Position numbers and translations under genes: made by a program. Source: Escherichia phage P896. Taken from it: a stretch of 64,000 nt of DNA. The DNA is taken from sequence record OL451225.1. The stretch is one strand, 5' to 3'. Positions 1 through 64,000 of this stretch are shown here, one piece after another (the stretch's first letter is position 1; the number at the start of each line of letters is the position of its first letter). A model generated the notes under the pieces. The model did no database searches, was not told the origin of the DNA, and was given only the letters and a program-made list of their open reading frames with translations.

Positions 1-1
1 A

Positions 2-64
2 CCAGTCTCCATGAAGCTCGCCATTAAGGTAGCCGAGACACAAACCATTGGGGTAGCAATCTAA
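2..64 (+). CDS. 9: C-terminal fragment of baseplate wedge protein gp9 (5' end outside window)
   Basis: Open frame ending ...LAIKVAETQTIGVAI, stop TAA overlapping the gene 10 ATG; position immediately upstream of gene 10 as in T4. Confidence 0.4.
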   Translation, partial: PVSMKLAIKVAETQTIGVAI

Positions 65-1875
65 TGAAACAAAATTTAAAAATAGGCGTGATGGTCGATG
101 ATGGTACCGGCGATTATCTTCGTCTCGGCGGCCAAAAAATTAATAACAACTTTGATGACCTTTACTACCAGCTCGGCGATGGGGAAAATCCTCATGCTGC
201 GGGTGCATGGAAAACATGGACCGTGGCCGACGGCACAACTCTGGAAGCTGTTATGGGTCGTAGCTATGCAGTGAATACCTCAAATGGTATGATTACTGTT
301 AAGCTCCCTAAAGGAACTCCGTCCGAATATAATTACGTTATCCGTTTGCGTGATGTGTTTGCAACCTGGCAAGTCTCCCCGGTGACGATTGTTCCGGCTG
401 TTGGTGACACAATGAAAGGTTCCCCTGACCCTGTTGTTATTCGTCGTAACCTGGCGGATATCGAACTGGTTTATTGCTCTCCTGGTCGTTGGGAATATAT
501 TGACAACAAACAGATTGACAAGATTTCGAATAATGACGTGGCAACTGTTGAGACCCAGCAATTCATCGCAACAGAAGGTCAAACGGACTTCCTGGATGTG
601 TTTAATGGTCGTCCTTATAACATTGCAAGCCTCGAAGTTAAACATCGTGGTAACGACCTGTTTTATGGCAAAGATGATATTTTCGACCCGGTGAATGCTG
701 AATTCGGTTCGCCTGGTGCTGCGCCTGGTGAAATTGTAACCCTTGACGGTCGCAACATTCGTTTACGTATGCCTTGCGCGGCTGGTGACACGGTTATTGT
801 TAGAACATTTAACGATGGTATTGCTCAGTATCGTAGTTCTTATAACCGTCGAGATGTTCAAATCCGTGATTCGAAATTTACTCTTGAAACCCCGGTCGAA
901 GGCTCTTTGGTTGTAGCTGATTTATCTACTAAACACACATTTATGGTTACTGAACTTGCGGTATCTCCAAGCAGTCCAATTAACCCGAATGCCTGTGAAG
1001 TTTATATTAACAGCATATTACAACACGAAGCAGGAACTGCAAACTATCCAGCTTATACCTGCGAAGGTGCTGATGGTGAAACTGCAGAAGAGTGTACAGA
1101 TAATGGTGGTCAATGGTCTAAATCAAAAGAAGACTATATAACAGCCTTTGATGAAGACAACCGTATTGAATCTTTTGAGTTTGCTCGCACATTTGAAGAT
1201 GGTGATATTCTGTCTATCGTTTGGTATAATAACGATATCGGCACCACAATGACTCTTGACGAAATTACAGATGAAACAAATAACATCTATGTTTCCCAAG
1301 GTCCAGAAGTTTCAATCACCGGCGATATAAGAATTACGGATTACGATAATCCATTTGCTCCTAACCTGGAACCGGTTGACCCAAGCGAAATTAAACCATC
1401 TGCTGTTTCGATTCTCTTTAATATGTTCCATCCAATTGGCACAATTTACGAGAACACGACTAACCCAAATAACCCTGCAACATATATGGGTATGGGAACA
1501 TGGAAGCGCCTTGAAGAGCGTGTTTTGATTGGTTGGTCTGCTGACCCGGCCTCGAACTTCCATACAAACAATAACGACCTGGATTCTTCTGGTGTTCCAC
1601 AGGCAACTGCTGGCGGAACTGGTGGTGATGTACAGATTCACATTAAACCAACCAATATTCCTAAAATTAAAACTGATGAAAAAGTATTGGTAGCTGATGC
1701 AACTGGTCCAATTATTGTTGGCGGCTGTCAGGTTGACCCGGATGCACAAGGTCCTGCTTATACAAACTATCGCGAAGATTATGCGACTATTAACGAAGCT
1801 CTTGACCCACTGGCACAGCCAATAAATACGCTTCCTCCATATTTGATTGTTTACCGTTGGGTAAGGATTGCATAA
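64..1875 (+). CDS. 10: baseplate wedge subunit and tail pin gp10
   Basis: 603 aa; N-terminus MKQNLKIGVMVDDGTGDYLR recognised as T4 gp10-like; T4 synteny. Confidence 0.9.
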   Translation: MKQNLKIGVMVDDGTGDYLRLGGQKINNNFDDLYYQLGDGENPHAAGAWKTWTVADGTTLEAVMGRSYAVNTSNGMITVKLPKGTPSEYNYVIRLRDVFATWQVSPVTIVPAVGDTMKGSPDPVVIRRNLADIELVYCSPGRWEYIDNKQIDKISNNDVATVETQQFIATEGQTDFLDVFNGRPYNIASLEVKHRGNDLFYGKDDIFDPVNAEFGSPGAAPGEIVTLDGRNIRLRMPCAAGDTVIVRTFNDGIAQYRSSYNRRDVQIRDSKFTLETPVEGSLVVADLSTKHTFMVTELAVSPSSPINPNACEVYINSILQHEAGTANYPAYTCEGADGETAEECTDNGGQWSKSKEDYITAFDEDNRIESFEFARTFEDGDILSIVWYNNDIGTTMTLDEITDETNNIYVSQGPEVSITGDIRITDYDNPFAPNLEPVDPSEIKPSAVSILFNMFHPIGTIYENTTNPNNPATYMGMGTWKRLEERVLIGWSADPASNFHTNNNDLDSSGVPQATAGGTGGDVQIHIKPTNIPKIKTDEKVLVADATGPIIVGGCQVDPDAQGPAYTNYREDYATINEALDPLAQPINTLPPYLIVYRWVRIA

Positions 1876-2540
1876 TGACTACTTTGACAAATAAAAAGGC
1901 GGGTGTAATATCCCGCCATGCTGGTTACCTCCAGTTTGATTATACCACTACCGATTCCACTGCTGTAGCGGGTAACCGCTATATCGGTGGTCCATCTGCT
2001 AACCAGACAAATGACGGTGTATTCTATCCGACAGTCCAGAGTGCAATTGATGATATTGCATTTCGTGCAGAACTTCCTGTCGGGTCGATAATTACTCGTC
2101 ATGAGAATACTGCTCCTGGATTTATTAGTCAGTCAGATAAGATTAAGTTCACCGGGTCTATTTCTGGCGAAAACCTTGGCGAAACGGTTCTTATTAAAGT
2201 ATTCGGTTTCCCGGTAGAAGTTATTGTCGGTGACTCGAGCGTGCTGGTTGCATCGAAGGTCAATGACGTTCTTTTGACTGCAATTTCCCAAGGAATGATT
2301 ATTTCTGCGACTGCTATCGATGCGCTGGACCAGTCTATATTAAATATTACATATAACGACTATCAGAATCACATCTTTGCTCCTACGACTCAATATGGTT
2401 GTGTTATGGAACAGACTATTGTTCAGCAACCTCGCTCCGGCTATGGTCAATGGGAATATCTTGGCGCACAAGATGTAGTATTGCAAGGTGGTTCGGTTAA
2501 TGGTCCAACATCTCTTTATCACTATAAGCGAGTCTACTAA
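1875..2540 (+). CDS. 11: baseplate wedge subunit and tail pin gp11
   Basis: Start at MTTLTNKKAGVISR with AAGGA RBS; track ORF has a longer N-terminal extension; stop of gene 10 overlaps the ATG. Confidence 0.85.
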   Translation: MTTLTNKKAGVISRHAGYLQFDYTTTDSTAVAGNRYIGGPSANQTNDGVFYPTVQSAIDDIAFRAELPVGSIITRHENTAPGFISQSDKIKFTGSISGENLGETVLIKVFGFPVEVIVGDSSVLVASKVNDVLLTAISQGMIISATAIDALDQSILNITYNDYQNHIFAPTTQYGCVMEQTIVQQPRSGYGQWEYLGAQDVVLQGGSVNGPTSLYHYKRVY

Positions 2541-4075
2541 TGACAACGACTAACACGCTAAAACATATTAGCGATAAATCCGAATATAAAACATTTGACC
2601 CGGCGGGAACTTCATTCTCGCCAGAAGTAACAAACGTTCAAGATGCATTAGGGGCTTTGGCTCCTATTGCTATTGATGGATTTATCCCAGAAGCAACAGT
2701 TGCAGTTCCAGGTATTATTCGTCTGGCTACTGAACAAGAAGTTATTGATGGTCTCGGTAATAATACCGCAGTAACTCCAGAAACTCTTAAAGCTCGTTTG
2801 GCTATTCCAACTCAGGCTACCGAAACATATATTGGTATTACCCGTTATGCAACCGATGCAGAAGCTATTGCCGGAACCGTTTCGACTGCTGCAATTGTTC
2901 CATCAAGCCTCAAGGCTTCTATTGATGATACATTTAATACTCGTACGTCTACAGAAGACCGCAACGGTGTAATTAAAATTTCAACACAACCGGCTGCACT
3001 AGCAGGAACAGATGATACAACAGCTATGACTCCTCTGAAGGTTTCATTAGCAATCGGCAAAGCTACAGCTGCACTTCCGACTTATAGCACCGCAACAACC
3101 ACTGTACAGGGGATTGTTAAAATTGCAACTCCAGCTGAAGTCCAACAGGGAACAATGAATGATGGCGTTGCTGTTTCTCCATTGGGCTTGAAACAACTCG
3201 TTTCTACTCAGGGTCAAAATGGTCTTATTCGTCTGGCCACTCCGACCGAAGCCGCTGCAGGCAGTAACTCGAATATTGCATTATCTCCGTCCACTCTTTT
3301 ATCGAGAACAGGTACAACTGGGCGTCTCGGGGTTGTTAAATTAACAACTACTGTTGGTTCTGGTGATGGTAATACAGCTCTTGCGTATAATGCAAATGTC
3401 ATTTCAACTGGTGGTGGTACGATTAACGGAACTCTTAACGTTAACGGAACTTTACGCAGAAATGGTCAGGATGTCGTAACCCGTAACGAACTAAAAGATA
3501 GTGTACCAATCGGAACTATTATCATGTGGGGCGGTCAAACTGGTAATATTCCTTCTGGCTGGGAAATCTGTGATGGTGGTAACGTTGGTGATGCTGGTTT
3601 CCGAAATGTCGTTGGCGGTAAATGGGGTGCAACTGGTAACAAACCAGATTTTCGTGGCTTATTCCCGCGTGGTTCCAACAGCTCTAACGATGGTGCTATG
3701 AAGGAATGGGAAACAAACATTAATATAAGAAACGCCAAGGGAAATGATTCCAAACAAAAACCTAAATTGGGTCAAGGTGTTGGTTCATATGGTCATGGTA
3801 CAGTACAGGCACAACAACTCCGTTTCCATAAGCATGCCGGTGGTTTTGGTGAGCATGATAATGCTGGTGCATTTGGTAACACAGTTCGTTCAAACTATGC
3901 AGGCACTCGTAAAGGTTTGGACTGGGATAACCGTTCTTATTTCACGAACGAAGGTTATGAAATCGATGGCGCTGGTAGCCGTGATTCTCGAACTACATTA
4001 AACAGCGAAGGTCTGATAGGTAATGAAAGCCGCCCATGGTCCATGTCCATTCTTTTTATTATTAAGGTCAGATAA
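2540..4075 (+). CDS. 12: short tail fiber gp12
   Basis: 511 aa, Gly/Thr/Ala-rich repetitive fibre sequence; ATGA overlap with gene 11; T4 synteny. Confidence 0.85.
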   Translation: MTTTNTLKHISDKSEYKTFDPAGTSFSPEVTNVQDALGALAPIAIDGFIPEATVAVPGIIRLATEQEVIDGLGNNTAVTPETLKARLAIPTQATETYIGITRYATDAEAIAGTVSTAAIVPSSLKASIDDTFNTRTSTEDRNGVIKISTQPAALAGTDDTTAMTPLKVSLAIGKATAALPTYSTATTTVQGIVKIATPAEVQQGTMNDGVAVSPLGLKQLVSTQGQNGLIRLATPTEAAAGSNSNIALSPSTLLSRTGTTGRLGVVKLTTTVGSGDGNTALAYNANVISTGGGTINGTLNVNGTLRRNGQDVVTRNELKDSVPIGTIIMWGGQTGNIPSGWEICDGGNVGDAGFRNVVGGKWGATGNKPDFRGLFPRGSNSSNDGAMKEWETNINIRNAKGNDSKQKPKLGQGVGSYGHGTVQAQQLRFHKHAGGFGEHDNAGAFGNTVRSNYAGTRKGLDWDNRSYFTNEGYEIDGAGSRDSRTTLNSEGLIGNESRPWSMSILFIIKVR

Positions 4076-4084
4076 GGAATAAAA

Positions 4085-5662
4085 ATGATTAACAAATTAG
4101 AATTAGCGAATCTTCCGTTTGTCGATGGTGTACCAGAAGCTGACCAGAAACGAATTGAATGGATTCGCAACGGTGATTGCTTAACTGCAGCCACTACCAA
4201 ATACGGGCACGATGGTGCCCTTAACGCCGCAGCTTTTGGTGTACAGACCAACGTTGAAACTCTGGAAAAGAATGACACAACCACTAAGGACAAAGTAAAC
4301 GAAATTGTTGATAGTGTTAACCAGATTAAAGAAGCTCTGGATATTTCCACTGATGCAAGCGTTATCCAACAGATTGAAACCAACCGTCTTAATATTGTAA
4401 GTCTCCAGACGGGTTTAGCCGAAACTGATATTGCTTTACTTGATACCAGCACAAATCTCGGTGAATTACAGGAAGATGTTGGTTATTATAACCCACTGGA
4501 AGATGGGCCATATTTGACCGTTCGTGCTAATATTAACCGTATTAAGCGTGAAATGGGCCATTATGCAAACCAAGATATCAATGGTGACCCATTGCCTGAA
4601 GGCGAAACTAATGATGCCACCGGGATGAAACGTATTATCATCGATAACAGTACAGCAATTGCAACTACGCAACGTCGTCTTACTATTCTCGAGGAAAATT
4701 ACAATGATTCTGATGTAGGCGGTCTTACGATTAAATTAAATGAGATACGCGAAGAATTAGGTCCGCGTATAGAAGGTATTGGTAAATCTCCTGTTTATAC
4801 TCGTTTAACTGCAGTCGAAGCTAAAGCCGGAACTAATGAAACCGATATAGGGAATATCAAAACCGCAATTGGTTTTGGCCAAGGTCAAAGTATCGCAAAC
4901 CGTGTCGGGACTCTGGAAACCAAGGCAACAAATTTAGAAAATACCACTTCTGGTATGAATACAAGATTGTCGAAAGTTGAAACAGATATTGGTACTGATG
5001 CCGAACCGACTTCCATTAATGGCCGTCTAAAAACGTTGCGTGATGACATGACAGGTGTTCGTGTTGTTATCGGGGAAAATACAAGCAGTGGCTTACAGGG
5101 ACAAGTTGTTGCCCTTAACGTTGCGGTAGGTATTAGTGATAGCCCGGCACCGACTTCCTTAATTCCTCGTATGCGTGAAGTCGAAACTTCTAGTCGTGCG
5201 AACGCTGCAGCTATTCAGGATATTCAAGCCGAAATCGGTAACAATCAGTCAGGCATCAAAGGTTCTATCCTGACTATTAAATCACAAATCGATGGGACCA
5301 ACCCAAACGGTTCGACTGTTGTCGAAAAAGGTATTCTCCCGACTGTTGAAGGTCTGGTCAATGAAATGCCGACTAAGCTTAGTGACGCTCCATCTGATAC
5401 GAAGATTTACGGTCGTCGAGACGGTGCTTGGGCCGAAATCGTTGGCGGTGATATTCCCGCTCTAGTATCACGTGTGGATGGTATCGAATCGCGCACCAGT
5501 GGAGCCGAGATACTGATAACTGAACTTGAAGGTAAAGTATCAGCCTTAGAAACAGAGCTCGCCAAAAGGCCTCCTGTCGCGCCTGCAGCTGACGGACTTC
5601 CTTATGTGCTCGTTGATAATGCATGGGTTCTTTTGTCGACATTCGTGACTGTTGGACCATAA
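4085..5662 (+). CDS. wac: fibritin (whisker/neck fibre) Wac
   Basis: 525 aa, long coiled-coil-like central region and C-terminal foldon-like segment ...DGLPYVLVDNAWVLLSTF. Confidence 0.85.
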   Translation: MINKLELANLPFVDGVPEADQKRIEWIRNGDCLTAATTKYGHDGALNAAAFGVQTNVETLEKNDTTTKDKVNEIVDSVNQIKEALDISTDASVIQQIETNRLNIVSLQTGLAETDIALLDTSTNLGELQEDVGYYNPLEDGPYLTVRANINRIKREMGHYANQDINGDPLPEGETNDATGMKRIIIDNSTAIATTQRRLTILEENYNDSDVGGLTIKLNEIREELGPRIEGIGKSPVYTRLTAVEAKAGTNETDIGNIKTAIGFGQGQSIANRVGTLETKATNLENTTSGMNTRLSKVETDIGTDAEPTSINGRLKTLRDDMTGVRVVIGENTSSGLQGQVVALNVAVGISDSPAPTSLIPRMREVETSSRANAAAIQDIQAEIGNNQSGIKGSILTIKSQIDGTNPNGSTVVEKGILPTVEGLVNEMPTKLSDAPSDTKIYGRRDGAWAEIVGGDIPALVSRVDGIESRTSGAEILITELEGKVSALETELAKRPPVAPAADGLPYVLVDNAWVLLSTFVTVGP

Positions 5663-5663
5663 C

Positions 5664-5686
5664 AAAAGGGCTTCGGCCCTTTTTTC
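5664..5686 (+). terminator. intrinsic terminator after wac
   Basis: GGGCttcgGCCC hairpin (5668-5679) followed by TTTTTT. Confidence 0.6.
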
Positions 5687-5687
5687 G

Positions 5688-5695
5688 TATAAATA
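5688..5695 (+). promoter_or_regulatory. T4-type late promoter TATAAATA upstream of gene 13
   Basis: Exact TATAAATA 19 nt upstream of the gene 13 ATG. Confidence 0.6.
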
Positions 5696-5713
5696 CAGTA
5701 AAGAGGAAAACAT

Positions 5714-6652
5714 ATGGCAACTGAATCATACAACCCGAAACAATTAAAAGATGCAATCCTTCGTCGTCTTGGTGCTCCAATCACGAATATCGAAGTCACG
5801 ACCGAACAGGTTTATGATTGTATCCAGCGCGCATTAGAATTATATGGCGAATATCATTATAATGGATATAACAAAGGTTATCAGGCTTTTTATATTGGTC
5901 ATGATGAAGTTTCACAGCAGAAATTCCGTGACGGTGTTTTCGATTTAAAAGGTCGTAATATTTTTGCAGTAACGCAGATTATTCGTACTAACGTCGGTTC
6001 ATTAACTTCGATGGATGGTCAAGCAACATATCCATGGTTCACAGATTTCGTTCTGGGGCTGGCTGGTATTAATGGCGGAATGGGTAGCTCGTGTAATAGT
6101 TTTGGTCCAAATGCTTTTGGTGCAGACCTTGGTTATTTTACACAGCTTATGCAATATCGTTCGATGATGCAAGACCTGATGGTTCCGCTGCCGGATTACT
6201 GGTATAATGACGATACTGAACAACTTAAAATTATGGGCAACTTCCGTCAGGGAGATGTTATTGTAATTGAAGTTTACACCAAATCCTTTAATGGTGTTGA
6301 TGCAATGGCCAGCAATACTGCGGGTTACGGTTATGCTTCAGGTGATTGTTCAAATCCATGGAATGCTGGTGCACAGTGGGATAATCCGGCGCGCAGAATA
6401 GGCGGTATGAGAGCCGGTGAGGACCTCGGACTTCAAGATGGTGCATACAACAACCGTTGGGTGAAAGACTATGCCACGGCGCTCGTTAAGGAAGTTAACG
6501 GCAACGTATTGGCTAAACACCAGGGAATGATGATGCCAGGTGGTGTCACAGTTGATGGTGTCCGTTTAATCGAAGAAGCTCGCATGGAAAAAGAACGTCT
6601 TCGCGAAGAACTTGACCTGCTGGATGCACCGACTCCTATATTGGTGGGCTAA
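5714..6652 (+). CDS. 13: neck protein gp13
   Basis: 312 aa; position and size as T4 gp13; AGAGGA RBS. Confidence 0.85.
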
Positions 6653-7437
6653 TGGCTACTTATGACTCAAGATTATTCGCCCGGCTCGAAGACGGGACCG
6701 GTTATGACAATACCAATGCTACAGAGATATTGAACCCTTATGTAAACTTTATGCATCATGAAAATACCCAGACTTTAGCTGATGCTATTGTTGCTGAAAG
6801 TATTCAGATGCGTGGGATGTCTCTCTATTATATCCCAAGACAATTCGTTAAACCAGATTTGTTATTTGGTGAAGACCTTCAGAGTAAATTTGATAAAGCG
6901 TGGAAATTTGCGGGCTATCTAGATACGTTCGATGCTTATCAGGGTGATGGTTCTATCTTTAGTAAATGGGGTATGTCTGTGAACGATGAAATTACAATAT
7001 CGATTAACCCTAACCTGTTTAAACACCAATGCAATGGAACTGAACCTATTGCCGGGGATTTGATTTATTTCCCTCTTGATAACAGCCTGTTCGAAATAAC
7101 CTGGGTACAACCTTATGACCCGTTCTATCAGGTAGGTCAAAACGCCATTCGTAAAATAACTGCGAGCAAATACATTTACTCCGGGGAAGAGCTTAAACCT
7201 GAATTACAACGAAATGAAGGTATTAATATTCCAGAATTCAGTGAGCTCGATTTGCAACCAATCCACAATATTGATGGCCTTACAGATATCAGCGATATCC
7301 CTTATGCAGAATCCGATGAGATTAACGCAGAAGCGGCTGAATATGTTAAACCATATTTTGTGCAGAATGGTCGTGGGCTTGAGGCTCCTCCTAAGGCAAA
7401 ACAGGATAGCTTTGACGATAGTTTCTTTGACGAATAA
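6652..7437 (+). CDS. 14: neck protein gp14
   Basis: 261 aa; T4 synteny; start overlaps the gene 13 stop. Confidence 0.85.
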
Positions 7438-7451
7438 ATACATTTATTAAT

Positions 7452-7468
7452 GCGCCCGGACTGGGCGC
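7452..7468 (+). promoter_or_regulatory. RNA hairpin immediately upstream of the gene 15 RBS
   Basis: GCGCCCggactGGGCGC inverted repeat, not followed by a T tract; GGAGG RBS lies 2 nt downstream. Confidence 0.4.
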
Positions 7469-7480
7469 CTGGAGGTTACT

Positions 7481-8352
7481 TTGTTTGGGCATTTTTATAA
7501 TTCGTCTCTGCGTCGCTATATCGTTTTAATGGGCGATTTATTTTCCCATGTACAAGTGGCCAGAACCAGAGAAGACACTGGACTTAAATATATTAAGGTC
7601 CCTATTTCTTATGCGTCAAAAGAAAAATTCATGATGCAGCTTGGAAAATGGACCGCTATTCAGAATACACCGACTCCTGACATGTCGCCGCAAGAACGCG
7701 CTGCTCAGAAGGCTAAAATCGAGACCGTATTGCCCCGTATGAACCTACATATGGTTGACTTGATGTATAACGGGCAATATAAAACGGCTCTCCAGAATCA
7801 CACACAGGCGCGATTTGCTAATAACGACCCTCGCAAGCAGATATCTCAATATTCTCCAGTGCCGGTCAAAATGATTTTCGAGCTTGGAATATATACAAGG
7901 CATCAAGATGATATGTTCCAGATTATCGAACAAATCATGCCTTACTTCCAACCACATTTTAATACAACTATCACGGAACTTTATACGAATGAAATTACAT
8001 TCGAACGTGATATAAGAATTGTGCTCCAGTCCATAGCTATGGATGAGCAAATTGAAGGTGATGCAATGACTCGCCGTAGACTCGAATGGTCAATTATGTT
8101 CGAAGTTAACGGTTGGTTATATCCACCGGTTAAGGAAGTGGCCGGGGAAATCCGTACTATCTATCTTGACTTCTTTGCAAATTCTAGAGAGCTTGCACCG
8201 GAAGGTAATTTCGAATCTGTTGACTCGGAAGCCGTTCCACGAGACGTCGACCAAGAAGACTGGCAAGGTGAATCTGTCCAAACCTACTCGCAGGATATTC
8301 CTGTACCGGTTGACCCAGCACCTCCGGCACCAAGAAAAAATAGGGTACCATT

Positions 8353-8356
<4 letters not shown>
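7481..8356 (+). CDS. 15: tail sheath stabiliser / tail completion protein gp15 (TTG start)
   Basis: N-terminus [13 protein letters not shown] recognised as T4 gp15-like; first codon is TTG preceded by GGAGG. Confidence 0.85.
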
Positions 8357-10663
<2,307 letters not shown>

Positions 10664-10692
10664 AAGTAAAGCAAACTATTAGAGGACTCAAA

Positions 10693-12672
10693 ATGGCTTT
10701 ATTATCCCCGGGCATTGAGCTCAAAGAAACAACGGTCCAAAGCACTGTTGTTCGTAACGCGACGGGTCGTGCGGCGCTGGTTGGTAAATTCCAGTGGGGC
10801 CCAGCTTTCCAGGTAACTCAGATTACAAACGAAGTGGAACTTGTCGATTTGTTTGGTGGCCCGAACAATATTACGGCTGACTACTTTATGAGTGGAATGA
10901 ACTTCCTTCAATATGGTAATGACCTGCGCACTGTTCGTGTTGTTAACCGCGAATTTGCTAAAAACGCATCCCCGGTAGCAGGGAACATCGAAAGTACAAT
11001 CGCTACTGCTGGTTCCAACTATGCAGTCGGTGACGCTATCCAGGTTAAATACAACCAGACTGTTGTTGAAACTTCTGGCCGTATCACCAAGGTTGACGTT
11101 GACGGGAAAATCCTCGCAGTCTTCATTCCGTCTGACAAAATTATTGCCTTTGCAAAATCTGTAAACCAGTATCCTGCTTTAGGCCCGGCTTGGACTGCTG
11201 AAATCCTGACCACTTCTTCAGGTGTGTCTGGTACGATTACCCTCGGGAAAATCGTTACCGATTCCGGTATCCTGTTGACCGAAGCGGAAAATAGTGAAGA
11301 AGCTATTACCTCTCTGGAATTCCAGGCTTCCCTGCAGAAATATGCAATGCCAGGTGTTGTTGCTCTTTATCCTGGTGAAATCGGCTCGACTCTCGAAGTT
11401 GAAATCGTTTCCAAAGCTGCTTATGATGCTGGCGCTTCGAAGATGCTTGACATCTATCCGAATGGCGGTTCCCGCGCTTCTGTAGCTCGTGCAGTGTTTA
11501 ACTATGGTCCACAGTCTGACGACCAGTATGCAATCATCGTTCGCCGTGATGGTGCTATCGTTGAAAACGTTGTTCTGTCAACTAAAGAAGGCGATAAAGA
11601 CGTTTACGGCAACAACATTTATCTGGATGACTACTTTGCAAAAGGTACTTCCAATTACATCTATGCAACTTCTCTGAACTGGCCAAAAGGTTTTGCAGGC
11701 ATCATCAATCTGATGGGCGGTATTTCTGCAAACGACCAGGTTACCGCTGGTGATTTGATGCAAGGTTGGGACCTGTTTGCTGACCGTGAAGCACTGCACA
11801 TTAACCTGCTTATCGCTGGTGCTTGTGCTGGTGAAGGTGATGCGACTGCTTCCACTGTTCAGAAGCACGTAGTTTCTATCGCTGACGAACGTCAGGATTG
11901 CTTGGCATTTATCTCTCCACCGAAAGGTCTGTTGGTTAACGTTCCCCTGACCCGTGCAGTGGATAACCTGATTGACTGGCGTACAGGTAGTGGTGCATTT
12001 GATACTGATAACATGAATATCAGCACGACTTATGCAGCGATTGATGGCAACTATAAATATCAGTATGATAAATATAACGACGTTAACCGTTGGGTTCCTC
12101 TGGCAGCTGATATGGCTGGTCTGTGTGCTCGTACTGATGATGTTTCTCAGCCTTGGATGTCTCCGGCCGGCTATAACCGTGGTCAGATTCTGAACGTTCT
12201 GAAATTGGCTGTTGAACCACGTCAGACCCAGCGTGACCGCATGTATCAGGAAGCTATCAACCCGGTTGTTGGTTTCGCAGGTGGCGATGGTTTTGTTCTG
12301 TACGGTGATAAGACTGCAACTAAAGTTCCATCTCCGATGGACCATATCAACGTTCGCCGTCTTACGAATATGCTGAAGAAAAATATCGGTGACGCATCCA
12401 AATATAAACTGTTTGAGCTTAACGATAACTTCACTCGTGCATCATTCCGTATGGAAACTTCTCAATACTTGGATGGTATTCGTGCACTCGGTGGCATTTA
12501 TGAAGGTCGTGTGGTTTGTGATACTACTAACAACACCCCGTCGGTCATAGACCGAAATGAGTTTGTTGCTAGCATTTATTTTAAACCTGCGCGCAGCATC
12601 AACTATATCACTCTTAACTTCGTGGCAACAAGCACGGGTGCAGATTTTGATGAGTTGATTGGACCACAATAA
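10693..12672 (+). CDS. 18: contractile tail sheath protein gp18
   Basis: 659 aa, same length as T4 gp18; T4 synteny. Confidence 0.95.
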   Translation: MALLSPGIELKETTVQSTVVRNATGRAALVGKFQWGPAFQVTQITNEVELVDLFGGPNNITADYFMSGMNFLQYGNDLRTVRVVNREFAKNASPVAGNIESTIATAGSNYAVGDAIQVKYNQTVVETSGRITKVDVDGKILAVFIPSDKIIAFAKSVNQYPALGPAWTAEILTTSSGVSGTITLGKIVTDSGILLTEAENSEEAITSLEFQASLQKYAMPGVVALYPGEIGSTLEVEIVSKAAYDAGASKMLDIYPNGGSRASVARAVFNYGPQSDDQYAIIVRRDGAIVENVVLSTKEGDKDVYGNNIYLDDYFAKGTSNYIYATSLNWPKGFAGIINLMGGISANDQVTAGDLMQGWDLFADREALHINLLIAGACAGEGDATASTVQKHVVSIADERQDCLAFISPPKGLLVNVPLTRAVDNLIDWRTGSGAFDTDNMNISTTYAAIDGNYKYQYDKYNDVNRWVPLAADMAGLCARTDDVSQPWMSPAGYNRGQILNVLKLAVEPRQTQRDRMYQEAINPVVGFAGGDGFVLYGDKTATKVPSPMDHINVRRLTNMLKKNIGDASKYKLFELNDNFTRASFRMETSQYLDGIRALGGIYEGRVVCDTTNNTPSVIDRNEFVASIYFKPARSINYITLNFVATSTGADFDELIGPQ

Positions 12673-12707
12673 TTATCATCGCTTGGAATGAATTAATCAG
12701 TTAGAAA

Positions 12708-12758
12708 CCGTAGAACCATTATACAGTGTTATAAATAAAAGCATAATCGGTTCTACGG
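12708..12758 (+). promoter_or_regulatory. long-loop hairpin enclosing a late promoter (18-19 intergenic)
   Basis: 10-bp stem CCGTAGAACC/GGTTCTACGG with a 31-nt loop containing TATAAATA (12730-12737). Confidence 0.5.
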
Positions 12759-12816
12759 ACTCCTGTGGTTGATTCTGGGAAGCCATTATCTTGAGATGAT
12801 GAATCATATTACCTAG

Positions 12817-12824
12817 TATAAATA
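12817..12824 (+). promoter_or_regulatory. late promoter TATAAATA proximal to gene 19
   Basis: Exact TATAAATA about 50 nt upstream of the gene 19 ATG. Confidence 0.6.
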
Positions 12825-12876
12825 CATGCATCAGGGACGCGTTCGCGCGACCTGTGTCTATAAAGAGGATTCCTTA

Positions 12877-13368
12877 ATGGAGTTGACCGATATCACACGC
12901 GCTTTCGAATCCGGCGACTTTGCTCGCCCTAACCTGTTCGAAGTCGAAATCCCATTCCTGGGTAAAAACTTTGCTTTCCATTGTAAAGCAGCCCCGATGC
13001 CAGCAGGCATTGTAGAAAAAGTTCCGGTCGGTTACATGAACCGTAAAATCAACGTAGCGGGTGACCGTACATTTGATGACTGGACTATTACGATTTATAA
13101 CGACGATGCTCATAAAGTTCGTCAAGCAATTGTTGATTGGCAAAATCTGTGTCACGGTATGACTAACGAAATTACCGGTGCAGCTCCTGCTGATTATAAG
13201 AAAACTGCTACTGTCCGCCAGTTCCATCGTGACGGCAAAACTGTTACGAAAGAAGTTGTTATTACCGGCATGTGGCCAACCAACGTTGGTGAAGTCCAGA
13301 TGGATTGGGATTCAAACAACGAAATTGAAACGTTCGAAGCAACGTTCGCAATTGACTGGTGGGAATAA
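12877..13368 (+). CDS. 19: tail tube protein gp19
   Basis: Start at MELTDITRAFESGDFARPNLFEVEIP (recognised T4 gp19 N-terminal region) with AAGAGGA RBS; the track ORF starting at 12826 is an upstream in-frame extension. Confidence 0.9.
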   Translation: MELTDITRAFESGDFARPNLFEVEIPFLGKNFAFHCKAAPMPAGIVEKVPVGYMNRKINVAGDRTFDDWTITIYNDDAHKVRQAIVDWQNLCHGMTNEITGAAPADYKKTATVRQFHRDGKTVTKEVVITGMWPTNVGEVQMDWDSNNEIETFEATFAIDWWE

Positions 13369-13369
13369 G

Positions 13370-13377
13370 TATAAATA
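13370..13377 (+). promoter_or_regulatory. late promoter TATAAATA for gene 20
   Basis: TATAAATA just after the gene 19 stop, followed by a GAGGCttcgGCCTC hairpin (13387-13402) in the leader. Confidence 0.55.
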
Positions 13378-13425
13378 AAGTTATTATGAGGCTTCGGCCT
13401 CATTTCCCAAACTTCGGAGACTCTA

Positions 13426-15000
13426 ATGGCAGGTTTTAACACAATACTAAATTTTCTTAAGCCTTGGGCTAAAGAAGATGAACAAGAATATAAGCAACAA
13501 GAAAAAAATAATTTAGAGTCAATGACCGGGCCGAAGTTTGATGATGGGGCTCGCGAAATTGAGTCACAAGAACAAAACGTCCCGTATAATGCATTGATGC
13601 AACAGATGTTCGGGAGCAATGAACCTGAAGTAAAAAATACCAGGGAATTAATTGACACCTACCGCAACCTACTAAATAATTATGAAGTTGATAACGCGGT
13701 GCAAGAAATTGTGTCTGATGCTATCGTTTTTGAAGACGGTAAAGATGTTGTAGCTCTTAACCTTGATGCTACCGAATTTAGTCAGAAAATTAAAGACCGA
13801 ATCCTCGAAGAATTTTTGGAAGTCAATAACCTCCTTAATTTCGAGCGTAAAGGTTCTGACCATTTTAAACGTTGGTATGTGGATTCTCGAATTTTCTTCC
13901 ACAAAATTATCAACCCATCAAAACTTAAAGATGGTGTTCAAGAACTTCGTCGCCTTGACCCAAGACAAATCCAGTTCATCCGTGAAATCGTTACACGCAT
14001 GGAAAATGGTACAAAAATTGTCGACGGTTACAGAGAATATTTTGTATACGATACGGGCCATGAAAGTTATTGTGCCGATGGTCGTATATATGAAGCAGGT
14101 ACTAAAATAAAAATTCCTCGTGCGGCGATTGTATATGCGCATTCTGGGTTACTTGATTGCTGCGGCAAGAATATCATCGGATACTTGCAACGAGCAATTA
14201 AACCTGCAAACCAATTAAAACTATTAGAAGATGCTTTAGTCATTTATCGTATAACTCGTGCTCCAGACCGCCGAGTCTTTTATATCGATACCGGGAATAT
14301 GCCGTCTCGTAAAGCAGCAGCACACATGCAACATATTATGAACACGATGAAAAACCGTGTCGTATATGATGCAACTACGGGTAAAATCAAAAACCAACAG
14401 CACAACATGTCAATGACAGAAGACTATTGGTTGCAACGTCGTGATGGTAAAGCAGTCACTGAAGTTGATACACTCCCGGGTGCGCAAGGCATGTCGGATA
14501 TGGACGATGTTCGCTGGTTTAAGAACAACCTATATCAGGCTCTCCGAATTCCATTATCTCGTATCCCTAATGACCAAAACAGTGGCGTTATGTTTGATGC
14601 AGGCGCGACAATTACTCGCGATGAATTGAATTTCGCTAAATGGATTAGGCAACTACAGAATAAATTTGAAGAAGTTTTCCTCGACCCGCTTAAAACAAAC
14701 CTTATCCTGAAAAAAATTATTTCAGAAGAGGAATGGGACAAGGAACTAAATAATATTAAAGTTACGTTCAACCGTGATAGCTATTTCACCGAAATGAAAG
14801 ATGCAGAAATCATGGAACGCAGAATCAATATGCTAACGATGGCTGAACCGTTTATCGGTAAATATATTTCGCATCAAACGGCTATGAAGGATTTCCTCCA
14901 GATGTCTGATGAAGAAATTAATCAAGAAGCTAAGCAAATTGAATTGGAGTCCAAAGAGGCTCGTTTCCAAAACCCTGAAGAAGAAGAAGAGGATTTCTAA
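13426..15000 (+). CDS. 20: portal vertex protein gp20
   Basis: 524 aa, same length as T4 gp20; T4 synteny. Confidence 0.95.
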
Positions 15001-15266
15001 TGGATGATTTATTTGAAGCCATTAAATCAAACGACCTCGTAGCCGTTCGCAAATATTTTGCTGAAAACATTGGCCCAGTATGCGGTAGTTTGATTGAAGA
15101 ACGTAAGATTGAAATTGCACGTTCCATCATGATTGAAGGCGAAGAGCCTAAAGAAGATGAAGATGAAGATGAAGACAAGGACGACGGTAAAGCAGAAAAG
15201 AAAGACAAAAAAGAATCTGATGACGCTGACGAAGGCGACGATGATGAAGATGAGGACGATGAATAA
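15000..15266 (+). CDS. 67: prohead core protein gp67
   Basis: 88 aa with strongly acidic C-terminus ([11 protein letters not shown]...); position between 20 and 68. Confidence 0.8.
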
Positions 15267-15694
15267 TGTTTATTATCCCTGATGATTACGAATTAACTCT
15301 TGAAAACATCGAAAGTGTTTCCGAAGAAGCTCAGGGACAATTTGATTCATTATCTGAAGCCTTAGAAAAAGACGATATAAATATTATTGTAGAAAACATG
15401 TTTGCAGCCAGTGAATACGAAAAAGCAACGGTTATCGGCGCTCTGAATGAAGGTGTTCAGCTTAACGAATTTATCGTTAAACATGTATCGTCTCGCGGTG
15501 AGTTAACCCGCACAAAAGACCGAGCTACTCGTAAGCGTAATGCTTTCCAAACAACTGGTCTTTCTAAAGCTAAACGTCGTCAAATTGCCCGTCTGGCTAC
15601 TAAAACGAAAAGAGCAAACCCATCTACGCAAATCAGAGCAGAGCGCAAGCGCAAAAAAGCTCGAGCTAAGCGTAAAGCATTCGGACTTGATTAA
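15266..15694 (+). CDS. 68: prohead core protein gp68
   Basis: 142 aa with basic C-terminus; T4 synteny. Confidence 0.8.
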
Positions 15695-16332
15695 TGGAAC
15701 AGAAACCAGAGTTACTAATCGAACACTGGGGTCAACCGGGCGAAATTAAAGATGGTGTACCTATGTTGGAATCTCATGATGGTTCCAGCAGCGGTTTAAA
15801 GCCAGGACTTTATATTGAAGGTATTTTCCTACAAGCTGAAGTTGTTAACCGTAATAAACGACTTTATCCTAAACATATTTTGGAAAAAGCCGTTGCGGAC
15901 TATATCGCCGAACAGGTTGAAACCAAGCAGTCTCTTGGAGAATTAAACCATCCACCTCGCGCAAACGTTGACCCTATGCAGGCAGCAATTATTATCGAGG
16001 AAATGTGGTGGAAAGGGAATGATGTATATGGCCGCGCGCGTATTATCGAAGGCGACCATGGCCCAGGCGATAAACTTGCTGCGAATATAAGAGCAGGTTG
16101 GATTCCTGGCGTATCTAGTCGTGGACTCGGTTCCCTGACTAAATCAGCAAAAGGTTATAGCATCGTTAATGAAGGTTTTAAATTGACGGTTGGAGTAGAT
16201 GCAGTATGGGGGCCAAGTGCTCCGGACGCTTGGGTCAAACCAAAGCAGATTACAGAATCACAAACGGCTGTTGCCGATACCAGTGCCGATGACGCCTTTA
16301 TGGCTCTCGCAGAGGCTTTAAAGACGTTATAA
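15694..16332 (+). CDS. 21: prohead core scaffold protein and protease gp21
   Basis: 212 aa, same length as T4 gp21; T4 synteny. Confidence 0.9.
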   Translation: MEQKPELLIEHWGQPGEIKDGVPMLESHDGSSSGLKPGLYIEGIFLQAEVVNRNKRLYPKHILEKAVADYIAEQVETKQSLGELNHPPRANVDPMQAAIIIEEMWWKGNDVYGRARIIEGDHGPGDKLAANIRAGWIPGVSSRGLGSLTKSAKGYSIVNEGFKLTVGVDAVWGPSAPDAWVKPKQITESQTAVADTSADDAFMALAEALKTL

Positions 16333-16335
16333 ATA
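16328..16335 (+). promoter_or_regulatory. late promoter TATAAATA for gene 22
   Basis: TATAAATA overlapping the gene 21 stop, 30 nt upstream of the gene 22 ATG. Confidence 0.6.
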
Positions 16336-16364
16336 AATGTATATCTTAACAACAGGACTACAAA

Positions 16365-17183
16365 ATGCTTAAAGAACAACTCATTTCTGAAGCTCAGAAT
16401 ATCGATGCTTCCGTTGCTCTCGATAGTATTTTCGAATCAGTTAATTTGTCCCCGGAAGCGAAAGCTACCTTCGGCACTGTATTCGAAGCTACCGTCAAGC
16501 AACACGCCATCAAACTGGCAGAATCTCACATTCACGCCATCGCTGAAAAAGCTGAAGAAGAAGTCGAAAAGAATAAAGAAGAATCCGACGAAAAAGCAGA
16601 GAAAAAACTGAAAGAATCTGCAGCTAAATTCCTGGACCACGTTGCTAAAGAATGGCTCGCTGAAAATAAACTGGCTGTCGACCGCGGCATCAAAGCTGAC
16701 CTGTTCGAATCCATGTTCACCGGCATGAAAGAACTGTTCGTTGAGCACAACGTTGTTGTTCCGGAAGAATCTGTTGATGTTGTTGCAGAAATGCAGGAAG
16801 AACTGGCTGAACAGAAAGAAGAAACCGCTAGCCTGTTCGAAGAAGTTTCTAAGCGTGATGCTTATATCAATTATGTCCAACGTGAAGTTGCGTTGACTGA
16901 AGCAACTAAAGACCTGACTGAATCTCAGAAAGAAAAAGTTGGTTCTCTGGTAGAAGGCATGGAATACTCTGATGCATTCGGTACCAAAATTGGCGCTATC
17001 GTTGAAATGGTTAAAGGTCAGGTAGAACCCACCGACAAACCAATCACCGAAGCCGCTATAAATAAAAATGTAGACGATGCTGCGGCACTGAATTACATTT
17101 CAGAAGCAGTTGAAGAAAAAGGCGCCAAGCCTACCCTGTCCTTCGCGGACTTGTCTGCTCTCGCAGCATCACGAATTTCTTAA
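16365..17183 (+). CDS. 22: prohead core scaffold protein gp22
   Basis: 272 aa, acidic, helical and E/K-rich; T4 synteny. Confidence 0.9.
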   Translation: MLKEQLISEAQNIDASVALDSIFESVNLSPEAKATFGTVFEATVKQHAIKLAESHIHAIAEKAEEEVEKNKEESDEKAEKKLKESAAKFLDHVAKEWLAENKLAVDRGIKADLFESMFTGMKELFVEHNVVVPEESVDVVAEMQEELAEQKEETASLFEEVSKRDAYINYVQREVALTEATKDLTESQKEKVGSLVEGMEYSDAFGTKIGAIVEMVKGQVEPTDKPITEAAINKNVDDAAALNYISEAVEEKGAKPTLSFADLSALAASRIS

Positions 17184-17204
17184 TTTAATAAGGTTATACA
17201 ACAC

Positions 17205-18764
17205 ATGAAAAAGAATGCATTAGTTCAAAAATGGTCCGCTCTGTTGGAAAACGAAGCTCTTCCGGAAATCGTTGGTGCTTCTAAACAAGCTATCATCGCT
17301 AAAATCTTTGAAAACCAGGAACAAGATATCCTGACCGCTCCAGAATACCGTGACGAAAAAATCTCCGAAGCATTTGGTTCTTTCCTGACCGAAGCTGAAA
17401 TCGGTGGTGACCATGGTTATGATGCTACCAATATCGCTGCTGGCCAGACCTCTGGTGCAGTAACTCAGATTGGGCCAGCAGTTATGGGTATGGTTCGTCG
17501 TGCTATCCCGCATCTGATTGCGTTTGATATTTGTGGCGTACAGCCTCTGAACAACCCGACTGGCCAGGTATTTGCCCTGCGTGCAGTTTACGGTAAAGAC
17601 CCTGTCGCTGCTGGTGCTAAAGAAGCTTTCCACCCGATGTATGCTCCGAACGCTATGTTCTCCGGTCAGGGCGCTGCTCAGACTTTTGAAGCATTGGCTG
17701 CAGGCAAAGTTCTGGAAGTTGGTAAAATTTATTCTCACTTCTTCGAAGCAACCGGTTCCGCACACTACCAGGCTGTTGAAGCTGTAACCGTTGATGCTGG
17801 TGCTACTGATGCTGCTAAACTTGACGCTGAAGTTACCAAACTGCTCGAAGCTGGTCAGCTGGCAGAAATCGCTGAAGGTATGGCTACCTCCATCGCCGAA
17901 CTGCAAGAAGGTTTTAACGGTTCCCAGGATAACCCGTGGAACGAAATGGGCTTCCGCATCGACAAACAAGTTATCGAAGCTAAATCCCGTCAGCTGAAAG
18001 CAAGCTACTCCATCGAACTGGCACAGGACCTCCGCGCTGTTCACGGTATGGATGCTGATGCCGAATTGAGTGGTATTCTGGCTACCGAAATTATGCTGGA
18101 AATCAACCGCGAAGTTATCGATTGGATTAACTACTCCGCACAGGTTGGTAAATCTGGTATGACCAACACCGTTGGCGCTAAAGCTGGTGTGTTTGACTTC
18201 CAGGACCCGATTGATATCCGTGGTGCTCGTTGGGCTGGTGAAAGCTTCAAAGCTTTACTGTTCCAGATTGATAAAGAAGCCGCTGAAATCGCTCGTCAGA
18301 CCGGTCGTGGTGCAGGTAACTTCATCATCGCTTCCCGTAACGTAGTTAACGTGCTGGCTGCTGTTGATACTTCTGTTAGTTATGCTGCTCAGGGTCTGGG
18401 TAAAGGTTTCAACGTTGACACCACTAAAGCTGTGTTCGCTGGTGTTCTGGGTGGCAAATACCGTGTCTATATCGACCAGTATGCTCGTGCAGATTACTTC
18501 ACCATCGGTTACAAAGGCGCTAACGAAATGGATGCTGGTATCTACTACGCACCATATGTTGCACTGACCCCGCTGCGTGGCTCTGACCCGAAAAACTTCC
18601 AGCCGGTTATGGGCTTCAAAACCCGTTACGGTATCGGTATCAACCCGTTTGCTGACCCTGCTGCTCAGGCTCCGACCAAGCGCATTCAGAATGGTATGCC
18701 GGACATCGTTAATAGCCTCGGCTTGAACGGTTACTTCCGTCGCGTATATGTTAAAGGAATTTAA
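17205..18764 (+). CDS. 23: major capsid protein gp23
   Basis: 519 aa; size and position as T4 gp23; codon usage typical of a highly expressed gene. Confidence 0.95.
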   Translation: MKKNALVQKWSALLENEALPEIVGASKQAIIAKIFENQEQDILTAPEYRDEKISEAFGSFLTEAEIGGDHGYDATNIAAGQTSGAVTQIGPAVMGMVRRAIPHLIAFDICGVQPLNNPTGQVFALRAVYGKDPVAAGAKEAFHPMYAPNAMFSGQGAAQTFEALAAGKVLEVGKIYSHFFEATGSAHYQAVEAVTVDAGATDAAKLDAEVTKLLEAGQLAEIAEGMATSIAELQEGFNGSQDNPWNEMGFRIDKQVIEAKSRQLKASYSIELAQDLRAVHGMDADAELSGILATEIMLEINREVIDWINYSAQVGKSGMTNTVGAKAGVFDFQDPIDIRGARWAGESFKALLFQIDKEAAEIARQTGRGAGNFIIASRNVVNVLAAVDTSVSYAAQGLGKGFNVDTTKAVFAGVLGGKYRVYIDQYARADYFTIGYKGANEMDAGIYYAPYVALTPLRGSDPKNFQPVMGFKTRYGIGINPFADPAAQAPTKRIQNGMPDIVNSLGLNGYFRRVYVKGI

Positions 18765-18782
18765 TCCTAGATTAAATTAAAT

Positions 18783-18815
18783 AAAAAGGGACCCTTGAGG
18801 TCCCTTTCTTGTTTT
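18783..18815. terminator. bidirectional intrinsic terminator between gene 23 and the convergent orphan gene
   Basis: GGGACCcttgaGGTCCC hairpin (18788-18804) flanked by A and T tracts. Confidence 0.65.
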
Positions 18816-19096
18816 CATACCATACCATTTAAATGAACTTCTACCCGGCGCTTGATGAGGTCTCTGAAGTTAACATTGTTTTCTTGAAGTTTCAACCAGT
18901 TACCATTTTTATCTTTAGTGTGAGTAGAATAATTACCATTCCACCAGAAATCAGTGTCATATGCTAAGTTTTCATATTTTTTAACTAGTTTGTTCAGAGC
19001 ATTACCATTAACACCATTCGGGTATTTGTTGACCAATGCAATAACTTCAATTTCCAATTTTTTAAAGGTGTTCAGAAGGAAAGTTGATTTGTTCAT
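18815..19096 (-). CDS. hypothetical early protein (orphan gene between 23 and 24)
   Basis: 93-aa ORF with GGAG RBS, preceded by an early-promoter cassette and followed by a terminator; no family recognised. Confidence 0.6.
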   Translation of the reverse strand: MNKSTFLLNTFKKLEIEVIALVNKYPNGVNGNALNKLVKKYENLAYDTDFWWNGNYSTHTKDKNGNWLKLQENNVNFRDLIKRRVEVHLNGMV

Positions 19097-19166
19097 TTTA
19101 AACTCCAGGTTTTGTTTGTTAACTCAGTATGGAATCATTATGTCTTATCTTAATCTGGTTGTAAAC
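19097..19166 (-). repeat. early promoter + 5'UTR cassette, family A copy 1
   Basis: -35 GTTTAC (19161-19166), 18-bp spacer, -10 CATAAT (19137-19142), conserved leader TTCCATACTGAGTTAAC...CTGGAG; near-identical copies at 44425-44495 and 60143-60213. Confidence 0.6.
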
Positions 19167-19172
19167 AACTTT

Positions 19173-19180
19173 TATAAATA
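19173..19180 (+). promoter_or_regulatory. late promoter TATAAATA for gene 24
   Basis: Exact TATAAATA 27 nt upstream of the gene 24 ATG. Confidence 0.6.
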
Positions 19181-19206
19181 AAGTATATCACAAAAGGAAA
19201 GCGCAA

Positions 19207-20487
19207 ATGGCAAAGATTAACAAATTACTGCGCGAGTCAACTACCACTACCAGCAACTCCTTGGGCCGCCCGAATCTTGTTGCTTTGACCCGCGCTACAA
19301 CCAAATTGATTTACCGCGATATTATCGCTGAACAACGTACGAACCAGCCAGTTGCGGCTCTGTACGGTGTTAAATATCTTACCCCTGATAATGAATTCAG
19401 TTTCCAAACCGGTGCCGTTTATGGCGGTGAAGTTGGTTCTAAAGACCGTGAAACTATCCCGGAATTTACAACCCCAACTCAAGCCGTAGCTAAAGGTGGA
19501 TACATTAAATTCCAGAATATCGTTTATAAAGCTCTGGTTGATAATCCATTTGCATCGACTACCGAAACTGTATTATCCGATGTTCTGCAAGAAGGTCTTA
19601 TTGCATTAACTATTCGTTTGGTTCCTGATGCGGCGCACACCGAGAAATTTGAAGCCGGTGATGTTGAGATTAGTAATGCTGTATTCCAGGTCAACAAATG
19701 GAATGCTCCGGTTAAAACACGTAAATTGAAAACTGCATTAACTGTTGAGCTTGCTCAGGATATGGAAGCAAATGGTTTTAATGCTCCTGCTTTCTTGGAA
19801 GACTTGCTTGCCACTATTATGGCAGATGAAATTAACAAAGATGTTCTTCAGTCTCTTATTACCGTTTCCAAGCGTTATAAAGTAACTGGTGTTTCTGACA
19901 ATGGCGTCATCGATTTAACATATGATGCAGCTCCAGAAGGTGCACGTAAACTGTACGAACTGGTTTGCGAAATGAACTCCGAGATTCAGAAAACTACATC
20001 TTATTCCGGTACCTTTGTTGTTGCCTCTAGCCGTGTTGCTGCTATGTTGGCCGGTTCTGGTTGGCTGAAGCATAAACCTGAAGACGAACAATGGCTTCCT
20101 GAAACAGCGTACGGTTATTTGATTAATGGCCTCCCTGTATTCTGTGATGTTAACAGTCCATTGGATTATGTAACCGTTGGCGTTAAAGAAAATTACGGTG
20201 GAAACGAAGTCGTAGGCTCAATCTTCTATGCTCCTTATACCGAAGGTCTGGACTTAGATGATGAAGAGCATGTAGGCGCGTTTAAGGTCATTGTGGACCC
20301 TGACAGTTTGCAACCAGCTATCTCTCTGATGGTTCGTTATGCACTTTCAGCTAACCCGTACACCGTTGCTAAAGACGATAAAGAAGCTCGTATTATCGAT
20401 GCAACCAATATGGATTTAATGGCCGGTCAGAGCAATATGTCTTATCTGCTCGGTGTTAAACTTCCGCCAATCATTTATGAGGCGTAA
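19207..20487 (+). CDS. 24: capsid vertex protein gp24
   Basis: 426 aa; N-terminus MAKINKLLRESTTTTSNSLGRPNLVALTRATTKLIY recognised as T4 gp24-like. Confidence 0.9.
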   Translation: MAKINKLLRESTTTTSNSLGRPNLVALTRATTKLIYRDIIAEQRTNQPVAALYGVKYLTPDNEFSFQTGAVYGGEVGSKDRETIPEFTTPTQAVAKGGYIKFQNIVYKALVDNPFASTTETVLSDVLQEGLIALTIRLVPDAAHTEKFEAGDVEISNAVFQVNKWNAPVKTRKLKTALTVELAQDMEANGFNAPAFLEDLLATIMADEINKDVLQSLITVSKRYKVTGVSDNGVIDLTYDAAPEGARKLYELVCEMNSEIQKTTSYSGTFVVASSRVAAMLAGSGWLKHKPEDEQWLPETAYGYLINGLPVFCDVNSPLDYVTVGVKENYGGNEVVGSIFYAPYTEGLDLDDEEHVGAFKVIVDPDSLQPAISLMVRYALSANPYTVAKDDKEARIIDATNMDLMAGQSNMSYLLGVKLPPIIYEA

Positions 20488-21771
20488 ATGCAAAAGATTA
20501 ACGCACTAATTCACGAATCAACATTAACGGCGGCCAACCAGGTCGCCCGTCCTAATTTGCTTTCTTATACTCAGGCTACGAATAAACGAATTTTTAAAGC
20601 ACTCGTTGCTGAACAGAAAACTACCCAGCCTGTTGCGGCGCTGTATGGTGTTCGCGTTCTTAACCCAGATGATAAAATGACTTATCTTGGCGGAGCAACA
20701 TTTGCAGGCCAGATTGGTATGTTCGAGCGTAAGAATATTCCAGAATTTACGAACAAAGACGAAGCTTATGCAGTCGGCGATATGTTCCAGTTTGAAAGTG
20801 TTGTGTTCAAAGTTTTGGAAGCATCACCATTCGCCGGGACTCTCGAAACTGATTTGGGCGAAGTTATTTCTGAAGCCATTGCGGCTGGCCATATAAGAAT
20901 GATGTCAGATGCGGCTTTCACTGATAAATTTGAAAAAGGTCATCCTGAAATTGCTGAAGCTGGTTTTCGTATTGATAAATGGCAGACTGAAGTTAAATCC
21001 AGAAAGCTGAAAACTTCTTTAACTGTCGAGCTTGCTCAAGACCTGGAAGCGAACGGTTTCGATGCAACGGATTTCATTGATAATATTCTCGGTATCCAAA
21101 TGGCAGAGGAAATTAATAAGGATGTACTGCAATCCCTTATTACTGTCAGTTCTCGCTTCAAGGTGCAAGGTGTTTCTGAAAAAGGTGTATTGAATCTAAC
21201 TGACCCGAAATATGATAACGCTCAGGACCGTGCGCGAACCCTGTATTATTATATGTGTGAAATGAACTCCGCAGTTCAACGTCAGACTTCGTTTGCTGGT
21301 ACATATGCAGTCGCTTCTTCCCGGTGTGCAGCTATTTTAGCAGCTTCTGGCTGGGTTGAGAAAAAGGAAGACCAGGATGAATTAGCCTATGGCGTTCTGA
21401 AGAACGGTTTACCACTTTATGCAGATATGAATAGTCCATGTGATTATGTTATTGTTGGTGTAAATGCTGATATGGGTGAAGGTCAGACGGTCGCATCTTT
21501 GTATTATGCGCCTTATACGGAAGGACTTAGTGAAGTTGATGATGAGGGTGATACCTCGGTCGGGGAATTCAAGGTTATTGTTGACCCTGAAAGCTTGCAG
21601 CCTACTGTTGCGCTATTAGCTCGTTATGCATTGACAGCAAACCCTTATACGGTTGCGAAAGATGATAAAGAAGCTCGCATTATTGATGGTGCTGATATGG
21701 ATAAGATGGCCAACCAAAGCCAATTGAGTTCTTATCTTGGTGTTAAACTTCCACCACTGGAAAAAGAATAA
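20488..21771 (+). CDS. second gp24-like capsid vertex protein (tandem paralog)
   Basis: 427 aa; by eye roughly half identical to the preceding gp24 (shared TQPVAALYGV, SRKLKT, LTVELAQD, EINKDVLQSLITVS, ANPYTVAKDDKEARIID motifs). Confidence 0.85.
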   Translation: MQKINALIHESTLTAANQVARPNLLSYTQATNKRIFKALVAEQKTTQPVAALYGVRVLNPDDKMTYLGGATFAGQIGMFERKNIPEFTNKDEAYAVGDMFQFESVVFKVLEASPFAGTLETDLGEVISEAIAAGHIRMMSDAAFTDKFEKGHPEIAEAGFRIDKWQTEVKSRKLKTSLTVELAQDLEANGFDATDFIDNILGIQMAEEINKDVLQSLITVSSRFKVQGVSEKGVLNLTDPKYDNAQDRARTLYYYMCEMNSAVQRQTSFAGTYAVASSRCAAILAASGWVEKKEDQDELAYGVLKNGLPLYADMNSPCDYVIVGVNADMGEGQTVASLYYAPYTEGLSEVDDEGDTSVGEFKVIVDPESLQPTVALLARYALTANPYTVAKDDKEARIIDGADMDKMANQSQLSSYLGVKLPPLEKE

Positions 21772-21793
21772 GGGCCGCAAGGCCCTTTTTTTT
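21772..21793. terminator. bidirectional terminator between the 24 paralog and rnlB
   Basis: GGGCCgcaaGGCCC hairpin followed by T8. Confidence 0.65.
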
Positions 21794-22799
21794 ATTCACT
21801 AACTAATGCAATCCAAACATGTCTTAATGTTTCTCTTACATTTGCGATGAGTTGCTTTTTAACTTCAACAGGATTTTCCGTCAGGGTCAATTCAAGACCT
21901 TCGCGACCGGCTTCTTCCAGAATATCTTGGACTGTTAGCCCCATTACCTTTCCAAAATCCTTCGGTGATACTTCACCAATCTTACTGATAACATTATTGA
22001 TGCGGTTAACAGTCACATAATCAGTGAAATTCCACAGCAAATCCATATCATTTTGGCTCAGAACCACTGCAGCCTTAATAGGCTTATCAGACTTTTTCTT
22101 TTCACTGAATTTAGAGTTCTTACATTTAATCGCTACACGCTCGCCGTTAGGCAACCAGGCCGGAACATCAGGTTTTAATACAAATCCTTCGGCAGTGAAT
22201 ACTTTACCTTCCACCTTTGCATCAAAATCAGTGGTATTTGCTGTAGTCAAACCTGCGTTATCCACTGTAAAATTGTAATCAGGGACAACAGAATCCAGGT
22301 CATTAGGGAGCTTAATTAATTCTTCAAAACTACCTGTAGCCAGGCGCGGCGCAACCTTAAACTTATGGATAATACAGAATGCTTCCATAAGGGTGTCAGT
22401 CAGGACGGATTCAAAACCATCTTCTTTAGTAACGCGGATATCAAATACATAAAAATCTTTATCACCGTAATCCACATTCTTCTGGATACCTGCCCCGGCA
22501 AACTCACCATAAATCTGATATGCCTGGTAATTAATATCCTGCAAAAGTTTCTGCACAGATTTAATAGAATCTGCATAGTTCTTTAATACAATTTCATAAC
22601 CATAGAAATCTTCTGCAGGTAGGATAGGTCCAGTGCGTTTCGCACATGTCACATTGTCTTGTTCAATGATTAATGAAAAGTTGGTGCCATGAATCTTTTC
22701 ACGCGCTACCCATTCACCGCTGGTGAAGCCTTGCAGGCGAATCTTTTCAATGAACTTGTTGTTATAGTGATTTTCAAGGCTGTTGTATTTCTTAAACAT
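21792..22799 (-). CDS. rnlB: RNA ligase 2 (RnlB)
   Basis: 335 aa; [19 protein letters not shown]...[13 protein letters not shown] adenylylation lysine motif; size as T4 Rnl2. Confidence 0.9.
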
Positions 22800-22897
22800 A
22801 ATCTCTCACTTTTGATGTTATAAATATCATTATAAATTAGACCCACTATACTTTCTTTCTCTGAAAGGAATTAATAGTCGCAAAGGGGTCTAGAACC

Positions 22898-22925
22898 ATT
22901 ATACCACAATTTTATTTGAAGCAAA
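22898..22925 (-). promoter_or_regulatory. MotA-dependent middle promoter upstream of rnlB
   Basis: Minus strand reads TTTGCTTCA (MotA box), 13 bp, TATAAT. Confidence 0.55.
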
Positions 22926-22930
22926 AAGGG

Positions 22931-23194
22931 TCAGAATTTTACATACAGCATTGGCTTGCCTTCTTGCCAATCATAATTCCAGGTAAATGATGTAAATTTT
23001 TCTGCCCGCAGAAAATCAGATATTTTTCCACGATTACCTTCTTCATACTCTTTTTCAGAAACTGCCATATTAACAGCATCTTTGCCATTTTCAGCGGCGG
23101 CAACTGCCACTTTACGGAATATAGCAATAAAATCATTTGCAACTTTATCTTGGGATTCTTTTGCGATTTGACGTAGTTCTTCTGCGAATGTCAT
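22931..23194 (-). CDS. hypothetical protein (T4 24.x region)
   Basis: 87-aa ORF, overlaps next gene by ATGA-type coupling. Confidence 0.6.
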   Translation of the reverse strand: MTFAEELRQIAKESQDKVANDFIAIFRKVAVAAAENGKDAVNMAVSEKEYEEGNRGKISDFLRAEKFTSFTWNYDWQEGKPMLYVKF

Positions 23195-23394
23195 TTCTTC
23201 ACCTTTTTGTTATTCAAACGTTTACGATAAACAATCTTTTCTTTCGCTTTAAATTTAGCTTTGGCTTGTTCTACATCAACCCAGGCCTTTGCCATTTCTT
23301 TAGCAGTCCCGCCTAATACCTTGGCGATTTCAATAAATGTCATACCAGATTCATGCAGAAAATGTACTTTAACCTTATCCATAATGATTCTCAT
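23191..23394 (-). CDS. hypothetical small protein with helix-turn-helix-like segment
   Basis: 67-aa ORF; MTFIEIAKVLGGTAKEMAKAW resembles an HTH; basic C-terminus. Confidence 0.55.
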   Translation of the reverse strand: MRIIMDKVKVHFLHESGMTFIEIAKVLGGTAKEMAKAWVDVEQAKAKFKAKEKIVYRKRLNNKKVKK

Positions 23395-23411
23395 GTTGAG
23401 TTGGTGAAGCT

Positions 23412-23441
23412 ATCTTAACATGGAATTTTTAACTTGTAAAC
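23412..23441 (-). promoter_or_regulatory. early promoter upstream of the 24.x-like genes
   Basis: Minus strand GTTTAC, 18 bp, TAAGAT. Confidence 0.45.
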
Positions 23442-23487
23442 AGGGTTTTTATGCCAGGCAACGTTTGTACAGTACCATAAAAACAAA

Positions 23488-23509
23488 GGGACCCGAAGGT
23501 CCCTTTTTA
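23488..23509. terminator. terminator downstream of hoc
   Basis: GGGACCcgaaGGTCCC hairpin flanked by A/T tracts. Confidence 0.6.
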
Positions 23510-23510
23510 A

Positions 23511-24644
23511 TTAATAAACGTAATCGTATATAATACCAGATTCTAAAGCGGTGCGATGAATAATTCGACCATTACGAGATTCTTGTACATCAACCTCTGG
23601 ATAGTCGGTAATCATTTTTTGAAGGGTATATCGGTGCAAATAATATGGGCTATCTGGAGCATCAGTTTTCCAGTCTTGCCCAGCAAGAGTCATTTTCTGA
23701 ATTTCGTCCATAACCCACCAACCACACCAGATATAAGCTGAATTACGAACCGGTAGCGGATGAACGTAAGGTAGTTCGCCCTCTGGTTCAGGTGCGACTT
23801 TAGCGGTGACTGTTACATTACCAGTTTTTGTTACCGTCACTGGGTTATAATCAGTCGCCGAAACCACAACAGAAACTTCAATAACCTGTGAACCTTCAGC
23901 ACTTGTATCAATTGCTAGAGTATCCGTGGTGCCAGCAACAGGTGAACCATCTTTCTTCCAAGAATAGGCAAAAGTAGCACCAGCAGGCGCGCCGACTACA
24001 TCCGCTTTAAAAGAGGCCGGGGTGTCTTCCGGAACATTAATTGATTCTGGGGTTAATGTCACAGAAACATCAGACATAGTTTTCTTAACAAAGATAACAG
24101 CAGCACCTTCAGTTGCTGTGCCATTATCATAATCTGCTGCTGAAACAGTAACTTCACAGTTCAATGTATAATTTGCTTCAGTCGATTCGGTGACGGTGAT
24201 TGTTTTACCAGTTTGTCCTGGGATTACGTCGGCATTTCGTTTCCATACATAAGAAGCAGACGCCCCGTCTGGTTGCCCGCTGATATTAGCTGTAACAACT
24301 TGAGATTGCCCTATTTCTTTAGTAACAGAGGCCGGGTCTAAAGTCAGCGTGATTGCCGGCATTGTTTTATTCTGGATAGTTAAAGTCGTCTCAGCTTCAG
24401 CAGTTTCCGGTTCACCGTCTGCTGGAGTGGTGGTTGCAACAACTTTAATAGTCTTACTGCCTGCCGGGCCAACTGCAACATAATCCATTGCAGCAGTCAC
24501 AGAAGATTGAGGAACACCATCAACGGTCCAGACAAATGATTCGGTACCTTCAGCTGCAGCACCGGAACCGGTTGCAGTGAAATTGGTTGTTGCTCCAATA
24601 ACGGCCGTAGCCGCCAAAGGAGCAATAGTTACGGTATAAGCCAT
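23511..24644 (-). CDS. hoc: Hoc, highly immunogenic outer capsid protein (Ig-like domains)
   Basis: 377 aa; repeated Ig-like segments and C-terminal ...ELPYVHPLPVRNSAYIWCGWWVMDEIQKMT recognised as T4 Hoc-like. Confidence 0.9.
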   Translation of the reverse strand: MAYTVTIAPLAATAVIGATTNFTATGSGAAAEGTESFVWTVDGVPQSSVTAAMDYVAVGPAGSKTIKVVATTTPADGEPETAEAETTLTIQNKTMPAITLTLDPASVTKEIGQSQVVTANISGQPDGASASYVWKRNADVIPGQTGKTITVTESTEANYTLNCEVTVSAADYDNGTATEGAAVIFVKKTMSDVSVTLTPESINVPEDTPASFKADVVGAPAGATFAYSWKKDGSPVAGTTDTLAIDTSAEGSQVIEVSVVVSATDYNPVTVTKTGNVTVTAKVAPEPEGELPYVHPLPVRNSAYIWCGWWVMDEIQKMTLAGQDWKTDAPDSPYYLHRYTLQKMITDYPEVDVQESRNGRIIHRTALESGIIYDYVY

Positions 24645-24653
24645 AATAAACCC

Positions 24654-25319
24654 TTATTTTAAAGTGACAAAAGATGAGTTACGAGTTTCTCGTACTAGAA
24701 CAGACCCATTACGATTGATGTAATAAATCAAACTGAATAGAGTTTGGTGCGCGGTGGGATGTGGGAAAGCAGTTGGACGTTCTTTCCAATCTGGAGTCTC
24801 GGCAATCCACTGATAAATCCACCATGGAACAGTACAGAATCCAGGGTTCTTACCAATAAGCATAAGATTTGGGCTAAAGTTTTTTGGCAGAGCAAATACA
24901 GGTTTTTCAGATTCGATAACCTTAGCAACAGCTGCTTCGAACTTTTCTTCGACAAAAGGAACATCTTCTTCAACCACAACAACTGGTTCTTCGATTTCAA
25001 CAACTTCAACCTTTGCTTCGGTTGGAGCATCAAATAAGAGCTTAGCTTCTTCTTTAGCTGACTCATCGCCATCAAATTTAGCACCTGACAATTCATCATC
25101 GGCATCGATAAGGTCAGTGATGCTCAAGCCTTCATTATCATCAGGCATAGGCATGTCAGCAAATGCTTTAAGTCCTGCTTCCAGGTCAGCCAACATATTA
25201 TCAAAGGTTTTTGTTTTCTTAACATCAACACCAAGTGATGCTGCATATTCGGCTAATTTTTCTTTGGCTTCTTTTTTCTCGAGGACACGAATTTCCTCAA
25301 TGTAGTTCTTGTCAATCAT
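24654..25319 (-). CDS. inh: Inh, inhibitor of prohead protease
   Basis: 221 aa; position between hoc and uvsW as in T4; GAGG RBS. Confidence 0.7.
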   Translation of the reverse strand: MIDKNYIEEIRVLEKKEAKEKLAEYAASLGVDVKKTKTFDNMLADLEAGLKAFADMPMPDDNEGLSITDLIDADDELSGAKFDGDESAKEEAKLLFDAPTEAKVEVVEIEEPVVVVEEDVPFVEEKFEAAVAKVIESEKPVFALPKNFSPNLMLIGKNPGFCTVPWWIYQWIAETPDWKERPTAFPHPTAHQTLFSLIYYINRNGSVLVRETRNSSFVTLK

Positions 25320-25337
25320 GATGAACCTCGGTTAGTG

Positions 25338-25345
25338 TATAAATA
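25338..25345 (+). promoter_or_regulatory. late promoter TATAAATA for uvsW
   Basis: Exact TATAAATA 29 nt upstream of the uvsW ATG. Confidence 0.6.
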
Positions 25346-25373
25346 TAGATATATTTATTACCTTGGAATCATC

Positions 25374-26873
25374 ATGGATATTAAAATCAACTTTCTAAAT
25401 TTTAGTCACGTGCATGTTGAATGTGAAGATGGAATCTTCTACGAACTCCGTGATTACTTCAGCTTCGAAGCTGAAAACTATCGCTTCAATCCAAAGTTCA
25501 AGCAGGGAGTTTGGGACGGACGAATCCGCCTCCTGGATTACAATCGTAAATTACCATACGGTTTGGTTAATCAAATTAAAAAGTTCGCTGACCAGTTTGG
25601 TTATTCATTCTGGATTGACCCGCAAATCACCGAGAAAGAAGAAATCTCTCGCGAAGAATTCGACAAATGGGTCGAGTCAAAAGAAATCTATTCAGGCAAT
25701 ACCAAGATAACGCCCCATTGGTATCAATCTGACGCCGTATATGATGGTCTGGTCAACAGAAGAAAGATTCTGAACTTACCTACGTCTGCAGGTAAAAGCC
25801 TCATCCAGGCGCTTCTGGCGCGATATTATCTCGAGAACTATGAAGGCAAGGTGCTTATCCTTGTTCCCACAACTGCCCTTGTCGACCAGATGATTAATGA
25901 CTTTGTTGATTATCGACTTTTCCCTCGTGCAGCTTGTCTGGGTATTCGTTCCGGGACTAAACGCGATTCTGATGCGATGATTTATGTATCGACTTATCAG
26001 ACGGCTGTAAAACAACCTAAAGAATGGTTTGAACAGTTTGGCCAGTTTATGAATGACGAATGTCATATGGCTACAGGTAAATCGATTTCGACGGTTATCG
26101 AAGGCCTTACGAATTGCATGTTTAAATTTGGTCTGTCAGGTTCACTCCGTGATGGCAAAGCCAACCTTATGCAATATATGGGTCTGTTTGGTGATATCTT
26201 TAAACCAGTATCAACATCCAAATTGATGGAAGATGGCCAGGTTACTGACCTTAAAATAAATAGTATTTTCCTTCGTTACCCTGATGAATTCACCGTTAAA
26301 ATGAAAGGTAAAACTTATCAGGATGAAATCAAGGTAATTACAAAAGCTACACGCCGAAATAAATGGGTAACAAACCTTGCACTCAAGCTTTCTAAAAAAG
26401 ATGAAAACGTCTTTTTGATGTTTAAGAATATCGAGCACGGTAAATCGATGTTTGAAATGATTAAAGAAGCTGGTCATGAGAAAGTGTATTATGTTTCCGG
26501 GGAAGTTGATACCGAAACCCGTAATGCTCTGAAGGTCATGGCCGAGAATGGAAAGGGAATTATTGTTGTAGCTTCATATGGTGTATTCTCAACGGGTATT
26601 TCCGTTAAAAACCTCCATCATATTATTTTCGCCCACCCGGTCAAGTCAAAGGTAATTGTACTCCAGACAATTGGCCGCGTGCTTCGAAAACATGAATCCA
26701 AATCGACCGCAAACGTGTGGGACATTGTGGATGATATGGGGGTCAAACCAAAATCAGCAAACGCTAAAAAGAAATATGTTCATATTAACTTTGCGCTTAA
26801 ACATGCACTAGAACGTATTCAGCGGTATGCAGACGAAAAATTCAATTATGTAATTAAACAGGTGGAAATATAA
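25374..26873 (+). CDS. uvsW: UvsW DNA/RNA helicase
   Basis: Start MDIKINFLNFSHVHVECEDGIFYELRDYFSFEAENYRFNP; Walker A LPTSAGKS; the track ORF from 25335 is a GTG-extended artefact. Confidence 0.9.
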   Translation: MDIKINFLNFSHVHVECEDGIFYELRDYFSFEAENYRFNPKFKQGVWDGRIRLLDYNRKLPYGLVNQIKKFADQFGYSFWIDPQITEKEEISREEFDKWVESKEIYSGNTKITPHWYQSDAVYDGLVNRRKILNLPTSAGKSLIQALLARYYLENYEGKVLILVPTTALVDQMINDFVDYRLFPRAACLGIRSGTKRDSDAMIYVSTYQTAVKQPKEWFEQFGQFMNDECHMATGKSISTVIEGLTNCMFKFGLSGSLRDGKANLMQYMGLFGDIFKPVSTSKLMEDGQVTDLKINSIFLRYPDEFTVKMKGKTYQDEIKVITKATRRNKWVTNLALKLSKKDENVFLMFKNIEHGKSMFEMIKEAGHEKVYYVSGEVDTETRNALKVMAENGKGIIVVASYGVFSTGISVKNLHHIIFAHPVKSKVIVLQTIGRVLRKHESKSTANVWDIVDDMGVKPKSANAKKKYVHINFALKHALERIQRYADEKFNYVIKQVEI

Positions 26874-27100
26874 TGAAATCCTTCGAAGAAATTATGTACG
26901 AAGCATCAATCGAAAGCTTTATGTCTAAGATTGGTACCTGTCAGACCATGGACGGTCTGAAGGAGCTGGAAGGCTATTATAAGAAACGCAGCAAAGAAGC
27001 CGAACTGAAAGATTCCGATGATATCAGTGTTCGCGATGCTCTTGCCGGTAAACGCGCCGAGCTTGAGGATATGGACGACGAAGAAGACGAAGATTTCTAA
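26873..27100 (+). CDS. uvsW.1: UvsW.1 small acidic protein
   Basis: 75 aa; ATGA-coupled to uvsW; acidic C-terminus. Confidence 0.8.
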   Translation: MKSFEEIMYEASIESFMSKIGTCQTMDGLKELEGYYKKRSKEAELKDSDDISVRDALAGKRAELEDMDDEEDEDF

Positions 27101-27158
27101 ATAAAAAGGCCCCAACCAAAAGGAAGGGGCAAAACCAAAAAATGGTTAACAACACTAG

Positions 27159-27326
27159 CTAAATTAAAAGTTGGGTCTCGTTCAGTTGCTCTTCTGTATT
27201 TTCCGTAACTGGCAAACTCTGAACATAATTATAACAGGCGCCCGGATGCACCGGACCTTGGTCTGTATCCACAACCAATGCAGAATCGATTGGAGTTTTA
27301 CAGACAACACAAATCTTATCTGACAT
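27159..27326 (-). CDS. small Cys-containing protein (uvsY.-2-like)
   Basis: 55-codon ORF read by hand: MSDKICVVCKTPIDSALVVDTDQGPVHPGACYNY...; GAGGAG RBS 6 nt upstream; absent from the track because <60 aa. Confidence 0.6.
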   Translation of the reverse strand: MSDKICVVCKTPIDSALVVDTDQGPVHPGACYNYVQSLPVTENTEEQLNETQLLI

Positions 27327-27354
27327 GATTGTCTCCTCAGTTAAACTTACATAT

Positions 27355-27471
27355 CTATTTAGTGCTCTTCATAATAGCAGCACGAGCTTTCATCTCATTA
27401 ACAATTTCGGTTATTCGGTTTGCAGAGATAACCATCTCGTCGAGAATCTTACTAATATTCTGTTTCATCAT
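27355..27471 (-). CDS. small protein (uvsY.-1-like)
   Basis: 38-codon ORF MMKQNISKILDEMVISANRITEIVNEMKARAAIMKSTK; its ATG overlaps the uvsY stop (ATGA). Confidence 0.45.
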   Translation of the reverse strand: MMKQNISKILDEMVISANRITEIVNEMKARAAIMKSTK

Positions 27472-27902
27472 TTACCTGCCTCGAATTGTCTTATTTCTAA
27501 CATATGTTTAAGTGCGAAACTTCGTGACTTAACACCATCTAATGCCGCGCTACAGAAATCCTGGAGCAGTGCCCAATACTGAATTGAAGTATCAATCTTC
27601 AGTACGCTTGAATCTGCGGCCATGACTGTTTTCAATTCTGACTTCTCGTATACATCCATGCATACTTCTTCCCCTGGGTCACCCCTTCCTGTATAATGGT
27701 CTAGTCGTTTTTTCAGTGCAGTTTTCTTCTGAATCTCAAGACGCATTATTTCTTTCTTGCAGTTGGTATACAATCTCAACCATTTGCTATGCAACAAAAC
27801 GTTGTTTTGTGTTTCATATTGAAGTTGTGTACCATCAATTTTTAAATCTGCATCTAACTCGTCCTGAAAGACTTCCAACTTATATTCAATCTCTGTTTTC
27901 AT
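27468..27902 (-). CDS. uvsY: UvsY recombination mediator
   Basis: Start at MKTEIEYKL...; segment ...QYETQNNVLLHSKWL...RGDPGEE...EAGK recognised as T4 UvsY-like. Confidence 0.9.
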   Translation of the reverse strand: MKTEIEYKLEVFQDELDADLKIDGTQLQYETQNNVLLHSKWLRLYTNCKKEIMRLEIQKKTALKKRLDHYTGRGDPGEEVCMDVYEKSELKTVMAADSSVLKIDTSIQYWALLQDFCSAALDGVKSRSFALKHMLEIRQFEAGK

Positions 27903-27930
27903 AATGTATCCAATGTAAGGGTCTAGAACC

Positions 27931-27957
27931 ATTATACAGCCATAAAATTAAAGCATT
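27931..27957 (-). promoter_or_regulatory. MotA-dependent middle promoter upstream of uvsY
   Basis: Minus strand ATGCTTTA (MotA box), 12 bp, TATAAT, then the conserved GGTTCTAGACCC block. Confidence 0.55.
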
Positions 27958-28345
27958 AACCGTTTTGACTTAGCTGAATCCTGATTTGTTCGAGGGTGTC
28001 AGGGTCATCAACAATGCTGAACTGAACCGTTACGATAATGGAGTTATCATCATACATAGGGACAACTGCAACCTGTAGATTGCTTATCCTTGGTTCAAAG
28101 TTCCGCACCGCGGAGACGATGTTGCGTTTAATGGTATCTGTGATTAATGGAGTGATATTCTCAAAAAGCTGATTACTTATATCACATCCAAATTCAGGCA
28201 TAAAAGGCCTTGACCCTTTTCTTGTGGTGATTATTCCCAGAAGGCTGTTCTTAACAGACCTTGCACCGGTTACTTTAGCAACGTCTTTATCCCAACTCAT
28301 TGACAAGTCGGGAGACACATCGCTATACATTTTGTTTATATTCAT
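27956..28345 (-). CDS. 25: baseplate wedge subunit gp25
   Basis: 129 aa; ...NSLLGIITTRKGSRPFMPEFGCDISNQLFEN... recognised as T4 gp25-like. Confidence 0.9.
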   Translation of the reverse strand: MNINKMYSDVSPDLSMSWDKDVAKVTGARSVKNSLLGIITTRKGSRPFMPEFGCDISNQLFENITPLITDTIKRNIVSAVRNFEPRISNLQVAVVPMYDDNSIIVTVQFSIVDDPDTLEQIRIQLSQNG

Positions 28346-28969
28346 TTACATAAACTTAAAGAATTCTTTAAGCCCCTTAATTACATGGACAGAATGCGCT
28401 CCACACTCGCAAGAGATAGGAATAGCCATTTGGACCTGTGGCTTGAGAAGTTCTTCCGTTAGTGCATTTATATCATCGAGGGTAATTGCATTGTACAGGT
28501 CCTCGATTTCGGCTTCATTTAAGTCATCAACAACGATGCGCTCACCGCCTTCCGTGATAATATATTCGATACAACAAGCAATCATTTTTCCTTTATCACC
28601 GTCTTCAAACAGTCCAGGATAACGGAATTTAATTTTAAACGCCCCGAAATCACGAATAACTTCAGACTCATCCACGATGCTTGCGCGACTTATAGTCACA
28701 GGAATATCTTGTTCCTTTCCGCACTCACATACCCATGTATGTTCGACGTTAACAGCTCCGAGACTATTTGCCCAGAGATTAATAAGAAGCAGCTCGGCTT
28801 CCTGTTTGTTTAACCCTTTAGCATCAGTGCATTTATTAAGCAGTTCAATTATTGCAGGTTCCATACGCTTTTCTAATTTTGCCTGAAGCAAATCTTTGTA
28901 TTCGCGCAAGGTAAAAGCCCTACAATTTATAGTTTTATTTTTAATTTGGACAATAAATTCATAAGTCAT
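28346..28969 (-). CDS. 26: baseplate hub subunit gp26
   Basis: Start at MTYEF with AGGAG RBS downstream of the minus-strand late promoter; 207 aa. Confidence 0.8.
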   Translation of the reverse strand: MTYEFIVQIKNKTINCRAFTLREYKDLLQAKLEKRMEPAIIELLNKCTDAKGLNKQEAELLLINLWANSLGAVNVEHTWVCECGKEQDIPVTISRASIVDESEVIRDFGAFKIKFRYPGLFEDGDKGKMIACCIEYIITEGGERIVVDDLNEAEIEDLYNAITLDDINALTEELLKPQVQMAIPISCECGAHSVHVIKGLKEFFKFM

Positions 28970-28986
28970 AATTTGCTCCTTTACTG

Positions 28987-28998
28987 TATTTATAAATA
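28987..28998. promoter_or_regulatory. divergent overlapping late promoters for gp26 (minus) and gp51 (plus)
   Basis: Palindromic TATTTATAAATA gives TATAAATA on both strands (minus 28987-28994, plus 28991-28998). Confidence 0.55.
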
Positions 28999-29022
28999 TC
29001 AATAAAGATAAAAGGGGATTCT

Positions 29023-29775
29023 ATGGCCAATATCGTAAGATGTGAAATGCCAGACGGAGTTCATCGTTTCAAACCGTTTACAGTCGCTGATTACCGTGAT
29101 TTACTGCTTGTGCGAAACGACATGAACAACAAACCCGTCGAAGAACAAAAACAATTATTAGACGAACTGTTGGAAGATTATTTTGGAGAGTATCCGAAAG
29201 CATGGAGACCTTACATATTCCTGAAGGTATTCACTTCCTCTATCGGTAAGACAAAAGTCCCGGTAGCGTTCGAATGTCAAAAATGTAAAAAGACAAAGCA
29301 GACTTTGTTTAATATGAGTCAAGGGCCATTGATAAATCCAACAATGGAAACCGCCGGGATAAAAATACAATTTAAGTTCCCCGAAGTGGAATATAAAGAT
29401 AAGTCGGAGCTTGTTCTAAACACCATCCAGACTGTCGAAGACTCAGAACAAAAGTACAATTGGGAAGACCTTCCTGAAGAAACGAAGATGCAGGTTATCG
29501 ATGCTATTGATATAGAGAGCCTCGAAGAGCTCCTTAAGAAAATGCATTCAGTTTATATCCCATTTACATATGGTTGCTGCGAAAAACACAAAACCGAATA
29601 TACAGACTTGATTGATGTCTTTAAGCTTATCCTTAACCCGGATGAAGTCTTTGTATTTTATCAAATTAACCACTTGCTGGTAAAGAACCAATATACGCTC
29701 GATAGCATCATGCATATGATTCCCATCGAACGAGGTATTGCTTTATCGTTAGTTGAGAAGGACTTGAAGAAATGA
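29023..29775 (+). CDS. 51: baseplate hub assembly catalyst gp51
   Basis: 250 aa; T4 synteny 26-51-27. Confidence 0.8.
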
Positions 29776-30941
29776 CAGCTAAATCTATGCAGCGTGAAGG
29801 CTTTCCTAATATCAGCATACGCCTTTACGAAGATTATGATGCCTGGCTAGAACACCGTTTTGTAGAACTGGCTGCAACATTTACAACCATGACCATGCGC
29901 GATTCTCTTTACGGAAGAAACGAAGGCCTGTTGCAATTCTACGACACAAAGAACTTGCATACAAAAATGAACGGTGAACAAATTATACAAGTCTCCGTTA
30001 AGAATGCTAACTCAGACCGAACCCAATCCAGGATATACGGAAGTAAGCACTTTGCTGTTTCCGTGGATTCAAAGGGTGATAACATAATTACAATTCAGCT
30101 GGCACCGATTCATGAAATTGAAGACCTGAAATTTAGTCGTATGTTTTATCCGAGTGTGCAAGAAACATTAGTAGAAATGACTGGGGTAATTTATCAGGAC
30201 AGACCTTTGCTTGCTCCTCCGATAAACGGTATAAACGTTTATGCTCCTAATGTTCCGTGGTGTGATTCGATGAGCCAGTATATGGAATTCATCAGGGAAG
30301 TTGGTCTTGCGGTTGAATCTGATAAATTTGTATTTGTATGGCAGGATATCGACGGTATAAGTATCCAGGATTATGAATGGTTAACTAAACAAGAACCAAT
30401 TAATTTCGTGGTAGGAGAACCTCGATTGGTTGGTCAGTTTGTACAAAACCTCGATACTCCATTGGCCTTCGATTTCGAATGGTTAACAAAGGCAAACCAA
30501 CACACAAGAAAACCATACGAAAACGCAACCGTGTATGCGCATTCATTCCTTGATAAGAACGCAACCAGAATAACTTTTGGGGAAGGACAAAACAGCATTC
30601 TGGTATCTCGTTCTGGTGGCTATTCGGATTATACATATCGAAATGGTTTCGAGGAAGCACAGCGATTAATAACCATGTCACAATATGACGGTTACGCGCA
30701 TTGCAAAACATACGGGAACTTTGAATTAACTCCGGGCGATAAGATAAATTTCTATGACCCGAAGAACCAATTCAAATATGATTTTTACGTAGACGAAGTT
30801 ATTCATGAAGTGAGTAACAATACATCAATTACAAACCTCTATATGTTTACCAATGGTAAGCCTATCGAAGTTGAAGAACCACCGAAGGTTAAAAATGAAC
30901 TTAAAACTGATTCTGCCGACGAAGAAAATACAGCTGGGTGA
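29772..30941 (+). CDS. 27: baseplate hub subunit gp27
   Basis: 389 aa; ATGA overlap with gene 51; T4 synteny. Confidence 0.9.
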
Positions 30942-31413
30942 TAAAGAGATTCATGTACCTAAGCTTGGACTTAAGCATCACAATCTGATTAAAAACGAAC
31001 CTAATCCTTATGCTGCATTAAGAAAGATTATGCAATCGATATTCCCTAATCTTACAGCAGCCGAATCCGACTTTGTATCTTTACATCTTCTGGAATTCAA
31101 TGGTAAACTAAAAGACAAACGCGAGATTAATGGATTTACATATAAGCTGGATGATGTTTATATCTGTCAGCGCCTTGAATTCTCTTATCAAGGAAAGACA
31201 TTTAAATTCCGCTCTAATAAACCGTATGAAGAATTCGGACCAGTTGACAATCTCCTGGAGACCCTTTATCTCGGGGAAGATGTTCCAGACTTTCTGGATA
31301 TGCCTGCTTTTGTTGCTAAGTGGGCAGACGATATCACAAGCACATTAGCAATCCCGGGCCCGAATGGTCCTGTTAAGGGGTTACTGAAAATAATGGAACT
31401 CCTAAATGAATAA
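30895..31413 (+). CDS. 28: baseplate hub distal subunit gp28
   Basis: Start at [11 protein letters not shown] with AAGG RBS (track ORF extends further upstream in frame); 172 aa. Confidence 0.8.
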
Positions 31414-33151
31414 GAACTCCGAACAAACGAGCTTCAGACGCGGTGGACCTAATAAAAAGCTTATCGAAGAATTAGCACCACAAAGGAGGGCGGAAGCCCT
31501 CTCTGCTGAACAGAATGATGAATTATCGAATCTGAATACAACTCTTACAAATACTCAGGCTGCAACCGAACTTGTATCGGAAGCTATTGAGGATAAGGGT
31601 AATCAGATTATCGAGAATATCCAAACCAATAATGGAGTCCTCCAGGATATCAGTGCTGGGGTTGAACTGACGGCTGAAGCCACCGAGAAGACTCAACAAG
31701 GGATTAAAAACCTCACGGACATTCTCTCGGATAAGCTCGACAAACTCAGTGCAATGATAAGCGGTAAAATAGGCGTCACGTCTCCTGTGGCTGGTTCTGA
31801 AAGCCTTAAACCTGTGGAGGATGCACTACCAGAGCCTGAAGAGAATAAGCCCACAGCGAGCGTTCCAGCGCTCATACCGCCTGAAGAACAAAAGCCTGAC
31901 GCTGACTTCATTCCGGAGCCAGAACAGCCAAAAACCGATGCAGAAGGTAAAGAGACTAATACCTGGTCACTTGGTGATAAGCTTGACACCCTTTCGAAGA
32001 TAACCGAAAAAGGATTTAAGGCATCGGTTTCTGTTGCTGACCGAATCTCCGGGATGTTGTTCAAATATACAATTACGGCAGCAGCCGAAGCAGCCAAGCT
32101 TATTGGTGGATTATTGTTGTTGGTATTCGGTATCGATGCGATACGAGTTTACTTCCAATATTTCATGAAGCAATTCGAAAAAGGATGGGCCGAATTTAAT
32201 GATAAGTTCAAAGAATGGGGACCGTTGCTCGAAGGACTAATGACTTGGGCTAAGAACGCCCAGGCGATGTTTAGTGAAAAGAATTGGTTGGGATTAGCTG
32301 AAGCTATTATCCGTGGGATGGTCAACTTAACGAAGAACATGGCTCAACTTCTTATGCTTGGTATTTCGAAACTGATTTCAGCTATCTTAAGCAAAATCCC
32401 TGGGATGGGCGATTTAGCAGATAATGTGGAAGCCTCAGCTTTGATGTCTTATCAGCAAAATACAGGGGCAACTCTGGATGATGAAGACCAAACCAAGATA
32501 GCAAAATATCATGACAAACGTTCGGCTGAAGCAATGGAAGCTGCAGAGAAGATGAATAAGAAGTATAAGGATAAACCTGAACTAATTAATCAAGCCGAAA
32601 AATATGGTAACCTTACCAAGGAACAAGCTGACCAGCTTCGCGCGGGTGGTATTGACACAAGCTTCAGAGACCTTCCGGAAGAAGAACGTCTGGACTATTT
32701 CAAGAAGCGTGACAAAGCACAGGCTGATATTATTCGTTTGACCCAAACTGCGGATAACTTAATGAAGCCAGACGCAACCGATAAAAAGAATGCGATGGAA
32801 ATGAGAGCTAACATTGAAAAACAATTAGCTGACCCAGCTATGGCAAAAGGTGGAGCTCCGAAAGACCTGAATATGCGCGCCCTGTTGGAAAAACTTGATA
32901 AGTCTCTTGAGAAGTTCAAAGACGAACCGAAAGTTAAACCGCCGGATGTTAAGACTTCTCCGGATGCACAACAAGCTGCGAAGGTAGACGAAGGCATGAA
33001 GGCCAAAGAAAATAAATACAAGGATGCACCGGCTCAGGCACAAATTAACACGGTCAATAATATTCAGAAGACTTCCAGGACGCAATACAATATGCCTCCT
33101 CAAAGTTCAACCCCTGCCCCTGGCATGAGACAGGCCACGAGAATTAACTAA
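31406..33151 (+). CDS. 29: baseplate hub subunit / tail length determinator gp29
   Basis: 581 aa, helical, with a hydrophobic segment; T4 synteny. Confidence 0.85.
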   Translation: MNKNSEQTSFRRGGPNKKLIEELAPQRRAEALSAEQNDELSNLNTTLTNTQAATELVSEAIEDKGNQIIENIQTNNGVLQDISAGVELTAEATEKTQQGIKNLTDILSDKLDKLSAMISGKIGVTSPVAGSESLKPVEDALPEPEENKPTASVPALIPPEEQKPDADFIPEPEQPKTDAEGKETNTWSLGDKLDTLSKITEKGFKASVSVADRISGMLFKYTITAAAEAAKLIGGLLLLVFGIDAIRVYFQYFMKQFEKGWAEFNDKFKEWGPLLEGLMTWAKNAQAMFSEKNWLGLAEAIIRGMVNLTKNMAQLLMLGISKLISAILSKIPGMGDLADNVEASALMSYQQNTGATLDDEDQTKIAKYHDKRSAEAMEAAEKMNKKYKDKPELINQAEKYGNLTKEQADQLRAGGIDTSFRDLPEEERLDYFKKRDKAQADIIRLTQTADNLMKPDATDKKNAMEMRANIEKQLADPAMAKGGAPKDLNMRALLEKLDKSLEKFKDEPKVKPPDVKTSPDAQQAAKVDEGMKAKENKYKDAPAQAQINTVNNIQKTSRTQYNMPPQSSTPAPGMRQATRIN

Positions 33152-33159
33152 GGAATAAC

Positions 33160-34254
33160 ATGAAAGTAAAAGAACTCGATATTGATATTGCGAGTTTATT
33201 TAACGGAGGTTCTAAGACCTCCGCTGGGCAGTCAAAAGCTGCCCAGACTCAAGCTACTATTGTGGCGCAATATCCAGCAGAACGAGCTTCCGGTAATGAT
33301 TCTTCAGATGATATGCGAGTTAATGACCTTTATAAAAATGGTCTGTTATTCACGGCATACAATTTCAGTTCAAGAACATCTCCGGAATTACGCTCAGACA
33401 GGTCAAGCCAATTGACTTCATTAAAGAAAGTTTCCAATGGTGCTTCATTTAACCCGGTTAAAAGTTTAACATCTTTTACTAAATCGAAATTAACCGGCGC
33501 TGGCTCAACAGGTAAAAGTTTTGATTCGAACGCTGTTGCAAATATCCTATTGCCTCGTTCGAAGTCTGATGTAGAATCCGTGTCGCATCGATTCAATGAT
33601 GTTGGTGAGTCTCTTATTACGAAAGGCGGTGGCTCAGCTACTGGCATTCTTAGTAACATCGCATCGACTGCAGTTTTCGGCGCACTCGAATCAGTTACAA
33701 ACGGTGTAATGGCCGACCATGGCGAACAGATTTACACAACGGCAAGAAGCATGTATGCTGGTCCAGATAACCGGACAAAAGTTTACACATGGGAAATGAC
33801 TCCACGTTCGGCCCAGGACTTAATCCAGATAGTGAAGATATATGAGATTTTTAACTATTACTCCTATGGGGAAACCGGTAAAAGTTCGTTTGCTTCCGAG
33901 CTGAAAGAAAAAATCGATACATGGTATAAATCCACCTTCAAAAAAGAAGCAATCGATAACTTTGACGGCAAGTTGCTCGGTGAAGAGATAACAAGCTTCC
34001 TAACGAACGTTCTGGTGGTCTCTAACCCTACTATCTGGTATATCCGCAACTTCGGCGATACAAGCTCGTACGATGGTCGTGGGGAGCTATTTGGGCCGTG
34101 TCAGATTCAGAGCATAAGATTCGATAAATCCCCGGATGGTCATTTCGGTGGATTAGCTATTGCTCCTAACCTGCCATCGACTTTTGTACTTGAAATCACT
34201 TTCCGTGAAATCATTACGCTTAACCGTGGCTCATTATATGCGGAAGGTTTCTAA
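33160..34254 (+). CDS. 48: baseplate tail tube cap gp48
   Basis: 364 aa, same length as T4 gp48; T4 synteny. Confidence 0.9.
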   Translation: MKVKELDIDIASLFNGGSKTSAGQSKAAQTQATIVAQYPAERASGNDSSDDMRVNDLYKNGLLFTAYNFSSRTSPELRSDRSSQLTSLKKVSNGASFNPVKSLTSFTKSKLTGAGSTGKSFDSNAVANILLPRSKSDVESVSHRFNDVGESLITKGGGSATGILSNIASTAVFGALESVTNGVMADHGEQIYTTARSMYAGPDNRTKVYTWEMTPRSAQDLIQIVKIYEIFNYYSYGETGKSSFASELKEKIDTWYKSTFKKEAIDNFDGKLLGEEITSFLTNVLVVSNPTIWYIRNFGDTSSYDGRGELFGPCQIQSIRFDKSPDGHFGGLAIAPNLPSTFVLEITFREIITLNRGSLYAEGF

Positions 34255-35195
34255 TGTTTACTTTACAAGAATTTCAAACACAAGCGATTAATATCGACTT
34301 GCAGAGGAATAACCTTTTTAGTGTGGTCTTCGCGACCGCACCTTCCTCTAAATCTCAGAATCTTCTGGACCAGTTTGGTGGCGCATTATTCAGCAACCTT
34401 CCTGTTAACTCAGATTGGTTCGGATTAACACAAGGTGACTTAACTCAAGGGATAACAACTCTTGTTACTGCCGGGACACAAAAGCTTATTCGTAAATCAG
34501 GGATAAGCAAATATCTTATCGGGGCAATGAGTAACCGTGTTGTGCAATCATTATTAGGTGAATTTGAGGTTGGTACTTACCTGCTTGATTTCTTTAATAT
34601 GGCTTATCCAACGGCTGGTCTATTAGTTCACTCTGTTAAGCTTCCGGATAACACATTGAACTACGAAATGGACCTTAACCATAATGCGCCAAATATCAAG
34701 ATAACAGGGAGAGAATATTCTCCGTTGGTATTGAGTTTTAGAATGGATTCAGAGGCGGGGAACTTCAGAGCATTTAACGATTGGGTTAACTCTGTACAGG
34801 ACCCAGTTACCCAGCTAAGGGCTTTGCCTGAAGACGTTGAAGCTGATATTCAGGTTAACCTTCATTCGCGTAATGGGTTACCGCATACGGTTGTTATGTT
34901 AACTGGTTGTGTTCCTGTGAGTGTATCAGCGCCTGAATTGAGCTATGAAGGGGATAATCAGATAGCTACATTTGATGTTACTTTTGCTTATCGTGTTATG
35001 TCAACTGGTGCGGTGGGAAGAACTGCAGCATTAGAATGGTTGGAAGATAAGGTTATTAAAGGTGTATCTGGTATTAGTTCAGATAACAACTTGAACTCAG
35101 AAGTTGCCAAATTGAGTCGCTTGTCTGGTGCTCAATCTGGATTAACAAGTCTATACAATACGTTCACTGGTTCTGGGAGTCAACGTATATTATAA
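34254..35195 (+). CDS. 54: baseplate tail tube initiator gp54
   Basis: 313 aa; ATGA overlap with gene 48; T4 synteny. Confidence 0.9.
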   Translation: MFTLQEFQTQAINIDLQRNNLFSVVFATAPSSKSQNLLDQFGGALFSNLPVNSDWFGLTQGDLTQGITTLVTAGTQKLIRKSGISKYLIGAMSNRVVQSLLGEFEVGTYLLDFFNMAYPTAGLLVHSVKLPDNTLNYEMDLNHNAPNIKITGREYSPLVLSFRMDSEAGNFRAFNDWVNSVQDPVTQLRALPEDVEADIQVNLHSRNGLPHTVVMLTGCVPVSVSAPELSYEGDNQIATFDVTFAYRVMSTGAVGRTAALEWLEDKVIKGVSGISSDNNLNSEVAKLSRLSGAQSGLTSLYNTFTGSGSQRIL

Positions 35196-35202
35196 AAAGA
35201 AA

Positions 35203-35224
35203 GGGACCCGAAGGTCCCTTTTTT
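35203..35224. terminator. bidirectional terminator after gene 54
   Basis: GGGACCcgaaGGTCCC hairpin followed by TTTTTT. Confidence 0.65.
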
Positions 35225-35513
35225 ATTTGCGGAATGAAATGAAACCTGCTGCAGTCATGACAACTTCTTTCTTAGCAAAGACTGTAATTGCAATTGGTGC
35301 TTCGGACTCAAGTTGCCCAGTTACTACACCATTAAAAATATTTTCTGTTTGTTCAGAATTTACAAAGTTTTCAACAGGGCGAAGGTCAAACTTCTTATCT
35401 TCGCCAAACACGCGCCGCAGTTCATTACCCACCGCGCTGTCAAACTCTTCTGAAGCCGGGATAACATTCTCAACTACCAGTTCCTGACCATTAAAGCGAA
35501 AAGATGATTTCAT
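35223..35513 (-). CDS. hypothetical protein (alt.-1 position)
   Basis: Start at MKSSFRFNGQ with GAGGA RBS; 96 aa. Confidence 0.6.
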   Translation of the reverse strand: MKSSFRFNGQELVVENVIPASEEFDSAVGNELRRVFGEDKKFDLRPVENFVNSEQTENIFNGVVTGQLESEAPIAITVFAKKEVVMTAAGFISFRK

Positions 35514-35544
35514 TTTGTTTTCCTCATGTGCAATTGATATGAAC

Positions 35545-35574
35545 ATTGTATCGCACTTCCTTGTGCTTGTAAAC
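35545..35574 (-). promoter_or_regulatory. early promoter
   Basis: Minus strand GTTTAC, 18 bp, TACAAT. Confidence 0.5.
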
Positions 35575-35576
35575 CC

Positions 35577-37637
35577 CTACGAAAGGAATTTAGGAGGAAT
35601 AGCTTCCAAATTAATACAACTAGCAAGAATACCAAGACCTTGATTGACTTTCTTCGTTACCCCAGAGGATGCAAACGATGCAAAGTCAACAGATTCTGCT
35701 GGCTCTTCTGTTTCCTCGCCCTGATAAACGACAAGCTCACCAGTTTCCATCAACACATCACCATCATAGATAACTGCATTTTCATCCAGTTGGTCCGTAG
35801 TCTGGATATCAGCTTCCAGCATTTTGACGTTCGCGTTTCCTTGATACGAAGCATCAGTAATTTTGGTAATCTTAACTACAGTCCCACGAGGAAGAATAAC
35901 TTCCTGCTCGGACGGGTTGCTTGACAATTCCCCAGGAACAATTACGTTAATTAAGTCCGCCCCAGAAATTTTCCAACCAACATGCATCATTACGTGGTCG
36001 CGGCGTGCATCCGGCATATCTGGTAAAACAATTTCGTCATCAGCCTGGAAAGATGTCCCATCACGATAGTCCTGATGAACTGCAGCCATAGCAACGTTCG
36101 CCACCCAGCCACCAAAGATAATCGGTTTAAACGACGTTGATACATAGTTCCTGAAATAAAATAATTTAGATTTCTTAATTTTATCAAATGTAGGAACGTT
36201 TAAATATTGACCACGCCAAAGAGTTGTATTAGGCGGCAACTTATGTCCAATTTCAAAGGCCGAATCCAATTCCTTAATTGTTTCGACAACTCTGTCTAGA
36301 TTTAGGAATTCAGCTTCTTCTTCATAATATTTGCCCATCAAATAATTATTAATATCGGCATAGTTTGCTCCACAATAATCTGCAATTGCTTCTCGCTGGC
36401 CATAATGGAAACGGTTGTCAGTATACCCTGCTGTGAAATTAAGAGTATTTTCTGATGCTTCTTCGGCAAAGTCTTTAACTGCAACACGAATGGCGCTTGT
36501 GTATTCTTTTTCCCAGAGCGAGGCTGCATAAGTGGCTGCATCCAGGTTAGGAGGAGCATCATTCATTTTTCTTTCGATAAATGCGGCTTTGCGAAGGTTA
36601 AGAATCTCTGCGCATGATTCGGCAAAAATCTGCATCTGCTTCATACTACCAACCGGAGCACGTTTAAGTTCACGATGCATACGGTTAAAAATTGGGTCAG
36701 AGTCTTCAACACGAATTTCTTCTTTCCAAACACCATTTGCTCGCATAGCCTCATCTGCTGCACGCATACGAGCCATAGTATTCGTTTCAGAAGGTCGAAC
36801 AAAAATTTCCAGTTCTTCATAATCATCGATAAGTTCTGCCGTAGCCGGTCGACTAAACTTAGCAGCTTCTGCATCAATTTCGTCCCAACCGTCTGGTACG
36901 GAATCACTTGGAGCGTACTGGGCTTGTGCAATAGCTCGGCGACTGATTTTAGTTTTCTGGGCAACAGCAGCATCGGTCTTTTTGTTTGCTGCGTCAATCA
37001 GAACTTCGGCTGCGATTTCTTGTTTGGAGACTTGTGCGCCTGTATCTTTATTAGTGAATACATCGCCGACTTTAGTTTCAACTTTTTGATATTTCTCAGG
37101 GACCGGTGGCATACCATCAACCGAAAGCAGGTCAACACCCTTTTTGTACATAATTACATAAGCGTTCTTTTTACCGAGGCCGGAAGCATTCGGAAGAACA
37201 TGATAACGCCCGCTGGTTTTCATTTGAATCAGTCGATTCATAATACGAATAACAGCTTGGTCTTGTCCTTTCATCTTTTTGGATGGGAAACGGAACAAGA
37301 CTACATCAGGTTTGCCTAGTTTAATGCTTTCCCAGACTGTAACAAAAATCAGGTTAATCGCATCAAGAGGTTTTTCACCTAGACCACCCTTCAGAGGAAT
37401 AGCATGGCCATGTGAAGTCCCGGATAACAGGAATACCTCGGCAATTGCATCGCCACGTTTATATTGTTTAACTGTTTCTTTGCCCGTGAATTGCATCAAA
37501 CGGGCCATAAGAGAATTGGTCCCAGGAACACCGAATTGCCAAACCTGCGGGACCTTGTATTTTGGATTCATATTAATGACAGGATAACCGAAGGCTTCGA
37601 TATATTTGTCAAAGAGTTCATTTAATTGTTCAGACAT
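35577..37637 (-). CDS. alt: Alt-family ADP-ribosyltransferase (internal head protein), copy 1
   Basis: 686 aa; N-terminal LNE|LF motif of the prohead-protease type; C-terminal ART signature ...YVSTSFKPIIFGG...EQEVILPRGT. Confidence 0.85.
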   Translation of the reverse strand: MSEQLNELFDKYIEAFGYPVINMNPKYKVPQVWQFGVPGTNSLMARLMQFTGKETVKQYKRGDAIAEVFLLSGTSHGHAIPLKGGLGEKPLDAINLIFVTVWESIKLGKPDVVLFRFPSKKMKGQDQAVIRIMNRLIQMKTSGRYHVLPNASGLGKKNAYVIMYKKGVDLLSVDGMPPVPEKYQKVETKVGDVFTNKDTGAQVSKQEIAAEVLIDAANKKTDAAVAQKTKISRRAIAQAQYAPSDSVPDGWDEIDAEAAKFSRPATAELIDDYEELEIFVRPSETNTMARMRAADEAMRANGVWKEEIRVEDSDPIFNRMHRELKRAPVGSMKQMQIFAESCAEILNLRKAAFIERKMNDAPPNLDAATYAASLWEKEYTSAIRVAVKDFAEEASENTLNFTAGYTDNRFHYGQREAIADYCGANYADINNYLMGKYYEEEAEFLNLDRVVETIKELDSAFEIGHKLPPNTTLWRGQYLNVPTFDKIKKSKLFYFRNYVSTSFKPIIFGGWVANVAMAAVHQDYRDGTSFQADDEIVLPDMPDARRDHVMMHVGWKISGADLINVIVPGELSSNPSEQEVILPRGTVVKITKITDASYQGNANVKMLEADIQTTDQLDENAVIYDGDVLMETGELVVYQGEETEEPAESVDFASFASSGVTKKVNQGLGILASCINLEAIPPKFLS

Positions 37638-37646
37638 TTTTAACCC

Positions 37647-39521
37647 TTAATTGAGAAGGTGTACAAGTTTTTCCATAGACAAATCATAAGAGATTCTGTC
37701 ATATTTTTTCAAAAGCGAATTTGATTCGTCTATCTGGTCATTTTCTAAGATAGAGCATTCAACGAGAATGTATTTACCCATCGAACCCATCATGCCAGCT
37801 GTAGCACCATAGACTTTATCAATCTTAAGCATTGTTCCACGTGGAAGAATAACTTCGGTTTCAACGGACCAGTTTGCCAGGTCACCAGGAATAACTACCT
37901 TGATATTTTCTGCACCTTTGATAATCATACCAATCTTGATTGTAGGTTTCGCCGAACCAGTTGCACTTTTAATAGTTGCATCGATTGCCCCATCATCGAT
38001 ATCACTCGATAATGCATTTGGGTCAAGGTTCGCAGCGGTGTGGCCCATACGACCGAAAATATTTGGCGCCAGAGATGTACTCGCAAACATAGGAAGATAC
38101 ATCGTTTTATTTTTGATGGAATTAATTGCCATATCGGTTGGCATGACTTGAGCACGGTAGATGATAGTTCCTTTTGGAAGCTTAACACCGTTTTCAAATA
38201 CTTTATCCATATCGGAAATCATTTTGATTTCGCTTTCTTTTGCGTCAGCTTTCCCTAGCAGGAAATTATTGATTGCAGTATATTTTCCGCGAGTATATGC
38301 CTTAATTGCTTCGGCCTGGTCTTCAGTTATTTCAGGGTTGTCGGAGATATGAAATAATGGTTGGATGGCCTTGGTGTAAATTTCATCTGCGATAATACGA
38401 ATAGCTTCTTTAGTCTTATCTTCGCGCGCCCAGGTCCCCACAATGGAGTCGTCAAGCAACATATCAGCAACTCTGCGCAATGTATCAACAGGATTCTTTG
38501 AGGCCCGCAGGACGTTCGAAAACTCACTTATTTTGTGTTCCATGCCAACTTCTTTAAGAGCATTAAACACATCCATGGCTACACGAGTTTTTGTCTTATC
38601 TTCACCAACACCACCTTGTGCAACTAAATCAAAATAGTCTGCATACTCATCACCCGCACGGTCGATTACTTTTATTGAAGCTTTAGCTATCTGACTTTCT
38701 CTGGCATCATCTGCTGAATGCACTGCGCTACTGGTCGAGAGTTTTGTATAAATCTCTTTGTGCTCTGGTGAGAATTTAGCAAGGCCAGTTGGTTCGTTCC
38801 CCGAATACAATGCGTTAATAGCTGCGCGTTTAGAAAACTTGGTTTTAACAACAACTGCCTGGTCTGTACGTTTTTCTTCAACCTTTGCAATAGAGGCCGC
38901 AATAGCTTCATTCTTGGTAACAGTTTCGCCGGTGGCTTTGTCTACATAAACATCACCGACTTTCGATTCCACTTTTGTGTACAATTCGGTATTGATGCCA
39001 GGAATTCCGGCGATAGATTCAATTGGTTTGGATTTACGATAAATCAATACGTAAGTATGTTTACCCGTGTACTGATACATATCATCCAGAACTTTGAACT
39101 GACCGCCGGCACGGGCCATAATAAGCCGAGCAAGAACACGCTGAATAGTTCGTTCTTGTCCCTTCATTTTGCGGGTCGGGAAGCGGAACATAATTGCATC
39201 CATTTTCATCAGTTTTACTTGTTCGTAAACTACATCAAAAATGGATTTAATTGCTCCAATCGGGTTATCACCAAGACCACCTTTAAGAATAGCTGGAGTA
39301 CCGTTTGAATTTAATGACATCAAAATAACGTGTGCATACTTATCGCCAGTTTTGACCTGTTTAATAGCATCGCCTTCGGATGCGTAAGACACCATACGAG
39401 CAATAAGATTATCATTCCCCGGGACCTGGATATTCCAAATCTGTGGAACTTTTGACTTTGAAAGGTTAATGGCCGGGATATTAGATTCCCCTTCAAAAAC
39501 CTCTGACAATAATTCGGTCAT
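37647..39521 (-). CDS. Alt-family ADP-ribosyltransferase, copy 2 (tandem paralog)
   Basis: 624 aa; shares the N-terminal region with copy 1 (KVPQIW..., LKGGLG, RFP.KKMKGQ, TKVESKVGDV); ART signature ...FASTSLAPNIFG...ETEVILPRGT. Confidence 0.85.
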   Translation of the reverse strand: MTELLSEVFEGESNIPAINLSKSKVPQIWNIQVPGNDNLIARMVSYASEGDAIKQVKTGDKYAHVILMSLNSNGTPAILKGGLGDNPIGAIKSIFDVVYEQVKLMKMDAIMFRFPTRKMKGQERTIQRVLARLIMARAGGQFKVLDDMYQYTGKHTYVLIYRKSKPIESIAGIPGINTELYTKVESKVGDVYVDKATGETVTKNEAIAASIAKVEEKRTDQAVVVKTKFSKRAAINALYSGNEPTGLAKFSPEHKEIYTKLSTSSAVHSADDARESQIAKASIKVIDRAGDEYADYFDLVAQGGVGEDKTKTRVAMDVFNALKEVGMEHKISEFSNVLRASKNPVDTLRRVADMLLDDSIVGTWAREDKTKEAIRIIADEIYTKAIQPLFHISDNPEITEDQAEAIKAYTRGKYTAINNFLLGKADAKESEIKMISDMDKVFENGVKLPKGTIIYRAQVMPTDMAINSIKNKTMYLPMFASTSLAPNIFGRMGHTAANLDPNALSSDIDDGAIDATIKSATGSAKPTIKIGMIIKGAENIKVVIPGDLANWSVETEVILPRGTMLKIDKVYGATAGMMGSMGKYILVECSILENDQIDESNSLLKKYDRISYDLSMEKLVHLLN

Positions 39522-39546
39522 ATTGTTTTCCTTATAAAATATGATG

Positions 39547-39554
39547 TATTTATA
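39547..39554 (-). promoter_or_regulatory. late promoter TATAAATA upstream of the alt tandem
   Basis: Minus-strand TATAAATA 26 nt upstream of the copy-2 ATG, AAGGA RBS. Confidence 0.55.
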
Positions 39555-39579
39555 CGAAAAAAGGACCGAAGCCCTTTTG

Positions 39580-41121
39580 TTATTTTAATCCAGTCTTTGA
39601 CCAGTCGCCAAATACATCTTCGAATGTGTCTGCATGGTCTTTATCGAAACGGAACCCTTTGATAATCGGCAGGAACAATGCAACCGTATTATCTTTACGA
39701 GTCTCGGAAGTCAACCAACCATTACATTCACAGTCGGCAATCATTCCAACCAATTCGCCTTTACGGGCTTTAACCATCAAGGCTTCACGGTCCATTTCAT
39801 GACGCTCCTCAATCGGAATAGTAACCCATTTTTTGGTTTTCTTATCTTTAACTTGAGTTGTGTCTTTAAAACCAGAACCACAGTTATTTGTAATCTTACC
39901 ACAAGAAGAACGAAGCACAACACCACCAATCTTATTCGGGTCTTTATCGTGCTCGTAATATCCAATGATTTCCATTGCGATGTCAATTACTTCTTTGAAC
40001 TTGTACAAGTTCTTTGAGCGCTTGTTTTCCCAAATCGATGCCATGTTCTTAAGGATAATACCTTCAAGACCTTCATCCACATATTTCTTATAGATAACCT
40101 TCGCTTCATCGAGATTGTTAACAACATGGTTTTCAATCAGAATCATGCGGTCAAAACCATGCAGCACCACGTTATCTGCAATCATCTTTTCCAGAACAGC
40201 AAAACGCACATCGTATTTTAACGGATTGAGTATCTTAACATCAGAATAGACTTCAATCAATGGAACATAATCCCAAACCTGGAATTTCATGCAAGAAGCT
40301 TCTGCTGCAGAAATAGTTCCTTTCAATGATTTGTTTGCCAGACCATTTGAAAAGGTTCTTGATTCCGCGAATTCTGCGAATTCTTTTGCCTTACTAAGCT
40401 CAGGCATATCGTCAAAAAGGAAGCTCAAACCATCATTCTGGGGAGCTATTTTCTGTTCATGATATACTAACTCGCCGTCAATCAAAACGCCCTCAGGATG
40501 TCTCTCACGCGCTTCACGGGTAGCTTCAATCAATTCCTTTTTAAGGAGGTCAAGCTTGAGGTATTCGTTGCCAGCTCGGGATAACAATCGAACATCATCC
40601 AACTCATCGCCACGAACTTCTGCAAAACACCGAGCGCCGTCGGCTTTCAATTGTGCAAAGGCCGGGAACTTAATGTTCTTGGCAATACCGGCTTCATCAT
40701 AGGAAGAAGCGAGCATCTGCGGTTGTTCAGGAATTAAACCTTTCCAAACCTTATTTGCAATTGATACGGATGCCCCGCATTCCAGGTCACGCATCATAAC
40801 ACGCCGCAGGACTTCAACATCTGCTTTTTTACCATCAGCAATATAGCCAGATAATTCCTCGATTGCAGCATTACCTGTTAATTTACGAGAGGCTAATGTG
40901 AATTCAATAAAGTCAAGCATATCATCGATATTCAGCATACCAAAGCTTTGAGTCGTTGTCCCAGGTTTTGGCCATTTCTTAATATAGAACTGGATGCCTT
41001 TGGAATATGTCAAACGATACACACGTTTGAGGGTTTCATTGTCAGAATACGATTCCAGAATAGCTTGTTTCTCTTTAGTAGAATCGGTTGCAGCAATTTC
41101 ATTTAAAATATCTAAAATCAT
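39580..41121 (-). CDS. 30: ATP-dependent DNA ligase gp30
   Basis: 513 aa; MILDILNEIAATDSTKEKQAILE...; adenylylation motif KADGAR. Confidence 0.95.
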   Translation of the reverse strand: MILDILNEIAATDSTKEKQAILESYSDNETLKRVYRLTYSKGIQFYIKKWPKPGTTTQSFGMLNIDDMLDFIEFTLASRKLTGNAAIEELSGYIADGKKADVEVLRRVMMRDLECGASVSIANKVWKGLIPEQPQMLASSYDEAGIAKNIKFPAFAQLKADGARCFAEVRGDELDDVRLLSRAGNEYLKLDLLKKELIEATREARERHPEGVLIDGELVYHEQKIAPQNDGLSFLFDDMPELSKAKEFAEFAESRTFSNGLANKSLKGTISAAEASCMKFQVWDYVPLIEVYSDVKILNPLKYDVRFAVLEKMIADNVVLHGFDRMILIENHVVNNLDEAKVIYKKYVDEGLEGIILKNMASIWENKRSKNLYKFKEVIDIAMEIIGYYEHDKDPNKIGGVVLRSSCGKITNNCGSGFKDTTQVKDKKTKKWVTIPIEERHEMDREALMVKARKGELVGMIADCECNGWLTSETRKDNTVALFLPIIKGFRFDKDHADTFEDVFGDWSKTGLK

Positions 41122-41396
41122 TTAATATCTCTTCTGGTCATAAAGATTCTATTATAAGCTACTTCATCTTGAAGCTCATTTAAAGTCTTTTGATATGTAT
41201 TAATCCAACGTCTACCACGAGAGGTTGTTACAAAATACTCGGAGATGTAAATAAATCCTTGTTCAACACATTCCATGAATATTTTTTCATATCTAGCTTG
41301 GTTGTATAAAGGCTTTGCTCGTAAGAACTGTGTCACATTCCCGTAATCATGGGTAGAACATCTTCCGTCTGAAATATCATGAACGACAAACATCAA
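41118..41396 (-). CDS. hypothetical protein (30.1 position)
   Basis: 92-aa ORF, ATGA-coupled to the ligase gene. Confidence 0.6.
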   Translation of the reverse strand: MMFVVHDISDGRCSTHDYGNVTQFLRAKPLYNQARYEKIFMECVEQGFIYISEYFVTTSRGRRWINTYQKTLNELQDEVAYNRIFMTRRDIK

Positions 41397-42217
41397 TTAC
41401 CCCCTTGGCCACCGGTCGGTTGGTTGTACCAATATTCAATGCCAGTACCTACGCGTGGACCATATTGATATGGATATGCTGGATTATAACCAGGAGTCCA
41501 TGGTTGACCTGGTTGCCAGCCTTGTTGCATTTGTTGTTGAAGACGGCGAGTTTCACGAAACAGCTCTTCCAGTTTACGGAGTTCATCAGGGGTGAATTCT
41601 GGTTTGACTGGTTCATCTTTGTGTTTCAGTTTAAGCTGCCCAGCTACATCGTCCCAATTAAAAACTTTGGAAGCTGTTTTAGGAATAGCATCACGTTCAC
41701 CACGAGCCATCCAATAAACCGGAATCTCAAGGATTTCACTCGCATGGTCGCAATGGTGTGCAAGGTCATCAATATAACAAACGACATTATATTTGGTCTT
41801 CGCCTTCTGGAATAACTCTTCTTTAGAAGCTGTATGGCCGCACATCATCACTTCTTTAAATGCACCAGGGAACAAAGCATTCAGGTTGAATTGACGATTC
41901 AGACGGGCGTCAATGGAATCACCCAGAGCCGTAACAGCCACAAAATCATATTGCTCTTTGAGGTTATTAATAACCCTTAACGCATCTGCGTAAGGAGACA
42001 AATAGCGAATAAAATCTGAACAGTTATATTTCTCAATCAACTGTGCTCCCAACTCTTCATCACAATTGAACAGTTTACCAGGGGTCACAAATTTTTCATC
42101 CTGAATCATCTTAAGGATATGTTCCAGGGGTAAATTATATTTTTGGGCGAAATAAGGCAAGCCAGACTGCCATGACAAACATACGCCATCAATATCTGTT
42201 AAAATAACGGGTTTCAT
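41393..42217 (-). CDS. HAD-superfamily hydrolase (nucleotidase-like) with Q/P/G/Y-rich C-terminal tail
   Basis: 274 aa; N-terminal ILTDIDGV HAD motif I; C-terminal low-complexity ...QQQMQQGWQPGQPWTPGYNPAYPYQYGP... Confidence 0.7.
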   Translation of the reverse strand: MKPVILTDIDGVCLSWQSGLPYFAQKYNLPLEHILKMIQDEKFVTPGKLFNCDEELGAQLIEKYNCSDFIRYLSPYADALRVINNLKEQYDFVAVTALGDSIDARLNRQFNLNALFPGAFKEVMMCGHTASKEELFQKAKTKYNVVCYIDDLAHHCDHASEILEIPVYWMARGERDAIPKTASKVFNWDDVAGQLKLKHKDEPVKPEFTPDELRKLEELFRETRRLQQQMQQGWQPGQPWTPGYNPAYPYQYGPRVGTGIEYWYNQPTGGQGGN

Positions 42218-42699
42218 AATGCATCTCTCAATTGGTTAAGTATGTCAATAAATTCTTGTTCAGTCAATATTGTATCATGAACAGTAAGGTGACTCGCCAT
42301 CGAATGCTTTAAAACTTTGCCCTTTGTAGCTTGTAATGCGTCGCGGAATCCTTTGTTTTGGAGCGCTGCTTCAAAATAAGCATTTGTATACAACTCTTTC
42401 CATGATGTAGAGTATCTTGAAAAGGGAATTCCAAGCCAGAAAAGCGTCCCACGGTCCGCAGCTCTCGCATAAGCTCTTCCACTTTGCTGGGCGGCCAGGC
42501 CGGACATCCCAAATATACGTTTTTGTTGTTCATGATTTCTCACCTTACACCCTTGCAGGAAGCCTTCAAGACCTCCAAACTGGATGCCCTCCATAACAAA
42601 AGGCCATTTAGCAAAGTTACTTAATGCACATGATGGCCATGGGAAATTGCTTCTGATTTCTAACTCAGACATCTTTGACACTGATAATCTTGGTTGCAT
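42214..42699 (-). CDS. NADAR / YbiA-like (DUF1768) domain protein
   Basis: 161-aa ORF (start may be at MSELEIR, 42672); ...SNFAKWPF...EGFLQGCK... matches the YbiA pattern xSNFAxWP...EHYFQAQKF. Confidence 0.65.
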   Translation of the reverse strand: MQPRLSVSKMSELEIRSNFPWPSCALSNFAKWPFVMEGIQFGGLEGFLQGCKVRNHEQQKRIFGMSGLAAQQSGRAYARAADRGTLFWLGIPFSRYSTSWKELYTNAYFEAALQNKGFRDALQATKGKVLKHSMASHLTVHDTILTEQEFIDILNQLRDAL

Positions 42700-42877
42700 A
42701 CCACATACCGTGGTCCGGTAATCTGGATTTAATTGACCGCCCGCGATATGTTTTTCGCATTACAACAGTCTTAATAGCATCTTCATCACAAGCATATGGA
42801 GGTGATAAATCAATAACACGATAAGTAACTTCAACCATTTCCAAGCCAAACAGCTTTTTAAATAATTTCTTAATCAT
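42665..42877 (-). CDS. small hypothetical protein, tandem paralog A
   Basis: 70 aa; ...EMVEVTYRV.D.SP...IISVKD shared with the neighbouring ORF. Confidence 0.6.
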   Translation of the reverse strand: MIKKLFKKLFGLEMVEVTYRVIDLSPPYACDEDAIKTVVMRKTYRGRSIKSRLPDHGMWYATKIISVKDV

Positions 42878-42886
42878 GAAGGTTCC

Positions 42887-43099
42887 TTAAATATCTTTGA
42901 CGCTGATAATATATACATCAGCCCAATGACCATAACCAGGTAGACGGTCTTTAATAGATAATCCACCGTCAGATTTCAGCATTTTAATTGTTTTAGTATA
43001 TGGTTCAATATTTCGGGCCCATGGACTCACGTCAGTTACGCGATAAGTAACTTCAACCATTTCTGTTCCCAAAATTTTCTGAATCAGTTTCTTAAACAT
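42887..43099 (-). CDS. small hypothetical protein, tandem paralog B
   Basis: 70 aa; paralogous to 42665-42877. Confidence 0.6.
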   Translation of the reverse strand: MFKKLIQKILGTEMVEVTYRVTDVSPWARNIEPYTKTIKMLKSDGGLSIKDRLPGYGHWADVYIISVKDI

Positions 43100-43100
43100 A

Positions 43101-43295
43101 TTATCCTCGCCTTAAACATTTGATTACAGACAGTTCACCGTCCATGCGAACGTCTTCTGTTCCGTCAACCCACAGGACTAGATACGCTTCTTTAATTACA
43201 ATACCACCGAATTTAAAAGCAGGCAAGACCTTAGAAATCATTCCAGGAATACCTACGCCTTTTAACTGGACAGTTTGCGATAGAAATAGTTTCAT
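43101..43295 (-). CDS. hypothetical protein
   Basis: 64-aa ORF packed without gap in the early operon. Confidence 0.5.
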   Translation of the reverse strand: MKLFLSQTVQLKGVGIPGMISKVLPAFKFGGIVIKEAYLVLWVDGTEDVRMDGELSVIKCLRRG

Positions 43296-43612
43296 TAGAA
43301 CCTCATCTGGAAACCGTGTGATTTAACATTACCGCCATTAATATCAGACGAATTGACTTCACGTGCTGCAATTGGGTCAATATCAATGTCGCGGCTAAGC
43401 TTGGTGATTGCCAGCGTATCACGTCCATTAACAGTCCTGAATTCAACTGGGCAAACTATATCCACATAGTTTTTAATGGATTCTTTAGTTGGTTCACACC
43501 CAGCAGGAACATTAGGGCCTTTTTTAGAGAAAACAACTTCACAGAAATTTTTGCGTGTATCAAAGTAAGTAGTCATAAACATAGTATTTTCCTCAAGGGG
43601 CTTTCGCCCCAT
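43295..43612 (-). CDS. hypothetical protein
   Basis: 105-aa ORF (start probably at an internal Met). Confidence 0.55.
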   Translation of the reverse strand: MGRKPLEENTMFMTTYFDTRKNFCEVVFSKKGPNVPAGCEPTKESIKNYVDIVCPVEFRTVNGRDTLAITKLSRDIDIDPIAAREVNSSDINGGNVKSHGFQMRF

Positions 43613-43618
43613 TTAAGA

Positions 43619-43984
43619 TTAGATATCAAATTCATTAAGAACTACATCAAAGATTGCTTCCAGGTGTTCAGGTTTTGCTTTGTTACCCAGGATATGACGA
43701 ATCCAAGTTTTAACCAACAGCTTGCGATTAACACCATTCCAACAAGGATGAGTACCTAAATCACGCTCGCGGAAATCATCATCTAAAGCAATTTTAAAGG
43801 TTGAACCAGTCATAGTGATTGAAAGAGTGATACCATTTTCAAATCGCATATAAACGTAGTTAGGAGTCATATACTGTTCAATTTCGCACACTGAACCATT
43901 TTTATGTTTCCACAGGCAAATAACTTCAGAAGAACCTGGGATGCAGTTAGAAACATATTTGCGTTCAAAGTTGATGTAGTTCAT
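43619..43984 (-). CDS. hypothetical protein
   Basis: 121-aa ORF with RBS. Confidence 0.6.
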   Translation of the reverse strand: MNYINFERKYVSNCIPGSSEVICLWKHKNGSVCEIEQYMTPNYVYMRFENGITLSITMTGSTFKIALDDDFRERDLGTHPCWNGVNRKLLVKTWIRHILGNKAKPEHLEAIFDVVLNEFDI

Positions 43985-44055
43985 TTTATTCTCCAGTTGT
44001 TTTCATTTGTTGGTACAGGTCTATAATATCATAACCTGTACCAAAGTAAACTGTT

Positions 44056-44424
44056 TTATGCGACTTTAATCCAATTATCTAAATTTAATTCACCCTTAGC
44101 TTTCATTTTTTCAATCAAATCATCAGCAGTAGTGCGACCATTTTGATACCATGTAACATCTTCAGAATAACCAGTTTCTTCATCTTCATAGGTCTTACAG
44201 CGAATCTTACCAAGAATCAAAGTTTTCAGTTCGTAGGTATCACCAGTAAAAAAGTTTGTTACCATAATTTTCCAGGAGAAGTCATCAGAAGGACCTTCTG
44301 GAGTCATGCAAGAAACGAATTCAAATTGTTCTTTATACAAGTGCCATTGCATTTCTTTAGTTTCAATGGCTTTGTAACCGTCGTGGTCTTTACCTTTGAT
44401 GTATGAGTTAAGATTGATTTTCAT
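44056..44424 (-). CDS. hypothetical early protein
   Basis: 122-aa ORF directly downstream of a family A promoter cassette; GGAG RBS. Confidence 0.6.
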   Translation of the reverse strand: MKINLNSYIKGKDHDGYKAIETKEMQWHLYKEQFEFVSCMTPEGPSDDFSWKIMVTNFFTGDTYELKTLILGKIRCKTYEDEETGYSEDVTWYQNGRTTADDLIEKMKAKGELNLDNWIKVA

Positions 44425-44495
44425 TTTATTCTCCAGTGTTTTATTGTGTAACTCAGTATGGAATCATTATGCACTGGACCAACCCTGTTGTAAAC
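44425..44495 (-). repeat. early promoter + 5'UTR cassette, family A copy 2
   Basis: GTTTAC (44490-44495), 18 bp, CATAAT (44466-44471), leader TTCCATACTGAGTTACACAATAAAACACTGGAGAATAAA-ATG. Confidence 0.6.
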
Positions 44496-44516
44496 CCCTT
44501 TATGGAAAATAAAAAA

Positions 44517-44534
44517 GGGACTCCGAAGAGTCCC
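44517..44534 (-). terminator. intrinsic terminator after the 53-aa gene
   Basis: GGGACTCcgaaGAGTCCC hairpin followed on the minus strand by TTTTTTATTTTCC. Confidence 0.6.
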
Positions 44535-44539
44535 TGAAC

Positions 44540-44701
44540 TTATGCTTTCGGCTTACCAAAGCAAGCTGCATCGGCACGCAATACCGCACGAGCACGAGCC
44601 TGAAGTTTATCAGTTACCTGATTGATTCGCTTGTTGGACGCACGCTTGTAACCAGCGCGTTTGGAGGAGCCATCAACAACTTTAACTTCTTTCTTAGCCA
44701 T
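44540..44701 (-). CDS. hypothetical small basic protein
   Basis: 53-codon ORF read by hand: MAKKEVKVVDGSSKRAGYKRASNKRINQVTDKLQARARAVLRADAACFGKPKA; weak RBS. Confidence 0.45.
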   Translation of the reverse strand: MAKKEVKVVDGSSKRAGYKRASNKRINQVTDKLQARARAVLRADAACFGKPKA

Positions 44702-44996
44702 ATTAAATTCTCTTTAAAATAGAATGCAGGACTTATTGACATTGCCTGCGCAAGCCCTCGAAGGGAACATTAGGTTTCGGATATTTAACGACAGGATAAC
44801 CATAAACCTCGTCATCATACCAACCACGACTTAGACAGATAACCTTTTTCTGACGCGTGATAGTACAAAATACATTCAAGAGGTACACCACAAAATTATC
44901 GGGGTCTAAAACTATAATGATTCGCAAATCATTAATCAGATAATTCGGTGGCTCCTCGATTTTCTAGCCGCACTAAGGTAGCGAATCACCTACAGC

Positions 44997-45251
44997 TTAC
45001 TTCAGGGTTACGACAAAATGGCGAACAGCTTTACGCGCAGCAGATGCCAGCGGCTTAGCAAATTTCAGTTCATCTTTTGCTTCGAGCACTGCGCGAAGGT
45101 CGGTTTGAATCGGGTTAAGATGTTTGAAATACTGCAGAATTTCCAGTGCTTCGGCTTCAACATCAATAGATGCGCCGTAGTTTTCGTGACCGTTATTCCA
45201 TGCAGTGCGTTGCAGTTCGAGAGCGTGTTGTAATTGTTTGTTTAAAGACAT
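44997..45251 (-). CDS. rIII: rIII lysis-inhibition accessory protein
   Basis: Start at MSLNKQLQHALELQRTAWNNGHENYGASIDVEAEALEIL with GAGG RBS; recognised as rIII-like; position before gene 31. Confidence 0.8.
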   Translation of the reverse strand: MSLNKQLQHALELQRTAWNNGHENYGASIDVEAEALEILQYFKHLNPIQTDLRAVLEAKDELKFAKPLASAARKAVRHFVVTLK

Positions 45252-45422
45252 TTTAGAAGCCTCAATATGAGGTGAATATTTGGTGGACACGTTCTTCTGA
45301 ATTTCACTTCCTTTCGGCAAGTCTCTCAGTTGTAGTCCACCGTTTAGGATTAGCTAACCCAATACACCAGCAAAGCTCTGTATGACATCAACCAATCCAT
45401 ATTATTATTTATAACGCTAATT

Positions 45423-45770
45423 TTACTTATAAAGACAAGGAACAGCTTTATAATGACAGGTCACAAATTTCTGCTTAACTTCTTTAGCCTGCTTAAGTCC
45501 CAGAGCAACCAGAGGATGCGGAACGTTTGCAATCTTGCCAACCGGAAGAGGAGTCAAATCACCTACTTCACAGAAACCTTCAGGAACATCCGGACCAACC
45601 GAAAATACTTCACACATCTCCGGGATTTCACCCTGATGGAGTTTTCCGATAACGATACCTGATGCCGTAGTTTCTTCATCACCAGCTTGCTTTGGCTCAG
45701 AAACCAAAATAATATATTCACCTACTGCTTTAATTGGTAATTCCATATTTAATCCATGTTGTTTGGTCAT
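45423..45770 (-). CDS. 31: co-chaperonin gp31 (GroES analogue)
   Basis: ...[23 protein letters not shown]...[14 protein letters not shown] recognised as T4 gp31-like; start may be the internal MELPIK (45746). Confidence 0.9.
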
Positions 45771-45801
45771 GTATTAATAATAACACGCATTGTTTGAAGC
45801 A

Positions 45802-46101
45802 TTAAAGGACAAGCAGTGTCTCGGTCTGCAGTCCATTCACGGAAATCAATTTATTGAAACAGAATGAACGCCATTCATTAAGCTTGGTATCAAATACCCG
45901 GATATAGCTAACTGGTTCTTTATGAGCTTCTGGCCCAGGGACCTGGATTTCTTTATACGGCAGCAGGTCCAGGTCGCGAGTACAAGTCATACGGCGGATG
46001 CTACCATCTGCTTTTTCAAACAGAACTTCGTGAAAACCAACAGACAAAATAGTCTTGACTTTTTCACGGAGACGAATTGTTTCTTGTTCAGTTAAAATCA
46101 T
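45802..46101 (-). CDS. hypothetical protein (31.1 position)
   Basis: 99-aa ORF. Confidence 0.6.
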   Translation of the reverse strand: MILTEQETIRLREKVKTILSVGFHEVLFEKADGSIRRMTCTRDLDLLPYKEIQVPGPEAHKEPVSYIRVFDTKLNEWRSFCFNKLISVNGLQTETLLVL

Positions 46102-46103
46102 AA

Positions 46104-46337
46104 TTATTCCAAAACAGTTTTAATGGTTGTTGCATTACGCTCTTTTAGAGCTCTTAATAGGCTATGGCAATTTTCAAGAATAGGCACCGTTTTATAGTTC
46201 ATTTCGGCGCGAGCCCACTCGGATTTATAGTACGATTTCCAACGAGAGAAAAAGTACTTTTTGTATTCTACTGAATAGGCTACCAGGTTTTCACCTTTTG
46301 AGTTCAGACCTGAAAACTTAACTAGACGAAATTTCAT
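46104..46337 (-). CDS. hypothetical protein (31.2 position)
   Basis: 77-aa ORF. Confidence 0.6.
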   Translation of the reverse strand: MKFRLVKFSGLNSKGENLVAYSVEYKKYFFSRWKSYYKSEWARAEMNYKTVPILENCHSLLRALKERNATTIKTVLE

Positions 46338-46918
46338 TATTCACCACAAAATTCGTTAATGTTTTCCCAGTTCAATTTGTCTAGACTGCGCTTAGGCACA
46401 TTGAACACCTCAATTCCCGCGTTCTTCAGGATATCATCCCAACCAGGAATATTCTTATCATACGTTTCACAGTAAACCAATTTCTTGATTCCTGATTGAG
46501 AAATTGCCTTTGCACAATCAGGACAAGGAGAAAGCGTCACATACATAGTAGCGCCTTCAATTGACGAACCCATTCTGGCTGCGAACAGAATCGCATTAAG
46601 CTCGGCATGAATTTCGTTGTTCTTTGACCATGCAGAATGTTCTTCGCGATGGGCTTTCGCCAATACAAAACGGTCAACCTTACTGAATCTCACACATTCT
46701 GGCTTATGACCAGGGACGAGAACAGGTTTAGGTTTATTCAGTAACCAACCTTGCTCTTCCGCATGCTCGCAACAGTTAACCCCACCTGCAGGGGAACCAT
46801 TATACCCTGTAGAAATAATGCGGCCATTCTTTTCAATAACAGCCCCCACTTTCCAGGAGCAACATTTGGATTCTTGAGATACAAGGTATGCGATTTGCAG
46901 AACAGTAGTTGGTTTCAT
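46337..46918 (-). CDS. cd: dCMP deaminase
   Basis: 193 aa; zinc-binding CEHAE and SPCPDC motifs; same length as T4 Cd. Confidence 0.9.
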   Translation of the reverse strand: MKPTTVLQIAYLVSQESKCCSWKVGAVIEKNGRIISTGYNGSPAGGVNCCEHAEEQGWLLNKPKPVLVPGHKPECVRFSKVDRFVLAKAHREEHSAWSKNNEIHAELNAILFAARMGSSIEGATMYVTLSPCPDCAKAISQSGIKKLVYCETYDKNIPGWDDILKNAGIEVFNVPKRSLDKLNWENINEFCGE

Positions 46919-47254
46919 TTACATCACCACGAGATAATTGGTTTTAATAGTTTCAACACGATATAATTCATGTCGCAATTTAGTAATGCTCTTAACATGT
47001 GTTGTAATTATACTATCACCGTCGCTGAAGCGTTTTTTCTTATCGCCAAAAATCACCCCAAACATTCGCTCACCAATTTCTACAGGAGCTTCTGTAATAA
47101 CAACCGCATCATAATTACTTGGGTGAATACTTTTAAACAGAGCATCATTCGCAAGCGTTACTTTGATAAATGCAGCTGTCTCCGGGTCCAACTTACGATG
47201 GTCACCCAAATCATTTTTAAGGGCTTCCTGGAAAATATCCATTAAATTCATCAT
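46919..47254 (-). CDS. hypothetical protein (cd.1 position)
   Basis: 111-aa ORF. Confidence 0.6.
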   Translation of the reverse strand: MMNLMDIFQEALKNDLGDHRKLDPETAAFIKVTLANDALFKSIHPSNYDAVVITEAPVEIGERMFGVIFGDKKKRFSDGDSIITTHVKSITKLRHELYRVETIKTNYLVVM

Positions 47255-47496
47255 TGAATATACACTCGCTGCGCTTCAACCAGACCATCAGAACCCAATT
47301 TCAGTTGGGTCAACTGGTCACCACCTTTTAGAGTAATTTTCGGATTAATGACAATCATAAAACTGCGTGCGGATTCCTGAATAACTTGCAAAGTCGCATT
47401 AGGGAATCGCTCTGATACGCGATTAATCATCGCTTGAGCGAATGCTTTCACTTTTTCGTGGAACTCTTCAACAGTAATTGGTGTTTCGCTAAGCAT
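47251..47496 (-). CDS. hypothetical protein (cd.2 position)
   Basis: 81-aa ORF, ATGA-coupled. Confidence 0.6.
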   Translation of the reverse strand: MLSETPITVEEFHEKVKAFAQAMINRVSERFPNATLQVIQESARSFMIVINPKITLKGGDQLTQLKLGSDGLVEAQRVYIQ

Positions 47497-48038
47497 CAGA
47501 TTGTCTCCTGTTTTACTTGTTTAACGATAGAAGCTTTTGTGATATCGCCTTTGATAATATAGCAATCTTCTGCAGTACCACGGTTTAACAGACGCTCTGC
47601 CTCGCCTTCCGCATATTCTTTTGACACATGACGAGAGTTAATCTCAATCTTGCCATTTTTAACCACAAGCAATTTCCAAACTGATGCAAGTTTCACTGGC
47701 ACAGGTTCAACTTCTGGCTTAACGCCAACTTCCGCTTGGATGAAATAATCAAATTCATCAGACAATGGACCAGCAGAAACAAACATTGCCCCATGATGCC
47801 TGTTTTCTGCACCAGATATTTTTGCCAAATCCACAAAATTCTTTTCATCAATCAAACGAATCTCACAAACTTTTCTTCCACCGCTAGCAGTATCAGGGAC
47901 AATCTTAACTTCAAACGGAGTCATACCGATGTATTTGGCAATTTGGTAATTAGCTGCCCAGCCTCCGGCAATAAACTGTTTTTTGGCATTTTCAGATGCG
48001 AACTTGTAAAACTTGCCTTCTTCAAAGAAATTACTCAT
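47496..48038 (-). CDS. hypothetical protein with GKFY...AKKQFIAG N-terminal motif
   Basis: 180-aa ORF; shares the N-terminal motif with the ORF at 60476-60843. Confidence 0.6.
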   Translation of the reverse strand: MSNFFEEGKFYKFASENAKKQFIAGGWAANYQIAKYIGMTPFEVKIVPDTASGGRKVCEIRLIDEKNFVDLAKISGAENRHHGAMFVSAGPLSDEFDYFIQAEVGVKPEVEPVPVKLASVWKLLVVKNGKIEINSRHVSKEYAEGEAERLLNRGTAEDCYIIKGDITKASIVKQVKQETI

Positions 48039-48098
48039 TTTGTTTTCCTCATGTGTTGATGAAATTCATTATACACCATCCGTGGTGAAAGTAAACAC

Positions 48099-48377
48099 TT
48101 AAATTGCTTCGACAACTACCGTTTGTTTCTGGAAGTCCATTTTGCATGAAATAGCCAAAATGTGGTTATCAATTTTAAACGGAACAATTGCAAATGCTGC
48201 ACCAGGCGTGAGTTGAACAGTGATTGCATCAACTGCATCCGGGAACATGATTTCCAGAATAGCAGACAAACGACCATGCACTTTTAGTTCAGTCGACACG
48301 TCGACGCTTTCGTATAGATAATCAGATACAATCTGACTAAAAACTACTTTAACAATTTCAGAATACGTAGGAAACAT
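48099..48377 (-). CDS. hypothetical protein
   Basis: 92-aa ORF downstream of a middle-promoter-like element. Confidence 0.55.
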   Translation of the reverse strand: MFPTYSEIVKVVFSQIVSDYLYESVDVSTELKVHGRLSAILEIMFPDAVDAITVQLTPGAAFAIVPFKIDNHILAISCKMDFQKQTVVVEAI

Positions 48378-48425
48378 TTTCTTTTCTCGCTTAGTTATTT
48401 GGGGTATCCAAAGGACCTAGACCCC

Positions 48426-48450
48426 ATTATAACATAAAATTTTTAAAGCG
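48426..48450 (-). promoter_or_regulatory. middle-promoter-like element
   Basis: Minus strand CGCTTTA (near MotA box), 12 bp, TATAAT, then GGGGTCTAGGTCC. Confidence 0.4.
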
Positions 48451-48666
48451 TTAATGAACGGTATGCACCTTGACATTAACGATAAATCGGTCAATGACTT
48501 CAGTCAGCGGAACGAATTCAACATAATATTCGCCCTTGTATCGTTCGTTGATATCATTGCGCAGTGCAGCCAGGTTGTTGATAAGAGCAGGAGACATATT
48601 CTGCCCTACCAGTTTCTGAAGCTCTTTATAAGCTTCTTCTTCAACTTCATGGTGTTTGTTATACAT
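48451..48666 (-). CDS. hypothetical protein
   Basis: 71-aa ORF. Confidence 0.55.
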   Translation of the reverse strand: MYNKHHEVEEEAYKELQKLVGQNMSPALINNLAALRNDINERYKGEYYVEFVPLTEVIDRFIVNVKVHTVH

Positions 48667-48868
48667 AATGTTCTTCCAAGAAGGCTAAGAGTTCTGGAGC
48701 GGATTTAAAGATACCGCCATCAACCTTGTCTTCACTATCATAATCCATTACATCCAGGCCAATACGTCCATCAGTTAAAGGCCATACGCCGAAGAAAAAG
48801 CATTTACGTTTTTCAATTTCTTCGATTGTACGAAAAATCTTTTCGATATTATTCATAGGGGTTTCCAT
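48659..48868 (-). CDS. hypothetical protein
   Basis: 69-aa ORF. Confidence 0.55.
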   Translation of the reverse strand: METPMNNIEKIFRTIEEIEKRKCFFFGVWPLTDGRIGLDVMDYDSEDKVDGGIFKSAPELLAFLEEHYV

Positions 48869-49572
48869 TTTCTACCTAGTTGCCAATCGGGGTGGCTCAA
48901 TCTAGGGTCATTTTCATCGGTGGTAGAAGATTTCTTGCCTGAAATATGGATAAGCCATTTTCTAGACTTAGCTACTCTTGAATAATTGGCTTTTGCCTCA
49001 TCTGAACGAATCTTACCTTTGTTCGATTCAGATATTTTATTGCCCCATTCAATAATAGCTTCTTCACTCATAAAATCTTTTACATTTTTACCGTACACTG
49101 GATTATTTTCGCCTTTAAATGAATTACCATTTTTAAGGCGGCTTTTTTTGGATTTAAGCCCACTACCAGGCAATCTCTTGCCTTTATTCCATGGTATAAC
49201 ACCGTTTTTGTATCTTTGCTTTTGTGATTCTGAAATTTTTAACGAAGTTTCGGGACTCGAGTTAACATTAATACGATTTTCATTAATGTACTCCCAACCT
49301 CCTTCTCCACCGGGCTTCAAATTGTAATTAGTATCCAATTTTATAAATTCTTTAGTTACTAATTCGGCTTCTAAATCATATGCTTCTTGTTTAGTTTCAA
49401 ATATTTTTATGATTTCTTTAATAAAAGAATCTTTACCATATTTTGATTCAGCATTTTTAAAAGCTGTACCGGAACCTAAATAAGAATCGTTTTCTTCCAA
49501 GGTCTTATGAACCCCTATATAAATTTTATTATTAACCAAACATGTAGTTTTATATACAGTATATTTTTCCAT
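48853..49572 (-). CDS. Seg-like GIY-YIG homing endonuclease
   Basis: Start MEKYTVYKTTCLVNNKIYIGVHKT (GIY-YIG motif) with GGAGGTGA RBS; C-terminal repeats resembling NUMOD3 (IPWNKGK, NPVYGKN, EWGNKISESNKGK). Confidence 0.8.
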   Translation of the reverse strand: MEKYTVYKTTCLVNNKIYIGVHKTLEENDSYLGSGTAFKNAESKYGKDSFIKEIIKIFETKQEAYDLEAELVTKEFIKLDTNYNLKPGGEGGWEYINENRINVNSSPETSLKISESQKQRYKNGVIPWNKGKRLPGSGLKSKKSRLKNGNSFKGENNPVYGKNVKDFMSEEAIIEWGNKISESNKGKIRSDEAKANYSRVAKSRKWLIHISGKKSSTTDENDPRLSHPDWQLGRKWKPL

Positions 49573-49581
49573 TAGAATCAC

Positions 49582-49611
49582 CTCCATAGATATTTATACT
49601 TATCTATGGAG
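49582..49611 (-). promoter_or_regulatory. hairpin sequestering the seg RBS, with late promoter in the loop
   Basis: Perfect 11-bp stem CTCCATAGATA/TATCTATGGAG; minus-strand TATAAATA (49591-49598) spans loop and 3' arm; the 3' arm contains the GGAGG RBS. Confidence 0.6.
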
Positions 49612-49619
49612 ATTTCTAA

Positions 49620-50838
<1,219 letters not shown>

Positions 50839-50842
<4 letters not shown>

Positions 50843-51321
50843 ACACCAAGCTCCTTATAAAGTTCTTCGCGACAGGTTTTAAGGATTTTACCAGTTTCAT
50901 AAGCTGCACTTTCAGAAACATCACCAAGTGCAGCGGCAGATTGCATTTGTCCATGGCGTTTAGCTGCATATTCAAAACTTTTCACCAATTCACGAATACG
51001 TTCTTTTTCATTGTACTCTTCAATGAATTCAGGGTATTCCCAAACAGGTCGCATCATACGATACCAATGCTGAATAGTAATATAATTACTTCCATCCAGA
51101 TTAATAATTTGCGAAGGCTTAATAGACCCTGGGGCATAAAAAGTTACCTGTCTTACTACATCAATACCGTCCACCATAGCCCAAGCAAAATCGAAAGTTG
51201 CCTTCTTTTCAATTGGTGTGCTTGCACAGGACCCTAATTTTAAGAGCTTTTGTAATACAGGAGATTTAACACCTGAAATGTATTCAGGATTAGCTACAAA
51301 AGAATTGTCACGTAAAGTCAT
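50839..51321 (-). CDS. hypothetical protein
   Basis: Start at MTLRDNSF with GAGGA RBS (track ORF extends upstream through the promoter region); 160 aa. Confidence 0.6.
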
Positions 51322-51357
51322 AGTCATTTCCTCAAATATTTTATAATCCGTAGGAGC

Positions 51358-51387
51358 ATTATACTCTGCTCCCATGAGTTTGTACAC
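51358..51387 (-). promoter_or_regulatory. early promoter
   Basis: Minus strand GTGTAC, 18 bp, TATAAT. Confidence 0.5.
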
Positions 51388-51490
51388 TACTTTCCAAAAA
51401 GACCCTGAACACATAAAGTGGCCGCAATTCCAAAACAAAAACAGAATGCACCAAATCTAACAATATCCCAACCAAGGCTACAGGTCTCAA

Positions 51491-51781
51491 TCATTTGCAA
51501 CGTTCCTCTTTTAGTTCAGAACGATAATAACATAACATACCTTTTTGGTCACGTACATATCTTTTTACATCATTCATCCAAATCCTGAATTCTTGCGATG
51601 CTTCAAAAGGCATACCAACCCAGGCTTGACCATCAATTACCTTCACTTCCCATTGCTGCTTATAATCAGCCAATGCAACAGGCCAATTAGGATGAACTTG
51701 GATTGTGGGCTCCACAACGGGCTTCTGGGCGCATGAAACGAGTCCAATAGCCAAACATACTGCCATGATAGATTTCATCAT
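51491..51781 (-). CDS. pseT.2: o-spanin (outer-membrane lipoprotein, Rz1-like)
   Basis: 96 aa; signal peptide and lipobox LVSC; Pro-rich periplasmic domain with Cys; ATGA-coupled to the i-spanin gene. Confidence 0.75.
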   Translation of the reverse strand: MMKSIMAVCLAIGLVSCAQKPVVEPTIQVHPNWPVALADYKQQWEVKVIDGQAWVGMPFEASQEFRIWMNDVKRYVRDQKGMLCYYRSELKEERCK

Positions 51782-52131
51782 TTGGTGAGCTCCTGGAAGT
51801 CCTGGGCGAACTTATCAAAAGACTGATTAATCTGTTTTTCAACTAATTTAGGCTTCGCTGCCACAACCTTAGTACGTTTTGCATCTGCGCGAAGTTTATC
51901 ATTTTCCTTCTGCAGGTGTTCAACATATTCCTGGCGCTGTTGGTCAAGGAGATTAATTTGATTAACCTGGTCTTTTATTGATTGCAGATTTTTCGCATTA
52001 TCTTCTGCGACTTTGGTGACTTCCGCCACCGCTGTCTTGAGATTATCCACTTTTGCTTTTAGATAGAAACCACTACCAGCAGTTACTACCAGGGCGAGCA
52101 TAAGCCCTGTGGTGAGATTACTTATTTGCAT
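51778..52131 (-). CDS. pseT.3: i-spanin (inner-membrane spanin, Rz-like)
   Basis: 117 aa; N-terminal transmembrane helix, then coiled-coil-like charged domain. Confidence 0.75.
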   Translation of the reverse strand: MQISNLTTGLMLALVVTAGSGFYLKAKVDNLKTAVAEVTKVAEDNAKNLQSIKDQVNQINLLDQQRQEYVEHLQKENDKLRADAKRTKVVAAKPKLVEKQINQSFDKFAQDFQELTK

Positions 52132-52625
52132 AACTTGATGATTACCTCAACAATATCATCCTGGGATAAACCATTCAGGAGGATGTGATTTGTACTGTCA
52201 GATGCTGAAATGCGGAACTGATTACCAACTTCATCCGCCATATCATCCTGGGTTAACACTGGGTGTTTAATTCCCAGGCGGTGTTGAAGTGTCAGGGGTT
52301 CAACCACAACATAACAAACACATCCATTGATATGCACATTAGGTTGGGTCTGATTGATGAACACTTCTGCATCATATTTAACCAAATGGTTCTTTAAGAA
52401 GTCAACCATTTCAGGAACAGATTCATGCAGTGCTTCTTTCCGCTCTTCTGATTTCTTATCACGATATTCTTTTTGTTTCGCCTTCAACTTATTATCAGAC
52501 GCCAGTTTCTTTCTTAAGTCAGTAAGGAACCCAACATTTTTGGAACCTTTATAAACATAGATTCCGTCATGGCGGTCACCATATACATCAACAATCATTT
52601 CATTTGAAATCAGTTGCATATTCAT
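52122..52625 (-). CDS. alc: Alc, inhibitor of host transcription
   Basis: Start at MNMQLISNEMIVDVYGDRHDGIYVYKGSKN with GAGGA RBS; 167 aa; position between spanins and rnlA. Confidence 0.8.
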   Translation of the reverse strand: MNMQLISNEMIVDVYGDRHDGIYVYKGSKNVGFLTDLRKKLASDNKLKAKQKEYRDKKSEERKEALHESVPEMVDFLKNHLVKYDAEVFINQTQPNVHINGCVCYVVVEPLTLQHRLGIKHPVLTQDDMADEVGNQFRISASDSTNHILLNGLSQDDIVEVIIKLCK

Positions 52626-52638
52626 AATATTTTCCTCA

Positions 52639-52872
52639 TTAGTAGCGGTTGTAACCTCTAGGACCAAAAGAGTTGGCACCCAGGCGTTCATCTTTCTTTT
52701 TGGCTCTTGCTCTAAACCCAGAATCACCTGTTTGAGCTTTCAGTTCTTTTAACAATTTGGCCTTCAGGTCAGTAATGAAACCAATCCGGCGGTCTCCCTT
52801 GTAGACATAGATTCCGTCATTACTGTCACCATATGCCTGTGTAACTCTTTCATTTGTAATTAAGTTTAACAT
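52639..52872 (-). CDS. small protein paralogous to the Alc N-terminal region
   Basis: 77 aa MLNLITNERVTQAYGDSNDGIYVYKGDRRIGFITDLKAKL...; GAGGA RBS and its own early promoter. Confidence 0.65.
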   Translation of the reverse strand: MLNLITNERVTQAYGDSNDGIYVYKGDRRIGFITDLKAKLLKELKAQTGDSGFRARAKKKDERLGANSFGPRGYNRY

Positions 52873-52933
52873 GTTTTAGTCCTCATCAGTAGTTGATGGA
52901 ACCATTATGTATAGAAAGAAGGGGCTTGTACAC
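52873..52933 (-). repeat. early promoter + 5'UTR cassette, family B copy 1
   Basis: GTGTAC (52928-52933), 18 bp, CATAAT (52904-52909), leader GGTTCCATCAACTACTGATGAGGA; the -35 overlaps a GGGGcttgtacaCCCC hairpin. Confidence 0.55.
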
Positions 52934-52942
52934 CCCTTTTTA

Positions 52943-54079
52943 TTATTCAGGAAGGATTACTTCCGCTTGGTAGTCCGACGGAATGTAAAGTTTATGATTT
53001 TTAAGGAAAACTTTATTGATTTGAGCAATCGTTTGTTCGGTTTCCTGGGGGCGTTGATAGGTGTTCATTAATACGGAGAACAATCCCGGGTACGGTTTAC
53101 ACAACTCTTGACCTTTAATCGCAAACTCGCGACGGTCTTTTCCTGCCAGTTGTTTCTGGGCGTCAAGCAACAATCCCAGCGTATTGGACAGATAATCCAG
53201 ATGTACAATGGTAAAGGCATTAACTTTTTCGCGAGCATAATCATCACCAGTAAACATGGCAATAACATCATCAGCCCCGCCGGCAACAACAACTTCAAAC
53301 AAACGCTCATTATTATTAATGGAGTCTTTAGTATGGTGCAGAGCACAATACCATTCTGTTTTCAGCTTGAACTTCTGACCACTTGCCAGCTCGTAGACGA
53401 AGCCTTCAATCTCTTTCATACCACGAACATTCTCAATGCTCACCAGGTCATATGCTTCAACCAGGAAAGGACGGAGTGCAGCATCTTTGAACAGTTCCTG
53501 GTATGGGATATATTCGCCAGTTTCATTATGACGAACGTTCAGTAAAATCAGGTCACGTTCCTGGTAAGGCAAAACAATGCGGTTGGTTGGTGCAACATAT
53601 TCCATATTGCATGCATAACCAGCTTCAGTGATTTCAGTCACACGAGCCCTGAACGCTTCACGGTGCGGTTGTTTAAACACCTGCAGAGATTCAGCAGCTT
53701 GGGAACTTTTAATCGACCCTTTGGATTTAAAAGCAATATTAGTCTGGTCCATATAAGTAGAAACCAAGCTACCATCAGCTTTTGCAGTAACCAGGACAAC
53801 TTCATCAAGGTTAAGGTCCATGGTCATTGGGTTCTCACCCAGATTAAAGAATTTTTCCATAGGACGGGCAGCAATGCGAACTGGACCATTGTCATCCATT
53901 TCAAACATAATGCCGCGGCACTCCAGTGCGTCATCAAGAAGCCAATCACTATAGGAAGCATAGTTATAGCTAAAGATGCGGAACTTAGTTTCAAATGGAG
54001 AAACAAAATCCGTATAGAAAAACTTACCTTTATCGGATTCGGCGCAAAGCTTCATTAAGTTATCATATAATTCAATCAT
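52943..54079 (-). CDS. rnlA: RNA ligase 1 (RnlA)
   Basis: 378 aa; ...FRIFSYNYASYSDWLLDDALECRGIMFEMD...; adenylylation motif KADGSL. Confidence 0.9.
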   Translation of the reverse strand: MIELYDNLMKLCAESDKGKFFYTDFVSPFETKFRIFSYNYASYSDWLLDDALECRGIMFEMDDNGPVRIAARPMEKFFNLGENPMTMDLNLDEVVLVTAKADGSLVSTYMDQTNIAFKSKGSIKSSQAAESLQVFKQPHREAFRARVTEITEAGYACNMEYVAPTNRIVLPYQERDLILLNVRHNETGEYIPYQELFKDAALRPFLVEAYDLVSIENVRGMKEIEGFVYELASGQKFKLKTEWYCALHHTKDSINNNERLFEVVVAGGADDVIAMFTGDDYAREKVNAFTIVHLDYLSNTLGLLLDAQKQLAGKDRREFAIKGQELCKPYPGLFSVLMNTYQRPQETEQTIAQINKVFLKNHKLYIPSDYQAEVILPE

Positions 54080-54486
54080 TTCTTCACCTTATGTTGGTAA
54101 TTCCACGGGGGATTAAAAAGCTTGATGAACATCGGCTCTTCCAGAGACATCGTTTCGACTGACATCGTACCAAGTTCATTGGTCATTGACAGATTGAAAC
54201 ATTGTCGTGCATAGAATACCACCTTTTTACCTTCTTGTAAAGCTTCATGTATCATCCGGGATTTGTTTGAATCACTCGTCTGTTCGATTCGGTTAATTGC
54301 AGTCCGGTAATAGTTGATACGCTTCTTAAGGTTGTTCGTCTTACCAATATACACTAGTTCATCATCAACCGAAATAGCATAGATAACATTTTTCTTATTT
54401 GCGAGAGTAAGGATAGGGATTTTACCATCGACTAACTCCAACTCCGCGTATTTTATAAAACTGTATTCATCAGCGATTTGTTTCAT
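54076..54486 (-). CDS. denA: endonuclease II (DenA)
   Basis: Start at MKQIADEYSFIKY (track ORF is TTG-extended by 2 codons); GIY-YIG-like IYAISVDDELVYIGKT; 136 aa. Confidence 0.85.
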   Translation of the reverse strand: MKQIADEYSFIKYAELELVDGKIPILTLANKKNVIYAISVDDELVYIGKTNNLKKRINYYRTAINRIEQTSDSNKSRMIHEALQEGKKVVFYARQCFNLSMTNELGTMSVETMSLEEPMFIKLFNPPWNYQHKVKK

Positions 54487-54495
54487 GGGCAAAAA

Positions 54496-54507
54496 GGGCC
54501 GAAGCCC
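54496..54507 (-). terminator. hairpin terminator after nrdB
   Basis: GGGCcgaaGCCC hairpin followed on the minus strand by TTTTTG. Confidence 0.5.
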
Positions 54508-54512
54508 TTTCC

Positions 54513-55691
54513 TTATAGATATTTACGGAAACCAGCAAGAACATTCTCATCGACGTCATTGTCAATCTGGGCTACCAGGTAAGCAGACAACTCAACTTCT
54601 TGCGGTGCAGATTGCACATTATCAGAGTTAAGATATTCACGAATCCATGGAATCGGGTGCTTAGTAGATTCTAACACGATTTCACAAGGGAGACCGCATT
54701 GCTTCATACGAGAAACTGTCAGGTAATCGATGAAGCAGTTAAGAATCTCGACGCTCAACCCAGGGAGTCCACCATCTTTAAACAGATGTACGGCCCATTC
54801 TTTTTCCTGGCGATTAACTTCCATGAAAATAGCTGCGGCTTCTGCTTCGCATTCGTGAGCGATTTTAACCCATTCGTCACCGTCAACACCAGTCTGCAGC
54901 TGACGAAGAATATATTGGGTCCCCTTAAGGTGGAGCTGTTCATCACGGGCGATGAACTTCATTATCTTCGCATTACCTTCCATGATTTCCATGTTCTTAT
55001 GGAAGTTGAAAGTACATGCGAAAGATACATAAAAACGAATAGCTTCCAGGGCGTTAATAACATGCAGGCAGAGATAAAGAGACTTCATCAATGCTCGTTT
55101 GGCGATAGCTTCTTGTTTGATAGCTCGTTCCAAACGTTCGTCCGCTTCGGGAGTTTCTTTGGCCAGTTCAACAAAAGCAATCTGGTTTTGCCATTGACGA
55201 GTTTTATTCAGAACATCATCATAGTAATGACCAATGGATTCTGCGCGCTTCATGATTGCATCATCTAACAGGATTTCGTCGAATACCTTCGCCGGGTCCG
55301 TATAGAGATTTCGCATGATGTGCGTATAAGAACGAGAGTGAATTGTCTCGCTGAATGTCCAGGTCTGAATCCATGTATCAAGGCTCGGGTCAGAAACTAA
55401 TGCGGCTAATGCTGCAGCTGGAGCACGCCCCTGGATACTATCCAGAAGTGATTGGTATTTCAGGTTGTTGGTAAAAATATTTTGTTGATGTTCAGGAAGC
55501 TTATTAAATTGGGCTCCATCCATCATCAGGTTTACTTCCTCTGGTCGCCAGAAGAATGATAATTGCTTTTCTGTTAATTCTTCGAAAACTTTATGGCGCT
55601 GGATATCATAACGGGCGATGCCCAATCCTGAGCCAAAAAACATAGGCTCGGCTAAAACATCCACTGGAGTGGTATTAAAAACTGTACTCAT
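54513..55691 (-). CDS. nrdB: ribonucleotide reductase beta subunit (NrdB), uninterrupted
   Basis: 392 aa, single ORF; size as spliced T4 NrdB. Confidence 0.9.
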   Translation of the reverse strand: MSTVFNTTPVDVLAEPMFFGSGLGIARYDIQRHKVFEELTEKQLSFFWRPEEVNLMMDGAQFNKLPEHQQNIFTNNLKYQSLLDSIQGRAPAAALAALVSDPSLDTWIQTWTFSETIHSRSYTHIMRNLYTDPAKVFDEILLDDAIMKRAESIGHYYDDVLNKTRQWQNQIAFVELAKETPEADERLERAIKQEAIAKRALMKSLYLCLHVINALEAIRFYVSFACTFNFHKNMEIMEGNAKIMKFIARDEQLHLKGTQYILRQLQTGVDGDEWVKIAHECEAEAAAIFMEVNRQEKEWAVHLFKDGGLPGLSVEILNCFIDYLTVSRMKQCGLPCEIVLESTKHPIPWIREYLNSDNVQSAPQEVELSAYLVAQIDNDVDENVLAGFRKYL

Positions 55692-55729
55692 TTTATTTCC
55701 TCAATAGCTCATCCATGAGCATAATTATA

Positions 55730-57985
55730 TCAAAGTTTGCAGGCGGAGCAGTCTTCTGCTTTAGGAGCTTCGATTTCGTAATCGTCTGTTCCGGAACCAT
55801 CTCTAGTGTTATGATAATAAAGGTTTTTTCCACCAAAATACCAGAAGTACATCAAGTCGTCAAGCATAACTGACATTGGAACTTTTCCTTTCGGATAATT
55901 CTGCGGGTCATAATACGTATTTGCCGATGCTGACTGACAAATCCATTTCAACATAATCGCGACTTGGGTCAGATAAGGTTTGTTACCCTGCTTAGCTAGC
56001 ACCCATGCGTAATCGTACAATCCTTTATTGTGCTCAATATTGGGCACGACTTGATTAAAGGAACCCTCTTTTGACTCTTTAATAGAGACTGGTCCACGCG
56101 GAGGTTCGATACCGTTTGTACTGTTAGAAACTTGGGAAGATGACTCACAAGGCATAAGTGCTGATAATGTGCTATTACGGATGCCATGTTCAACCAGGTC
56201 TTCCCGCAACTGCGCCCAGTCACAAACGTAGTTTGGAGCTGCGATTTGGTCAATCTTTTTATTGTACCAGTCGATAGGTAATTCGCCTCGAGCCCAACGA
56301 GTGTCTGAATAATATTCGCAAGGTCCTTTTTCTTTGGCGAGCTTGATTGATGCTCGGATAAGGCCATATTGTAATCTCTCGAACAGTTCATGTGTTAAAT
56401 CATTTGCATCAGCATAGGAAGCGAAATTGCTTGCCAGCCATGCAGCATAGTTAGTAACCCCAACACCCAGGTTGCGGCGTTTTTTGGCTTTCAGAGCTTC
56501 TTTAACCGGATAACCCTGATAGTCCAACAGGTTATCAAGAGCACGAACTTGAACTTCAGCCAGCTCGTTAATCTTATCTTGGTCCTGCCAGTCAAAACTA
56601 TCCAGAACAAATGCCGACAATGTGCACAATCCGATTTCAGCGTCTTCGCTGTTCACATCAGTAGTCGGGATTGCAATTTCGCAGCAAAGGTTTGATTGAC
56701 GAATCGGAGCCTTATCACGGATGAACGGAGTGTAGTCATTCACGTTATCGACGAACTGCGGATAAACCCTGGCTGTACCGGAACGTTCAGTCATGAATAA
56801 TTCGAATACATCTTTTGCTTTGATACGTTTCTTGCGAACTGTCGGGTCTTTTTCTAAGGCTTCATATAACTCGCGGAATTTATCCGGGTTATCAAAATAT
56901 GAATAATACAATTCACCGCCAGCTTCGTGCGGACTAAACAGAGTGATGTAATCATTCTTAGCCAGTCGTTCCATCATCAGGTTATTCAGCTGGACGCCAT
57001 AGTCCATATGTCTGATGCGGTTTTCTTCAACGCCCTTGTTGTTCTTCAGAACGAGTAAATTTTCAACTTCCAAATGCCAAATAGGATAATAAGCAGTAGC
57101 AGCGCCGCCACGGATTCCACCTTGTGAACATGATTTAACAGCCGTTTGGAAATGTTTCCAGAACGGAATAACACCAGTATGCTTAACTTCGCCCATACCG
57201 ATTTTCGAACCTTCGGCACGAATCATGCCAACGTTGATACCAATACCTGCGCGCTTACTGATATATTCGATGATTGAATTAGCAGTCTTATTAATTGACT
57301 TCAGGGAGTCAGCCGCTTCGATAACCACGCATGAACTGAACTGCCTGGTAGGTGTTCTGGCGCCCGCCATGATTGGCGTGGGCAACGAAACCTGTCGAGT
57401 GGATACTGCATCATAAAAACGGCAAACGTGCTTCAGACGGTCCGTTGGTTCATCCTGGTGCAGTGCCATGCCGATAGCCATGATTGCGAATTGCGGAGTC
57501 TCGTAGATTTTCCCAGTGGTTTTATCTTTAACCAGGTATTTTTCTTTAAGCTGCATCGCGCCTGCATAAGTCAAGTCAAAATCACGTTCGTGTTTGATAC
57601 GAGATTCCAGATAAGTAATCTCTTCGGCCGAGTAGCTTGACAACAGTTCCGGGTCGTATTTGCCTTCATTGACACAATAAGAAATCTGGTCAATAAAAGA
57701 ACGCGGTTCGAACTGGCCATAAACATCTTTACGCAGAGCAAACATCGTAGCCTTCGCTGCAACGTATTGGTAATCTGGTTCTTCAACCGAGATAAGCCCA
57801 GCAGACACTTTGATGATAACCGTCTGAATATCGCGAGTAGTCATACCATCGCGCAGGTGTGGTTTGATTGTTTCGTATAATTCATACGGGTCGATATTGG
57901 TTCCTTCACATGACCAGGAAAGAACTTTAATAATTTTCTGGCCATCAAAATCTTGAGATACGCCACTACTTTTTTGTACTTGCAT
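55730..57985 (-). CDS. nrdA: ribonucleotide reductase alpha subunit (NrdA)
   Basis: 751 aa; active-site region SNLCCEIAIPT; C-terminal CSACKL. Confidence 0.95.
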   Translation of the reverse strand: MQVQKSSGVSQDFDGQKIIKVLSWSCEGTNIDPYELYETIKPHLRDGMTTRDIQTVIIKVSAGLISVEEPDYQYVAAKATMFALRKDVYGQFEPRSFIDQISYCVNEGKYDPELLSSYSAEEITYLESRIKHERDFDLTYAGAMQLKEKYLVKDKTTGKIYETPQFAIMAIGMALHQDEPTDRLKHVCRFYDAVSTRQVSLPTPIMAGARTPTRQFSSCVVIEAADSLKSINKTANSIIEYISKRAGIGINVGMIRAEGSKIGMGEVKHTGVIPFWKHFQTAVKSCSQGGIRGGAATAYYPIWHLEVENLLVLKNNKGVEENRIRHMDYGVQLNNLMMERLAKNDYITLFSPHEAGGELYYSYFDNPDKFRELYEALEKDPTVRKKRIKAKDVFELFMTERSGTARVYPQFVDNVNDYTPFIRDKAPIRQSNLCCEIAIPTTDVNSEDAEIGLCTLSAFVLDSFDWQDQDKINELAEVQVRALDNLLDYQGYPVKEALKAKKRRNLGVGVTNYAAWLASNFASYADANDLTHELFERLQYGLIRASIKLAKEKGPCEYYSDTRWARGELPIDWYNKKIDQIAAPNYVCDWAQLREDLVEHGIRNSTLSALMPCESSSQVSNSTNGIEPPRGPVSIKESKEGSFNQVVPNIEHNKGLYDYAWVLAKQGNKPYLTQVAIMLKWICQSASANTYYDPQNYPKGKVPMSVMLDDLMYFWYFGGKNLYYHNTRDGSGTDDYEIEAPKAEDCSACKL

Positions 57986-58115
57986 GTTTTCCTCTGTTAT
58001 AAAATGGGGTCATGCTTATAATAACGCATGACCCTGAAGCGGAATCGTATTTATAGAAGGAAGTTAAGCCCAACCATTACGACCAAAAATAAAATGCCAG
58101 CAATTTGAATATTCA

Positions 58116-59892
<1,777 letters not shown>

Positions 59893-59902
59893 TATATTTT
59901 CC

Positions 59903-60142
59903 TCACGCTTTCTTAGCAACTTTCCAGTCAGCTTTAAATTGGTCAACGTCAGAGTGATGAATCCAGAAACCAGATGAGCTACCATCTTCATAAAGAGGAC
60001 AACCATCACACTCATCTTTCCAACCCATCGCGCATAAAGTTTCTTCAGCTTTTTCCAGAGCTTCTGGATTGTTACCCTGGATTGTGAAGTACCATTTGCC
60101 TTTAACTTCTGAATCTTTGATGCTCTCACGTTGTAATTTCAT
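59903..60142 (-). CDS. hypothetical early protein
   Basis: 79-aa ORF downstream of family A cassette copy 3; GGAG RBS. Confidence 0.6.
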   Translation of the reverse strand: MKLQRESIKDSEVKGKWYFTIQGNNPEALEKAEETLCAMGWKDECDGCPLYEDGSSSGFWIHHSDVDQFKADWKVAKKA

Positions 60143-60213
60143 TTTATTCTCCAGGGTTTTAGTTGTTAACTCAGTATGGGACCATTATGTCATAGCCCCA
60201 TTTGGTTGTACAC
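60143..60213 (-). repeat. early promoter + 5'UTR cassette, family A copy 3
   Basis: GTGTAC (60208-60213), 18 bp, CATAAT (60184-60189), leader GTCCCATACTGAGTTAACAACTAAAACCCTGGAGAATAAA-ATG. Confidence 0.6.
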
Positions 60214-60219
60214 TACTTT

Positions 60220-60474
60220 TTAAATTTTATCAAGCCATTTGCCAAGTTTAATCATTTCCTTGGTGGCTTTTTCCATACTTCTGAACTTAACTAATAAAGG
60301 ATGAGTATCAACACCCATAACAAGATTGGTTGCAAGACTGTGCTCACCCACAAGCCACAATGAGTATGTTTGAACATCGAGACCATAATTTCTGTCTTTA
60401 TGAACTCGTACACCCATTACTTCAAATTGCTTGCTTGCTTTTTCTACTGCATCCAGGAAATCATCTTTAGTCAT
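60220..60474 (-). CDS. hypothetical protein
   Basis: Start at MTKDDFLDAV (track ORF is TTG-extended); 84 aa. Confidence 0.5.
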   Translation of the reverse strand: MTKDDFLDAVEKASKQFEVMGVRVHKDRNYGLDVQTYSLWLVGEHSLATNLVMGVDTHPLLVKFRSMEKATKEMIKLGKWLDKI

Positions 60475-60475
60475 A

Positions 60476-60843
60476 TTAGACCCCAAAAGTTGCTTTAATC
60501 AGGGCAATAACTTCCGCGGCATTTTTATGATTTACCTGCACATGAATGGTTTGGGTATCAACATCAGGAGCATCGCCATCAACTTCCAGGAAGTGACAGA
60601 ATTCCCATTCAGCGAGTTCAAAGTACTCATCAACATCACCCATACTATTCAGGATGGTGCCATCTTTCATTTCAACTTTTTCAACAAAATAATCACCTTC
60701 AATATAACACATATCCAGGACTTTGAAGGAATTGCCATGCTGTTCCATTAACTTGACCATGCACGAATTATCATCAGGACTACCAGCGATGAATTGTTTT
60801 TTAGCAGCAGGGTCTAATACGTAAAATTTACCAGTTTCCATCA
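60476..60843 (-). CDS. hypothetical protein (paralog family with 60907-61269 and 47496-48038)
   Basis: Start at METGKFYVLDPAAKKQFIAG with GAGGA RBS; DEYFELAEWEF motif shared with the neighbour. Confidence 0.6.
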
Positions 60844-60903
60844 TTTTAATTTCCTCATGTAGTTGATGGGTCCATAATAACATAATCATAGACCCGTTGT
60901 AAA
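60844..60903 (-). repeat. early promoter + 5'UTR cassette, family B copy 2 (diverged)
   Basis: GTTTAC (60898-60903), about 19 bp, TATTAT, leader GGACCCATCAACTACATGAGGAAATTAAA-ATG. Confidence 0.45.
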
Positions 60904-60906
60904 CTG

Positions 60907-61269
60907 CTATTTGAAAGCTTTTTGTAGAAGTTCAATGATTTGGTCGACGTTATTAGCATCCACAACACAATTAATAGAAACCGCCCCCGAAGGTGTTTTT
61001 GTATAATTGGAGTATTCACGGAAGCAATAAAACTCTTCTTCACTAAGTTCAAAATAATCGTCACCCATGCCATCATCATTATAGATTGCACCATTAGCAC
61101 AAATGATTTCGGTTACATAATCATAGCCGTCTGCACTTGATATTGATTTAACTTCAAACCAACCGCCATTTTCTTGGATGATGTCGACCATACTAGCATT
61201 CGATGAACTAATATCAATGAAAGATTTAATACGATGTGGATTGAACTCATATTTTTTGCCGATTTCCAT
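60907..61269 (-). CDS. hypothetical protein (paralog of 60476-60843)
   Basis: 120 aa; MEIGKKYEF..., DDYFELSEEEF..., C-terminal ...IIELLQKAFK. Confidence 0.6.
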   Translation of the reverse strand: MEIGKKYEFNPHRIKSFIDISSSNASMVDIIQENGGWFEVKSISSADGYDYVTEIICANGAIYNDDGMGDDYFELSEEEFYCFREYSNYTKTPSGAVSINCVVDANNVDQIIELLQKAFK

Positions 61270-61337
61270 TTTTATTTCCTCAGTTGTTATCAGTAGTTGA
61301 TGGAATCATTATGCCTTAGCTCAAAGGACTTGTACAC
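61270..61337 (-). repeat. early promoter + 5'UTR cassette, family B copy 3
   Basis: GTGTAC (61332-61337), 18 bp, CATAAT (61308-61313), leader GATTCCATCAACTACTGATAACAACTGAGGAAATAAAA-ATG. Confidence 0.55.
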
Positions 61338-61357
61338 TACTTTTTGAAAATAAAAAA

Positions 61358-61373
61358 GGGACCCGAAGGTCCC
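61358..61373 (-). terminator. intrinsic terminator after gene 32
   Basis: GGGACCcgaaGGTCCC hairpin followed on the minus strand by TTTTTTATTTT. Confidence 0.65.
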
Positions 61374-61379
61374 CTTATA

Positions 61380-62291
61380 TTAAAGGCCAGCCAGAAGGTC
61401 GTCAAGACCATCATCAGAAGGCTCTGGAGTGCTTGGAGCAGTCGCAGTGCGTTCAGACTTAGCAGGTTTGCTGGAAGTGAAGTCTTCCATATCTTTATCG
61501 AAATCGTCCAGGTCAGCGCCCAGTTTATCAGCTTGTGCAGCGGCTTTAGAAGCAGCCCCGCCAAGAGCAGCCGTACCCATTACTTTAGAGAATTTCTTCT
61601 GATTCTCTTCAAGGGATTTAAATACCAGCAATTCATTCAGGTCAGACATTTCGTCCCAAAGTTTTTTCTGGAATGCTTCATCATTGATACCAGCGATTTC
61701 AGACTGGTTCATGAATTTGGAATCATCGTAGTTTTTATAACCGGAAACCAGTTTGGATTTCAGTACAAAGTTTGCACCTTCAAAAGGACAAGTTACATCA
61801 ATAGCTGTTTCGCCCATGTCAACATCGACTTCAACCATCTGGTTAATTTTGTCCATGATTTTCTTGCCGAAGCGATATTTGAATACTTGACCTTCGTTAG
61901 ACGGAACAGCAGGGTCTTTAATGACCAGGATGTTAGCCCAGTAAGAAGTATTACGCTTCAGTTTACGATATTCGGATTCGTTTGTGTTGTACAGGTCATT
62001 CTTGTTCATGTACGCACACACAGGGCAGTTTTCATAATCGCCGTGGGTAGAAGTACAGTTTTCAATATACCATTGACCGCCATTTTTAAAGCCGTGGTTA
62101 ACGAGCTTGATGAACGGAGATGGATTTTCTTCATTCTTGGAAGGCAGGAAACGAATAACCGCAGAACCGACGCCATCAGTATCTTTCAGTTTCCATTCTT
62201 TTTTATCGTCAGAAGAGAAACCAGAACCACCTTTCAGAGCATTAAGGGAAGCAGCCAGGTCAGCAGGGTTTTTACGTTTAAACATAGACAT
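61380..62291 (-). CDS. 32: single-stranded DNA-binding protein gp32
   Basis: 303 aa; [21 protein letters not shown]...; zinc-binding region [16 protein letters not shown]; acidic C-terminus. Confidence 0.95.
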
Positions 62292-62351
62292 ATGATTTTC
62301 CTTAGATTATTTGATTTTTAGCAGTTGTTTTGATTACATATTAATTATACT

Positions 62352-63020
62352 TCAAAGTGCTTGAAGCGTTATTTGACAGTTTTTAACGGTCTCGATGAAC
62401 AATTTACGAGCTTCAAGAGAATCGATATTTAAGATTTTCTTATAGGCATTTAGTTTGGTTGAATACTTTTCCCAAACCAAGTCGTTAGTCTGTTCATCAT
62501 GTTTATTTATAATATCTAAAAATGAATCAAGCAAACAAAACGTTTCAAATGAGATAACATTCGATTGGAGAAGTTTGAAAATATAACTTGTGTTTACTTT
62601 AGTATTATACTCGAAAATCTCTTGAAGCGATTTGACTTCGACTTTCTTACTGAAGTAATAGATATTCTTTATATCATCTTCGTATACTTGTCTAATTCTT
62701 TTAAGTCTGCCAATGTATTCTCTATAAAATATCAGAGCATCGGCATCACTTATATCGCCTATCCATGCATCCTGGTTTGCAACCAGGTTTGACATGAATA
62801 TTAACGTTAATTCTTTAAGAGTGTACTTATCACTAAGCTTTTCGAAAAAATACTTATCGCGGCGTTTTTGATAAGCACTATCGGAGATTCGCATGGTCCA
62901 GTTATATTTGATAATATCATAACGACCCGAAAAATGCTGTTTGATGGATAAGTACAGTTGATATACTGATTTACCATTTATATATCGGTTGTTATTTGGA
63001 GGCATGCGAATCGTAATCAT
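62352..63020 (-). CDS. 59: helicase loader gp59
   Basis: 222 aa; ...YINGKSVYQLYLSIKQHFSGRYDIIKYNW...AWIGDISDADALIFYREYIGRL recognised as T4 gp59-like. Confidence 0.9.
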   Translation of the reverse strand: MITIRMPPNNNRYINGKSVYQLYLSIKQHFSGRYDIIKYNWTMRISDSAYQKRRDKYFFEKLSDKYTLKELTLIFMSNLVANQDAWIGDISDADALIFYREYIGRLKRIRQVYEDDIKNIYYFSKKVEVKSLQEIFEYNTKVNTSYIFKLLQSNVISFETFCLLDSFLDIINKHDEQTNDLVWEKYSTKLNAYKKILNIDSLEARKLFIETVKNCQITLQAL

Positions 63021-63310
63021 AACAAAAAGTCCAGCGTATTAGTTTTCTGTGTACGAGACATACTCGGACGAAGCAGGTTATCATCATATGCTTCATTCAT
63101 AATCTTATCGACGATTCCCGCAGGGATATATCGAGCAAAATTACCTTCGGGAATTCCACGTTCTTCCAACCAGGCAGTCGCAGCTTCCAGATAAGACATT
63201 TCAGTTGTCTCGACCATGGCTTCAATATCAAGCCCGTTTTGCTGCTTACTAATCGCCCCGGAAGGCGATTCAGTTTTCTGTGTATCAAAATTAACTAAAG
63301 AGGACATCAT
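63017..63310 (-). CDS. 33: late transcription accessory protein gp33
   Basis: Start at MMSSLVNFDTQ just after the dsbA stop (the track ORF extends upstream into dsbA in another frame); position 59-33-dsbA. Confidence 0.7.
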   Translation of the reverse strand: MMSSLVNFDTQKTESPSGAISKQQNGLDIEAMVETTEMSYLEAATAWLEERGIPEGNFARYIPAGIVDKIMNEAYDDNLLRPSMSRTQKTNTLDFLL

Positions 63311-63560
63311 AGAGCTCCACAGCTTCGGTTTTTTCATCTTCAAAACGCTCACGAGTACCTTTATGATACAGACCGAGCTGTGTATTGAACATCTTACCGT
63401 CAACGCCTAATTCAGTTTTTGCCTTATCTTTAAGGTCTTTAATTTCGTCTGCATATGCTTCCATTTTTAATTTGGTATCGGAAGCAGCTTTAATCAGCTT
63501 GGCCAGTTCAGCACCATGAGTATCAGGACAAAATTCAACTTTCACTTTTTTCTCTTTCAT
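63291..63560 (-). CDS. dsbA: DsbA, dsDNA-binding late transcription protein
   Basis: 89 aa; position between rnh and 33 as in T4. Confidence 0.8.
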   Translation of the reverse strand: MKEKKVKVEFCPDTHGAELAKLIKAASDTKLKMEAYADEIKDLKDKAKTELGVDGKMFNTQLGLYHKGTRERFEDEKTEAVELYDVLFS

Positions 63561-63568
63561 AATATACC

Positions 63569-64000
63569 TTAATAAAATTCGGCAATGTTTGCAGTTAGTT
63601 TAGACAGACCAGACTTAACAAAGTAAGGATAAACTTTACTTTTGGCTGGGATAACGTAGTTATTATATCGTTCTAAGATTGAAGCGGATATTTCCGTTGG
63701 GATAAAGTCCATATCAATCAGCAATTGGTTTTCACAGAATCTATTATATTGCTCTTCTGTTAAAAGCGTTTTCAGCACGTCATGGTCGTAATAGTTGAGC
63801 GCAATTTGTTCAAGTTCAGCAGCGCGGGTCGGTGGAGTGCGTTCACCTTCTTCGTGAGTGTAATAAAAATCACCACGAACCTTGATGCTTGACACGTTAT
63901 CTTTTTTGTCACCTTTAACAACCTTTGTCACGCAATCCATAAGGGCATCGCCTGATTTAGTTTTGACATATTTTTTCTGCATCGGGGACCATTGTTTCAC
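63569..64000 (-). CDS. rnh: RNase H / 5'-3' exonuclease, C-terminal part (5' end outside window)
   Basis: 143-aa C-terminal fragment running to the window edge; position upstream of dsbA as in T4. Confidence 0.7.
   Translation of the reverse strand: MKQWSPMQKKYVKTKSGDALMDCVTKVVKGDKKDNVSSIKVRGDFYYTHEEGERTPPTRAAELEQIALNYYDHDVLKTLLTEEQYNRFCENQLLIDMDFIPTEISASILERYNNYVIPAKSKVYPYFVKSGLSKLTANIAEFY

Follow-up and report, generated by a model that had tools for sequence, protein, structure and literature searches.

Conserved RNA hairpin modules in the gap between rIII and gene 30.9 of T4-type phages: a candidate cis-acting leader

Results

Genes and signals at the locus

The window, i.e. the whole 64,000-nucleotide stretch of DNA analysed here (Escherichia phage P896, OL451225.1), comes from a VR7-like T4-type phage. 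Two minus-strand genes frame the region discussed below. One is rIII (44997..45251; 84 aa, ATG at 45251, stop codon ending at 44997), which is annotated at the same place in VR7. The other is gene 30.9 (44540..44701, AUG at 44699-44701), an ORF that is annotated in VR7 as well and encodes a basic protein of 53 aa (phrog_1427). Homologues of 30.9 are found in 998 phage records, and a search by sequence found no PDB relative of gp30.9. A previous, sequence-only reading of the window had pointed to about 300 bp without a convincing gene between these well-supported and otherwise tightly packed genes. We can confirm this description: the gap is 295 bp long (44702-44996), the annotation of VR7 (99.4% identical) agrees, and the neighbouring gaps in VR7 measure 0-157 bp vs. 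296 bp at rIII/30.9, which is the largest one locally.

The same reading had found no standard promoter in the gap, and this is borne out by our scan, which gave no sigma-70-type promoter there. Neither the MotA-type pattern GCTT-N12-16-TANNNT nor, by exact motif search, the late promoter TATAAATA occurs in the gap, and the terminator scan called no intrinsic terminator in it. An early promoter proposed by eye at the junction of modules B and M4 (GTGTAC-N17-TACTAT) was dropped since it is missing from T4. Signals are found on both sides of the gene pair. Upstream of rIII there is an exact match to the late-promoter motif TATAAATA at 45406..45413 (minus strand), and a late promoter is annotated at the equivalent site in phage SA21RB; a MotA-type match (45800-45777) lies upstream of gene 31. 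Directly 3' of 30.9 the scan found an intrinsic terminator, AGGGACUC-UUCG-GAGUCCCU followed by a U-run (44516..44535, minus strand), beyond which the promoter scan placed an early-type promoter for 30.8 (44494-44466). We presume that rIII is the upstream cistron of a rIII-30.9 transcript, that late transcripts running through the gap come from the late promoter, and that the terminator after 30.9 is the end of the transcription unit.

Coding potential of the gap

The sequence-only reading had listed a single ORF in the gap, at 44733-44927 on the minus strand, which begins with TTG and has no ATG. The frame is as described (64 aa, no internal Met) and is the only one of at least 60 aa, but it is not the only one if ORFs of at least 25 aa are counted. 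The latter include a 37-aa ORF with a GTG start (44714-44827, minus), a 36-aa ORF with an ATG start (44724-44834, plus), a 28-aa ORF (44857-44943, plus) and a 42-aa ORF that overlaps the start of 30.9 (44614-44742, minus). It is also correct that the TTG has no clear ribosome binding site, as the 15 nt upstream of it, TTATCTGATTAATGAT, contain no Shine-Dalgarno (SD) sequence of the GGA/GAG/AGG type.

An intact homologous gene with the same start was not seen beyond VR7: the 64-aa frame is intact solely in the window phage and VR7, and among some 40 further homologous loci this TTG leads to 20 other outcomes, with lengths between 1 and 62 codons and unrelated C-termini. The 64-aa ORF gave no Pfam or PHROG match at E-values up to 1, and it passes through the helices of modules B, M4, M1 and M3 described below. 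In the alignment, 1-nt indels are dispersed across the most conserved block of the gap. From these sequence comparisons we judge the TTG ORF to be a chance ORF and not a gene. The earlier suggestion of a decayed gene found no support on the same grounds, to which is added that the substitutions within the helices are compensatory. Coding was also rejected, on both strands, for a 34-aa ATGATG ORF, the plus-strand 36-aa ORF and a long form of 30.9.

Conservation and distribution

We find the DNA of the gap conserved across 772 phage records, T4 included, with one copy per record. The T4 equivalent is 244 bp long (130541-130784) and carries no feature in the RefSeq record. Over the 114 nt that precede the start of 30.9 (the M1-M3-SD block), identity to T4, Mosigvirus and Dhakavirus amounts to 90-93%. 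The corresponding nucleotide identity of rIII to T4, T6 and Mosigvirus is 83-85%, and that of 30.9 to relatives is 71-72% (90% to Dhakavirus JS10). As judged from these alignments, the conservation of the gap exceeds that of the flanking coding sequence and goes beyond chance, and we take the gap to be under selection. A host origin was rejected, as there was no match among 5,426 E. coli genomes, and a literature search found no paper that treats the rIII-30.9 spacer.

The leader modules precede 30.9 wherever a full-length 30.9 follows rIII; the one exception is a metagenomic locus (L057) in which no 30.9 ORF was detected. Modules are absent where rIII is succeeded by a gene other than 30.9. 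At two Proteus-type loci (L073, L074) a shorter 30.9-like ORF comes immediately after rIII and there is no leader, so the leader is not strictly required.

General architecture of the RNA

The sequence-only reading had proposed an analysis of RNA structure and covariance as a check, and such an analysis yields conserved structures, supported by covariation, that belong to the mRNA strand and lie immediately before 30.9. The gap appears as a series of self-contained hairpin modules in the order M2, B, M4, M1, M3a, M3b and SD hairpin. Covariation support is good for B, M1 and M3b, and weaker for M2 and M4. The order of the modules is permuted between genera, so it is not fixed and the modules do not build a single integrated fold. 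Each domain is closed by its own pairing, and domains have for this reason been shuffled, lost or swapped between genera while the remainder stayed intact. Invariant G:U pairs account for ~11-12% of the paired cells in B and M1; read from the other strand, they would turn into A-C mismatches. Such pairs fit the mRNA strand only, and therefore the selection would act on mRNA-sense single-stranded RNA rather than on duplex DNA.

The thermodynamic signal is modest except in B: the other hairpins have z-scores of -0.7 to -1.5, with +0.8 for M2, and the whole 311-nt region is no more stable than its shuffles (z -0.24). No long-range covariation was found in the whole leader, in an alignment of just 7 sequences of the same architecture. 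Neither a pattern search nor a covariance model found further copies of the gap elements in the 64-kb window.

Modules M2, B and M4, and the E135 element

M2 (44964..44990, minus strand) is a small hairpin with the stem UCGC/GCGG (44968-44984) and a conserved loop and flanks, GGUGAUUCGCUACCUUAGUGCGGCUAG. Phages of E. coli and Klebsiella as well as Karamvirus and Winklervirus have it at differing positions of the leader, and its 4-bp stem occurs in three compensatory versions (UCGC/GCGG, UCAC/GUGA, UUGC/GCAG). It is the weakest module and its stability is unremarkable.

B (44880..44957, minus strand) is a long imperfect hairpin in which GAGG/CCUC, GCCAC/GUGGU and GAAUUAUC/GAUAAUUU are located below an apical hairpin of 8 bp with a UGCG loop (44915-44934). 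There are ~17 bp broken by single-base loops in addition to the apical hairpin, and an asymmetric internal loop of 4 nt vs. 14-20 nt. The minimum free energy (MFE) is -20.9 kcal/mol (z -3.43), and 1 out of 200 shuffles folds as well. In 22 distinct sequences 98.9% of the cells are paired, 7 pairs are changed on both sides, none of 500 shuffles reaches the covariation score, and registers slid along the alignment are at most 62% paired. Two variants (ECO07P2 and L054) retain the base of the stem alone.

The next position is a variable slot. In the window it holds M4 (44825..44859, minus strand), a two-helix hairpin CACG..CAGA-AAAAGGUUA-UCUG..CGUG, whose covariation is limited to CAGA/UCUG changing to CAGC/GCUG and CACG/CGUG changing to CAUG/CAUG (z -0.7). 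In relatives the slot is either empty, as in T4, or filled by a 135-nt element that we call E135, and the alignments show a cassette swap at identical flanks, ..CCUCUUGAAUGU and AUGAUGAC.., placed around nothing, M4 or E135. E135 is absent here but present in 404 relatives; it has seven helices, its own closing stem P1 and very strong covariation. Copies of E135 from E. coli and Klebsiella phages share 94-96% identity, and the rIII proteins of these phages are ~76% identical to that of the window. In bacterial genomes a 17-mer of E135 gave nothing but chance matches, and the nhmmer matches span the seed alone.

M1, a candidate pseudoknot

M1 consists of a stem, S1 (AUGAC-G-AGG / CCU-GUCGU; 44788..44815, minus strand), that closes a conserved 11-nt loop, UUUAUGGUUAU. 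Its tail (44773..44787, minus strand) is an A-rich single strand, UAAAUAUCCGA, which is the proposed loop L3, followed by AACC. The proposed second helix, S2, joins GGUU of the loop (S2a, 44798-44801) with this AACC (S2b, 44773-44776). For S1 we compared 31 distinct sequences covering at least 6 genera, in which 88% of the cells are paired and both sides are changed in 5 of the 8 pairs. One pair, for example, is found as AU 15, UA 14 and GC 1 times, and the covariation score was reached by 0 out of 500 shuffles, so the first helix that a pseudoknot needs is supported by covariation. The covariance model of M1 finds a single copy in the 64-kb window (E 1e-19, next match E 0.24; M4 went unscored). 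The idea of a regulon, with M1-like hairpins before other genes, was dropped on this result.

S2 was evaluated with an anchored script, as MAFFT lost the register at the third loop of M1, which is variable in length. In 33 distinct sequences 77% of S2 is paired vs. at most 61% in slid registers, and 30 out of 5000 permutations of the partners reach the observed value. In Klebsiella and Karamvirus types S2 is compensatory and 6-7 bp long (GUUGGUU/AACCAAC, GAAAGUU/AACUUUC, AGUAGUU/AACUACU, CAAGGUU/AAUCUUG). In the window it is merely 4 bp (GGUU/AACC), and a competing alternative, AGGUUU/AAACCU, is predicted. M1 is a probable pseudoknot of the H type whose third loop is A-rich.

M3a, M3b and the Shine-Dalgarno hairpin

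M3a (44755..44765, minus strand) is a mini-hairpin, CCCU-UCG-AGGG, after which comes the conserved linker CUUG. Its motif GUWCCC..GGGCUUG is kept in nearly all leaders, and variants (CCUC..GAGG, CCCC..GGGG) can still pair. In Karamvirus and Winklervirus it is found immediately after the rIII stop codon instead. M3b (44726..44749, minus strand) is a hairpin GCAGG / CCUGC; its 14-nt loop, CAAUGUCAAUAAGU, is conserved, and a U-rich stretch comes after the hairpin. All nine distinct arm combinations pair (among them GCAGG/CCUGC, GAACU/AGUUC, GGGAG/CUCCC and, via a terminal G:U, GGUGG/CCACU), with the proviso that two of the nine (L064, L097) were scored against the anti-SD UUCUC and not against the true 3' arm. 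Across the leaders the loop of M3b varies between 14 and 46 nt. As a terminator M3b would be weak and atypical, having 5 bp and a 14-nt loop followed by AUUCUAUUUU (AUUUUCAUUU in T4), and the scan did not call it. In many close relatives the folding predicts an alternative helix, AGGGCUU/AAGUCCU, which is lost in L053 and L054 by a central mismatch.

The last module is a predicted hairpin AUUCU-AUUUUAAAG-AGAAU (44707..44725, minus strand). Its 3' arm overlaps a weak SD sequence (GAG, 44710-44712) located 8 nt upstream of the AUG of 30.9. In the window this hairpin is weak, with 5 A-U-rich pairs. MFE folds of ~40 distinct leader 3' ends predict SD pairing in nearly all types with differing sequences, e.g. 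AUUCU/AGAAU in the window, UUUUC/GAGAA in T4 and UCUCC/GGAAGA in Klebsiella and Karamvirus types. In these models the SD/anti-SD pairing expected of an SD-sequestering operator thus recurs across lineages.

Comparison with known RNA classes and phage systems

Rfam 15 gave nothing in 44702-44996 at E-values up to 10, and nothing in the leaders of six relatives at E-values up to 1. ARAGORN predicted 0 tRNA or tmRNA genes in the window and 0 in 5 related loci.

It is interesting to compare the gap with the PeSLs of T4-type phages, in which an early promoter is joined to a terminator-like stem-loop (PMC4122927). Both are short conserved non-coding stem-loop units found at insertion, deletion and swap boundaries of T4-type genomes (PMC2839356, PMC4122927), and PeSLs are recombination hot spots that give near-identical segments among otherwise diverged phages (PMC4122927). 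However, PeSLs are repeated genome-wide and carry a promoter, whereas the modules of the gap are promoterless, single copy, show RNA-type covariation and lie inside a transcription unit. We rejected a PeSL cassette, as the gap has neither a sigma-70-type promoter nor a terminator and is found at one place per record in 772 records. A RegB/S1 cleavage site, i.e. GGAG followed by RAYARAA in an unstructured region (PMC3014915), was rejected too: the GGAG at the base of B precedes CCACCGA and is buried in the helices GAGG/CCUC and GCCAC/GUGGU.

The T4 RefSeq record annotates the small stable RNAs rnaC and rnaD (species 1 and 2) and a tRNA cluster. Like the gap, rnaC and rnaD are non-coding RNAs of T4-type phages, theirs being released from longer transcripts. 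They differ in location (the tRNA cluster) and share no sequence similarity with the gap, chance matches of 7-10 nt being all that was found, so a relation was rejected.

Further parallels concern the shape of the leader. The leader of gene 32 in T-even phages contains an mRNA pseudoknot and operator through which the gene is autoregulated. Our region would have in common with it an H-type pseudoknot upstream of the start; in both, the ribosome-binding region that comes next is rich in A/U and weakly structured, both are conserved among T-even phages, and for both, translation control by an RNA-binding protein can be presumed. On the other hand, M1 lies ~75 nt from the start codon, is one of 6-7 domains and has a second helix of 4 bp here, and it is not known to have a sequence relationship to the gene 32 leader. 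The preQ1-I (RF00522) and SAM-II riboswitches are small pseudoknot aptamers. M1 resembles them in its proposed architecture, a hairpin whose loop strand would pair with a 3' segment across an A-rich tail of 10-12 nt, and in lying in an mRNA leader with downstream hairpins that might serve as an expression platform. The differences are that there is no Rfam match up to E 10, that the 3' strand of the M1 pseudoknot is not the SD sequence, and that no metabolic gene is nearby. Early mRNA of phage T7 carries intercistronic processing hairpins for RNase III. B is likewise a long, well-conserved imperfect stem between two cistrons, a likeness of shape only, but its large asymmetric internal loop sets it apart from the T7 sites, and some of its variants keep just the base of the stem.

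Discussion

The reading that we favour, at a probability of roughly 55%, is that the gap is a transcribed, non-coding, intercistronic RNA leader that acts in cis and controls the expression of 30.9. The rIII-30.9 mRNA would have its start at a promoter ahead of rIII or of gene 31 and its end at the terminator of 30.9. The RNA of the gap folds into a row of independently closing domains, M2, B, M4, M1, M3a, M3b and the hairpin that pairs the SD sequence. The output of 30.9 would be set by these structures, with the terminal hairpins restricting the access of ribosomes. The upstream domains might be elements of processing or stability, or else docking sites for a trans-acting factor, for which the basic gp30.9 is one candidate. 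A length of ~300 nt and a conservation above that of the genes are more than a simple translational operator needs, which suggests an additional function. The sequence-only reading had offered a small RNA or a cis-acting site as possibilities. In general form, as an RNA or cis element, this agrees with the covariation-supported structures, but an independent small RNA gene finds no support, as the scans gave no promoter or terminator in the gap.

Several other explanations need to be discussed. We consider it very improbable that the gap is a small-protein gene, be it the 64-aa TTG ORF or the 34-37-aa ORFs of some annotators, or a recently decayed gene. An uninterrupted frame of 64 codons does exist in the window phage and VR7, hypothetical proteins of 34-58 aa are annotated in the homologous gap in some GenBank records, and a pair of indels in M1 of T4 happens to restore a frame. 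However, the annotated ORFs vary between records, the frame is broken or different at the ~40 other loci with their 20 outcomes, and the TTG start has neither an SD sequence nor a Pfam or PHROG match behind it. The two T4 indels sit in opposite arms of the M1 stem, therefore the hairpin accounts for them. An explanation that deserves more weight, even if we regard it as unlikely, is that domains are cut from the mRNA to become one or more stable trans-acting non-coding RNAs, either in an RNP with gp30.9 or as a decoy or sponge of a host RNA-binding or defence factor, the regulation of 30.9 being secondary. This would agree with the conservation above the flanking genes and the conserved loops and tails (GGUUAUC in the loop of M1, CAAUGUCAAUAAGU in that of M3b), with the exchange of self-contained domains as cassettes between genera, with E135, which resembles an autonomous RNA in the M4 slot of 404 relatives, and with the fact that T4 makes small stable RNAs, rnaC and rnaD. 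It fits less well that we found neither a promoter nor a terminator to bound an RNA gene, that there is no similarity to rnaC/rnaD or any Rfam family, and that the modules, with their variable order, do not form one integrated fold.

An attenuator or riboswitch-like device, which we hold to be improbable, would use the M1 pseudoknot (E135 in relatives) to sense a protein or small molecule and choose between two folds: M3a plus M3b with the U-rich tract would give termination and SD occlusion, and the AGGGCUU/AAGUCCU helix would give read-through. The mutually exclusive pairing is indeed predicted in many relatives, M3b is followed by AUUCUAUUUU (AUUUUCAUUU in T4), Karamvirus and Winklervirus types have a clearer hairpin plus CUUUUAUU before the SD hairpin (L048 1827-1879, L078 1847-1888), and the H-type architecture of M1 with its A-rich third loop is like that of preQ1-I and SAM-II. 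Yet M3b, with 5 bp and a loop of 14 nt, was not called by the terminator scan, L053 and L054 have lost the alternative helix, the riboswitch models of Rfam gave no match with E-values as high as 10, and the neighbouring genes suggest no ligand or partner. We give little credence to the view that the conserved blocks act as DNA, i.e. as a signal for recombination or cassette exchange, protein binding, replication or packaging, with the RNA structures being incidental. Cassettes swapped at the identical flanks CCUCUUGAAUGU and AUGAUGAC, the permutation of module order between genera, and near-identical segments in phages with far more diverged genes (E135), such as PeSL hot spots produce (PMC4122927), would be expected from a DNA element. 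Compensatory double changes preserve the pairing in B, M1, M3b and E135, however, the frequent G:U pairs are functional on one strand only, and the elements occur once each and are without the promoter by which PeSLs are defined.

Finally, we would like to mention a more far-reaching idea, which is speculative and in our opinion rather doubtful. The spacer could be an array of cassettes of autonomous RNAs (B, the M1 pseudoknot, M3, E135) that form a new class of phage RNAs with a ligand, a host factor or gp30.9 as binding partner, working in a riboswitch-like manner, as RNPs or as anti-defence decoys. They would be exchanged as self-folding units in a non-circular permuted order, and would have been overlooked even in T4.

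To return to the cis-acting leader as the favoured reading, T4 is the reference lytic phage, yet its 244-bp equivalent carries no RefSeq feature. Helices that are kept by compensatory change in at least 6 genera, in a non-coding stretch whose conservation exceeds that of the adjacent genes, make this region a strong candidate for unrecognised post-transcriptional control, or for functional RNAs, in T4-type phages. A structured leader would account for the inconsistent small-ORF calls across many GenBank records, and it points to a larger RNA motif, E135, in 404 related phages. The cassette-like shuffling of self-folding RNA domains bears on the evolution of phage regulatory regions, and the orphan gene 30.9 gains a regulatory context that can be tested.

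The spacer between rIII and 30.9

The source phage is a VR7-like, T4-type member of the genus Gaprivervirus (99.4% identity to HM563683 across the region), and its genes cd, 31.2, 31.1, 31 (45423-45770), rIII (44997-45251), 30.9 (44540-44701, encoding a basic protein of 53 aa) and 30.8 follow each other in this order, all on the minus strand. The gap between rIII and 30.9 (44702-44996, 295 bp) is the largest intergenic space of the neighbourhood. The sequence-only reading had found neither a convincing gene nor a standard promoter in it, and both observations hold: motif scans of the gap detected no promoter, whether of sigma-70 type or late, no MotA-type motif and no intrinsic terminator. Upstream there are a late-promoter motif, TATAAATA (45406-45413), and, further away, a MotA-type match (45800-45777). 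Directly after 30.9 there is a strong intrinsic terminator on the minus strand (44516-44535; 8-bp stem, UUCG loop and U-run), immediately followed on the same strand by a good early-type promoter for 30.8 (TTTACA-17-CATAAT, 44466-44494); this pair has the layout of a PeSL as defined in PMC4122927.

The TTG ORF (44733-44927, 64 aa) is present as described earlier, with no internal Met and no Shine-Dalgarno (SD) sequence, but it is not the sole ORF of at least 25 aa, as frames of 28-42 aa are found on both strands of the gap region. The suggestion of a decayed gene is not borne out. About 40 other homologous loci share this TTG, yet the frames that begin with it there come in 20 different versions (1-62 codons) whose C-termini are unrelated; as to intact homologues with this start, the 64-aa version occurs only in the window and in VR7 among the homologous loci compared. 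In most relatives the frame is shifted because of one extra A (GTTTTAAGACC), in other relatives a replacement of 150 bp occupies the middle of the gap, and four 1-base indels fall within the most conserved block of ten aligned phages. Neither the TTG ORF nor an alternative 37-aa frame matched a Pfam or PHROG family, and given the changing frames we reject the gap as a gene. GenBank annotation is inconsistent here: the gap is unannotated in VR7, the T4 RefSeq, F27, PhAPEC2 and JS10, while P8, UPEC01 and U115 have one or two annotated ORFs, 33-60 aa long, whose frames differ.

The spacer is nevertheless conserved above its neighbouring genes. Over the 114 nt upstream of the 30.9 start, identity to T4, T6, F27, PhAPEC2, JS10 and phi25-307 is 90-93%, as opposed to 83-85% for rIII, 76-84% for gene 31 and 71-72% for 30.9 (JS10: 90%) in the same comparisons. 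The whole gap matches 772 phage records, at one place each, in Tequatrovirus (T4, T6, RB14), Mosigvirus, Dhakavirus and Gaprivervirus; E. coli genomes gave no match.

Conserved RNA structures and their order

Alignments of 100 loci (GenBank phages, IMG/VR and metagenome contigs) split the spacer into units that recur as wholes. Along the mRNA these are M2 (44964-44990), a small hairpin; B (44880-44957), an imperfect long hairpin; M4 (44825-44859), a hairpin of two helices in a variable slot; M1, a hairpin (stem 44788-44815) with an A-rich tail (44773-44787); M3a (44755-44765), a mini-hairpin followed by CUUG; M3b (44726-44749), a hairpin with a conserved loop of 14 nt; and a hairpin in which the SD of 30.9 is paired (44707-44725). 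The covariance analysis proposed by the sequence-only reading gave compensatory pairs in B, M1 and M3b, and there is selection on RNA structure in the spacer. Hairpin B has an energy of -20.9 kcal/mol (z -3.43; the other hairpins are modest in this respect); 98.9% of its cells are paired, with both-side changes in 7 of 25 pairs across 22 distinct sequences; slid registers reach at most 62%, and none of 500 column shuffles reached its covariation score. Natural deletions in ECO07P2 and L054 remove the top of B and retain the stem base. In the M1 stem, 5 of 8 pairs show both-side changes (31 distinct sequences, at least six genera), one pair being AU 15, UA 14 and GC 1 times, and its score was likewise reached by 0/500 shuffles. 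M3b occurs in nine arm combinations, every one of them pairing, although for two of them (L064, L097) the scoring used the anti-SD strand in place of the true 3' arm; its loop ranges from 14 to 46 nt. M2 and M4 are weakly supported, by a 4-bp stem in three compensatory versions and by two compensatory changes, respectively. Some G:U pairs are invariant (e.g. G10:U81 and G16:U75 in hairpin B, U7:G33 in the M1 stem); such pairs account for 11-12% of paired cells and would read as A-C mismatches on the opposite strand, from which it follows that selection acts on RNA of the rIII/30.9 sense.

The loop of M1 (..GGUU..) can pair with the last bases of its A-rich tail (..AACC..). When the 3' strand is always anchored at the last run of three or more A that precedes C or U, this second helix is paired in 77% of cells (33 distinct sequences) versus at most 61% when slid, a value reached by 30 of 5000 partner permutations. 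Beyond the E. coli phages it is longer, 6-7 bp, and the changes in its two strands match (GUUGGUU/AACCAAC, GAAAGUU/AACUUUC, AGUAGUU/AACUACU, CAAGGUU/AAUCUUG). The resulting H-type layout would have a first stem of 8 bp, a second loop of 2 nt and an A-rich third loop of 10-12 nt. Since the helix has only 4 bp in the window, and RNAalifold on close relatives favours a competing AGGUUU/AAACCU pairing, we regard the pseudoknot as likely rather than established.

The order of the modules varies between genera and is non-circularly permuted (L024-L031 and L046-L079, about 1750-2100 per locus, downstream of rIII). In E. coli phages it is M2-B-(nothing, M4 or E135)-M1-M3, in Klebsiella Jiaodavirus M1-M2-E135-M3, in Karamvirus and Winklervirus M3a-M1-(M2), and in the remaining types E135-M1-M3, M3-E135-M1 or M1-E135-M3. 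The modules seem to be self-folding RNA domains shuffled between genera in the manner of cassettes. No modules are found where another gene follows rIII (Acinetobacter and similar, L069-L077), and no second copies elsewhere in the 64-kb window. In two more distant loci, L073 and L074, Proteus/Providencia-like as judged by the downstream gene alone, a shorter 30.9-like ORF (MSARKGYKRKTNKRINQ...) starts a few bases past the rIII stop (about 1725-1880), with a terminator and an early promoter after it; there is no leader, which is therefore dispensable in some lineages.

E135 (CGGCAAGUGCAUGCUACC...GUGUGCAACAGAUAAGAG), a 135-nt element absent from the window, fills the M4 slot in relatives (L003 1829-1963, minus strand; L005 931-1065; L010 604-738; L025 1571-1705; L028 1569-1703). 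It is found in 404 phage records, essentially as a single copy per genome (405 places; the surplus comes from the 404th record, through a match of 24% coverage), in T4-type phages of E. coli, Klebsiella, Enterobacter, Citrobacter, Kosakonia, Edwardsiella and Erwinia, with 80-100% identity. Its consensus folds into 7 helices with 44 pairs in all, and compensatory changes are seen in 25 of these; pairing extends to 97.7% of cells, and none of 500 shuffles reached the observed value in any of five measures. Rfam has no match, and E135 looks like an undescribed structured RNA.

Annotation of the flanking genes

In T6 and one T4 variant gp30.9 is annotated as a 72-aa form (L004 997-1215, L007 741-959) starting inside the leader, at ATGCCAATAAG in the M3b loop; RefSeq T4 gp30.9 (NC_000866 130364-130540) has 58 aa. 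In the window the corresponding ATG (44742) and 30.9 are in different frames, so the longer form is probably an artefact of annotation. Several records (PQ341120, ON210139, NC_054935, OR352939 and others; matches H14, H46, H80, H224, H228, H231) label 30.9 or the leader '1,4-alpha-glucan (glycogen) branching enzyme', implausible for a basic protein of 53-60 aa and apparently a propagated misannotation. Some records extend rIII by 45 N-terminal codons to 129 aa (L002 1999-2388, L003 2100-2489); the matching frame in the window (44997-45320) is TTG-initiated and has 107 aa, and the 84-aa ATG form agrees with T4 and VR7.

Possible function

In the simplest reading the gap would be transcribed as a spacer within an rIII-30.9 mRNA. 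Its last hairpin is predicted to pair the weak SD of 30.9 (GAG, 8 nt upstream of the AUG), and an equivalent anti-SD/SD hairpin is predicted, in quite different sequences, in nearly all other leader types. For these reasons we favour a cis-acting leader that would limit 30.9 translation. In this model the upstream domains would act as processing or stability elements, B being shaped like an intercistronic RNase III-type hairpin, and M1 would be a docking site for a putative factor, with basic gp30.9 as an obvious candidate. Of the earlier alternatives, a small RNA or a cis-acting site, the second agrees with conserved structures on the mRNA strand; an independent RNA gene is not supported, as no promoter or terminator was detected in the gap.

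Attenuation is a possible variant of the leader model. A U-rich run follows M3b, and a mutually exclusive helix (AGGGCUU/AAGUCCU) is predicted; however, as a terminator M3b would be poor, and L053 and L054 do not retain the alternative helix. Clearer hairpin-plus-U-tract elements exist in the Karamvirus and Winklervirus leaders, where a stronger hairpin (L048 1827-1879, L078 1847-1888, L047 1825-1850), followed by CUUUUAUU or AAUUAUU, lies just 5' of the 30.9 SD hairpin; these are possible leader terminators or attenuators, and the one in L048 carries the M4 core sequence in its loop. A trans-acting or ribonucleoprotein role also stays a live rival to the limiting leader, because the size and sequence conservation of the leader exceed the needs of a simple operator.

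Among known elements, Rfam 15 gave no match in the gap, and there is no tRNA or tmRNA. The modules are not PeSLs, being single-copy and without a promoter; GGAGCCACCGA fails the RegB consensus GGAGRAYARAA (PMC3014915), its GGAG being base-paired; and the gap is unrelated to T4 rnaC and rnaD. Our literature search returned no publication on the rIII-30.9 spacer; a 2003 paper by Driukas & Nivinskas, outside its reach, is cited in PMC9409239 as dealing with rIII and 30.9 expression.

In function the spacer would be closest to structured phage mRNA leaders such as that of T-even gene 32 with its pseudoknot operator, and small H-type pseudoknot aptamers resemble M1 in shape, both by analogy and not by membership. 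The spacer, also in T4, is an unannotated, strongly conserved set of covariation-supported RNA structures and not ordinary filler. Read as a structured mRNA leader, it is unusual in consisting of cassette-like, permutable domains, and its interest would rise if these domains or E135 were autonomous functional RNAs.

Follow-up and report, generated by a model that had tools for sequence, protein, structure and literature searches.

In Escherichia phage P896, a gene for a Seg-like GIY-YIG homing endonuclease lies between pseT and a cd.4-like gene, and its ribosome-binding site falls within a perfect hairpin that also holds a late promoter motif. What kind of element is this, and how might its translation be controlled? 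From an analysis of a 64,000-nucleotide stretch of the phage genome (record OL451225.1; hereafter, the window), we consider it quite probable that the locus is an intact Seg-type GIY-YIG homing endonuclease cassette, placed between pseT and the cd.4-like gene and equipped with its own late translational switch. All features of the locus given below lie on the minus strand of the window.

The upstream neighbor, pseT (49620..50525; stop codon TAG at 49622-49620), encodes a polynucleotide 5'-kinase/3'-phosphatase of 301 residues, with Pfam matches to HAD_PNKP (6e-56) and AAA_33 (7e-21). The seg-like gene (48853..49572) follows 48 nt downstream in the same orientation; it encodes 239 residues and matches the homing endonuclease family phrog_314 (2.5e-43). 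Its ATG occupies 49572-49570, and its TGA stop codon (48855-48853) overlaps the start codon of the cd.4-like gene (48659..48856; 65 residues, MNNIEK...; phrog_2360, 7e-37) as ATGA. An alternative start codon at 49587, taken from a list of open reading frames (MEVILMEKY...), was rejected, as it lies inside the stem of the hairpin and lacks a Shine-Dalgarno (SD) sequence; the homologs all begin with MEKYTVYK, and the real start is therefore 49572. In T4, pseT is directly followed by cd.5 and cd.4, without an endonuclease gene. Pfam matches and this gene order bear out the original prediction that a GIY-YIG endonuclease gene sits between pseT and the cd.x genes where T4 has none.

Comparison of the insertion site with relatives lacking the gene, proposed along with that prediction, delimited the mobile unit. 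In ECML-359, where the site is empty, pseT and cd.4 share the overlap TAATG, and junction alignments against this site define a 764-nt insert in the window that comprises the leader and the seg gene (48857..49620). An identity profile against ECML-359 and MN01 showed a gap exactly over 48857-49620. The insert is absent from about 31 closely related Gaprivervirus-like records, and the sister genomes contain precise empty sites.

We then asked what the protein is. Its GIY-YIG catalytic domain (about residues 3-95; 49288..49566) is delineated by Pfam, a family alignment, a profile match to I-TevI and AlphaFold/Foldseek. PF01541 (GIY-YIG) matched with 30.3 bits (cut-off 22.6), and PF19835 (SegE_GIY-YIG) with 22.9 bits, slightly below its cut-off of 25. 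Across 27 family members, Y7, Y18, G20, E68 and N84 are invariant, as are H22, Y31-x-GSG and GGxGG in the catalytic domain. Searching the PDB with the single protein sequence gave no match, and I-TevI was reached only via the family profile and the predicted structure. In the profile match (1MK0/1LN0), Y6, Y17 and N90 of I-TevI align with Y7, Y18 and N84, while E68 falls within one residue of E73/E75. The AlphaFold model has a pLDDT of about 90 over residues 1-90, and its only confident Foldseek matches in the PDB are again to the I-TevI catalytic domain (1MK0/1LN0; probability 1.00, TM 0.63, 92-94 residues). The N-terminal domain has no invariant Arg, and the segment around the catalytic R27 of I-TevI aligns to a gap in family alignment and profile. 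A counterpart of Arg27 is, however, also missing from T4 SegC and the SegB type, which have the invariant H22 and Y31-x-GSG instead; its absence thus characterizes the Seg clade and is no sign of decay. With dN/dS values of 0.08-0.18, the seg-like gene is under purifying selection.

The remainder of the protein contains a NUMOD3 DNA-binding motif (residues 141-162; 49087..49152; Pfam 20.8 bits, cut-off 20.4), in which G154, N157 and G161 are invariant in the family, and a C-terminal module (residues about 190-237; 48862..49005) marked by invariant alignment columns with the pattern A..R.W(L)IH...G....T.D.ND.R....WQ.GRKWK. This module is predicted with a pLDDT of 88-95 and is presumably a sequence-specific DNA-binding domain. 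It also defines a lineage. In all 24 loci checked, drawn from metagenomes and several phage genera and representing about 16 distinct lineages, the gene so defined directly follows a PNKP-phosphatase gene. In one scan, 14 of 15 loci combined the C-terminal module with an upstream PNKP gene, as did 5/5 loci from family phage records added later. Conversely, none of 79 Seg-like loci lacking the module has PNKP upstream. These control loci are other Seg lineages from an IMG/VR scan with the family alignment; most matches of that scan were rejected as family members, only the catalytic domain being common to both, and served as the negative control for PNKP linkage. The distance from the PNKP/HAD_PNKP gene to the family seg gene is 46-57 nt, and the PNKP hosts of the lineage include Tevenvirinae, Gualtarvirus, Ishigurovirus and 350-kb Asteriusvirus phages. 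What is new here is thus a Seg lineage that, as judged from these comparisons, is tied to the PNKP gene and defined by its C-terminal half.

The cassette and its surroundings have diverged to different extents. Between the window and Mosigvirus PNJ-9, the cassette is 88-98% identical and the flanks 50-80%; dS is 0.51 for seg versus 1.59 for the adjacent pseT, and dN was lower for seg than for pseT in 6/6 comparisons. Klebsiella phage EI carries a decayed copy of a seg-like gene. The history of the cassette is thus decoupled from that of its flanks, which shows transfer between genera. Two further patterns in the neighboring genes were considered as possible traces of co-conversion of flanking markers. 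The first ~80 nt of cd.4 in PNJ-9 are 95% identical to the window (71% in WFbE185), which ordinary mosaicism could explain. The last ~90 nt of pseT in the window differ from the empty-site relatives three times as much as the remainder of the gene does; a reading as a co-conversion or immunity tract was not adopted, since SP18, the closest genome to the window overall, has the same allele and a lineage or mosaic effect is possible.

These data also bear on whether the protein is still a homing enzyme. It might instead have been domesticated or have lost its activity, and serve, for instance, to regulate the pseT-cd region by binding DNA, a reading with which the missing Arg27 counterpart, the second role of I-TevI as a repressor (PMC2988022) and the fixed genomic position of the gene in many genera would agree. 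We consider this improbable. T4 SegC and the SegB type have the same set of motifs without the Arg (YIG-H, Y-GSG, E, N, GGxGG), and SegB is known to be active as an endonuclease (PMC2330249). At its fixed site the family is sporadic: of roughly 2,977 phage records encoding PNKP, about 14 carry it. Together with the empty sites in sister genomes and the decayed copy in phage EI, this is the behavior of a mobile element. The same is indicated by a cassette that is far more alike between genera than its flanks, as would not be expected of a fixed host regulator.

Turning to the control region, the core hairpin (49582..49611) consists of a 5' arm CTCCATAGATA (49611-49601), an 8-nt loop AGTATAAA (49600-49593) and a 3' arm TATCTATGGAG (49592-49582), which form 11 perfect base pairs. 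The SD sequence GGAGG (49581..49585) is followed by an 8-nt spacer and the ATG. Its predicted location in the 3' arm of a perfect 11-bp hairpin is borne out by the minus-strand sequence. The core hairpin has a folding energy of -15.3 kcal/mol, accounts for 95% of the ensemble and has a z-score of -5.3 (0/200 shuffles equal). For the 71-nt leader, the corresponding values are -24.8 kcal/mol and z = -6.45, again equaled by none of 200 shuffles. In both minimum free energy and centroid structures, the hairpin is part of an extended stem (49571..49620) of 13 bp, a 2-nt bulge and 7 bp. These 20 bp bury the SD together with the spacer and the first two bases of the AUG, and the outer end of the stem is the G of the pseT stop codon. 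The lower and middle portions of its 5' arm are made up by a conserved 12-nt leader motif, TTAGAAATCTCC (49608..49619), which holds the anti-SD CUCC. An Rfam search of 48700-49800 returned no match at E <= 1.

Would this structure form on transcripts made early in infection? No terminator-like site was found in 48300-50700, including the stretch between pseT and seg, and from this and the shared orientation we infer read-through transcription from pseT into seg. On such read-through RNA, the ribosome-binding site is predicted to be sequestered, as the original prediction had proposed: in the computed folds the SD is paired, and opening the ribosome site costs 15.8 kcal/mol, compared to 1.6 kcal/mol in the predicted late RNA. 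Since the stem starts with the final base of the pseT stop codon, the hairpin could also be thought to serve pseT, as a terminator or a stabilizer of the mRNA 3' end, with an incidental overlap to the seg ribosome-binding site. We regard this as very improbable: no U-run follows the stem, the hairpin is part of the insert and pseT of empty-site phages manages without it, and the stem involves the SD and/or the AUG in every lineage, whatever its sequence. A role as terminator was rejected, given that no terminator-like site was detected in the region scanned.

The second element of the proposed switch is a T4-type late promoter box, TATAAATA (49591..49598), of which the first six bases belong to the loop and the last two to the 3' arm. 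The late promoter motif predicted across loop and 3' arm is therefore present. Enrichment of the motif, its spacing and its conservation in the family argue for its assignment. TATAAATA occurs 20 times in the window versus 4.3 copies expected (4.7-fold; 0/100 shuffles reach 20), and the distance from box to ATG is 18 nt at seg and 17-18 nt at evident late genes of the window (5688, 28994), which also share the box-to-SD spacing of seg. T4 late transcripts start about 6 nt after TATAAATA; by this rule, late transcription of seg would start inside the 3' arm, on the first G of GGAGG (about 49585). The predicted late RNA lacks the entire 5' arm and is essentially unstructured (centroid 0 kcal/mol; 197/200 shuffles fold at least as well), such that the claim that a late start inside the 3' arm frees the ribosome-binding site holds at the level of sequence. 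The SD would lie at the extreme 5' end of this RNA, within a 13-nt leader, which may limit translation.

Alternatively, the hairpin could silence the gene at all times, with TATAAATA unused, either tolerated in an AT-rich loop or a relic, and the gene persisting through rare leaky expression. There is a precedent of a kind in T4 segB, for which a hairpin occluding the translation initiation region has been predicted, yet no mapped promoter nearby is reported (PMC2330249) and the late promoter is marked as only predicted in a review (PMC2988022). Furthermore, a start at 49585 would leave 0 nucleotides 5' of the SD. An unused box is nonetheless unlikely, given the 4.7-fold enrichment of TATAAATA, a box-to-ATG spacing equal to that of evident late genes and a predicted late RNA less structured than 197/200 shuffles. 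The preferred reading, in which the box drives late transcription of seg, draws further on the leaders of other family members.

All 18 leaders examined fold better than their shuffled counterparts (negative z-scores), and for 12 leaders of the family the computed cost of freeing the ribosome site is 10-29 kcal/mol on read-through RNA versus 0.8-4.2 kcal/mol on the predicted late RNA. Other lineages have different stems, which bury the SD and/or the AUG all the same. Despite these differing stems, every family leader contains TATAAATA or a one-off variant of it (AATAAATA, CATAAATA), always downstream of the point where the 5' arm begins and ahead of the SD, which speaks against a box without function. 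As a full-leader MAFFT alignment placed the 3' arms out of register, covariation was counted on hand-anchored, arms-only constructs from eight lineages. Compensatory double changes were seen in 6/6 upper-stem pairs, with 0/500 shuffles reaching the covariation score, and 85% of the cells in the arms alignment are paired, compared to 27-46% when the arms are slid against each other. In the closest homologs, PNJ-9 and WFbE185, the stem has one or two mismatches and the folds are weaker (z-scores of -1.3 and -2.5); the strength of repression therefore would vary. The motif TTAGAAATCTCC is found in nearly all family leaders. It pairs with GGAG and the spacer in leaders of the window type, is kept in I-TevI-type leaders without pairing to the SD and, in the most compact arrangements, is fused to the TTT-TAG terminus of the PNKP gene.

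Two candidate relationships of the leader were not upheld. An operator in the style of I-TevI was rejected as unsupported, since the best matches lie within the range of shuffled controls: the best 20-mer shared by the leader and ECML-359 pseT plus cd.4 has 16/20 identities (matched by 3/40 shuffles), and the best shared with the ECML-359 empty junction has 14/20 (matched by 65/200 shuffles). The comparison yielded no candidate target either, and autorepression may nonetheless occur. Homology to the T4 I-TevI leader was likewise dropped, since the window leader reaches 28/40 identities against a shuffled maximum of 29, and the resemblance may be convergent, owing to the shared box, SD and ATG. 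The leaders of the family members L012, L013/L099 and Ent31 reach 29-32/40, with shuffled maxima of 28-30.

The combination of hairpin and late promoter is a known design, of which the gene in the window is a further example. It has been established for I-TevI and Aeh1 mobE (PMC2988022, PMC3014915), and a review lists it for I-TevI/II/III, Aeh1 mobE and, as predicted only, T4 segB, while segC, segF and segG are promoter-less cassettes (PMC2988022). The original prediction had ascribed the architecture to T4 I-TevI and seg genes; this is correct for I-TevI and does not apply to seg genes in general.

As in T4 I-TevI, a GIY-YIG catalytic fold is encoded behind an SD and AUG that are buried on early/middle read-through RNA and exposed on a late RNA without the 5' arm, and the leaders of L012, Ent31 and Klebsiella phage EI share with I-TevI the layout and, in part, the sequence (AATAAATAC..GAGGTATTTATG). 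In contrast to I-TevI, which is encoded in the td intron, the gene in the window is free-standing and intergenic. Moreover, the box itself is the 5' arm in I-TevI, whereas in the window a separate anti-SD motif upstream provides the 5' arm and the box occupies positions in the loop and 3' arm. The window leader also has no detected target-like operator, the catalytic domain has no Arg27 counterpart and the C-terminal DNA-binding part is unrelated.

The closest characterized full-length relative is T4 SegB; identity to a SegB-type gene of Tequatrovirus OMNI12 amounts to 34.6%, with 99% of the length aligned. The SegB type agrees with the window protein in its set of catalytic motifs and resembles it in the C-terminal module (W.IH...DP...W..GRK.K), and its leader has a hairpin that occludes SD and AUG and in which an ATAAATA box serves as the 5' arm. 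However, T4 SegB resides at tRNA genes instead of the 3' end of a PNKP gene, its target presumably differs as well, and its promoter is non-consensus and only predicted, whereas the box in the window is a perfect TATAAATA. Among T4 proteins, SegC matches the catalytic domain best (46% over residues 4-120), but is a promoter-less cassette (PMC2988022) with another C-terminal half, located at 5.1/5.3. Aeromonas phage Aeh1 mobE, likewise free-standing, lies in an early operon and has both a late promoter of its own and a hairpin that sequesters the ribosome-binding site, and for mobE repression has been shown experimentally; unlike the gene in the window, it belongs to the HNH family and sits in ribonucleotide reductase genes. 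The same principle operates in the T4 late genes e, soc and 49, where long early RNAs contain an inhibitory stem and late TATAAATA promoters remove its 5' strand (PMC3014915), although these are phage genes that benefit their host rather than mobile cassettes.

Based on these results, we suggest the following scenario. A 764-nt cassette would have entered a Gaprivervirus genome exactly between pseT and the cd.4-like gene, bringing its own control module. During early and middle infection, seg would be transcribed passively on pseT-cd read-through RNA, in which the bulged 20-bp stem with its perfect 11-bp core would hide part of the AUG along with the SD and spacer and thereby prevent ribosome loading. 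Late in infection, RNA polymerase of the gp55 type would initiate at the TATAAATA box, giving rise to an unstructured RNA with the SD at its very start and no 5' arm, which could be translated. The enzyme would then presumably cut the pseT 3' region or the junction in co-infecting phages without the gene, and repair from the carrier genome would copy the cassette into the cut phage. This switch mechanism may be regarded as well supported rather than demonstrated, with transcript starts, repression, nuclease activity and target deduced from sequence. A more far-reaching and rather doubtful possibility is that the gene represents an ancient and hitherto undescribed Seg lineage with the PNKP 3' end as its specific homing site, that TTAGAAATCTCC could be a second functional site (an autorepression operator, or part of recognition or immunity), and that GIY-YIG cassettes travel with an interchangeable promoter-operator-hairpin module common to I-TevI and SegB.

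The locus extends the current understanding of these elements without changing it. It would represent an especially clean natural case of the switch, with a perfect TATAAATA within a perfect 11-bp stem. Because the seg gene is free-standing, the intron-splicing rationale offered for I-TevI cannot explain why its translation would be delayed. The insertion, which preserves translational coupling of the neighbors by replacing TAATG with ATGA, is open to study here, and a PNKP-tied Seg lineage spread over a wide range of phages may lend itself well to the mapping of a new target specificity. Across the family, selection seems to keep the logic of burying the ribosome site and starting the late RNA inside the stem, and rebuilds the stem in various ways, which argues that late-only expression matters to such selfish genes generally.

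The leader of the seg-like GIY-YIG endonuclease gene (seg; minus strand, 49572-48853) has a clear-cut anatomy. The upstream gene, pseT, encodes the 301-aa polynucleotide kinase/phosphatase (PNKP; Pfam HAD_PNKP, 6e-56) and ends with a TAG stop codon at 49622-49620. Directly after it stands a conserved 12-nt block, TTAGAAATCTCC (49619-49608); the remainder of the hairpin 5' arm runs to 49601, followed by an 8-nt loop (AGTATAAA, 49600-49593) and the 3' arm (TATCTATGGAG, 49592-49582). The late promoter box TATAAATA (49598-49591) lies in the loop and extends two bases into the 3' arm. The final G of the GGAGG Shine-Dalgarno (SD) sequence lies at 49581, and an 8-nt spacer leads to the ATG at 49572 of a 239-aa ORF ending with TGA at 48855-48853, where the ATG of a 65-aa cd.4-like gene (phrog_2360) overlaps the seg stop (ATGA). 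The start was set by homologs, all of which begin with MEKYTVYK in the family alignment; an upstream ATG at 49587, the choice of the ORF caller, was rejected, as it lies inside the stem, lacks an SD and is missing from homologs.

As originally predicted, the SD is embedded in a perfect 11-bp hairpin with the box across its loop and 3' arm. This core folds with -15.3 kcal/mol, makes up 95% of the ensemble (z -5.3) and was equaled by none of 200 shuffles. In the 71-nt leader (-24.8 kcal/mol, z -6.45), the stem grows to 13 bp plus a 2-nt bulge and 7 bp and is bounded by the final G of the pseT stop codon and the AU of the seg AUG. Judging from ribosome footprint size, a ribosome halted on the pseT stop codon would mask approximately the lower helix, and the GGAG-holding 11-bp core would still form. 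The predicted late RNA (+1 ~49585) is unstructured (centroid 0 kcal/mol; 197 of 200 shuffles reach an equal or more stable fold). In read-through RNA, which runs in from pseT, 15.8 kcal/mol is needed to open seg positions -14 to +3, versus 1.6 kcal/mol in the late RNA. No terminator-like site was found between pseT and seg, and the seg region gave no Rfam match.

The window contains 20 copies of TATAAATA versus 4.3 expected, an excess that a phage using T4-type late promoters would show. At seg, the box-to-ATG distance is 18 nt, with the SD 5 nt past the box, matching the 17-18 nt at the evident late genes of the window at 5688 and 28994. We regard the proposed mechanism, in which read-through transcripts sequester the SD and a late transcript starting within the 3' arm frees it, as the best explanation, and the whole chain is likely to hold. 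Some boxes lie elsewhere on the minus strand. That at 58048-58055 stands 62 nt ahead of a 751-aa ORF (MQVQKSSGVSQD...), and the intervening stretch, to about 57985, contains a strong GC-rich hairpin (GGGTCATGC...GCATGACCC) and then a T-rich stretch; by its sequence, this arrangement resembles a late promoter set ahead of a terminator-like stem within the early region. The early-region boxes at 45406-45413 and 62504-62511 have no ORF of at least 50 aa starting within 150 nt downstream, and the former is followed by a stable -28 kcal/mol structure. A sigma-70-like promoter at 48426-48454 (-) (TTAACG-17-TATAAT, extended TG, 10/12), upstream of a cd.3-like ORF, has a positional analog in T4, where an early promoter is annotated between cd.2 and cd.3.

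Exactly such logic has been described for I-TevI, with I-TevII, I-TevIII, T4 segB and Aeh1 mobE arranged similarly (PMC2988022); the same account covers I-TevI as well as genes e, soc and 49 (PMC3014915). In contrast, segC, segF and segG, like several mob genes, are listed as cassettes lacking a promoter (PMC2988022), and for segB a TIR-occluding hairpin was predicted (PMC2330249) and no mapped promoter was found nearby, so that the original prediction is right in substance and too broad with respect to "seg genes". A search of the leader for sequence resembling the target region, as in I-TevI-style autorepression, yielded nothing above chance.

The protein matches the GIY-YIG and NUMOD3 Pfam families above cut-off, and the family profile matches the I-TevI catalytic domain. 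Invariant in 27 family members are Y7, Y18, G20, H22, Y31-x-GSG, E68, N84 and GGxGG. The only confident structural matches of an AlphaFold model, whose pLDDT averages 82 overall and about 90 over the N-terminal domain, are the I-TevI structures 1MK0/1LN0 (probability 1.00, TM 0.63). No counterpart of I-TevI Arg27 was found in the seg protein; T4 SegC and the SegB-type protein have an identical Arg-less motif set, and SegB is an active enzyme (PMC2330249). The SegB type is the closest characterized full-length relative (34.6% over 99% of the length), while the best T4 match of the family's catalytic domain is SegC. The PNJ-9 gene (L001 1929-2651) is named "SegD" in GenBank, which none of our comparisons backed, and a PSTRCR_127 gene (L099 1489-2205) is likewise annotated "SegD homing endonuclease"; by sequence, the label looks like a misnomer.

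The window genome is a Gaprivervirus, 96-97% identical to SP18, CJ20, VR20 and PSD2001. T4, in which pseT is followed by cd.5 and cd.4, lacks the gene, as had been noted. In ECML-359, the site is empty, and pseT and cd.4 overlap as TAATG. The MN01 junction (L004 1881-2268) bears one additional small 65-aa cd.4-like ORF in tandem with cd.4 and no endonuclease gene; TH54-class Gaprivervirus records also have this extra ORF. These junctions define a 764-nt insert (49620-48857), which takes in hairpin and promoter and re-creates a start/stop overlap with cd.4: the pseT-cd.4 overlap TAATG (L003 1881) is swapped for the seg-cd.4 overlap ATGA (48853-48856). If seg is translated only late, cd.4 of this phage would lose early translational coupling. 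In SP18, exactly this pseT-cd.4 junction (window ~49620/48857) is occupied by an HNH/mob-type endonuclease gene of opposite orientation (L002 1795-2559, minus strand of the locus), whose last ~29 codons run antisense into the pseT 3' end. Two unrelated endonuclease families have thus colonized the same intergenic point.

The Mosigviruses PNJ-9 (92% amino acid identity) and WFbE185 (88%) likewise have the cassette after pseT, and Klebsiella phage EI has it there as a fragmented pseudogene. Comparing the window with PNJ-9 in 60-nt bins gave 88-98% identity over the cassette, versus 50-80% over pseT and the cd genes. The dS of seg is 0.51 versus 1.59 for pseT, dN of seg lies below that of pseT in six of six comparisons, and dN/dS of seg is 0.08-0.18. 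We conclude that seg is kept by selection and moved between these genera after their divergence. The first ~80 nt of cd.4 are 95% identical between PNJ-9 and the window; this stretch, which WFbE185 does not share, may be a short tract of co-conversion. Over the final ~90 nt of pseT (49620-49710), identity is 98% to SP18 and just 78-80% to the empty-site ECML-359 and MN01, versus mostly 91-100% to these two across the remainder of the gene. The divergent end, in which an Arg codon of the DDR motif is switched from CGC to AGG, may be a tract of co-conversion or immunity, or may reflect ordinary mosaicism.

All family members, defined by their C-terminal half, with readable context lie 46-57 nt downstream of a gene encoding a PNKP phosphatase domain. 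A first scan had placed a PNKP gene upstream at 14 of 15 loci matching this half, the exception (L027) being a 30%-identical outlier. PNKP-linked members include Karamvirus Ent31, Gualtarvirus PSTRCR_127 and MP1, Ishigurovirus ZPAH1 and the 352-kb Asteriusvirus TH47, among which the downstream neighbors vary, one IMG/VR contig, and metagenome contigs down to 38-40% identity, in two of which the upstream gene encodes a mere 152-154-aa phosphatase. None of 79 IMG/VR Seg-like loci sharing only the catalytic domain had a PNKP gene within 1.5 kb upstream. Of about 2,977 phage records that encode PNKP, only about 14 carry the lineage, and a literature search retrieved no paper on it.

Every family leader retains the TTAGAAATCTCC block just past the PNKP stop, an ATAAATA (TATAAATA in most; AATAAATA, CATAAATA or a weaker variant elsewhere), an SD and a stem burying the SD and/or AUG. 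In 12 leaders, opening costs 10-29 kcal/mol in read-through RNA versus 0.8-4.2 in predicted late RNA, and z-scores are negative in 18 of 18 leaders, SegB type and T4 I-TevI included (-1.3 to -10.7). In the window-type design, GGAG pairs with the CUCC contained in the conserved block, and the box is located within the loop or 3' arm. From lineage to lineage, the upper stem changes in sequence with complementarity kept (ATAGAT/ATCTAT, AAAGCC/GGCTTT, CGTAGC/GCTACG, ACAG/CTGT). In an arms-only alignment, double changes occur in all six upper-stem pairs, 85% of cells are paired versus 27-46% when slid, and the covariation score was reached by none of 500 shuffles, a count comprising eight lineages only, with the anchoring of the arms chosen by us. 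In the I-TevI-type design (L012, Ent31 and Klebsiella EI; also the SegB type and T4 I-TevI itself), the box itself forms the 5' arm, with GAGGTATTTATG as its pairing partner. Such family leaders match the I-TevI leader at up to 32/40 positions, barely above shuffled controls; we claim resemblance, not homology.

TTAGAAATCTCC is present at the same position in nearly the whole family (L001, L005, L006, L008, L010, L012-L017, L098-L102), also where the SD pairs with a different 5' arm. It overlaps the PNKP TTT-TAG terminus in L015 and L102; elsewhere, a TTAG/TTAG duplication is seen. Its conservation goes beyond an anti-SD role and includes the I-TevI-type leaders. Beyond the original prediction, our analysis adds this 12-nt leader element, a switch conserved family-wide via different stems, and a Seg lineage that is specific for PNKP junctions.

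Follow-up and report, generated by a model that had tools for sequence, protein, structure and literature searches.

The window analysed here, the whole stretch of 64,000 nucleotides from Escherichia phage P896 (sequence record OL451225.1), carries on its minus strand the genes nrdB (54513-55691), denA (54076-54492) and rnlA (52943-54079), followed by a short ORF of 77 codons with an ATG start and a TAA stop (52639-52872), and then by alc (52122-52625), pseT.3 (51778-52131) and pseT.2 (51491-51781). The flanking genes were assigned from the ORF list coupled with the annotation of Shigella phage SP18, the short ORF from the ORF list and alc by its match to the Pfam ALC family. The short ORF, designated mini-alc here and its product mini-Alc, was found exactly where a 77-residue reading frame had been predicted directly upstream of alc. 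The full-length paralog alc specifies 167 amino acids (MNMQLIS...) from an ATG at 52625 and represents the downstream cistron, separated from mini-alc by 13 nt, with a distance of 247 nt between the two start codons. This region is 98.8% identical to that of SP18 over 2.2 kb, and 91-99% identical to that of 32 further records of Gaprivervirus (Tevenvirinae, T4-like). A longer, GTG-initiated version of alc of 201 amino acids can be read at 52122-52727 on the minus strand, extending alc upstream over the tail of mini-alc in another frame, and alc genes with such an upstream extension (188-201 amino acids) are annotated in CJ20, P8, pEC-M719-6WT.2, P0003 and P0004. The extended form is almost certainly a mis-called start, as judged from the Shine-Dalgarno sequence and ATG at 52625 and from the MNMQ start of the Alc homologs of most other lineages.

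On cytosine DNA, T4 Alc causes elongating E. coli RNA polymerase to terminate at discrete sites, and it spares the modified phage DNA (PMC2988021, PMC2939025, PMC8076793). The protein binds the host RNA polymerase, and paf mutations in rpoB (R368, P372) prevent its action (PMC2939025, PMC2988021); no structure is available in the literature and the recombinant protein is insoluble (PMC2988021, PMC2939025, PMC8076793). Gaprivervirus is reported in two comparative studies as the Tevenvirinae genus that lacks dCMP hydroxymethylase and has kept Alc, DenA, DenB and dCTPase (PMC8056088, PMC12115623), and a BREX study described the DNA of VR7 as carrying modified, unglycosylated cytosines (PMC6326788). 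Inspection of the SP18 record (L022, positions 14000-40000) revealed no annotated gene 42 or beta-gt in the uvsX-imm-43 interval, and no annotated alpha-gt downstream of gene 47, where T4 has alpha-gt. The absence of gene 42 and the glucosyltransferases agrees with the reported loss of the hmC pathway in Gaprivervirus, in which alc, denA and gene 56 are kept. SP18 also carries a tandem soca/socb duplication.

Both mini-alc and its likeness to Alc are already on record, having been present in GenBank since 2010. The alcb gene of SP18 (ADO19581.1) encodes a 100% identical protein at the same place between rnlA and alc(a) and is the same gene as mini-alc, and the SP18 record of 2010 describes it as "similar to N-terminal region of bacteriophage JS98 Alc". 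Other public entries for the gene are VR7ORF243c and a RefSeq 'inhibitor of host transcription', while PHROG 17715, a family of 77 positions, gives an end-to-end match (residues 1-77 on positions 1-77, E 2.9e-53). These public names are based on similarity and borrowed from full-length Alc, and a literature search retrieved no paper on alca/alcb or on a second Alc-like gene. The present analysis adds evidence that mini-alc is real, old, constrained and modular.

Relationship of mini-Alc to full-length Alc

The original prediction that the N-terminus of mini-Alc closely parallels that of Alc, with a shared YGD-x-x-DGIYVYKG and a basic helix, was upheld by BLASTP comparison with the resident Alc (28 of 62 positions identical, E 7e-17) and by Pfam PF17527 (ALC), which matches mini-Alc with 42.5 bits as against a gathering cut-off of 25 (E 7.3e-11). 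The motif occupies residues 14-26 of mini-Alc and 15-27 of Alc, with the basic helix following in both. The Pfam match places mini-Alc residues 2-59 on profile positions 3-62 of 177, whereas the resident Alc matches the profile over residues 1-166 with 171.8 bits; the C-terminal domain with its FINxTQPNV segment is absent from mini-Alc by profile, alignment and AlphaFold2 model. The similarity is not one of low complexity, as all invariant N-terminal positions of Alc (M1, I6, G16, D20, G21, I22 and G32) are kept in the mini proteins in an alignment of 26 Alc-family sequences that spans many phage lineages and includes the mini proteins themselves. D35/L36 of mini-Alc are also conserved (alignment A3).

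At the DNA level, homology between mini-alc and alc extends from the 5′ leader to approximately codon 48, with a local score of 92-99 as compared to 26.5 +/- 4 (maximum 41) for shuffled sequences, and it includes the leaders themselves (CTACTGATGAGGA and CTACTAATGAGGA). Codons 1-48 (52729-52872, minus strand) were delimited by BLASTP, Pfam and AlphaFold2 as the module homologous to the Alc N-terminus, comprising a helix (residues 7-14), a beta-hairpin (22-32) and the start of a long helix. This N-module is 61% identical to T2 Alc and 52% identical to the resident Alc, a difference of 4 residues in 46. Import of mini-alc from a T4/T2-type alc was considered and rejected, since its DNA aligns better with the resident alc (99 as compared to 81) and DGIYVY is clade-specific. 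Mini-Alc thus resembles T4 Alc (PF17527) in the N-terminal 48 or so residues, in gene neighbourhood, in its early promoter and in its type of ribosome binding site, but lacks about two thirds of that protein, namely the greater part of the charged helix of 51 residues and all of the C-terminal alpha/beta domain with its near-invariant FINxTQPNV segment, and carries an unrelated conserved tail instead. As these two thirds are missing, transcription termination by mini-Alc is not to be presumed.

The AlphaFold2 model of Alc, built on the 26-sequence alignment, is of high confidence (pLDDT 92.4, pTM 0.69) and consists of an N-module (residues 1-33, with a helix at 8-15 and a hairpin at 23-33), a helix of 51 residues (34-84) and an alpha/beta C-domain (87-166). 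The long helix is K/E-rich with a net charge of +3.9, and is read here as a spacer and not as a coiled coil. Structural alignments of Alc over 80-110 residues should include the C-domain because the N-module comprises just 33 residues. The predicted C-domain resembles the DNA-binding domain of T4 MotA, a protein that is composed of an N-terminal sigma-binding domain and a C-terminal double-wing DNA-binding domain, and it is most likely this MotA-like domain, absent from mini-Alc, that would constitute the part of Alc facing DNA. The model of mini-Alc is of moderate confidence overall (pLDDT 71.8) and keeps the secondary structure of Alc residues 1-48 (helix 7-14, hairpin 22-32), with a pLDDT of 90-92 over residues 11-40. 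The helix becomes uncertain past approximately residue 45, and the mean pLDDT drops to about 50 or less at residue 51 and beyond, the values being below 50 in segments 52-54, 65-71 and 74-77. As modelled, mini-Alc retains of Alc just the N-module and the first part of the helix, without a C-domain, and its tail is probably disordered. A fold search in the PDB with the mini-Alc model returned no match (all E > 4), no solved structure related to Alc was found, and NCBIfam holds no Alc model. A Foldseek search of BFVD identified Alc-like folds in C9DFY7 of Delftia phage PhiW-14 (E 1.8e-4, 10% identity) and in E5DSQ6 of Aeromonas phage 65. PhiW-14 is known for its hypermodified thymine.

Expression signals of mini-alc and its junction with alc

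The claim that mini-alc has its own GAGGA ribosome binding site and an early promoter cassette was borne out as a statement about sequence. A Shine-Dalgarno GAGGA lies 7 nt 5′ of the ATG (52880-52884, minus strand) and is kept in 19 of 20 relatives, L014 having GCGGA. The promoter scan placed a T4-type early-promoter-like site at 52904-52933 on the same strand, with GTGTACA as the -35 element, a spacing of 17-18 nt, CATAAT as the -10 element and the leader GGTTCCATCAACTACTGAT, which is the same as the leader at 61313-61289 in 24 of 25 bases. The cassette recurs seven times elsewhere in the window, each time on the minus strand (61337-61308, 60213-60184, 51387-51358, 48096-48068, 44495-44466, 35574-35545 and 19166-19137). 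Its layout is an A-tract, G(T/G)TTACA or GTGTACA, 17-18 nt, (C/T)ATAAT, a leader, GAGGA or GGAG and ATG, and the leaders are of two types, containing either TTCCATCAACTACTGAT or TTCCATACTGAGTTAACAA. The 70 nt immediately 5′ of mini-alc, which hold a hairpin, the promoter, the leader and the Shine-Dalgarno sequence, are near-invariant in all 20 sequences compared, while 11-28% of the synonymous sites in neighbouring genes vary. The hairpin, AAGGGGTGTACAAGCCCCTT followed by CTTTCT, was detected by the terminator scan at 52919-52938 (minus strand) just 3′ of the rnlA stop codon, and carries the -35 element in its loop; it is invariant in the relatives, albeit its fold represents a weak signal (-11.7 kcal/mol, z = -1.9).

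In contrast to the original description of mini-alc as separately expressed, no promoter or terminator is present between mini-alc and alc, and mini-alc ends at or within the Shine-Dalgarno sequence of alc. In the window the junction (52633-52641, minus strand) consists of the TAA of mini-alc (52639-52641), one base and the GAGGA of alc (52633-52637). The stop is situated either 1 nt 5′ of the Shine-Dalgarno sequence (TAA-T-GAGGA) or within it (TAT-TGA-GG) in all 20 Gaprivervirus loci, and also in the metagenomic contigs L025 and L028. Owing to this position of the stop and to the lack of an intervening promoter or terminator, mini-alc and alc probably form a single bicistronic unit, in which the two cistrons are predicted to be translationally coupled.

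Selection, distribution and origin of mini-alc

The window was compared with 19 fetched related Gaprivervirus loci, giving 20 sequences in total. It had been proposed that relatives be checked for the ORF, and it proved to be intact, with 77 codons, in all 20 loci (15 distinct nucleotide versions), with a tblastn match in 33 of the 33 records of the group. Pairwise Nei-Gojobori analysis of the 20 sequences gave a dN/dS of 0.115 for mini-alc, as compared to 0.104 for alc, 0.074 for rnlA and 0.096 for pseT.3, and 17 of the 23 variable sites of mini-alc are at third codon positions. By these substitution patterns mini-alc is a genuine coding gene under purifying selection.

The constraint is strongest in the tail. 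Codons 49-77 (52642-52728, minus strand), recognised by dN/dS and motif conservation, encode a basic, Gly/Pro-rich tail (pI 10.5, net charge about +5) ending in RLGANSFGPRGYNRY. Among the 20 Gaprivervirus sequences dN/dS is 0.044 for the tail (codons 46-77) as against 0.30 for residues 1-45, and the tail is the most constrained part of mini-Alc within the genus, yet it shows a high synonymous divergence (pS 0.18). This combination indicates that it is the protein, rather than some overlapping signal, that is constrained. A C-terminal motif, R-[LH]-G-x-NSFGP-x3-N-[KR]-[FY], is common to all three lineages in which a mini-Alc was found, in the forms RLGANSFGPRGYNRY in the window, RLGRNSFGPDGLNKF in L025 and RHGANSFGPGTENKF in L028, with 10 of the last 16 tail positions kept between lineages in which overall mini-Alc identity is 45%; a broader version of the motif reads GF..[RK]......R[LH]G.NSFGP...N[KR][FY]. 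The NSFGP-type motif matches nothing known and is absent from the other early proteins of the window; NSFGP occurs just once more in the window, at 6095 in an unrelated frame of the plus strand. The tail has been selected for and is not demonstrably derived from Alc: beyond codon 48, mini-alc nt 142-234 align with alc nt 142-330 no better than shuffled sequences do (p 0.74), and the BLASTP alignment between mini-Alc and Alc reaches residue 63 only by way of a K/E-rich stretch. A single disrupted mini-Alc copy was seen, P0002 (75 amino acids, on one ENA contig of 9.3 kb), which is of the Gaprivervirus type and continues out of frame after residue 55 (..FRALFWSPGLQPLLMRKILWICN), the result of a deletion or frameshift within a single metagenomic assembly.

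When 50,697 phage records were searched by tblastn, the Alc N-module was located in 795 of them at 830 places and, among the best 60 matches, a second copy of the module was present in 33 of 33 Gaprivervirus records. A word-indexed search of 5.8 billion proteins returned two mini-Alc clusters, both of the Gaprivervirus type, and when 1.84 billion representatives were searched exhaustively with a profile, only 39 Alc-family clusters emerged, four of which are short. Two of these four are breakage products (P0046 and P0059) and two are true mini-Alcs, namely the Gaprivervirus cluster and P0051. The latter (78 amino acids) is encoded on a metagenomic contig with the order rnlA, early promoter, mini-alc and alc (L025), and a third lineage, represented by L028 and L029, has a 77-residue mini-Alc at the same place; the L025 and L028 lineages are known only from short contigs. 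The mini-Alc lineage was defined by location between rnlA and alc, after an early promoter, with a stop at the alc Shine-Dalgarno sequence, and by the C-terminal motif. This position is occupied in the window, in the 20 Gaprivervirus loci and in L025, L028 and L029, and the motif is present in the window, L025 and L028. Mini-alc is missing from the sister lineage L030-L032, in which the promoter is situated directly 5′ of alc; the Alc C-domain of this lineage shares 77% identity with that of the window.

As independent mini-Alcs, P0046 and P0059 were rejected, the tail motif being absent from both. P0046 (63 amino acids, G28_00229 of Escherichia phage vB_EcoM-G28) derives from a T4-type alc that is frameshifted after residue 48, its residues 1-48 being identical to T4-type Alc and the remainder out of frame, which points to an alc frameshift mutant or a sequencing error. 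P0059 (61 amino acids) corresponds to the N-terminal part of an alc that is broken into 61 + 111 amino acids, an arrangement seen at L026 2894-3431 (metagenome contig SRR10769897_2867) between rnlA and spanin-like genes, where the N-piece and C-piece may reflect a frameshift, an assembly error or a naturally split Alc. In P0063 (175 amino acids, L027 198-725) and P0064 an Alc-like N-module and helix are joined to an unrelated low-complexity C-terminus, and the Alc N-module therefore occurs with other C-termini; the L027 contig also bears a dCMP deaminase and a WYL-domain gene.

On comparison of the window with L025, identity is 57% for RnlA, 79% for Alc and 45% for mini-Alc, with synonymous sites saturated (pS 0.77). 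The three mini-Alcs are collinear and gap-free, sharing the core YG..DGIY..KG..R[IV]GF[IL][ST]DL and a GF after the glycine-rich break, and their N-modules are 44-58% identical between lineages as compared to 59-69% for the Alc N-modules, indicating that mini-Alc diverged faster. As these deeply diverged lineages have layout, collinearity and C-terminal motif in common, the comparison indicates that mini-alc is not a recent accident of P896, that the duplication predates the genus and that the tail was selected.

A partial duplication, as originally proposed, is in agreement with the DNA homology of the leader, Shine-Dalgarno sequence and about 48 codons, and with the promoter directly before alc in JS98, T2 and L030. 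In JS98 and T2 a T4-type early promoter and GAGGA leader lie directly 5′ of alc, and an early promoter is likewise found there in L030, which has no mini-alc; in the window the promoter precedes mini-alc, while a second copy of leader and Shine-Dalgarno sequence precedes alc and encodes the last residues of mini-Alc. These arrangements fit a local tandem duplication of the leader, the Shine-Dalgarno sequence and about 50-60 alc codons. Clear homology starts only at about the transcribed leader (GGTT...CTACTNATGAGGA), and upstream of it the in-register identity is marginal (24 of 58 positions, p 0.026); it is no more than a possibility that the whole promoter was duplicated and one copy subsequently decayed into the tail. 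Concerted evolution or gene conversion between the copies is suggested only for L028, where mini-Alc is 62% identical to its own Alc as compared to 52-60% to others, and for short leader and junction sequences.

Possible functions of mini-Alc

Our preferred reading, which we put forward tentatively, is that mini-Alc acts as a free-standing docking module of Alc, either competing with Alc on host RNA polymerase or assisting it there; we infer both its binding partner and the direction of its effect. The leader, ribosome binding site and about 48 alc codons would have been duplicated in tandem in the ancestor of Gaprivervirus and of at least two uncultured sister lineages, leaving mini-alc as a functional early gene whose transcription would start at the ancestral early promoter of alc and which would form the leading cistron of the mini-alc/alc message. 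Its product would retain the Alc N-module, a helix and beta-hairpin with the start of the long helix, with the charged spacer helix and the MotA-like C-domain replaced by the basic tail. The shared N-module would serve as the docking module of Alc, most plausibly on the host RNA polymerase near beta R368/P372, and mini-Alc, in filling the same site without the C-terminal effector or sensor domain, could tune, time or complement the action of Alc, according to a microProtein logic in which a truncated paralog vies with its parent. By analogy with the two-module logic that the MotA-like C-domain suggests, docking is the most plausible role of the N-module, with the C-domain as the end that faces DNA. 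MicroProteins, of the eukaryotic Id and LITTLE ZIPPER type, are truncated paralogs that act as competitors. Like mini-Alc, they consist of a single module from a duplicated and truncated multi-domain regulator in which the interaction module has been kept and the effector module lost; the conserved extra tail and the co-cistronic layout of mini-Alc are, however, atypical of the concept, and a dominant-negative action is only conjectural for it.

Several observations weigh against simple competition, the main one that it fails to account for being the strong conservation of the tail (dN/dS 0.044, and across lineages), which implies that the tail has a function of its own. The N-module could equally self-associate or have another binding partner, it is not obvious why an antagonist should be made together with its target from a single message, and the faster divergence of the mini-Alc N-module suggests that its target surface may have shifted. 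The absence of co-variation between mini-Alc and Alc N-module variants within the genus (20 genomes) also counts against the competitor reading, as does the only moderate confidence (pLDDT 71.8) of the mini-Alc model. The lack of co-variation also speaks against mini-Alc as a partner subunit of Alc, in which the N-module and the amphipathic start of its helix would form hetero-oligomers that poison Alc or add the tail motif to it, with no competition for RNA polymerase. The AlphaFold2 model likewise gives a confident Alc monomer with a highly charged long helix that is more spacer-like than coiled coil. Synthesis of the two proteins from one message is, on the other hand, predicted to be coupled and is probably near-stoichiometric, the hydrophobic residues at i, i+4 and i+8 of the helix start (L36, L40/41 and L44) are conserved in both mini-Alc and Alc, and divergence within the clade that bears mini-alc is faster for the Alc N-module than for the C-domain, opposite to the family-wide trend. 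On balance we consider a partner subunit unlikely.

The tail may instead perform an independent job, such as binding of nucleic acid or a host protein or part of the unf side of alc/unf, with the N-module as its carrier or address. This would explain why the tail is the most constrained part of the protein within the genus, why its motif persists between lineages of such low overall identity and why it is so basic, but a mere carrier would have no need to keep all Alc invariants, the motif matches nothing known and does not recur among the early proteins of the window, and the mini-Alc model has no PDB match; we regard such a job as just as unlikely as a partner subunit. Less probable still is mini-Alc as a microProtein-like, separation-of-function Alc that docks on RNA polymerase by its N-module, uses the NSFGP tail as a new linear motif and arose in the one Tevenvirinae genus reported to lack hydroxymethylcytosine synthase; it would then retune the way in which Alc tells host from phage DNA to suit a different cytosine modification. 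The remaining readings conflict with the selection data. That the stop is, in all lineages, either 1 nt short of the alc Shine-Dalgarno sequence or within it is what would be expected of an upstream or leader ORF that sets alc translation through coupling and whose peptide is unimportant; a pure coupling device needs no protein-level conservation, however, and the purifying selection, with changes mostly at third positions, and the retention of the motif across saturated synonymous sites make this very unlikely. The disrupted tail of P0002 and the truncated Alc N-pieces made by frameshift elsewhere (63 residues in G28, 61 + 111 in L026) speak for a decaying remnant of a duplication or an untranslated annotation artefact, an explanation that is exceedingly improbable for a gene that is intact at a constant 77 or 78 amino acids in all 20 genomes retrieved and across three deeply separated lineages, that is under purifying selection and that has a canonical Shine-Dalgarno sequence and a conserved promoter.

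As a natural, selected, stand-alone N-module, mini-Alc provides a ready reagent for the mechanism of Alc, a question that has been standing since 1993. Binding of mini-Alc to RNA polymerase at the paf site would identify the N-module as the docking end and the MotA-like C-domain as the DNA sensor, while failure to bind RNA polymerase would reverse this assignment of the two ends of Alc. Mini-Alc also represents an example of a small phage regulator arising from a larger one through partial tandem duplication, and of a new conserved C-terminal peptide motif joined to a duplicated module.

The N-terminus of Alc itself is polymorphic within the genus. Codons 1-47 of alc (52485-52625 in the window; L001-L019) occur in Gaprivervirus as two deeply diverged alleles, MNMQLISNEMIVDVYGD...SKNVGFL and MDMQLISNEMIVNEYGD...TKKIGLM, with a pS of 0.315 as compared to 0.092 for the remainder of alc. 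These alleles are unlinked to the mini-alc variants, and the pattern looks like a recombination mosaic.

Follow-up and report, generated by a model that had tools for sequence, protein, structure and literature searches.

The window analysed here, a stretch of 64,000 nucleotides from Escherichia phage P896 (OL451225.1), is 98.9% identical to Shigella phage SP18 (Gaprivervirus, Tevenvirinae) and has the gene order rnh-dsbA-33-59-segG-32-frd.2a-frd.2b-...-frd-td-nrdA-nrdB-denA-rnlA-alcb-alca-pseT. There are three exact matches to the 11-mer CCATCAACTAC in the window, all on the minus strand, and each copy begins 4 nt past a -10-like hexamer and 13-22 nt ahead of a start codon. The adjacent genes, all of which lie on the minus strand, are frd.2a (copy C1), frd.2b (C2) and a truncated copy of alc (C3). 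An earlier note on this DNA had described three repeats upstream of genes as an early promoter cassette, and all three are found in the layout that it gave. Its -35 element, G(T/G)TTAC, has to be corrected to GT(G/T)TAC, the variable base being the third (GTGTAC in C1 and C3, GTTTAC in C2), while the remainder of its layout (a -10 of (C/T)AT(A/T)AT, then the leader, GAGGA and ATG) matches every copy. Two of its gene starts, 52872 and 61269, are right; the third, 60843, is not, as the frd.2b ATG is at 60844, with a second in-frame ATG at 60841. The longest frd.2b open reading frame (60476-60889) extends into that gene's own promoter.

Read 5' to 3' on the minus strand, C1 is AAAAAGTA GTGTAC aagtcctttgagctaagg CATAAT gattcc ATCAACTAC tgataacaact GAGGA aataaaa ATG, C2 is AAATAGCA GTTTAC aacgggtctatgattatgt TATTAT ggaccc ATCAACTAC at GAGGA aattaaa ATG, and C3 is AAAAAGGG GTGTAC aagccccttctttctata CATAAT ggttcc ATCAACTAC tgat GAGGA ctaaaac ATG. 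The A-rich tracts directly 5' of the -35 element read CAAAAAGTA, CAAATAGCA and TAAAAAGGG in the three copies. The features are collected in Table 1.

Table 1. Positions of cassette elements, hairpins and related features in the window
Feature	Position	Strand	Remarks
Gene 32 intrinsic terminator hairpin	61355..61376	-	9 pairs, loop 4, tail TTTATTTT; -14.4 kcal/mol
C1 A-rich, UP-like tract TTTTCAAAAAGTA	61338..61350	-	A-rich block at about -40 to -45 also in SP18/T4 promoter logos
C1 -35 GTGTAC	61332..61337	-	sigma-70 register TGTACA, 61336-61331
C1 -10 CATAAT	61308..61313	-	
C1 discriminator GATTCC	61307-61302	-	
C1 leader core ATCAACTAC	61293..61301	-	predicted +1 to +9
C1 Shine-Dalgarno GAGGA	61277..61281	-	7 nt ahead of ATG 61269
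frd.2a ORF	60907-61269	-	downstream of C1
C2 -35 GTTTAC	60899..60904	-	
C2 inverted repeat GGGTCTATGAT/ATTATGGACCC	60868..60895	-	11 bp, -15.8 kcal/mol as RNA; brackets -10, ends at -1
C2 -10 TATTAT	60874..60879	-	extended -10 TG (TGT 60882-60880); 10/12 matches in sigma-70 scan
C2 leader core ATCAACTAC	60859..60867	-	predicted +1 to +9; preceded by GGACCC
C2 Shine-Dalgarno GAGGA	60856-60852	-	
C2 ATGAGGAAATTAAAATG, Shine-Dalgarno region to frd.2b start codon	60842..60858	-	also crossover segment of the frd.3 module indel
C3 hairpin AAGGGGTGTACAAGCCCCTT	52938-52919	-	encloses -35, -11.1 kcal/mol, then CTTTCT
C3 -35 GTGTAC	52928..52933	-	
C3 -10 CATAAT	52904..52909	-	
C3 leader core ATCAACTAC	52889..52897	-	predicted +1 to +9; preceded by GGTTCC
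C3 Shine-Dalgarno GAGGA 52884-52880 to ATG 52872-52870	52870..52884	-	Alc N-terminal fragment ORF
'alcb' ORF, 77 aa, Alc N-terminal fragment	52639-52872	-	downstream of C3
Diverged family-B copy GTTTAC-N17-TATAAT-GAATTT-CATCAAC-ACATGAGGAAAACAAAATG	about 48038-48096	-	
Diverged family-B copy upstream of alt.-3, GTTTAC..TACAAT GTTCAT ATCAATTGCACATGAGGAAAACAAAATG	about 35512-35578	-	profile E = 2e-5

All three copies have the layout of a T4-type early promoter: an A-rich tract, GT(G/T)TAC, a sigma-70 spacer of 17-18 bp (in the TTGACA register 17 bp in C1, 18 bp in C2 and 17 bp in C3), a -10 hexamer, a C-rich discriminator and an A at +1. They are correctly oriented, ahead of early-region genes and on the early-gene strand. 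Judged by general sigma-70 rules, some elements depart from consensus: the CATAAT of C1 and C3 does not have the usually conserved T at -12, and their -35 in the sigma-70 register, TGTACA, matches at four of six positions, for a generic score of 9/12. A generic sigma-70 consensus scan of the region returned 40 sites against 39.8 in shuffled sequence, so the case for promoters rests on the T4-specific profile and the context. A generic terminator scan likewise gave counts equal to those in shuffled sequence and has no discriminating power.

The failure of the generic scan to rise above shuffled sequence is the one observation that favours an accidental likeness between stretches of AT-rich intergenic DNA that share no function, an alternative that the earlier note had itself raised for the leader. 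With at most one mismatch allowed, CCATCAACTAC occurs six times, compared with 0.85 +/- 0.94 in 100 dinucleotide shuffles, none of which reached six. The SP18 genome holds 14 copies of the 9-mer ATCAACTAC on the minus strand, every one exactly 6 nt past a -10-like hexamer and 11-24 nt ahead of an ATG, and a single copy on the plus strand, within coding sequence; about 1.3 copies would be expected by chance. The genes that follow the SP18 copies are mutually unrelated and include ndd.4, trna.4, denV, mobD.5, sp and the modA region. The exact copies in the window are precisely the three located in its share of the genome, and the count of three put forward earlier, although correct for the window, is therefore a local one. 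We also trained a profile HMM on 19 other cassettes (11 SP18 and 8 T4 loci), from which the orthologous SP18 copies of C1-C3 were excluded. It finds C1 at E = 2e-12, C3 at 1e-10 and C2 at 7e-10; all of its matches are on the minus strand, and it also detects the promoter halves of a second set of cassettes with a different leader (family A; those with ATCAACTAC are family B). Given the 11-mer statistics, the 14 of 15 SP18 copies on one strand at a fixed offset, the profile matches and conservation over four phage lineages, we reject chance likeness, which we regard as having almost no probability.

Database searches with the motif itself were less informative. A BLAST search with the 73-nt C3 cassette gave full-length matches in the SP18 group only, and matches in jumbo phages (E = 7) were treated as chance. 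The 14-mer CCATCAACTACTGA is too short for the IMG/VR collection, where the matches listed were mostly to unrelated contigs. The motif string was absent from the relevant papers found in a literature search, and promoter features are absent from the T4 GenBank records.

The early promoters of T4 (Pe) have been described as very strong, of the UP/-35/TGn/-10 type, with further consensus regions evident when they are aligned (PMC2988021), and related phages favour C at -3 to -1 (PMC1524935). In T4, ATCAACTAC stands at the same 6-nt distance from the -10 hexamer upstream of motA (TACTAT acaact ATCAACTAC tgatacagaattacGGAGattagaaaATG), denV, trna.4, nrdC.8, ndd.4 and e.8, among other genes, with further copies at 27044 and 167050. 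Phages T2 and HY01 carry ATCAACTAAGGAG upstream of frd.1, and the Mosigvirus ATK47 carries ATCAACTACTGGAGG upstream of nrdC.8. The T4 promoters and the window copies share the A-rich tract, a GTTTAC-type -35, a spacer of about 17 bp, a TAnnAT -10, C or T at -1 and A at +1; ATCAACTAC is identical at +1 to +9, and both have a short leader that ends in GAGG or GGAG followed by ATG, on the same strand and in the same genomic neighbourhoods. They differ in detail. The -35 is mostly GTGTAC in the group formed by the window phage and SP18 but GTTTAC in T4; the -10 is CATAAT or TATAAT in that group and usually TACTAT in T4; and the discriminator is G(A/G)TTCC or similar as opposed to ACAACT or TACCCT. 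T4 early promoters are described as TGn promoters, whereas an extended -10 TG is present only in C2 among the window copies (GTG or TG occurs 5' of the -10 in about half of the SP18 cassettes). What sets this phage group apart is the GTGTAC -35, the CATAAT/TTCC context around the -10 and the presence of two leader families side by side. We note that the T4 early promoter upstream of motB.2 is, by map position only, probably the mutationally analysed 'P8.1'.

The cassettes are ordinary units of T4-type early promoter and short leader, of the class known as PeSL, and so represent a known kind of element. The reading as early promoter cassettes offered in the earlier note holds on comparative evidence, namely the layout, the position and orientation of the genes, and the homology to T4. 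From the same evidence we infer promoter activity for C1-C3, and we consider it highly probable that the copies are T4-type early promoters that depend on sigma-70, each coupled to a ready-made translation start, in a recombining module of the PeSL type. Unmodified host RNA polymerase would fire the cassettes straight after infection, with C1 serving frd.2a, C2 serving frd.2b and the genes downstream of it, and C3 serving the alc fragment and alc. The finding leaves the current understanding of T4-type early transcription unchanged. For annotation, it would provide the likely positions at which transcription and translation of frd.2a, frd.2b and the alc fragment begin.

In T4, several genes of this region, such as frd, td and nrd, are also served by middle-mode transcription, and C1-C3 could on that account be MotA-dependent middle promoters, or else gp55-dependent late promoters, in place of early ones. 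We suggest that this is very unlikely. C1-C3 have no MotA box, which would read (a/t)(a/t)(a/t)TGCTTtA with its centre at -30; the sequences there read ACAAGTCC, ACAACGGG and ACAAGCCC in the three copies, and the -35 region is GT(G/T)TACAAG. The late box TATAAATA is likewise absent from all three (both consensus sequences are from PMC1524935).

PeSL units have been described by Arbiol et al. 2010 (PMC2839356) and Comeau et al. 2014 (PMC4122927). In these papers the stem-loops, often made of poly-G and poly-C, sit beside, between or on top of the promoter boxes and serve as terminators or attenuators, and the unit closes with a Shine-Dalgarno sequence and ATG (PMC2839356, PMC4122927); crossovers were mapped between the -10 and the ATG (PMC2839356). 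C1-C3 correspond in having an AT-rich tract, an early promoter, a stem-loop beside or over the boxes, a Shine-Dalgarno sequence and ATG, in being present in many copies per genome among variable early genes (in SP18, 14 exact family-B and 12 family-A copies, all on the early-gene strand), and in lying at the edges of gene insertions and deletions that distinguish close relatives, the crossovers falling in the stretch from the -10 to the ATG. The class was defined in RB49/phi1, PST/T4 and nt-1/KVP40, whereas C1-C3 belong to the SP18 group, and its definition also includes mini-circles excised by recombination between flanking cassettes as well as measured terminator and promoter activity.

The stem-loops of the three copies differ in placement. 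In C3 the stem encloses the -35, and the GGGG...CCCC hairpin reported there earlier does exist; it is composed of AAGGGG-TGTACA-AGCCCCTT around the -35. The same GGGG-[-35]-CCCC(T)n design recurs in SP18 at 37535 and 19340, and the suggestion that the C3 hairpin could double as the rnlA terminator fits both this recurrence and the published PeSL design; on this sequence likeness, a role as rnlA terminator or attenuator is likely. In C2 an 11-bp stem encloses the -10, and read-through RNA containing it folds with z = -3.2. All 11 pairs are kept in SP18 and ATK47 despite changes at three pairs, with no two-sided compensatory swap; the outermost pair is G-C, G-U or A-U. The hairpins of C2 and C3 have no strong U-tract, which makes terminator function uncertain for both. 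C1 differs from the PeSL design in having no overlapping stem; instead, it lies beside the separate gene 32 terminator, whose hairpin ends 18 nt upstream of the C1 -35 and whose T-tract extends to about 61345. The three hairpins (the gene 32 terminator, the C2 -10 stem and the C3 -35 stem) would terminate or attenuate incoming transcription and would make each cassette an insulated unit.

One indication that these cassettes recombine comes from the interval between frd.2a and frd.2b. Most Gaprivervirus relatives (for example Yersinia phage P8 and phage RZ) have an extra gene of 75 aa there, 69% identical to T4 frd.3, in the order frd.2a-[B cassette]-frd.3-[degenerate cassette]-frd.2b. Both the window and SP18 are without frd.3, and their C2 matches the left cassette as far as ATGAGGAAA and, beyond it, the right junction. 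This places the crossover inside the shared 17-nt ATGAGGAAA(A/T)TAAAATG, and on sequence comparison C2 of the window is a recombinant of the two cassettes that flank frd.3 in the relatives. The frd.3 module is one more clean example of promoter cassettes as recombination joints.

Cassettes and genes are also uncoupled elsewhere. Counting the spacer, the nrdC.8 cassette of ATK47 shares 81% identity with C2, while SP18 nrdC.8 has a family-A leader; the T2 frd.1 leader is of family B and its SP18 counterpart of family A. The T4 alc promoter has the -35 context (GTTTACAAGTCCC) and the Shine-Dalgarno region (ATGAGGACT) in common with C3 but a different leader. Across 10 orthologous SP18-T4 promoter pairs, a paralogue from the same genome was closer than the orthologue for 9 of the 10 SP18 copies and 8 of the 10 T4 copies, and for both members in 8 pairs. 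We suggest that recombination between cassettes would homogenise the copies and move genes in and out between them, and that a unit of the PeSL type would be maintained by selection for promoter strength, easy escape from the promoter and an open ribosome site.

Local gene duplication that copied the upstream regions along with the genes might also leave similar cassettes behind, and both gene pairs concerned are indeed paralogous: frd.2a and frd.2b both match PF03197, and the alcb fragment, which matches positions 3-62 of the Alc family PF17527, lies upstream of full-length alc. The frd.2 proteins are, however, only 32% identical, yet their cassettes share exact 11-mers; the best match of C1 is C3 (74%), ahead of an unrelated gene, and not C2; and alca has no cassette but only a Shine-Dalgarno site. 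Eleven further exact copies stand ahead of unrelated SP18 genes, and there are more in T4. We therefore reject a duplication remnant, which is contradicted by the genome-wide distribution of the cassettes and to which we give very little credence.

Within the promoter-and-leader unit, 6 nt always separate the -10 hexamer from the A of ATCAAC, a distance that puts this A at the canonical +1 and makes it the predicted start. The 'leader' ATCAACTAC would then be the first nine transcribed bases of a short 5' UTR. The C or T at -1, A at +1 and T at +2 of the cassettes fit the Y-R-Y 'start element' of bacterial promoters (PMC12641261). Transcription would begin at the A of ATCAACTAC and give an mRNA with the end 5'-AUCAACUAC, whose G-poor leader of 25-32 nt would end in GAGGA 7 nt ahead of the AUG. 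RNAs of C1-C3 that start at +1 fold at -0.6 to -1.7 kcal/mol, with z-scores of 0 to +1, and the short 5' UTR is accordingly predicted by folding to be unstructured. A stable 5'-terminal hairpin (AUCA/UGAU) was considered and rejected, being worth at most about -1.7 kcal/mol and missing from many copies. The mean unpaired probability around the Shine-Dalgarno sequence is 0.49 in family-B leaders and 0.50-0.51 in other leaders; they are no more open than others, and the idea that they were selected for openness thus has no specific support.

Within the family, the AUCAACUAC block is conserved as strongly as the -10 hexamer, and it could for this reason be a specific post-transcriptional signal and not merely part of the promoter module. 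It might be bound by a factor of phage or host origin (a translational repressor, ribosomal protein S1 or an RNase), or it might form one side of a hairpin that covers the ribosome site in read-through RNA, leaving only the RNA from the cassette's own promoter to be translated. Several observations speak against such a signal. The RNAs that start at +1 are unstructured by the folding above, and an Rfam scan of 50000-64000 on both strands gave no match at E <= 1. RegB needs GGAG, its strong sites being GGAGRAYARAA, and RegA sites are A/U-rich and overlap the AUG (PMC3014915). The Shine-Dalgarno regions of C1 (GAGGAAAT), C2 (GAGGAAAT) and C3 (GAGGACTA) contain neither GGAG nor GGAU, reading GAGGAA or GAGGAC, and the leader is unlike the RegA sites. 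Moreover, family-A leaders serve genes of the same kind and orthologous promoters differ in their leaders, both of which argue against a strict sequence requirement.

The hairpin variant has a precedent in T4 genes such as e and soc, in whose long early transcripts a hairpin covers the ribosome site, which becomes accessible when the start lies inside the hairpin. C3 is similar in that positions -7 to +4 of its read-through RNA are able to pair with the Shine-Dalgarno region, through a UGGUUCCAUCA/UGAUG-A-GGACUA stem whose 5' arm is lost if transcription starts at +1. We compared base-pair probabilities over 58 SP18 and T4 cassettes in three settings: transcripts that start at +1, transcripts that keep 45 nt of the native sequence upstream, and transcripts in which the upstream part was shuffled (60 versions). 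The Shine-Dalgarno sequence was fully masked in read-through RNA in 13 of the 58 cassettes (at most 2 of the 60 shuffled-upstream controls being as low), where about 3 would be expected by chance, and this set includes denV in both SP18 and T4. Masking is nevertheless not general: native and shuffled upstream sequences did not differ by Wilcoxon test (p = 0.21 overall, p = 0.26 for family B), and C1-C3, unlike e and soc, are masked no more strongly than their own controls (0.72 against 0.43 in C1, 0.66 against 0.71 in C2, 0.25 against 0.26 in C3). On these values we reject Shine-Dalgarno masking as an explanation for the family, and a post-transcriptional signal in either form seems to us unlikely.

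A further idea is that AUCAACUAC and the C-rich discriminator form a dedicated recognition signal for one subset of early promoters, which we hold to be rather less likely still. Such a signal might be the target of whatever mechanism abruptly shuts off T4 early promoters, a shut-off that persists without ModA or AsiA (PMC2988021), or it might be a mark that steers mRNAs to modified ribosomes. If this were true, early genes would fall into separately regulated sets, marked by leader family A or B. Under the preferred reading, as part of an early promoter with its translation start, bases +1 to +9 of C1-C3 would have their role within the promoter module.

The family-A leader of the same phage, ATACTGAGTTA...CTGGAGAATAAAATG, is different from and longer than that of family B. 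The statement that the two families differ in the leader and share the same architecture is borne out, the A-rich tract, the -35, the -10, a discriminator ending in CC and the AT start being common to both. They lie on the same strand and have a similar copy number (family A has 12 copies in SP18, all minus). The Shine-Dalgarno region of family A, GGAGAATAAAA, fits the strong RegB-site consensus, in contrast to the GAGGAA or GAGGAC of C1-C3; GGAGAATAAAA is found in all family-A copies and also in several other family-B copies. No copy of family A was present in the parts of T4 that were searched. These observations document a T4-like phage that uses a few discrete, lineage-specific leader families.

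The family A and family B cassettes have the promoter half in common as far as the CC discriminator and AT start; beyond that point the family A leader reads ATACTGAGTTA...CTGGAGAATAAAATG. Family A has 12 copies in SP18 and none in the parts of T4 that were searched. The published consensus of strong RegB cleavage sites is matched by the Shine-Dalgarno region of family A, GGAGAATAAAA, but not by that of C1-C3, the family B copies preceding frd.2a, frd.2b and the 77-aa alc ORF. Because of this difference at sequence level, we suggest that the two leader families may differ in the speed of mRNA inactivation.

The predicted transcription starts bear on the choice of initiation codon. The first ATG (60889) of the longest frd.2b ORF (window 60476-60889, minus strand) falls within the gene's own promoter. 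In the SP18 annotation, modA and gp013 begin at 12106 and 8002, upstream of where transcription is predicted to start (12098 and 7979, respectively); the ATG codons at 12073 and 7954 fit better. For 13 of the 58 cassettes, against about three expected by chance, folding predictions have the Shine-Dalgarno sequence fully paired in RNA reading through from upstream and free in RNA initiated at +1, with no more than 2 of 60 shuffled controls giving a value that low. At the denV promoter, an anti-Shine-Dalgarno ATCTCC immediately behind the -35 element is predicted to pair with GGAGA in T4 and SP18 alike.

In many early promoters, among both SP18 and T4 cassettes, the -10 hexamer is enclosed by an inverted repeat whose end is at -1. 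The arm sequences vary from promoter to promoter with complementarity retained (GGGAGC/GCTCCC, GGGACC/GGTCCC, TAGGGT/ACCCTA, GGGATA/TATCCC, and GAGGTA/TACCTC), which, judged from these sequences, looks like covariation across paralogues. Candidate roles are an attenuator, protection of mRNA 3' ends, or an effect at the DNA level. Most -35 hexamers of the SP18 group, as surveyed across the SP18 genome, read GTGTAC, whereas all T4 promoters examined have GTTTAC; the change to GTGTAC departs from the sigma-70 consensus (TGTACA versus TTGACA) and makes the element palindromic.

Between their frd.2a and frd.2b genes, P8, RZ, and the majority of the SP18 group carry frd.3 and a degenerate cassette, both of which are absent from the window and from SP18. 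The gene order is 32-frd.2a-frd.3-frd.2b in the SP18-group relatives with frd.3, whereas in T4 it is 32-frd.3-frd.2. The 77-aa Alc-fragment ORF lies immediately upstream of full-length alc, and the predicted early promoter belongs to the fragment; full-length alc has a Shine-Dalgarno site (ATGAGGAAAATATTATG) only, without an early promoter of its own.

Locations of the features discussed (L002, L003: SP18 sequence pieces; L007, L008: T4 pieces; L013, L014: pieces cited for close relatives with frd.3)
Feature	Location	Strand	Remark
77-aa ORF	window 52639-52872	minus	Alc N-terminal third only
Full-length alc	window 52122-52625	minus	
frd.3 module region, close relatives	L013 885-1280; L014		
frd.3 indel junction	window 60842-60858	minus	within 17-nt Shine-Dalgarno-region repeat
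SP18 start-codon regions	L002 ~12073-12106; ~7954-8002		modA; gp013
denV promoter, SP18	L003 ~9240-9300		
denV promoter, T4	L008 ~15355-15413		
-35 hexamer, copies cited	window 61337, 60213, 52933, 51387		
-10-enclosing inverted repeats	window 51351-51396, 60868-60895	minus	
Family A cassettes	window 60140-60227, 44434-44509, 19109-19180	minus	
T4 cassette with inverted leader copy	L007 ~6540-6600	minus	leader start 6594

As a separate observation, the -35/-10 spacer of a single T4 cassette holds a 13-nt sequence, ATCAGTAGTTGAT, that perfectly matches the cassette's own leader, ATCAACTACTGAT, in inverted orientation.
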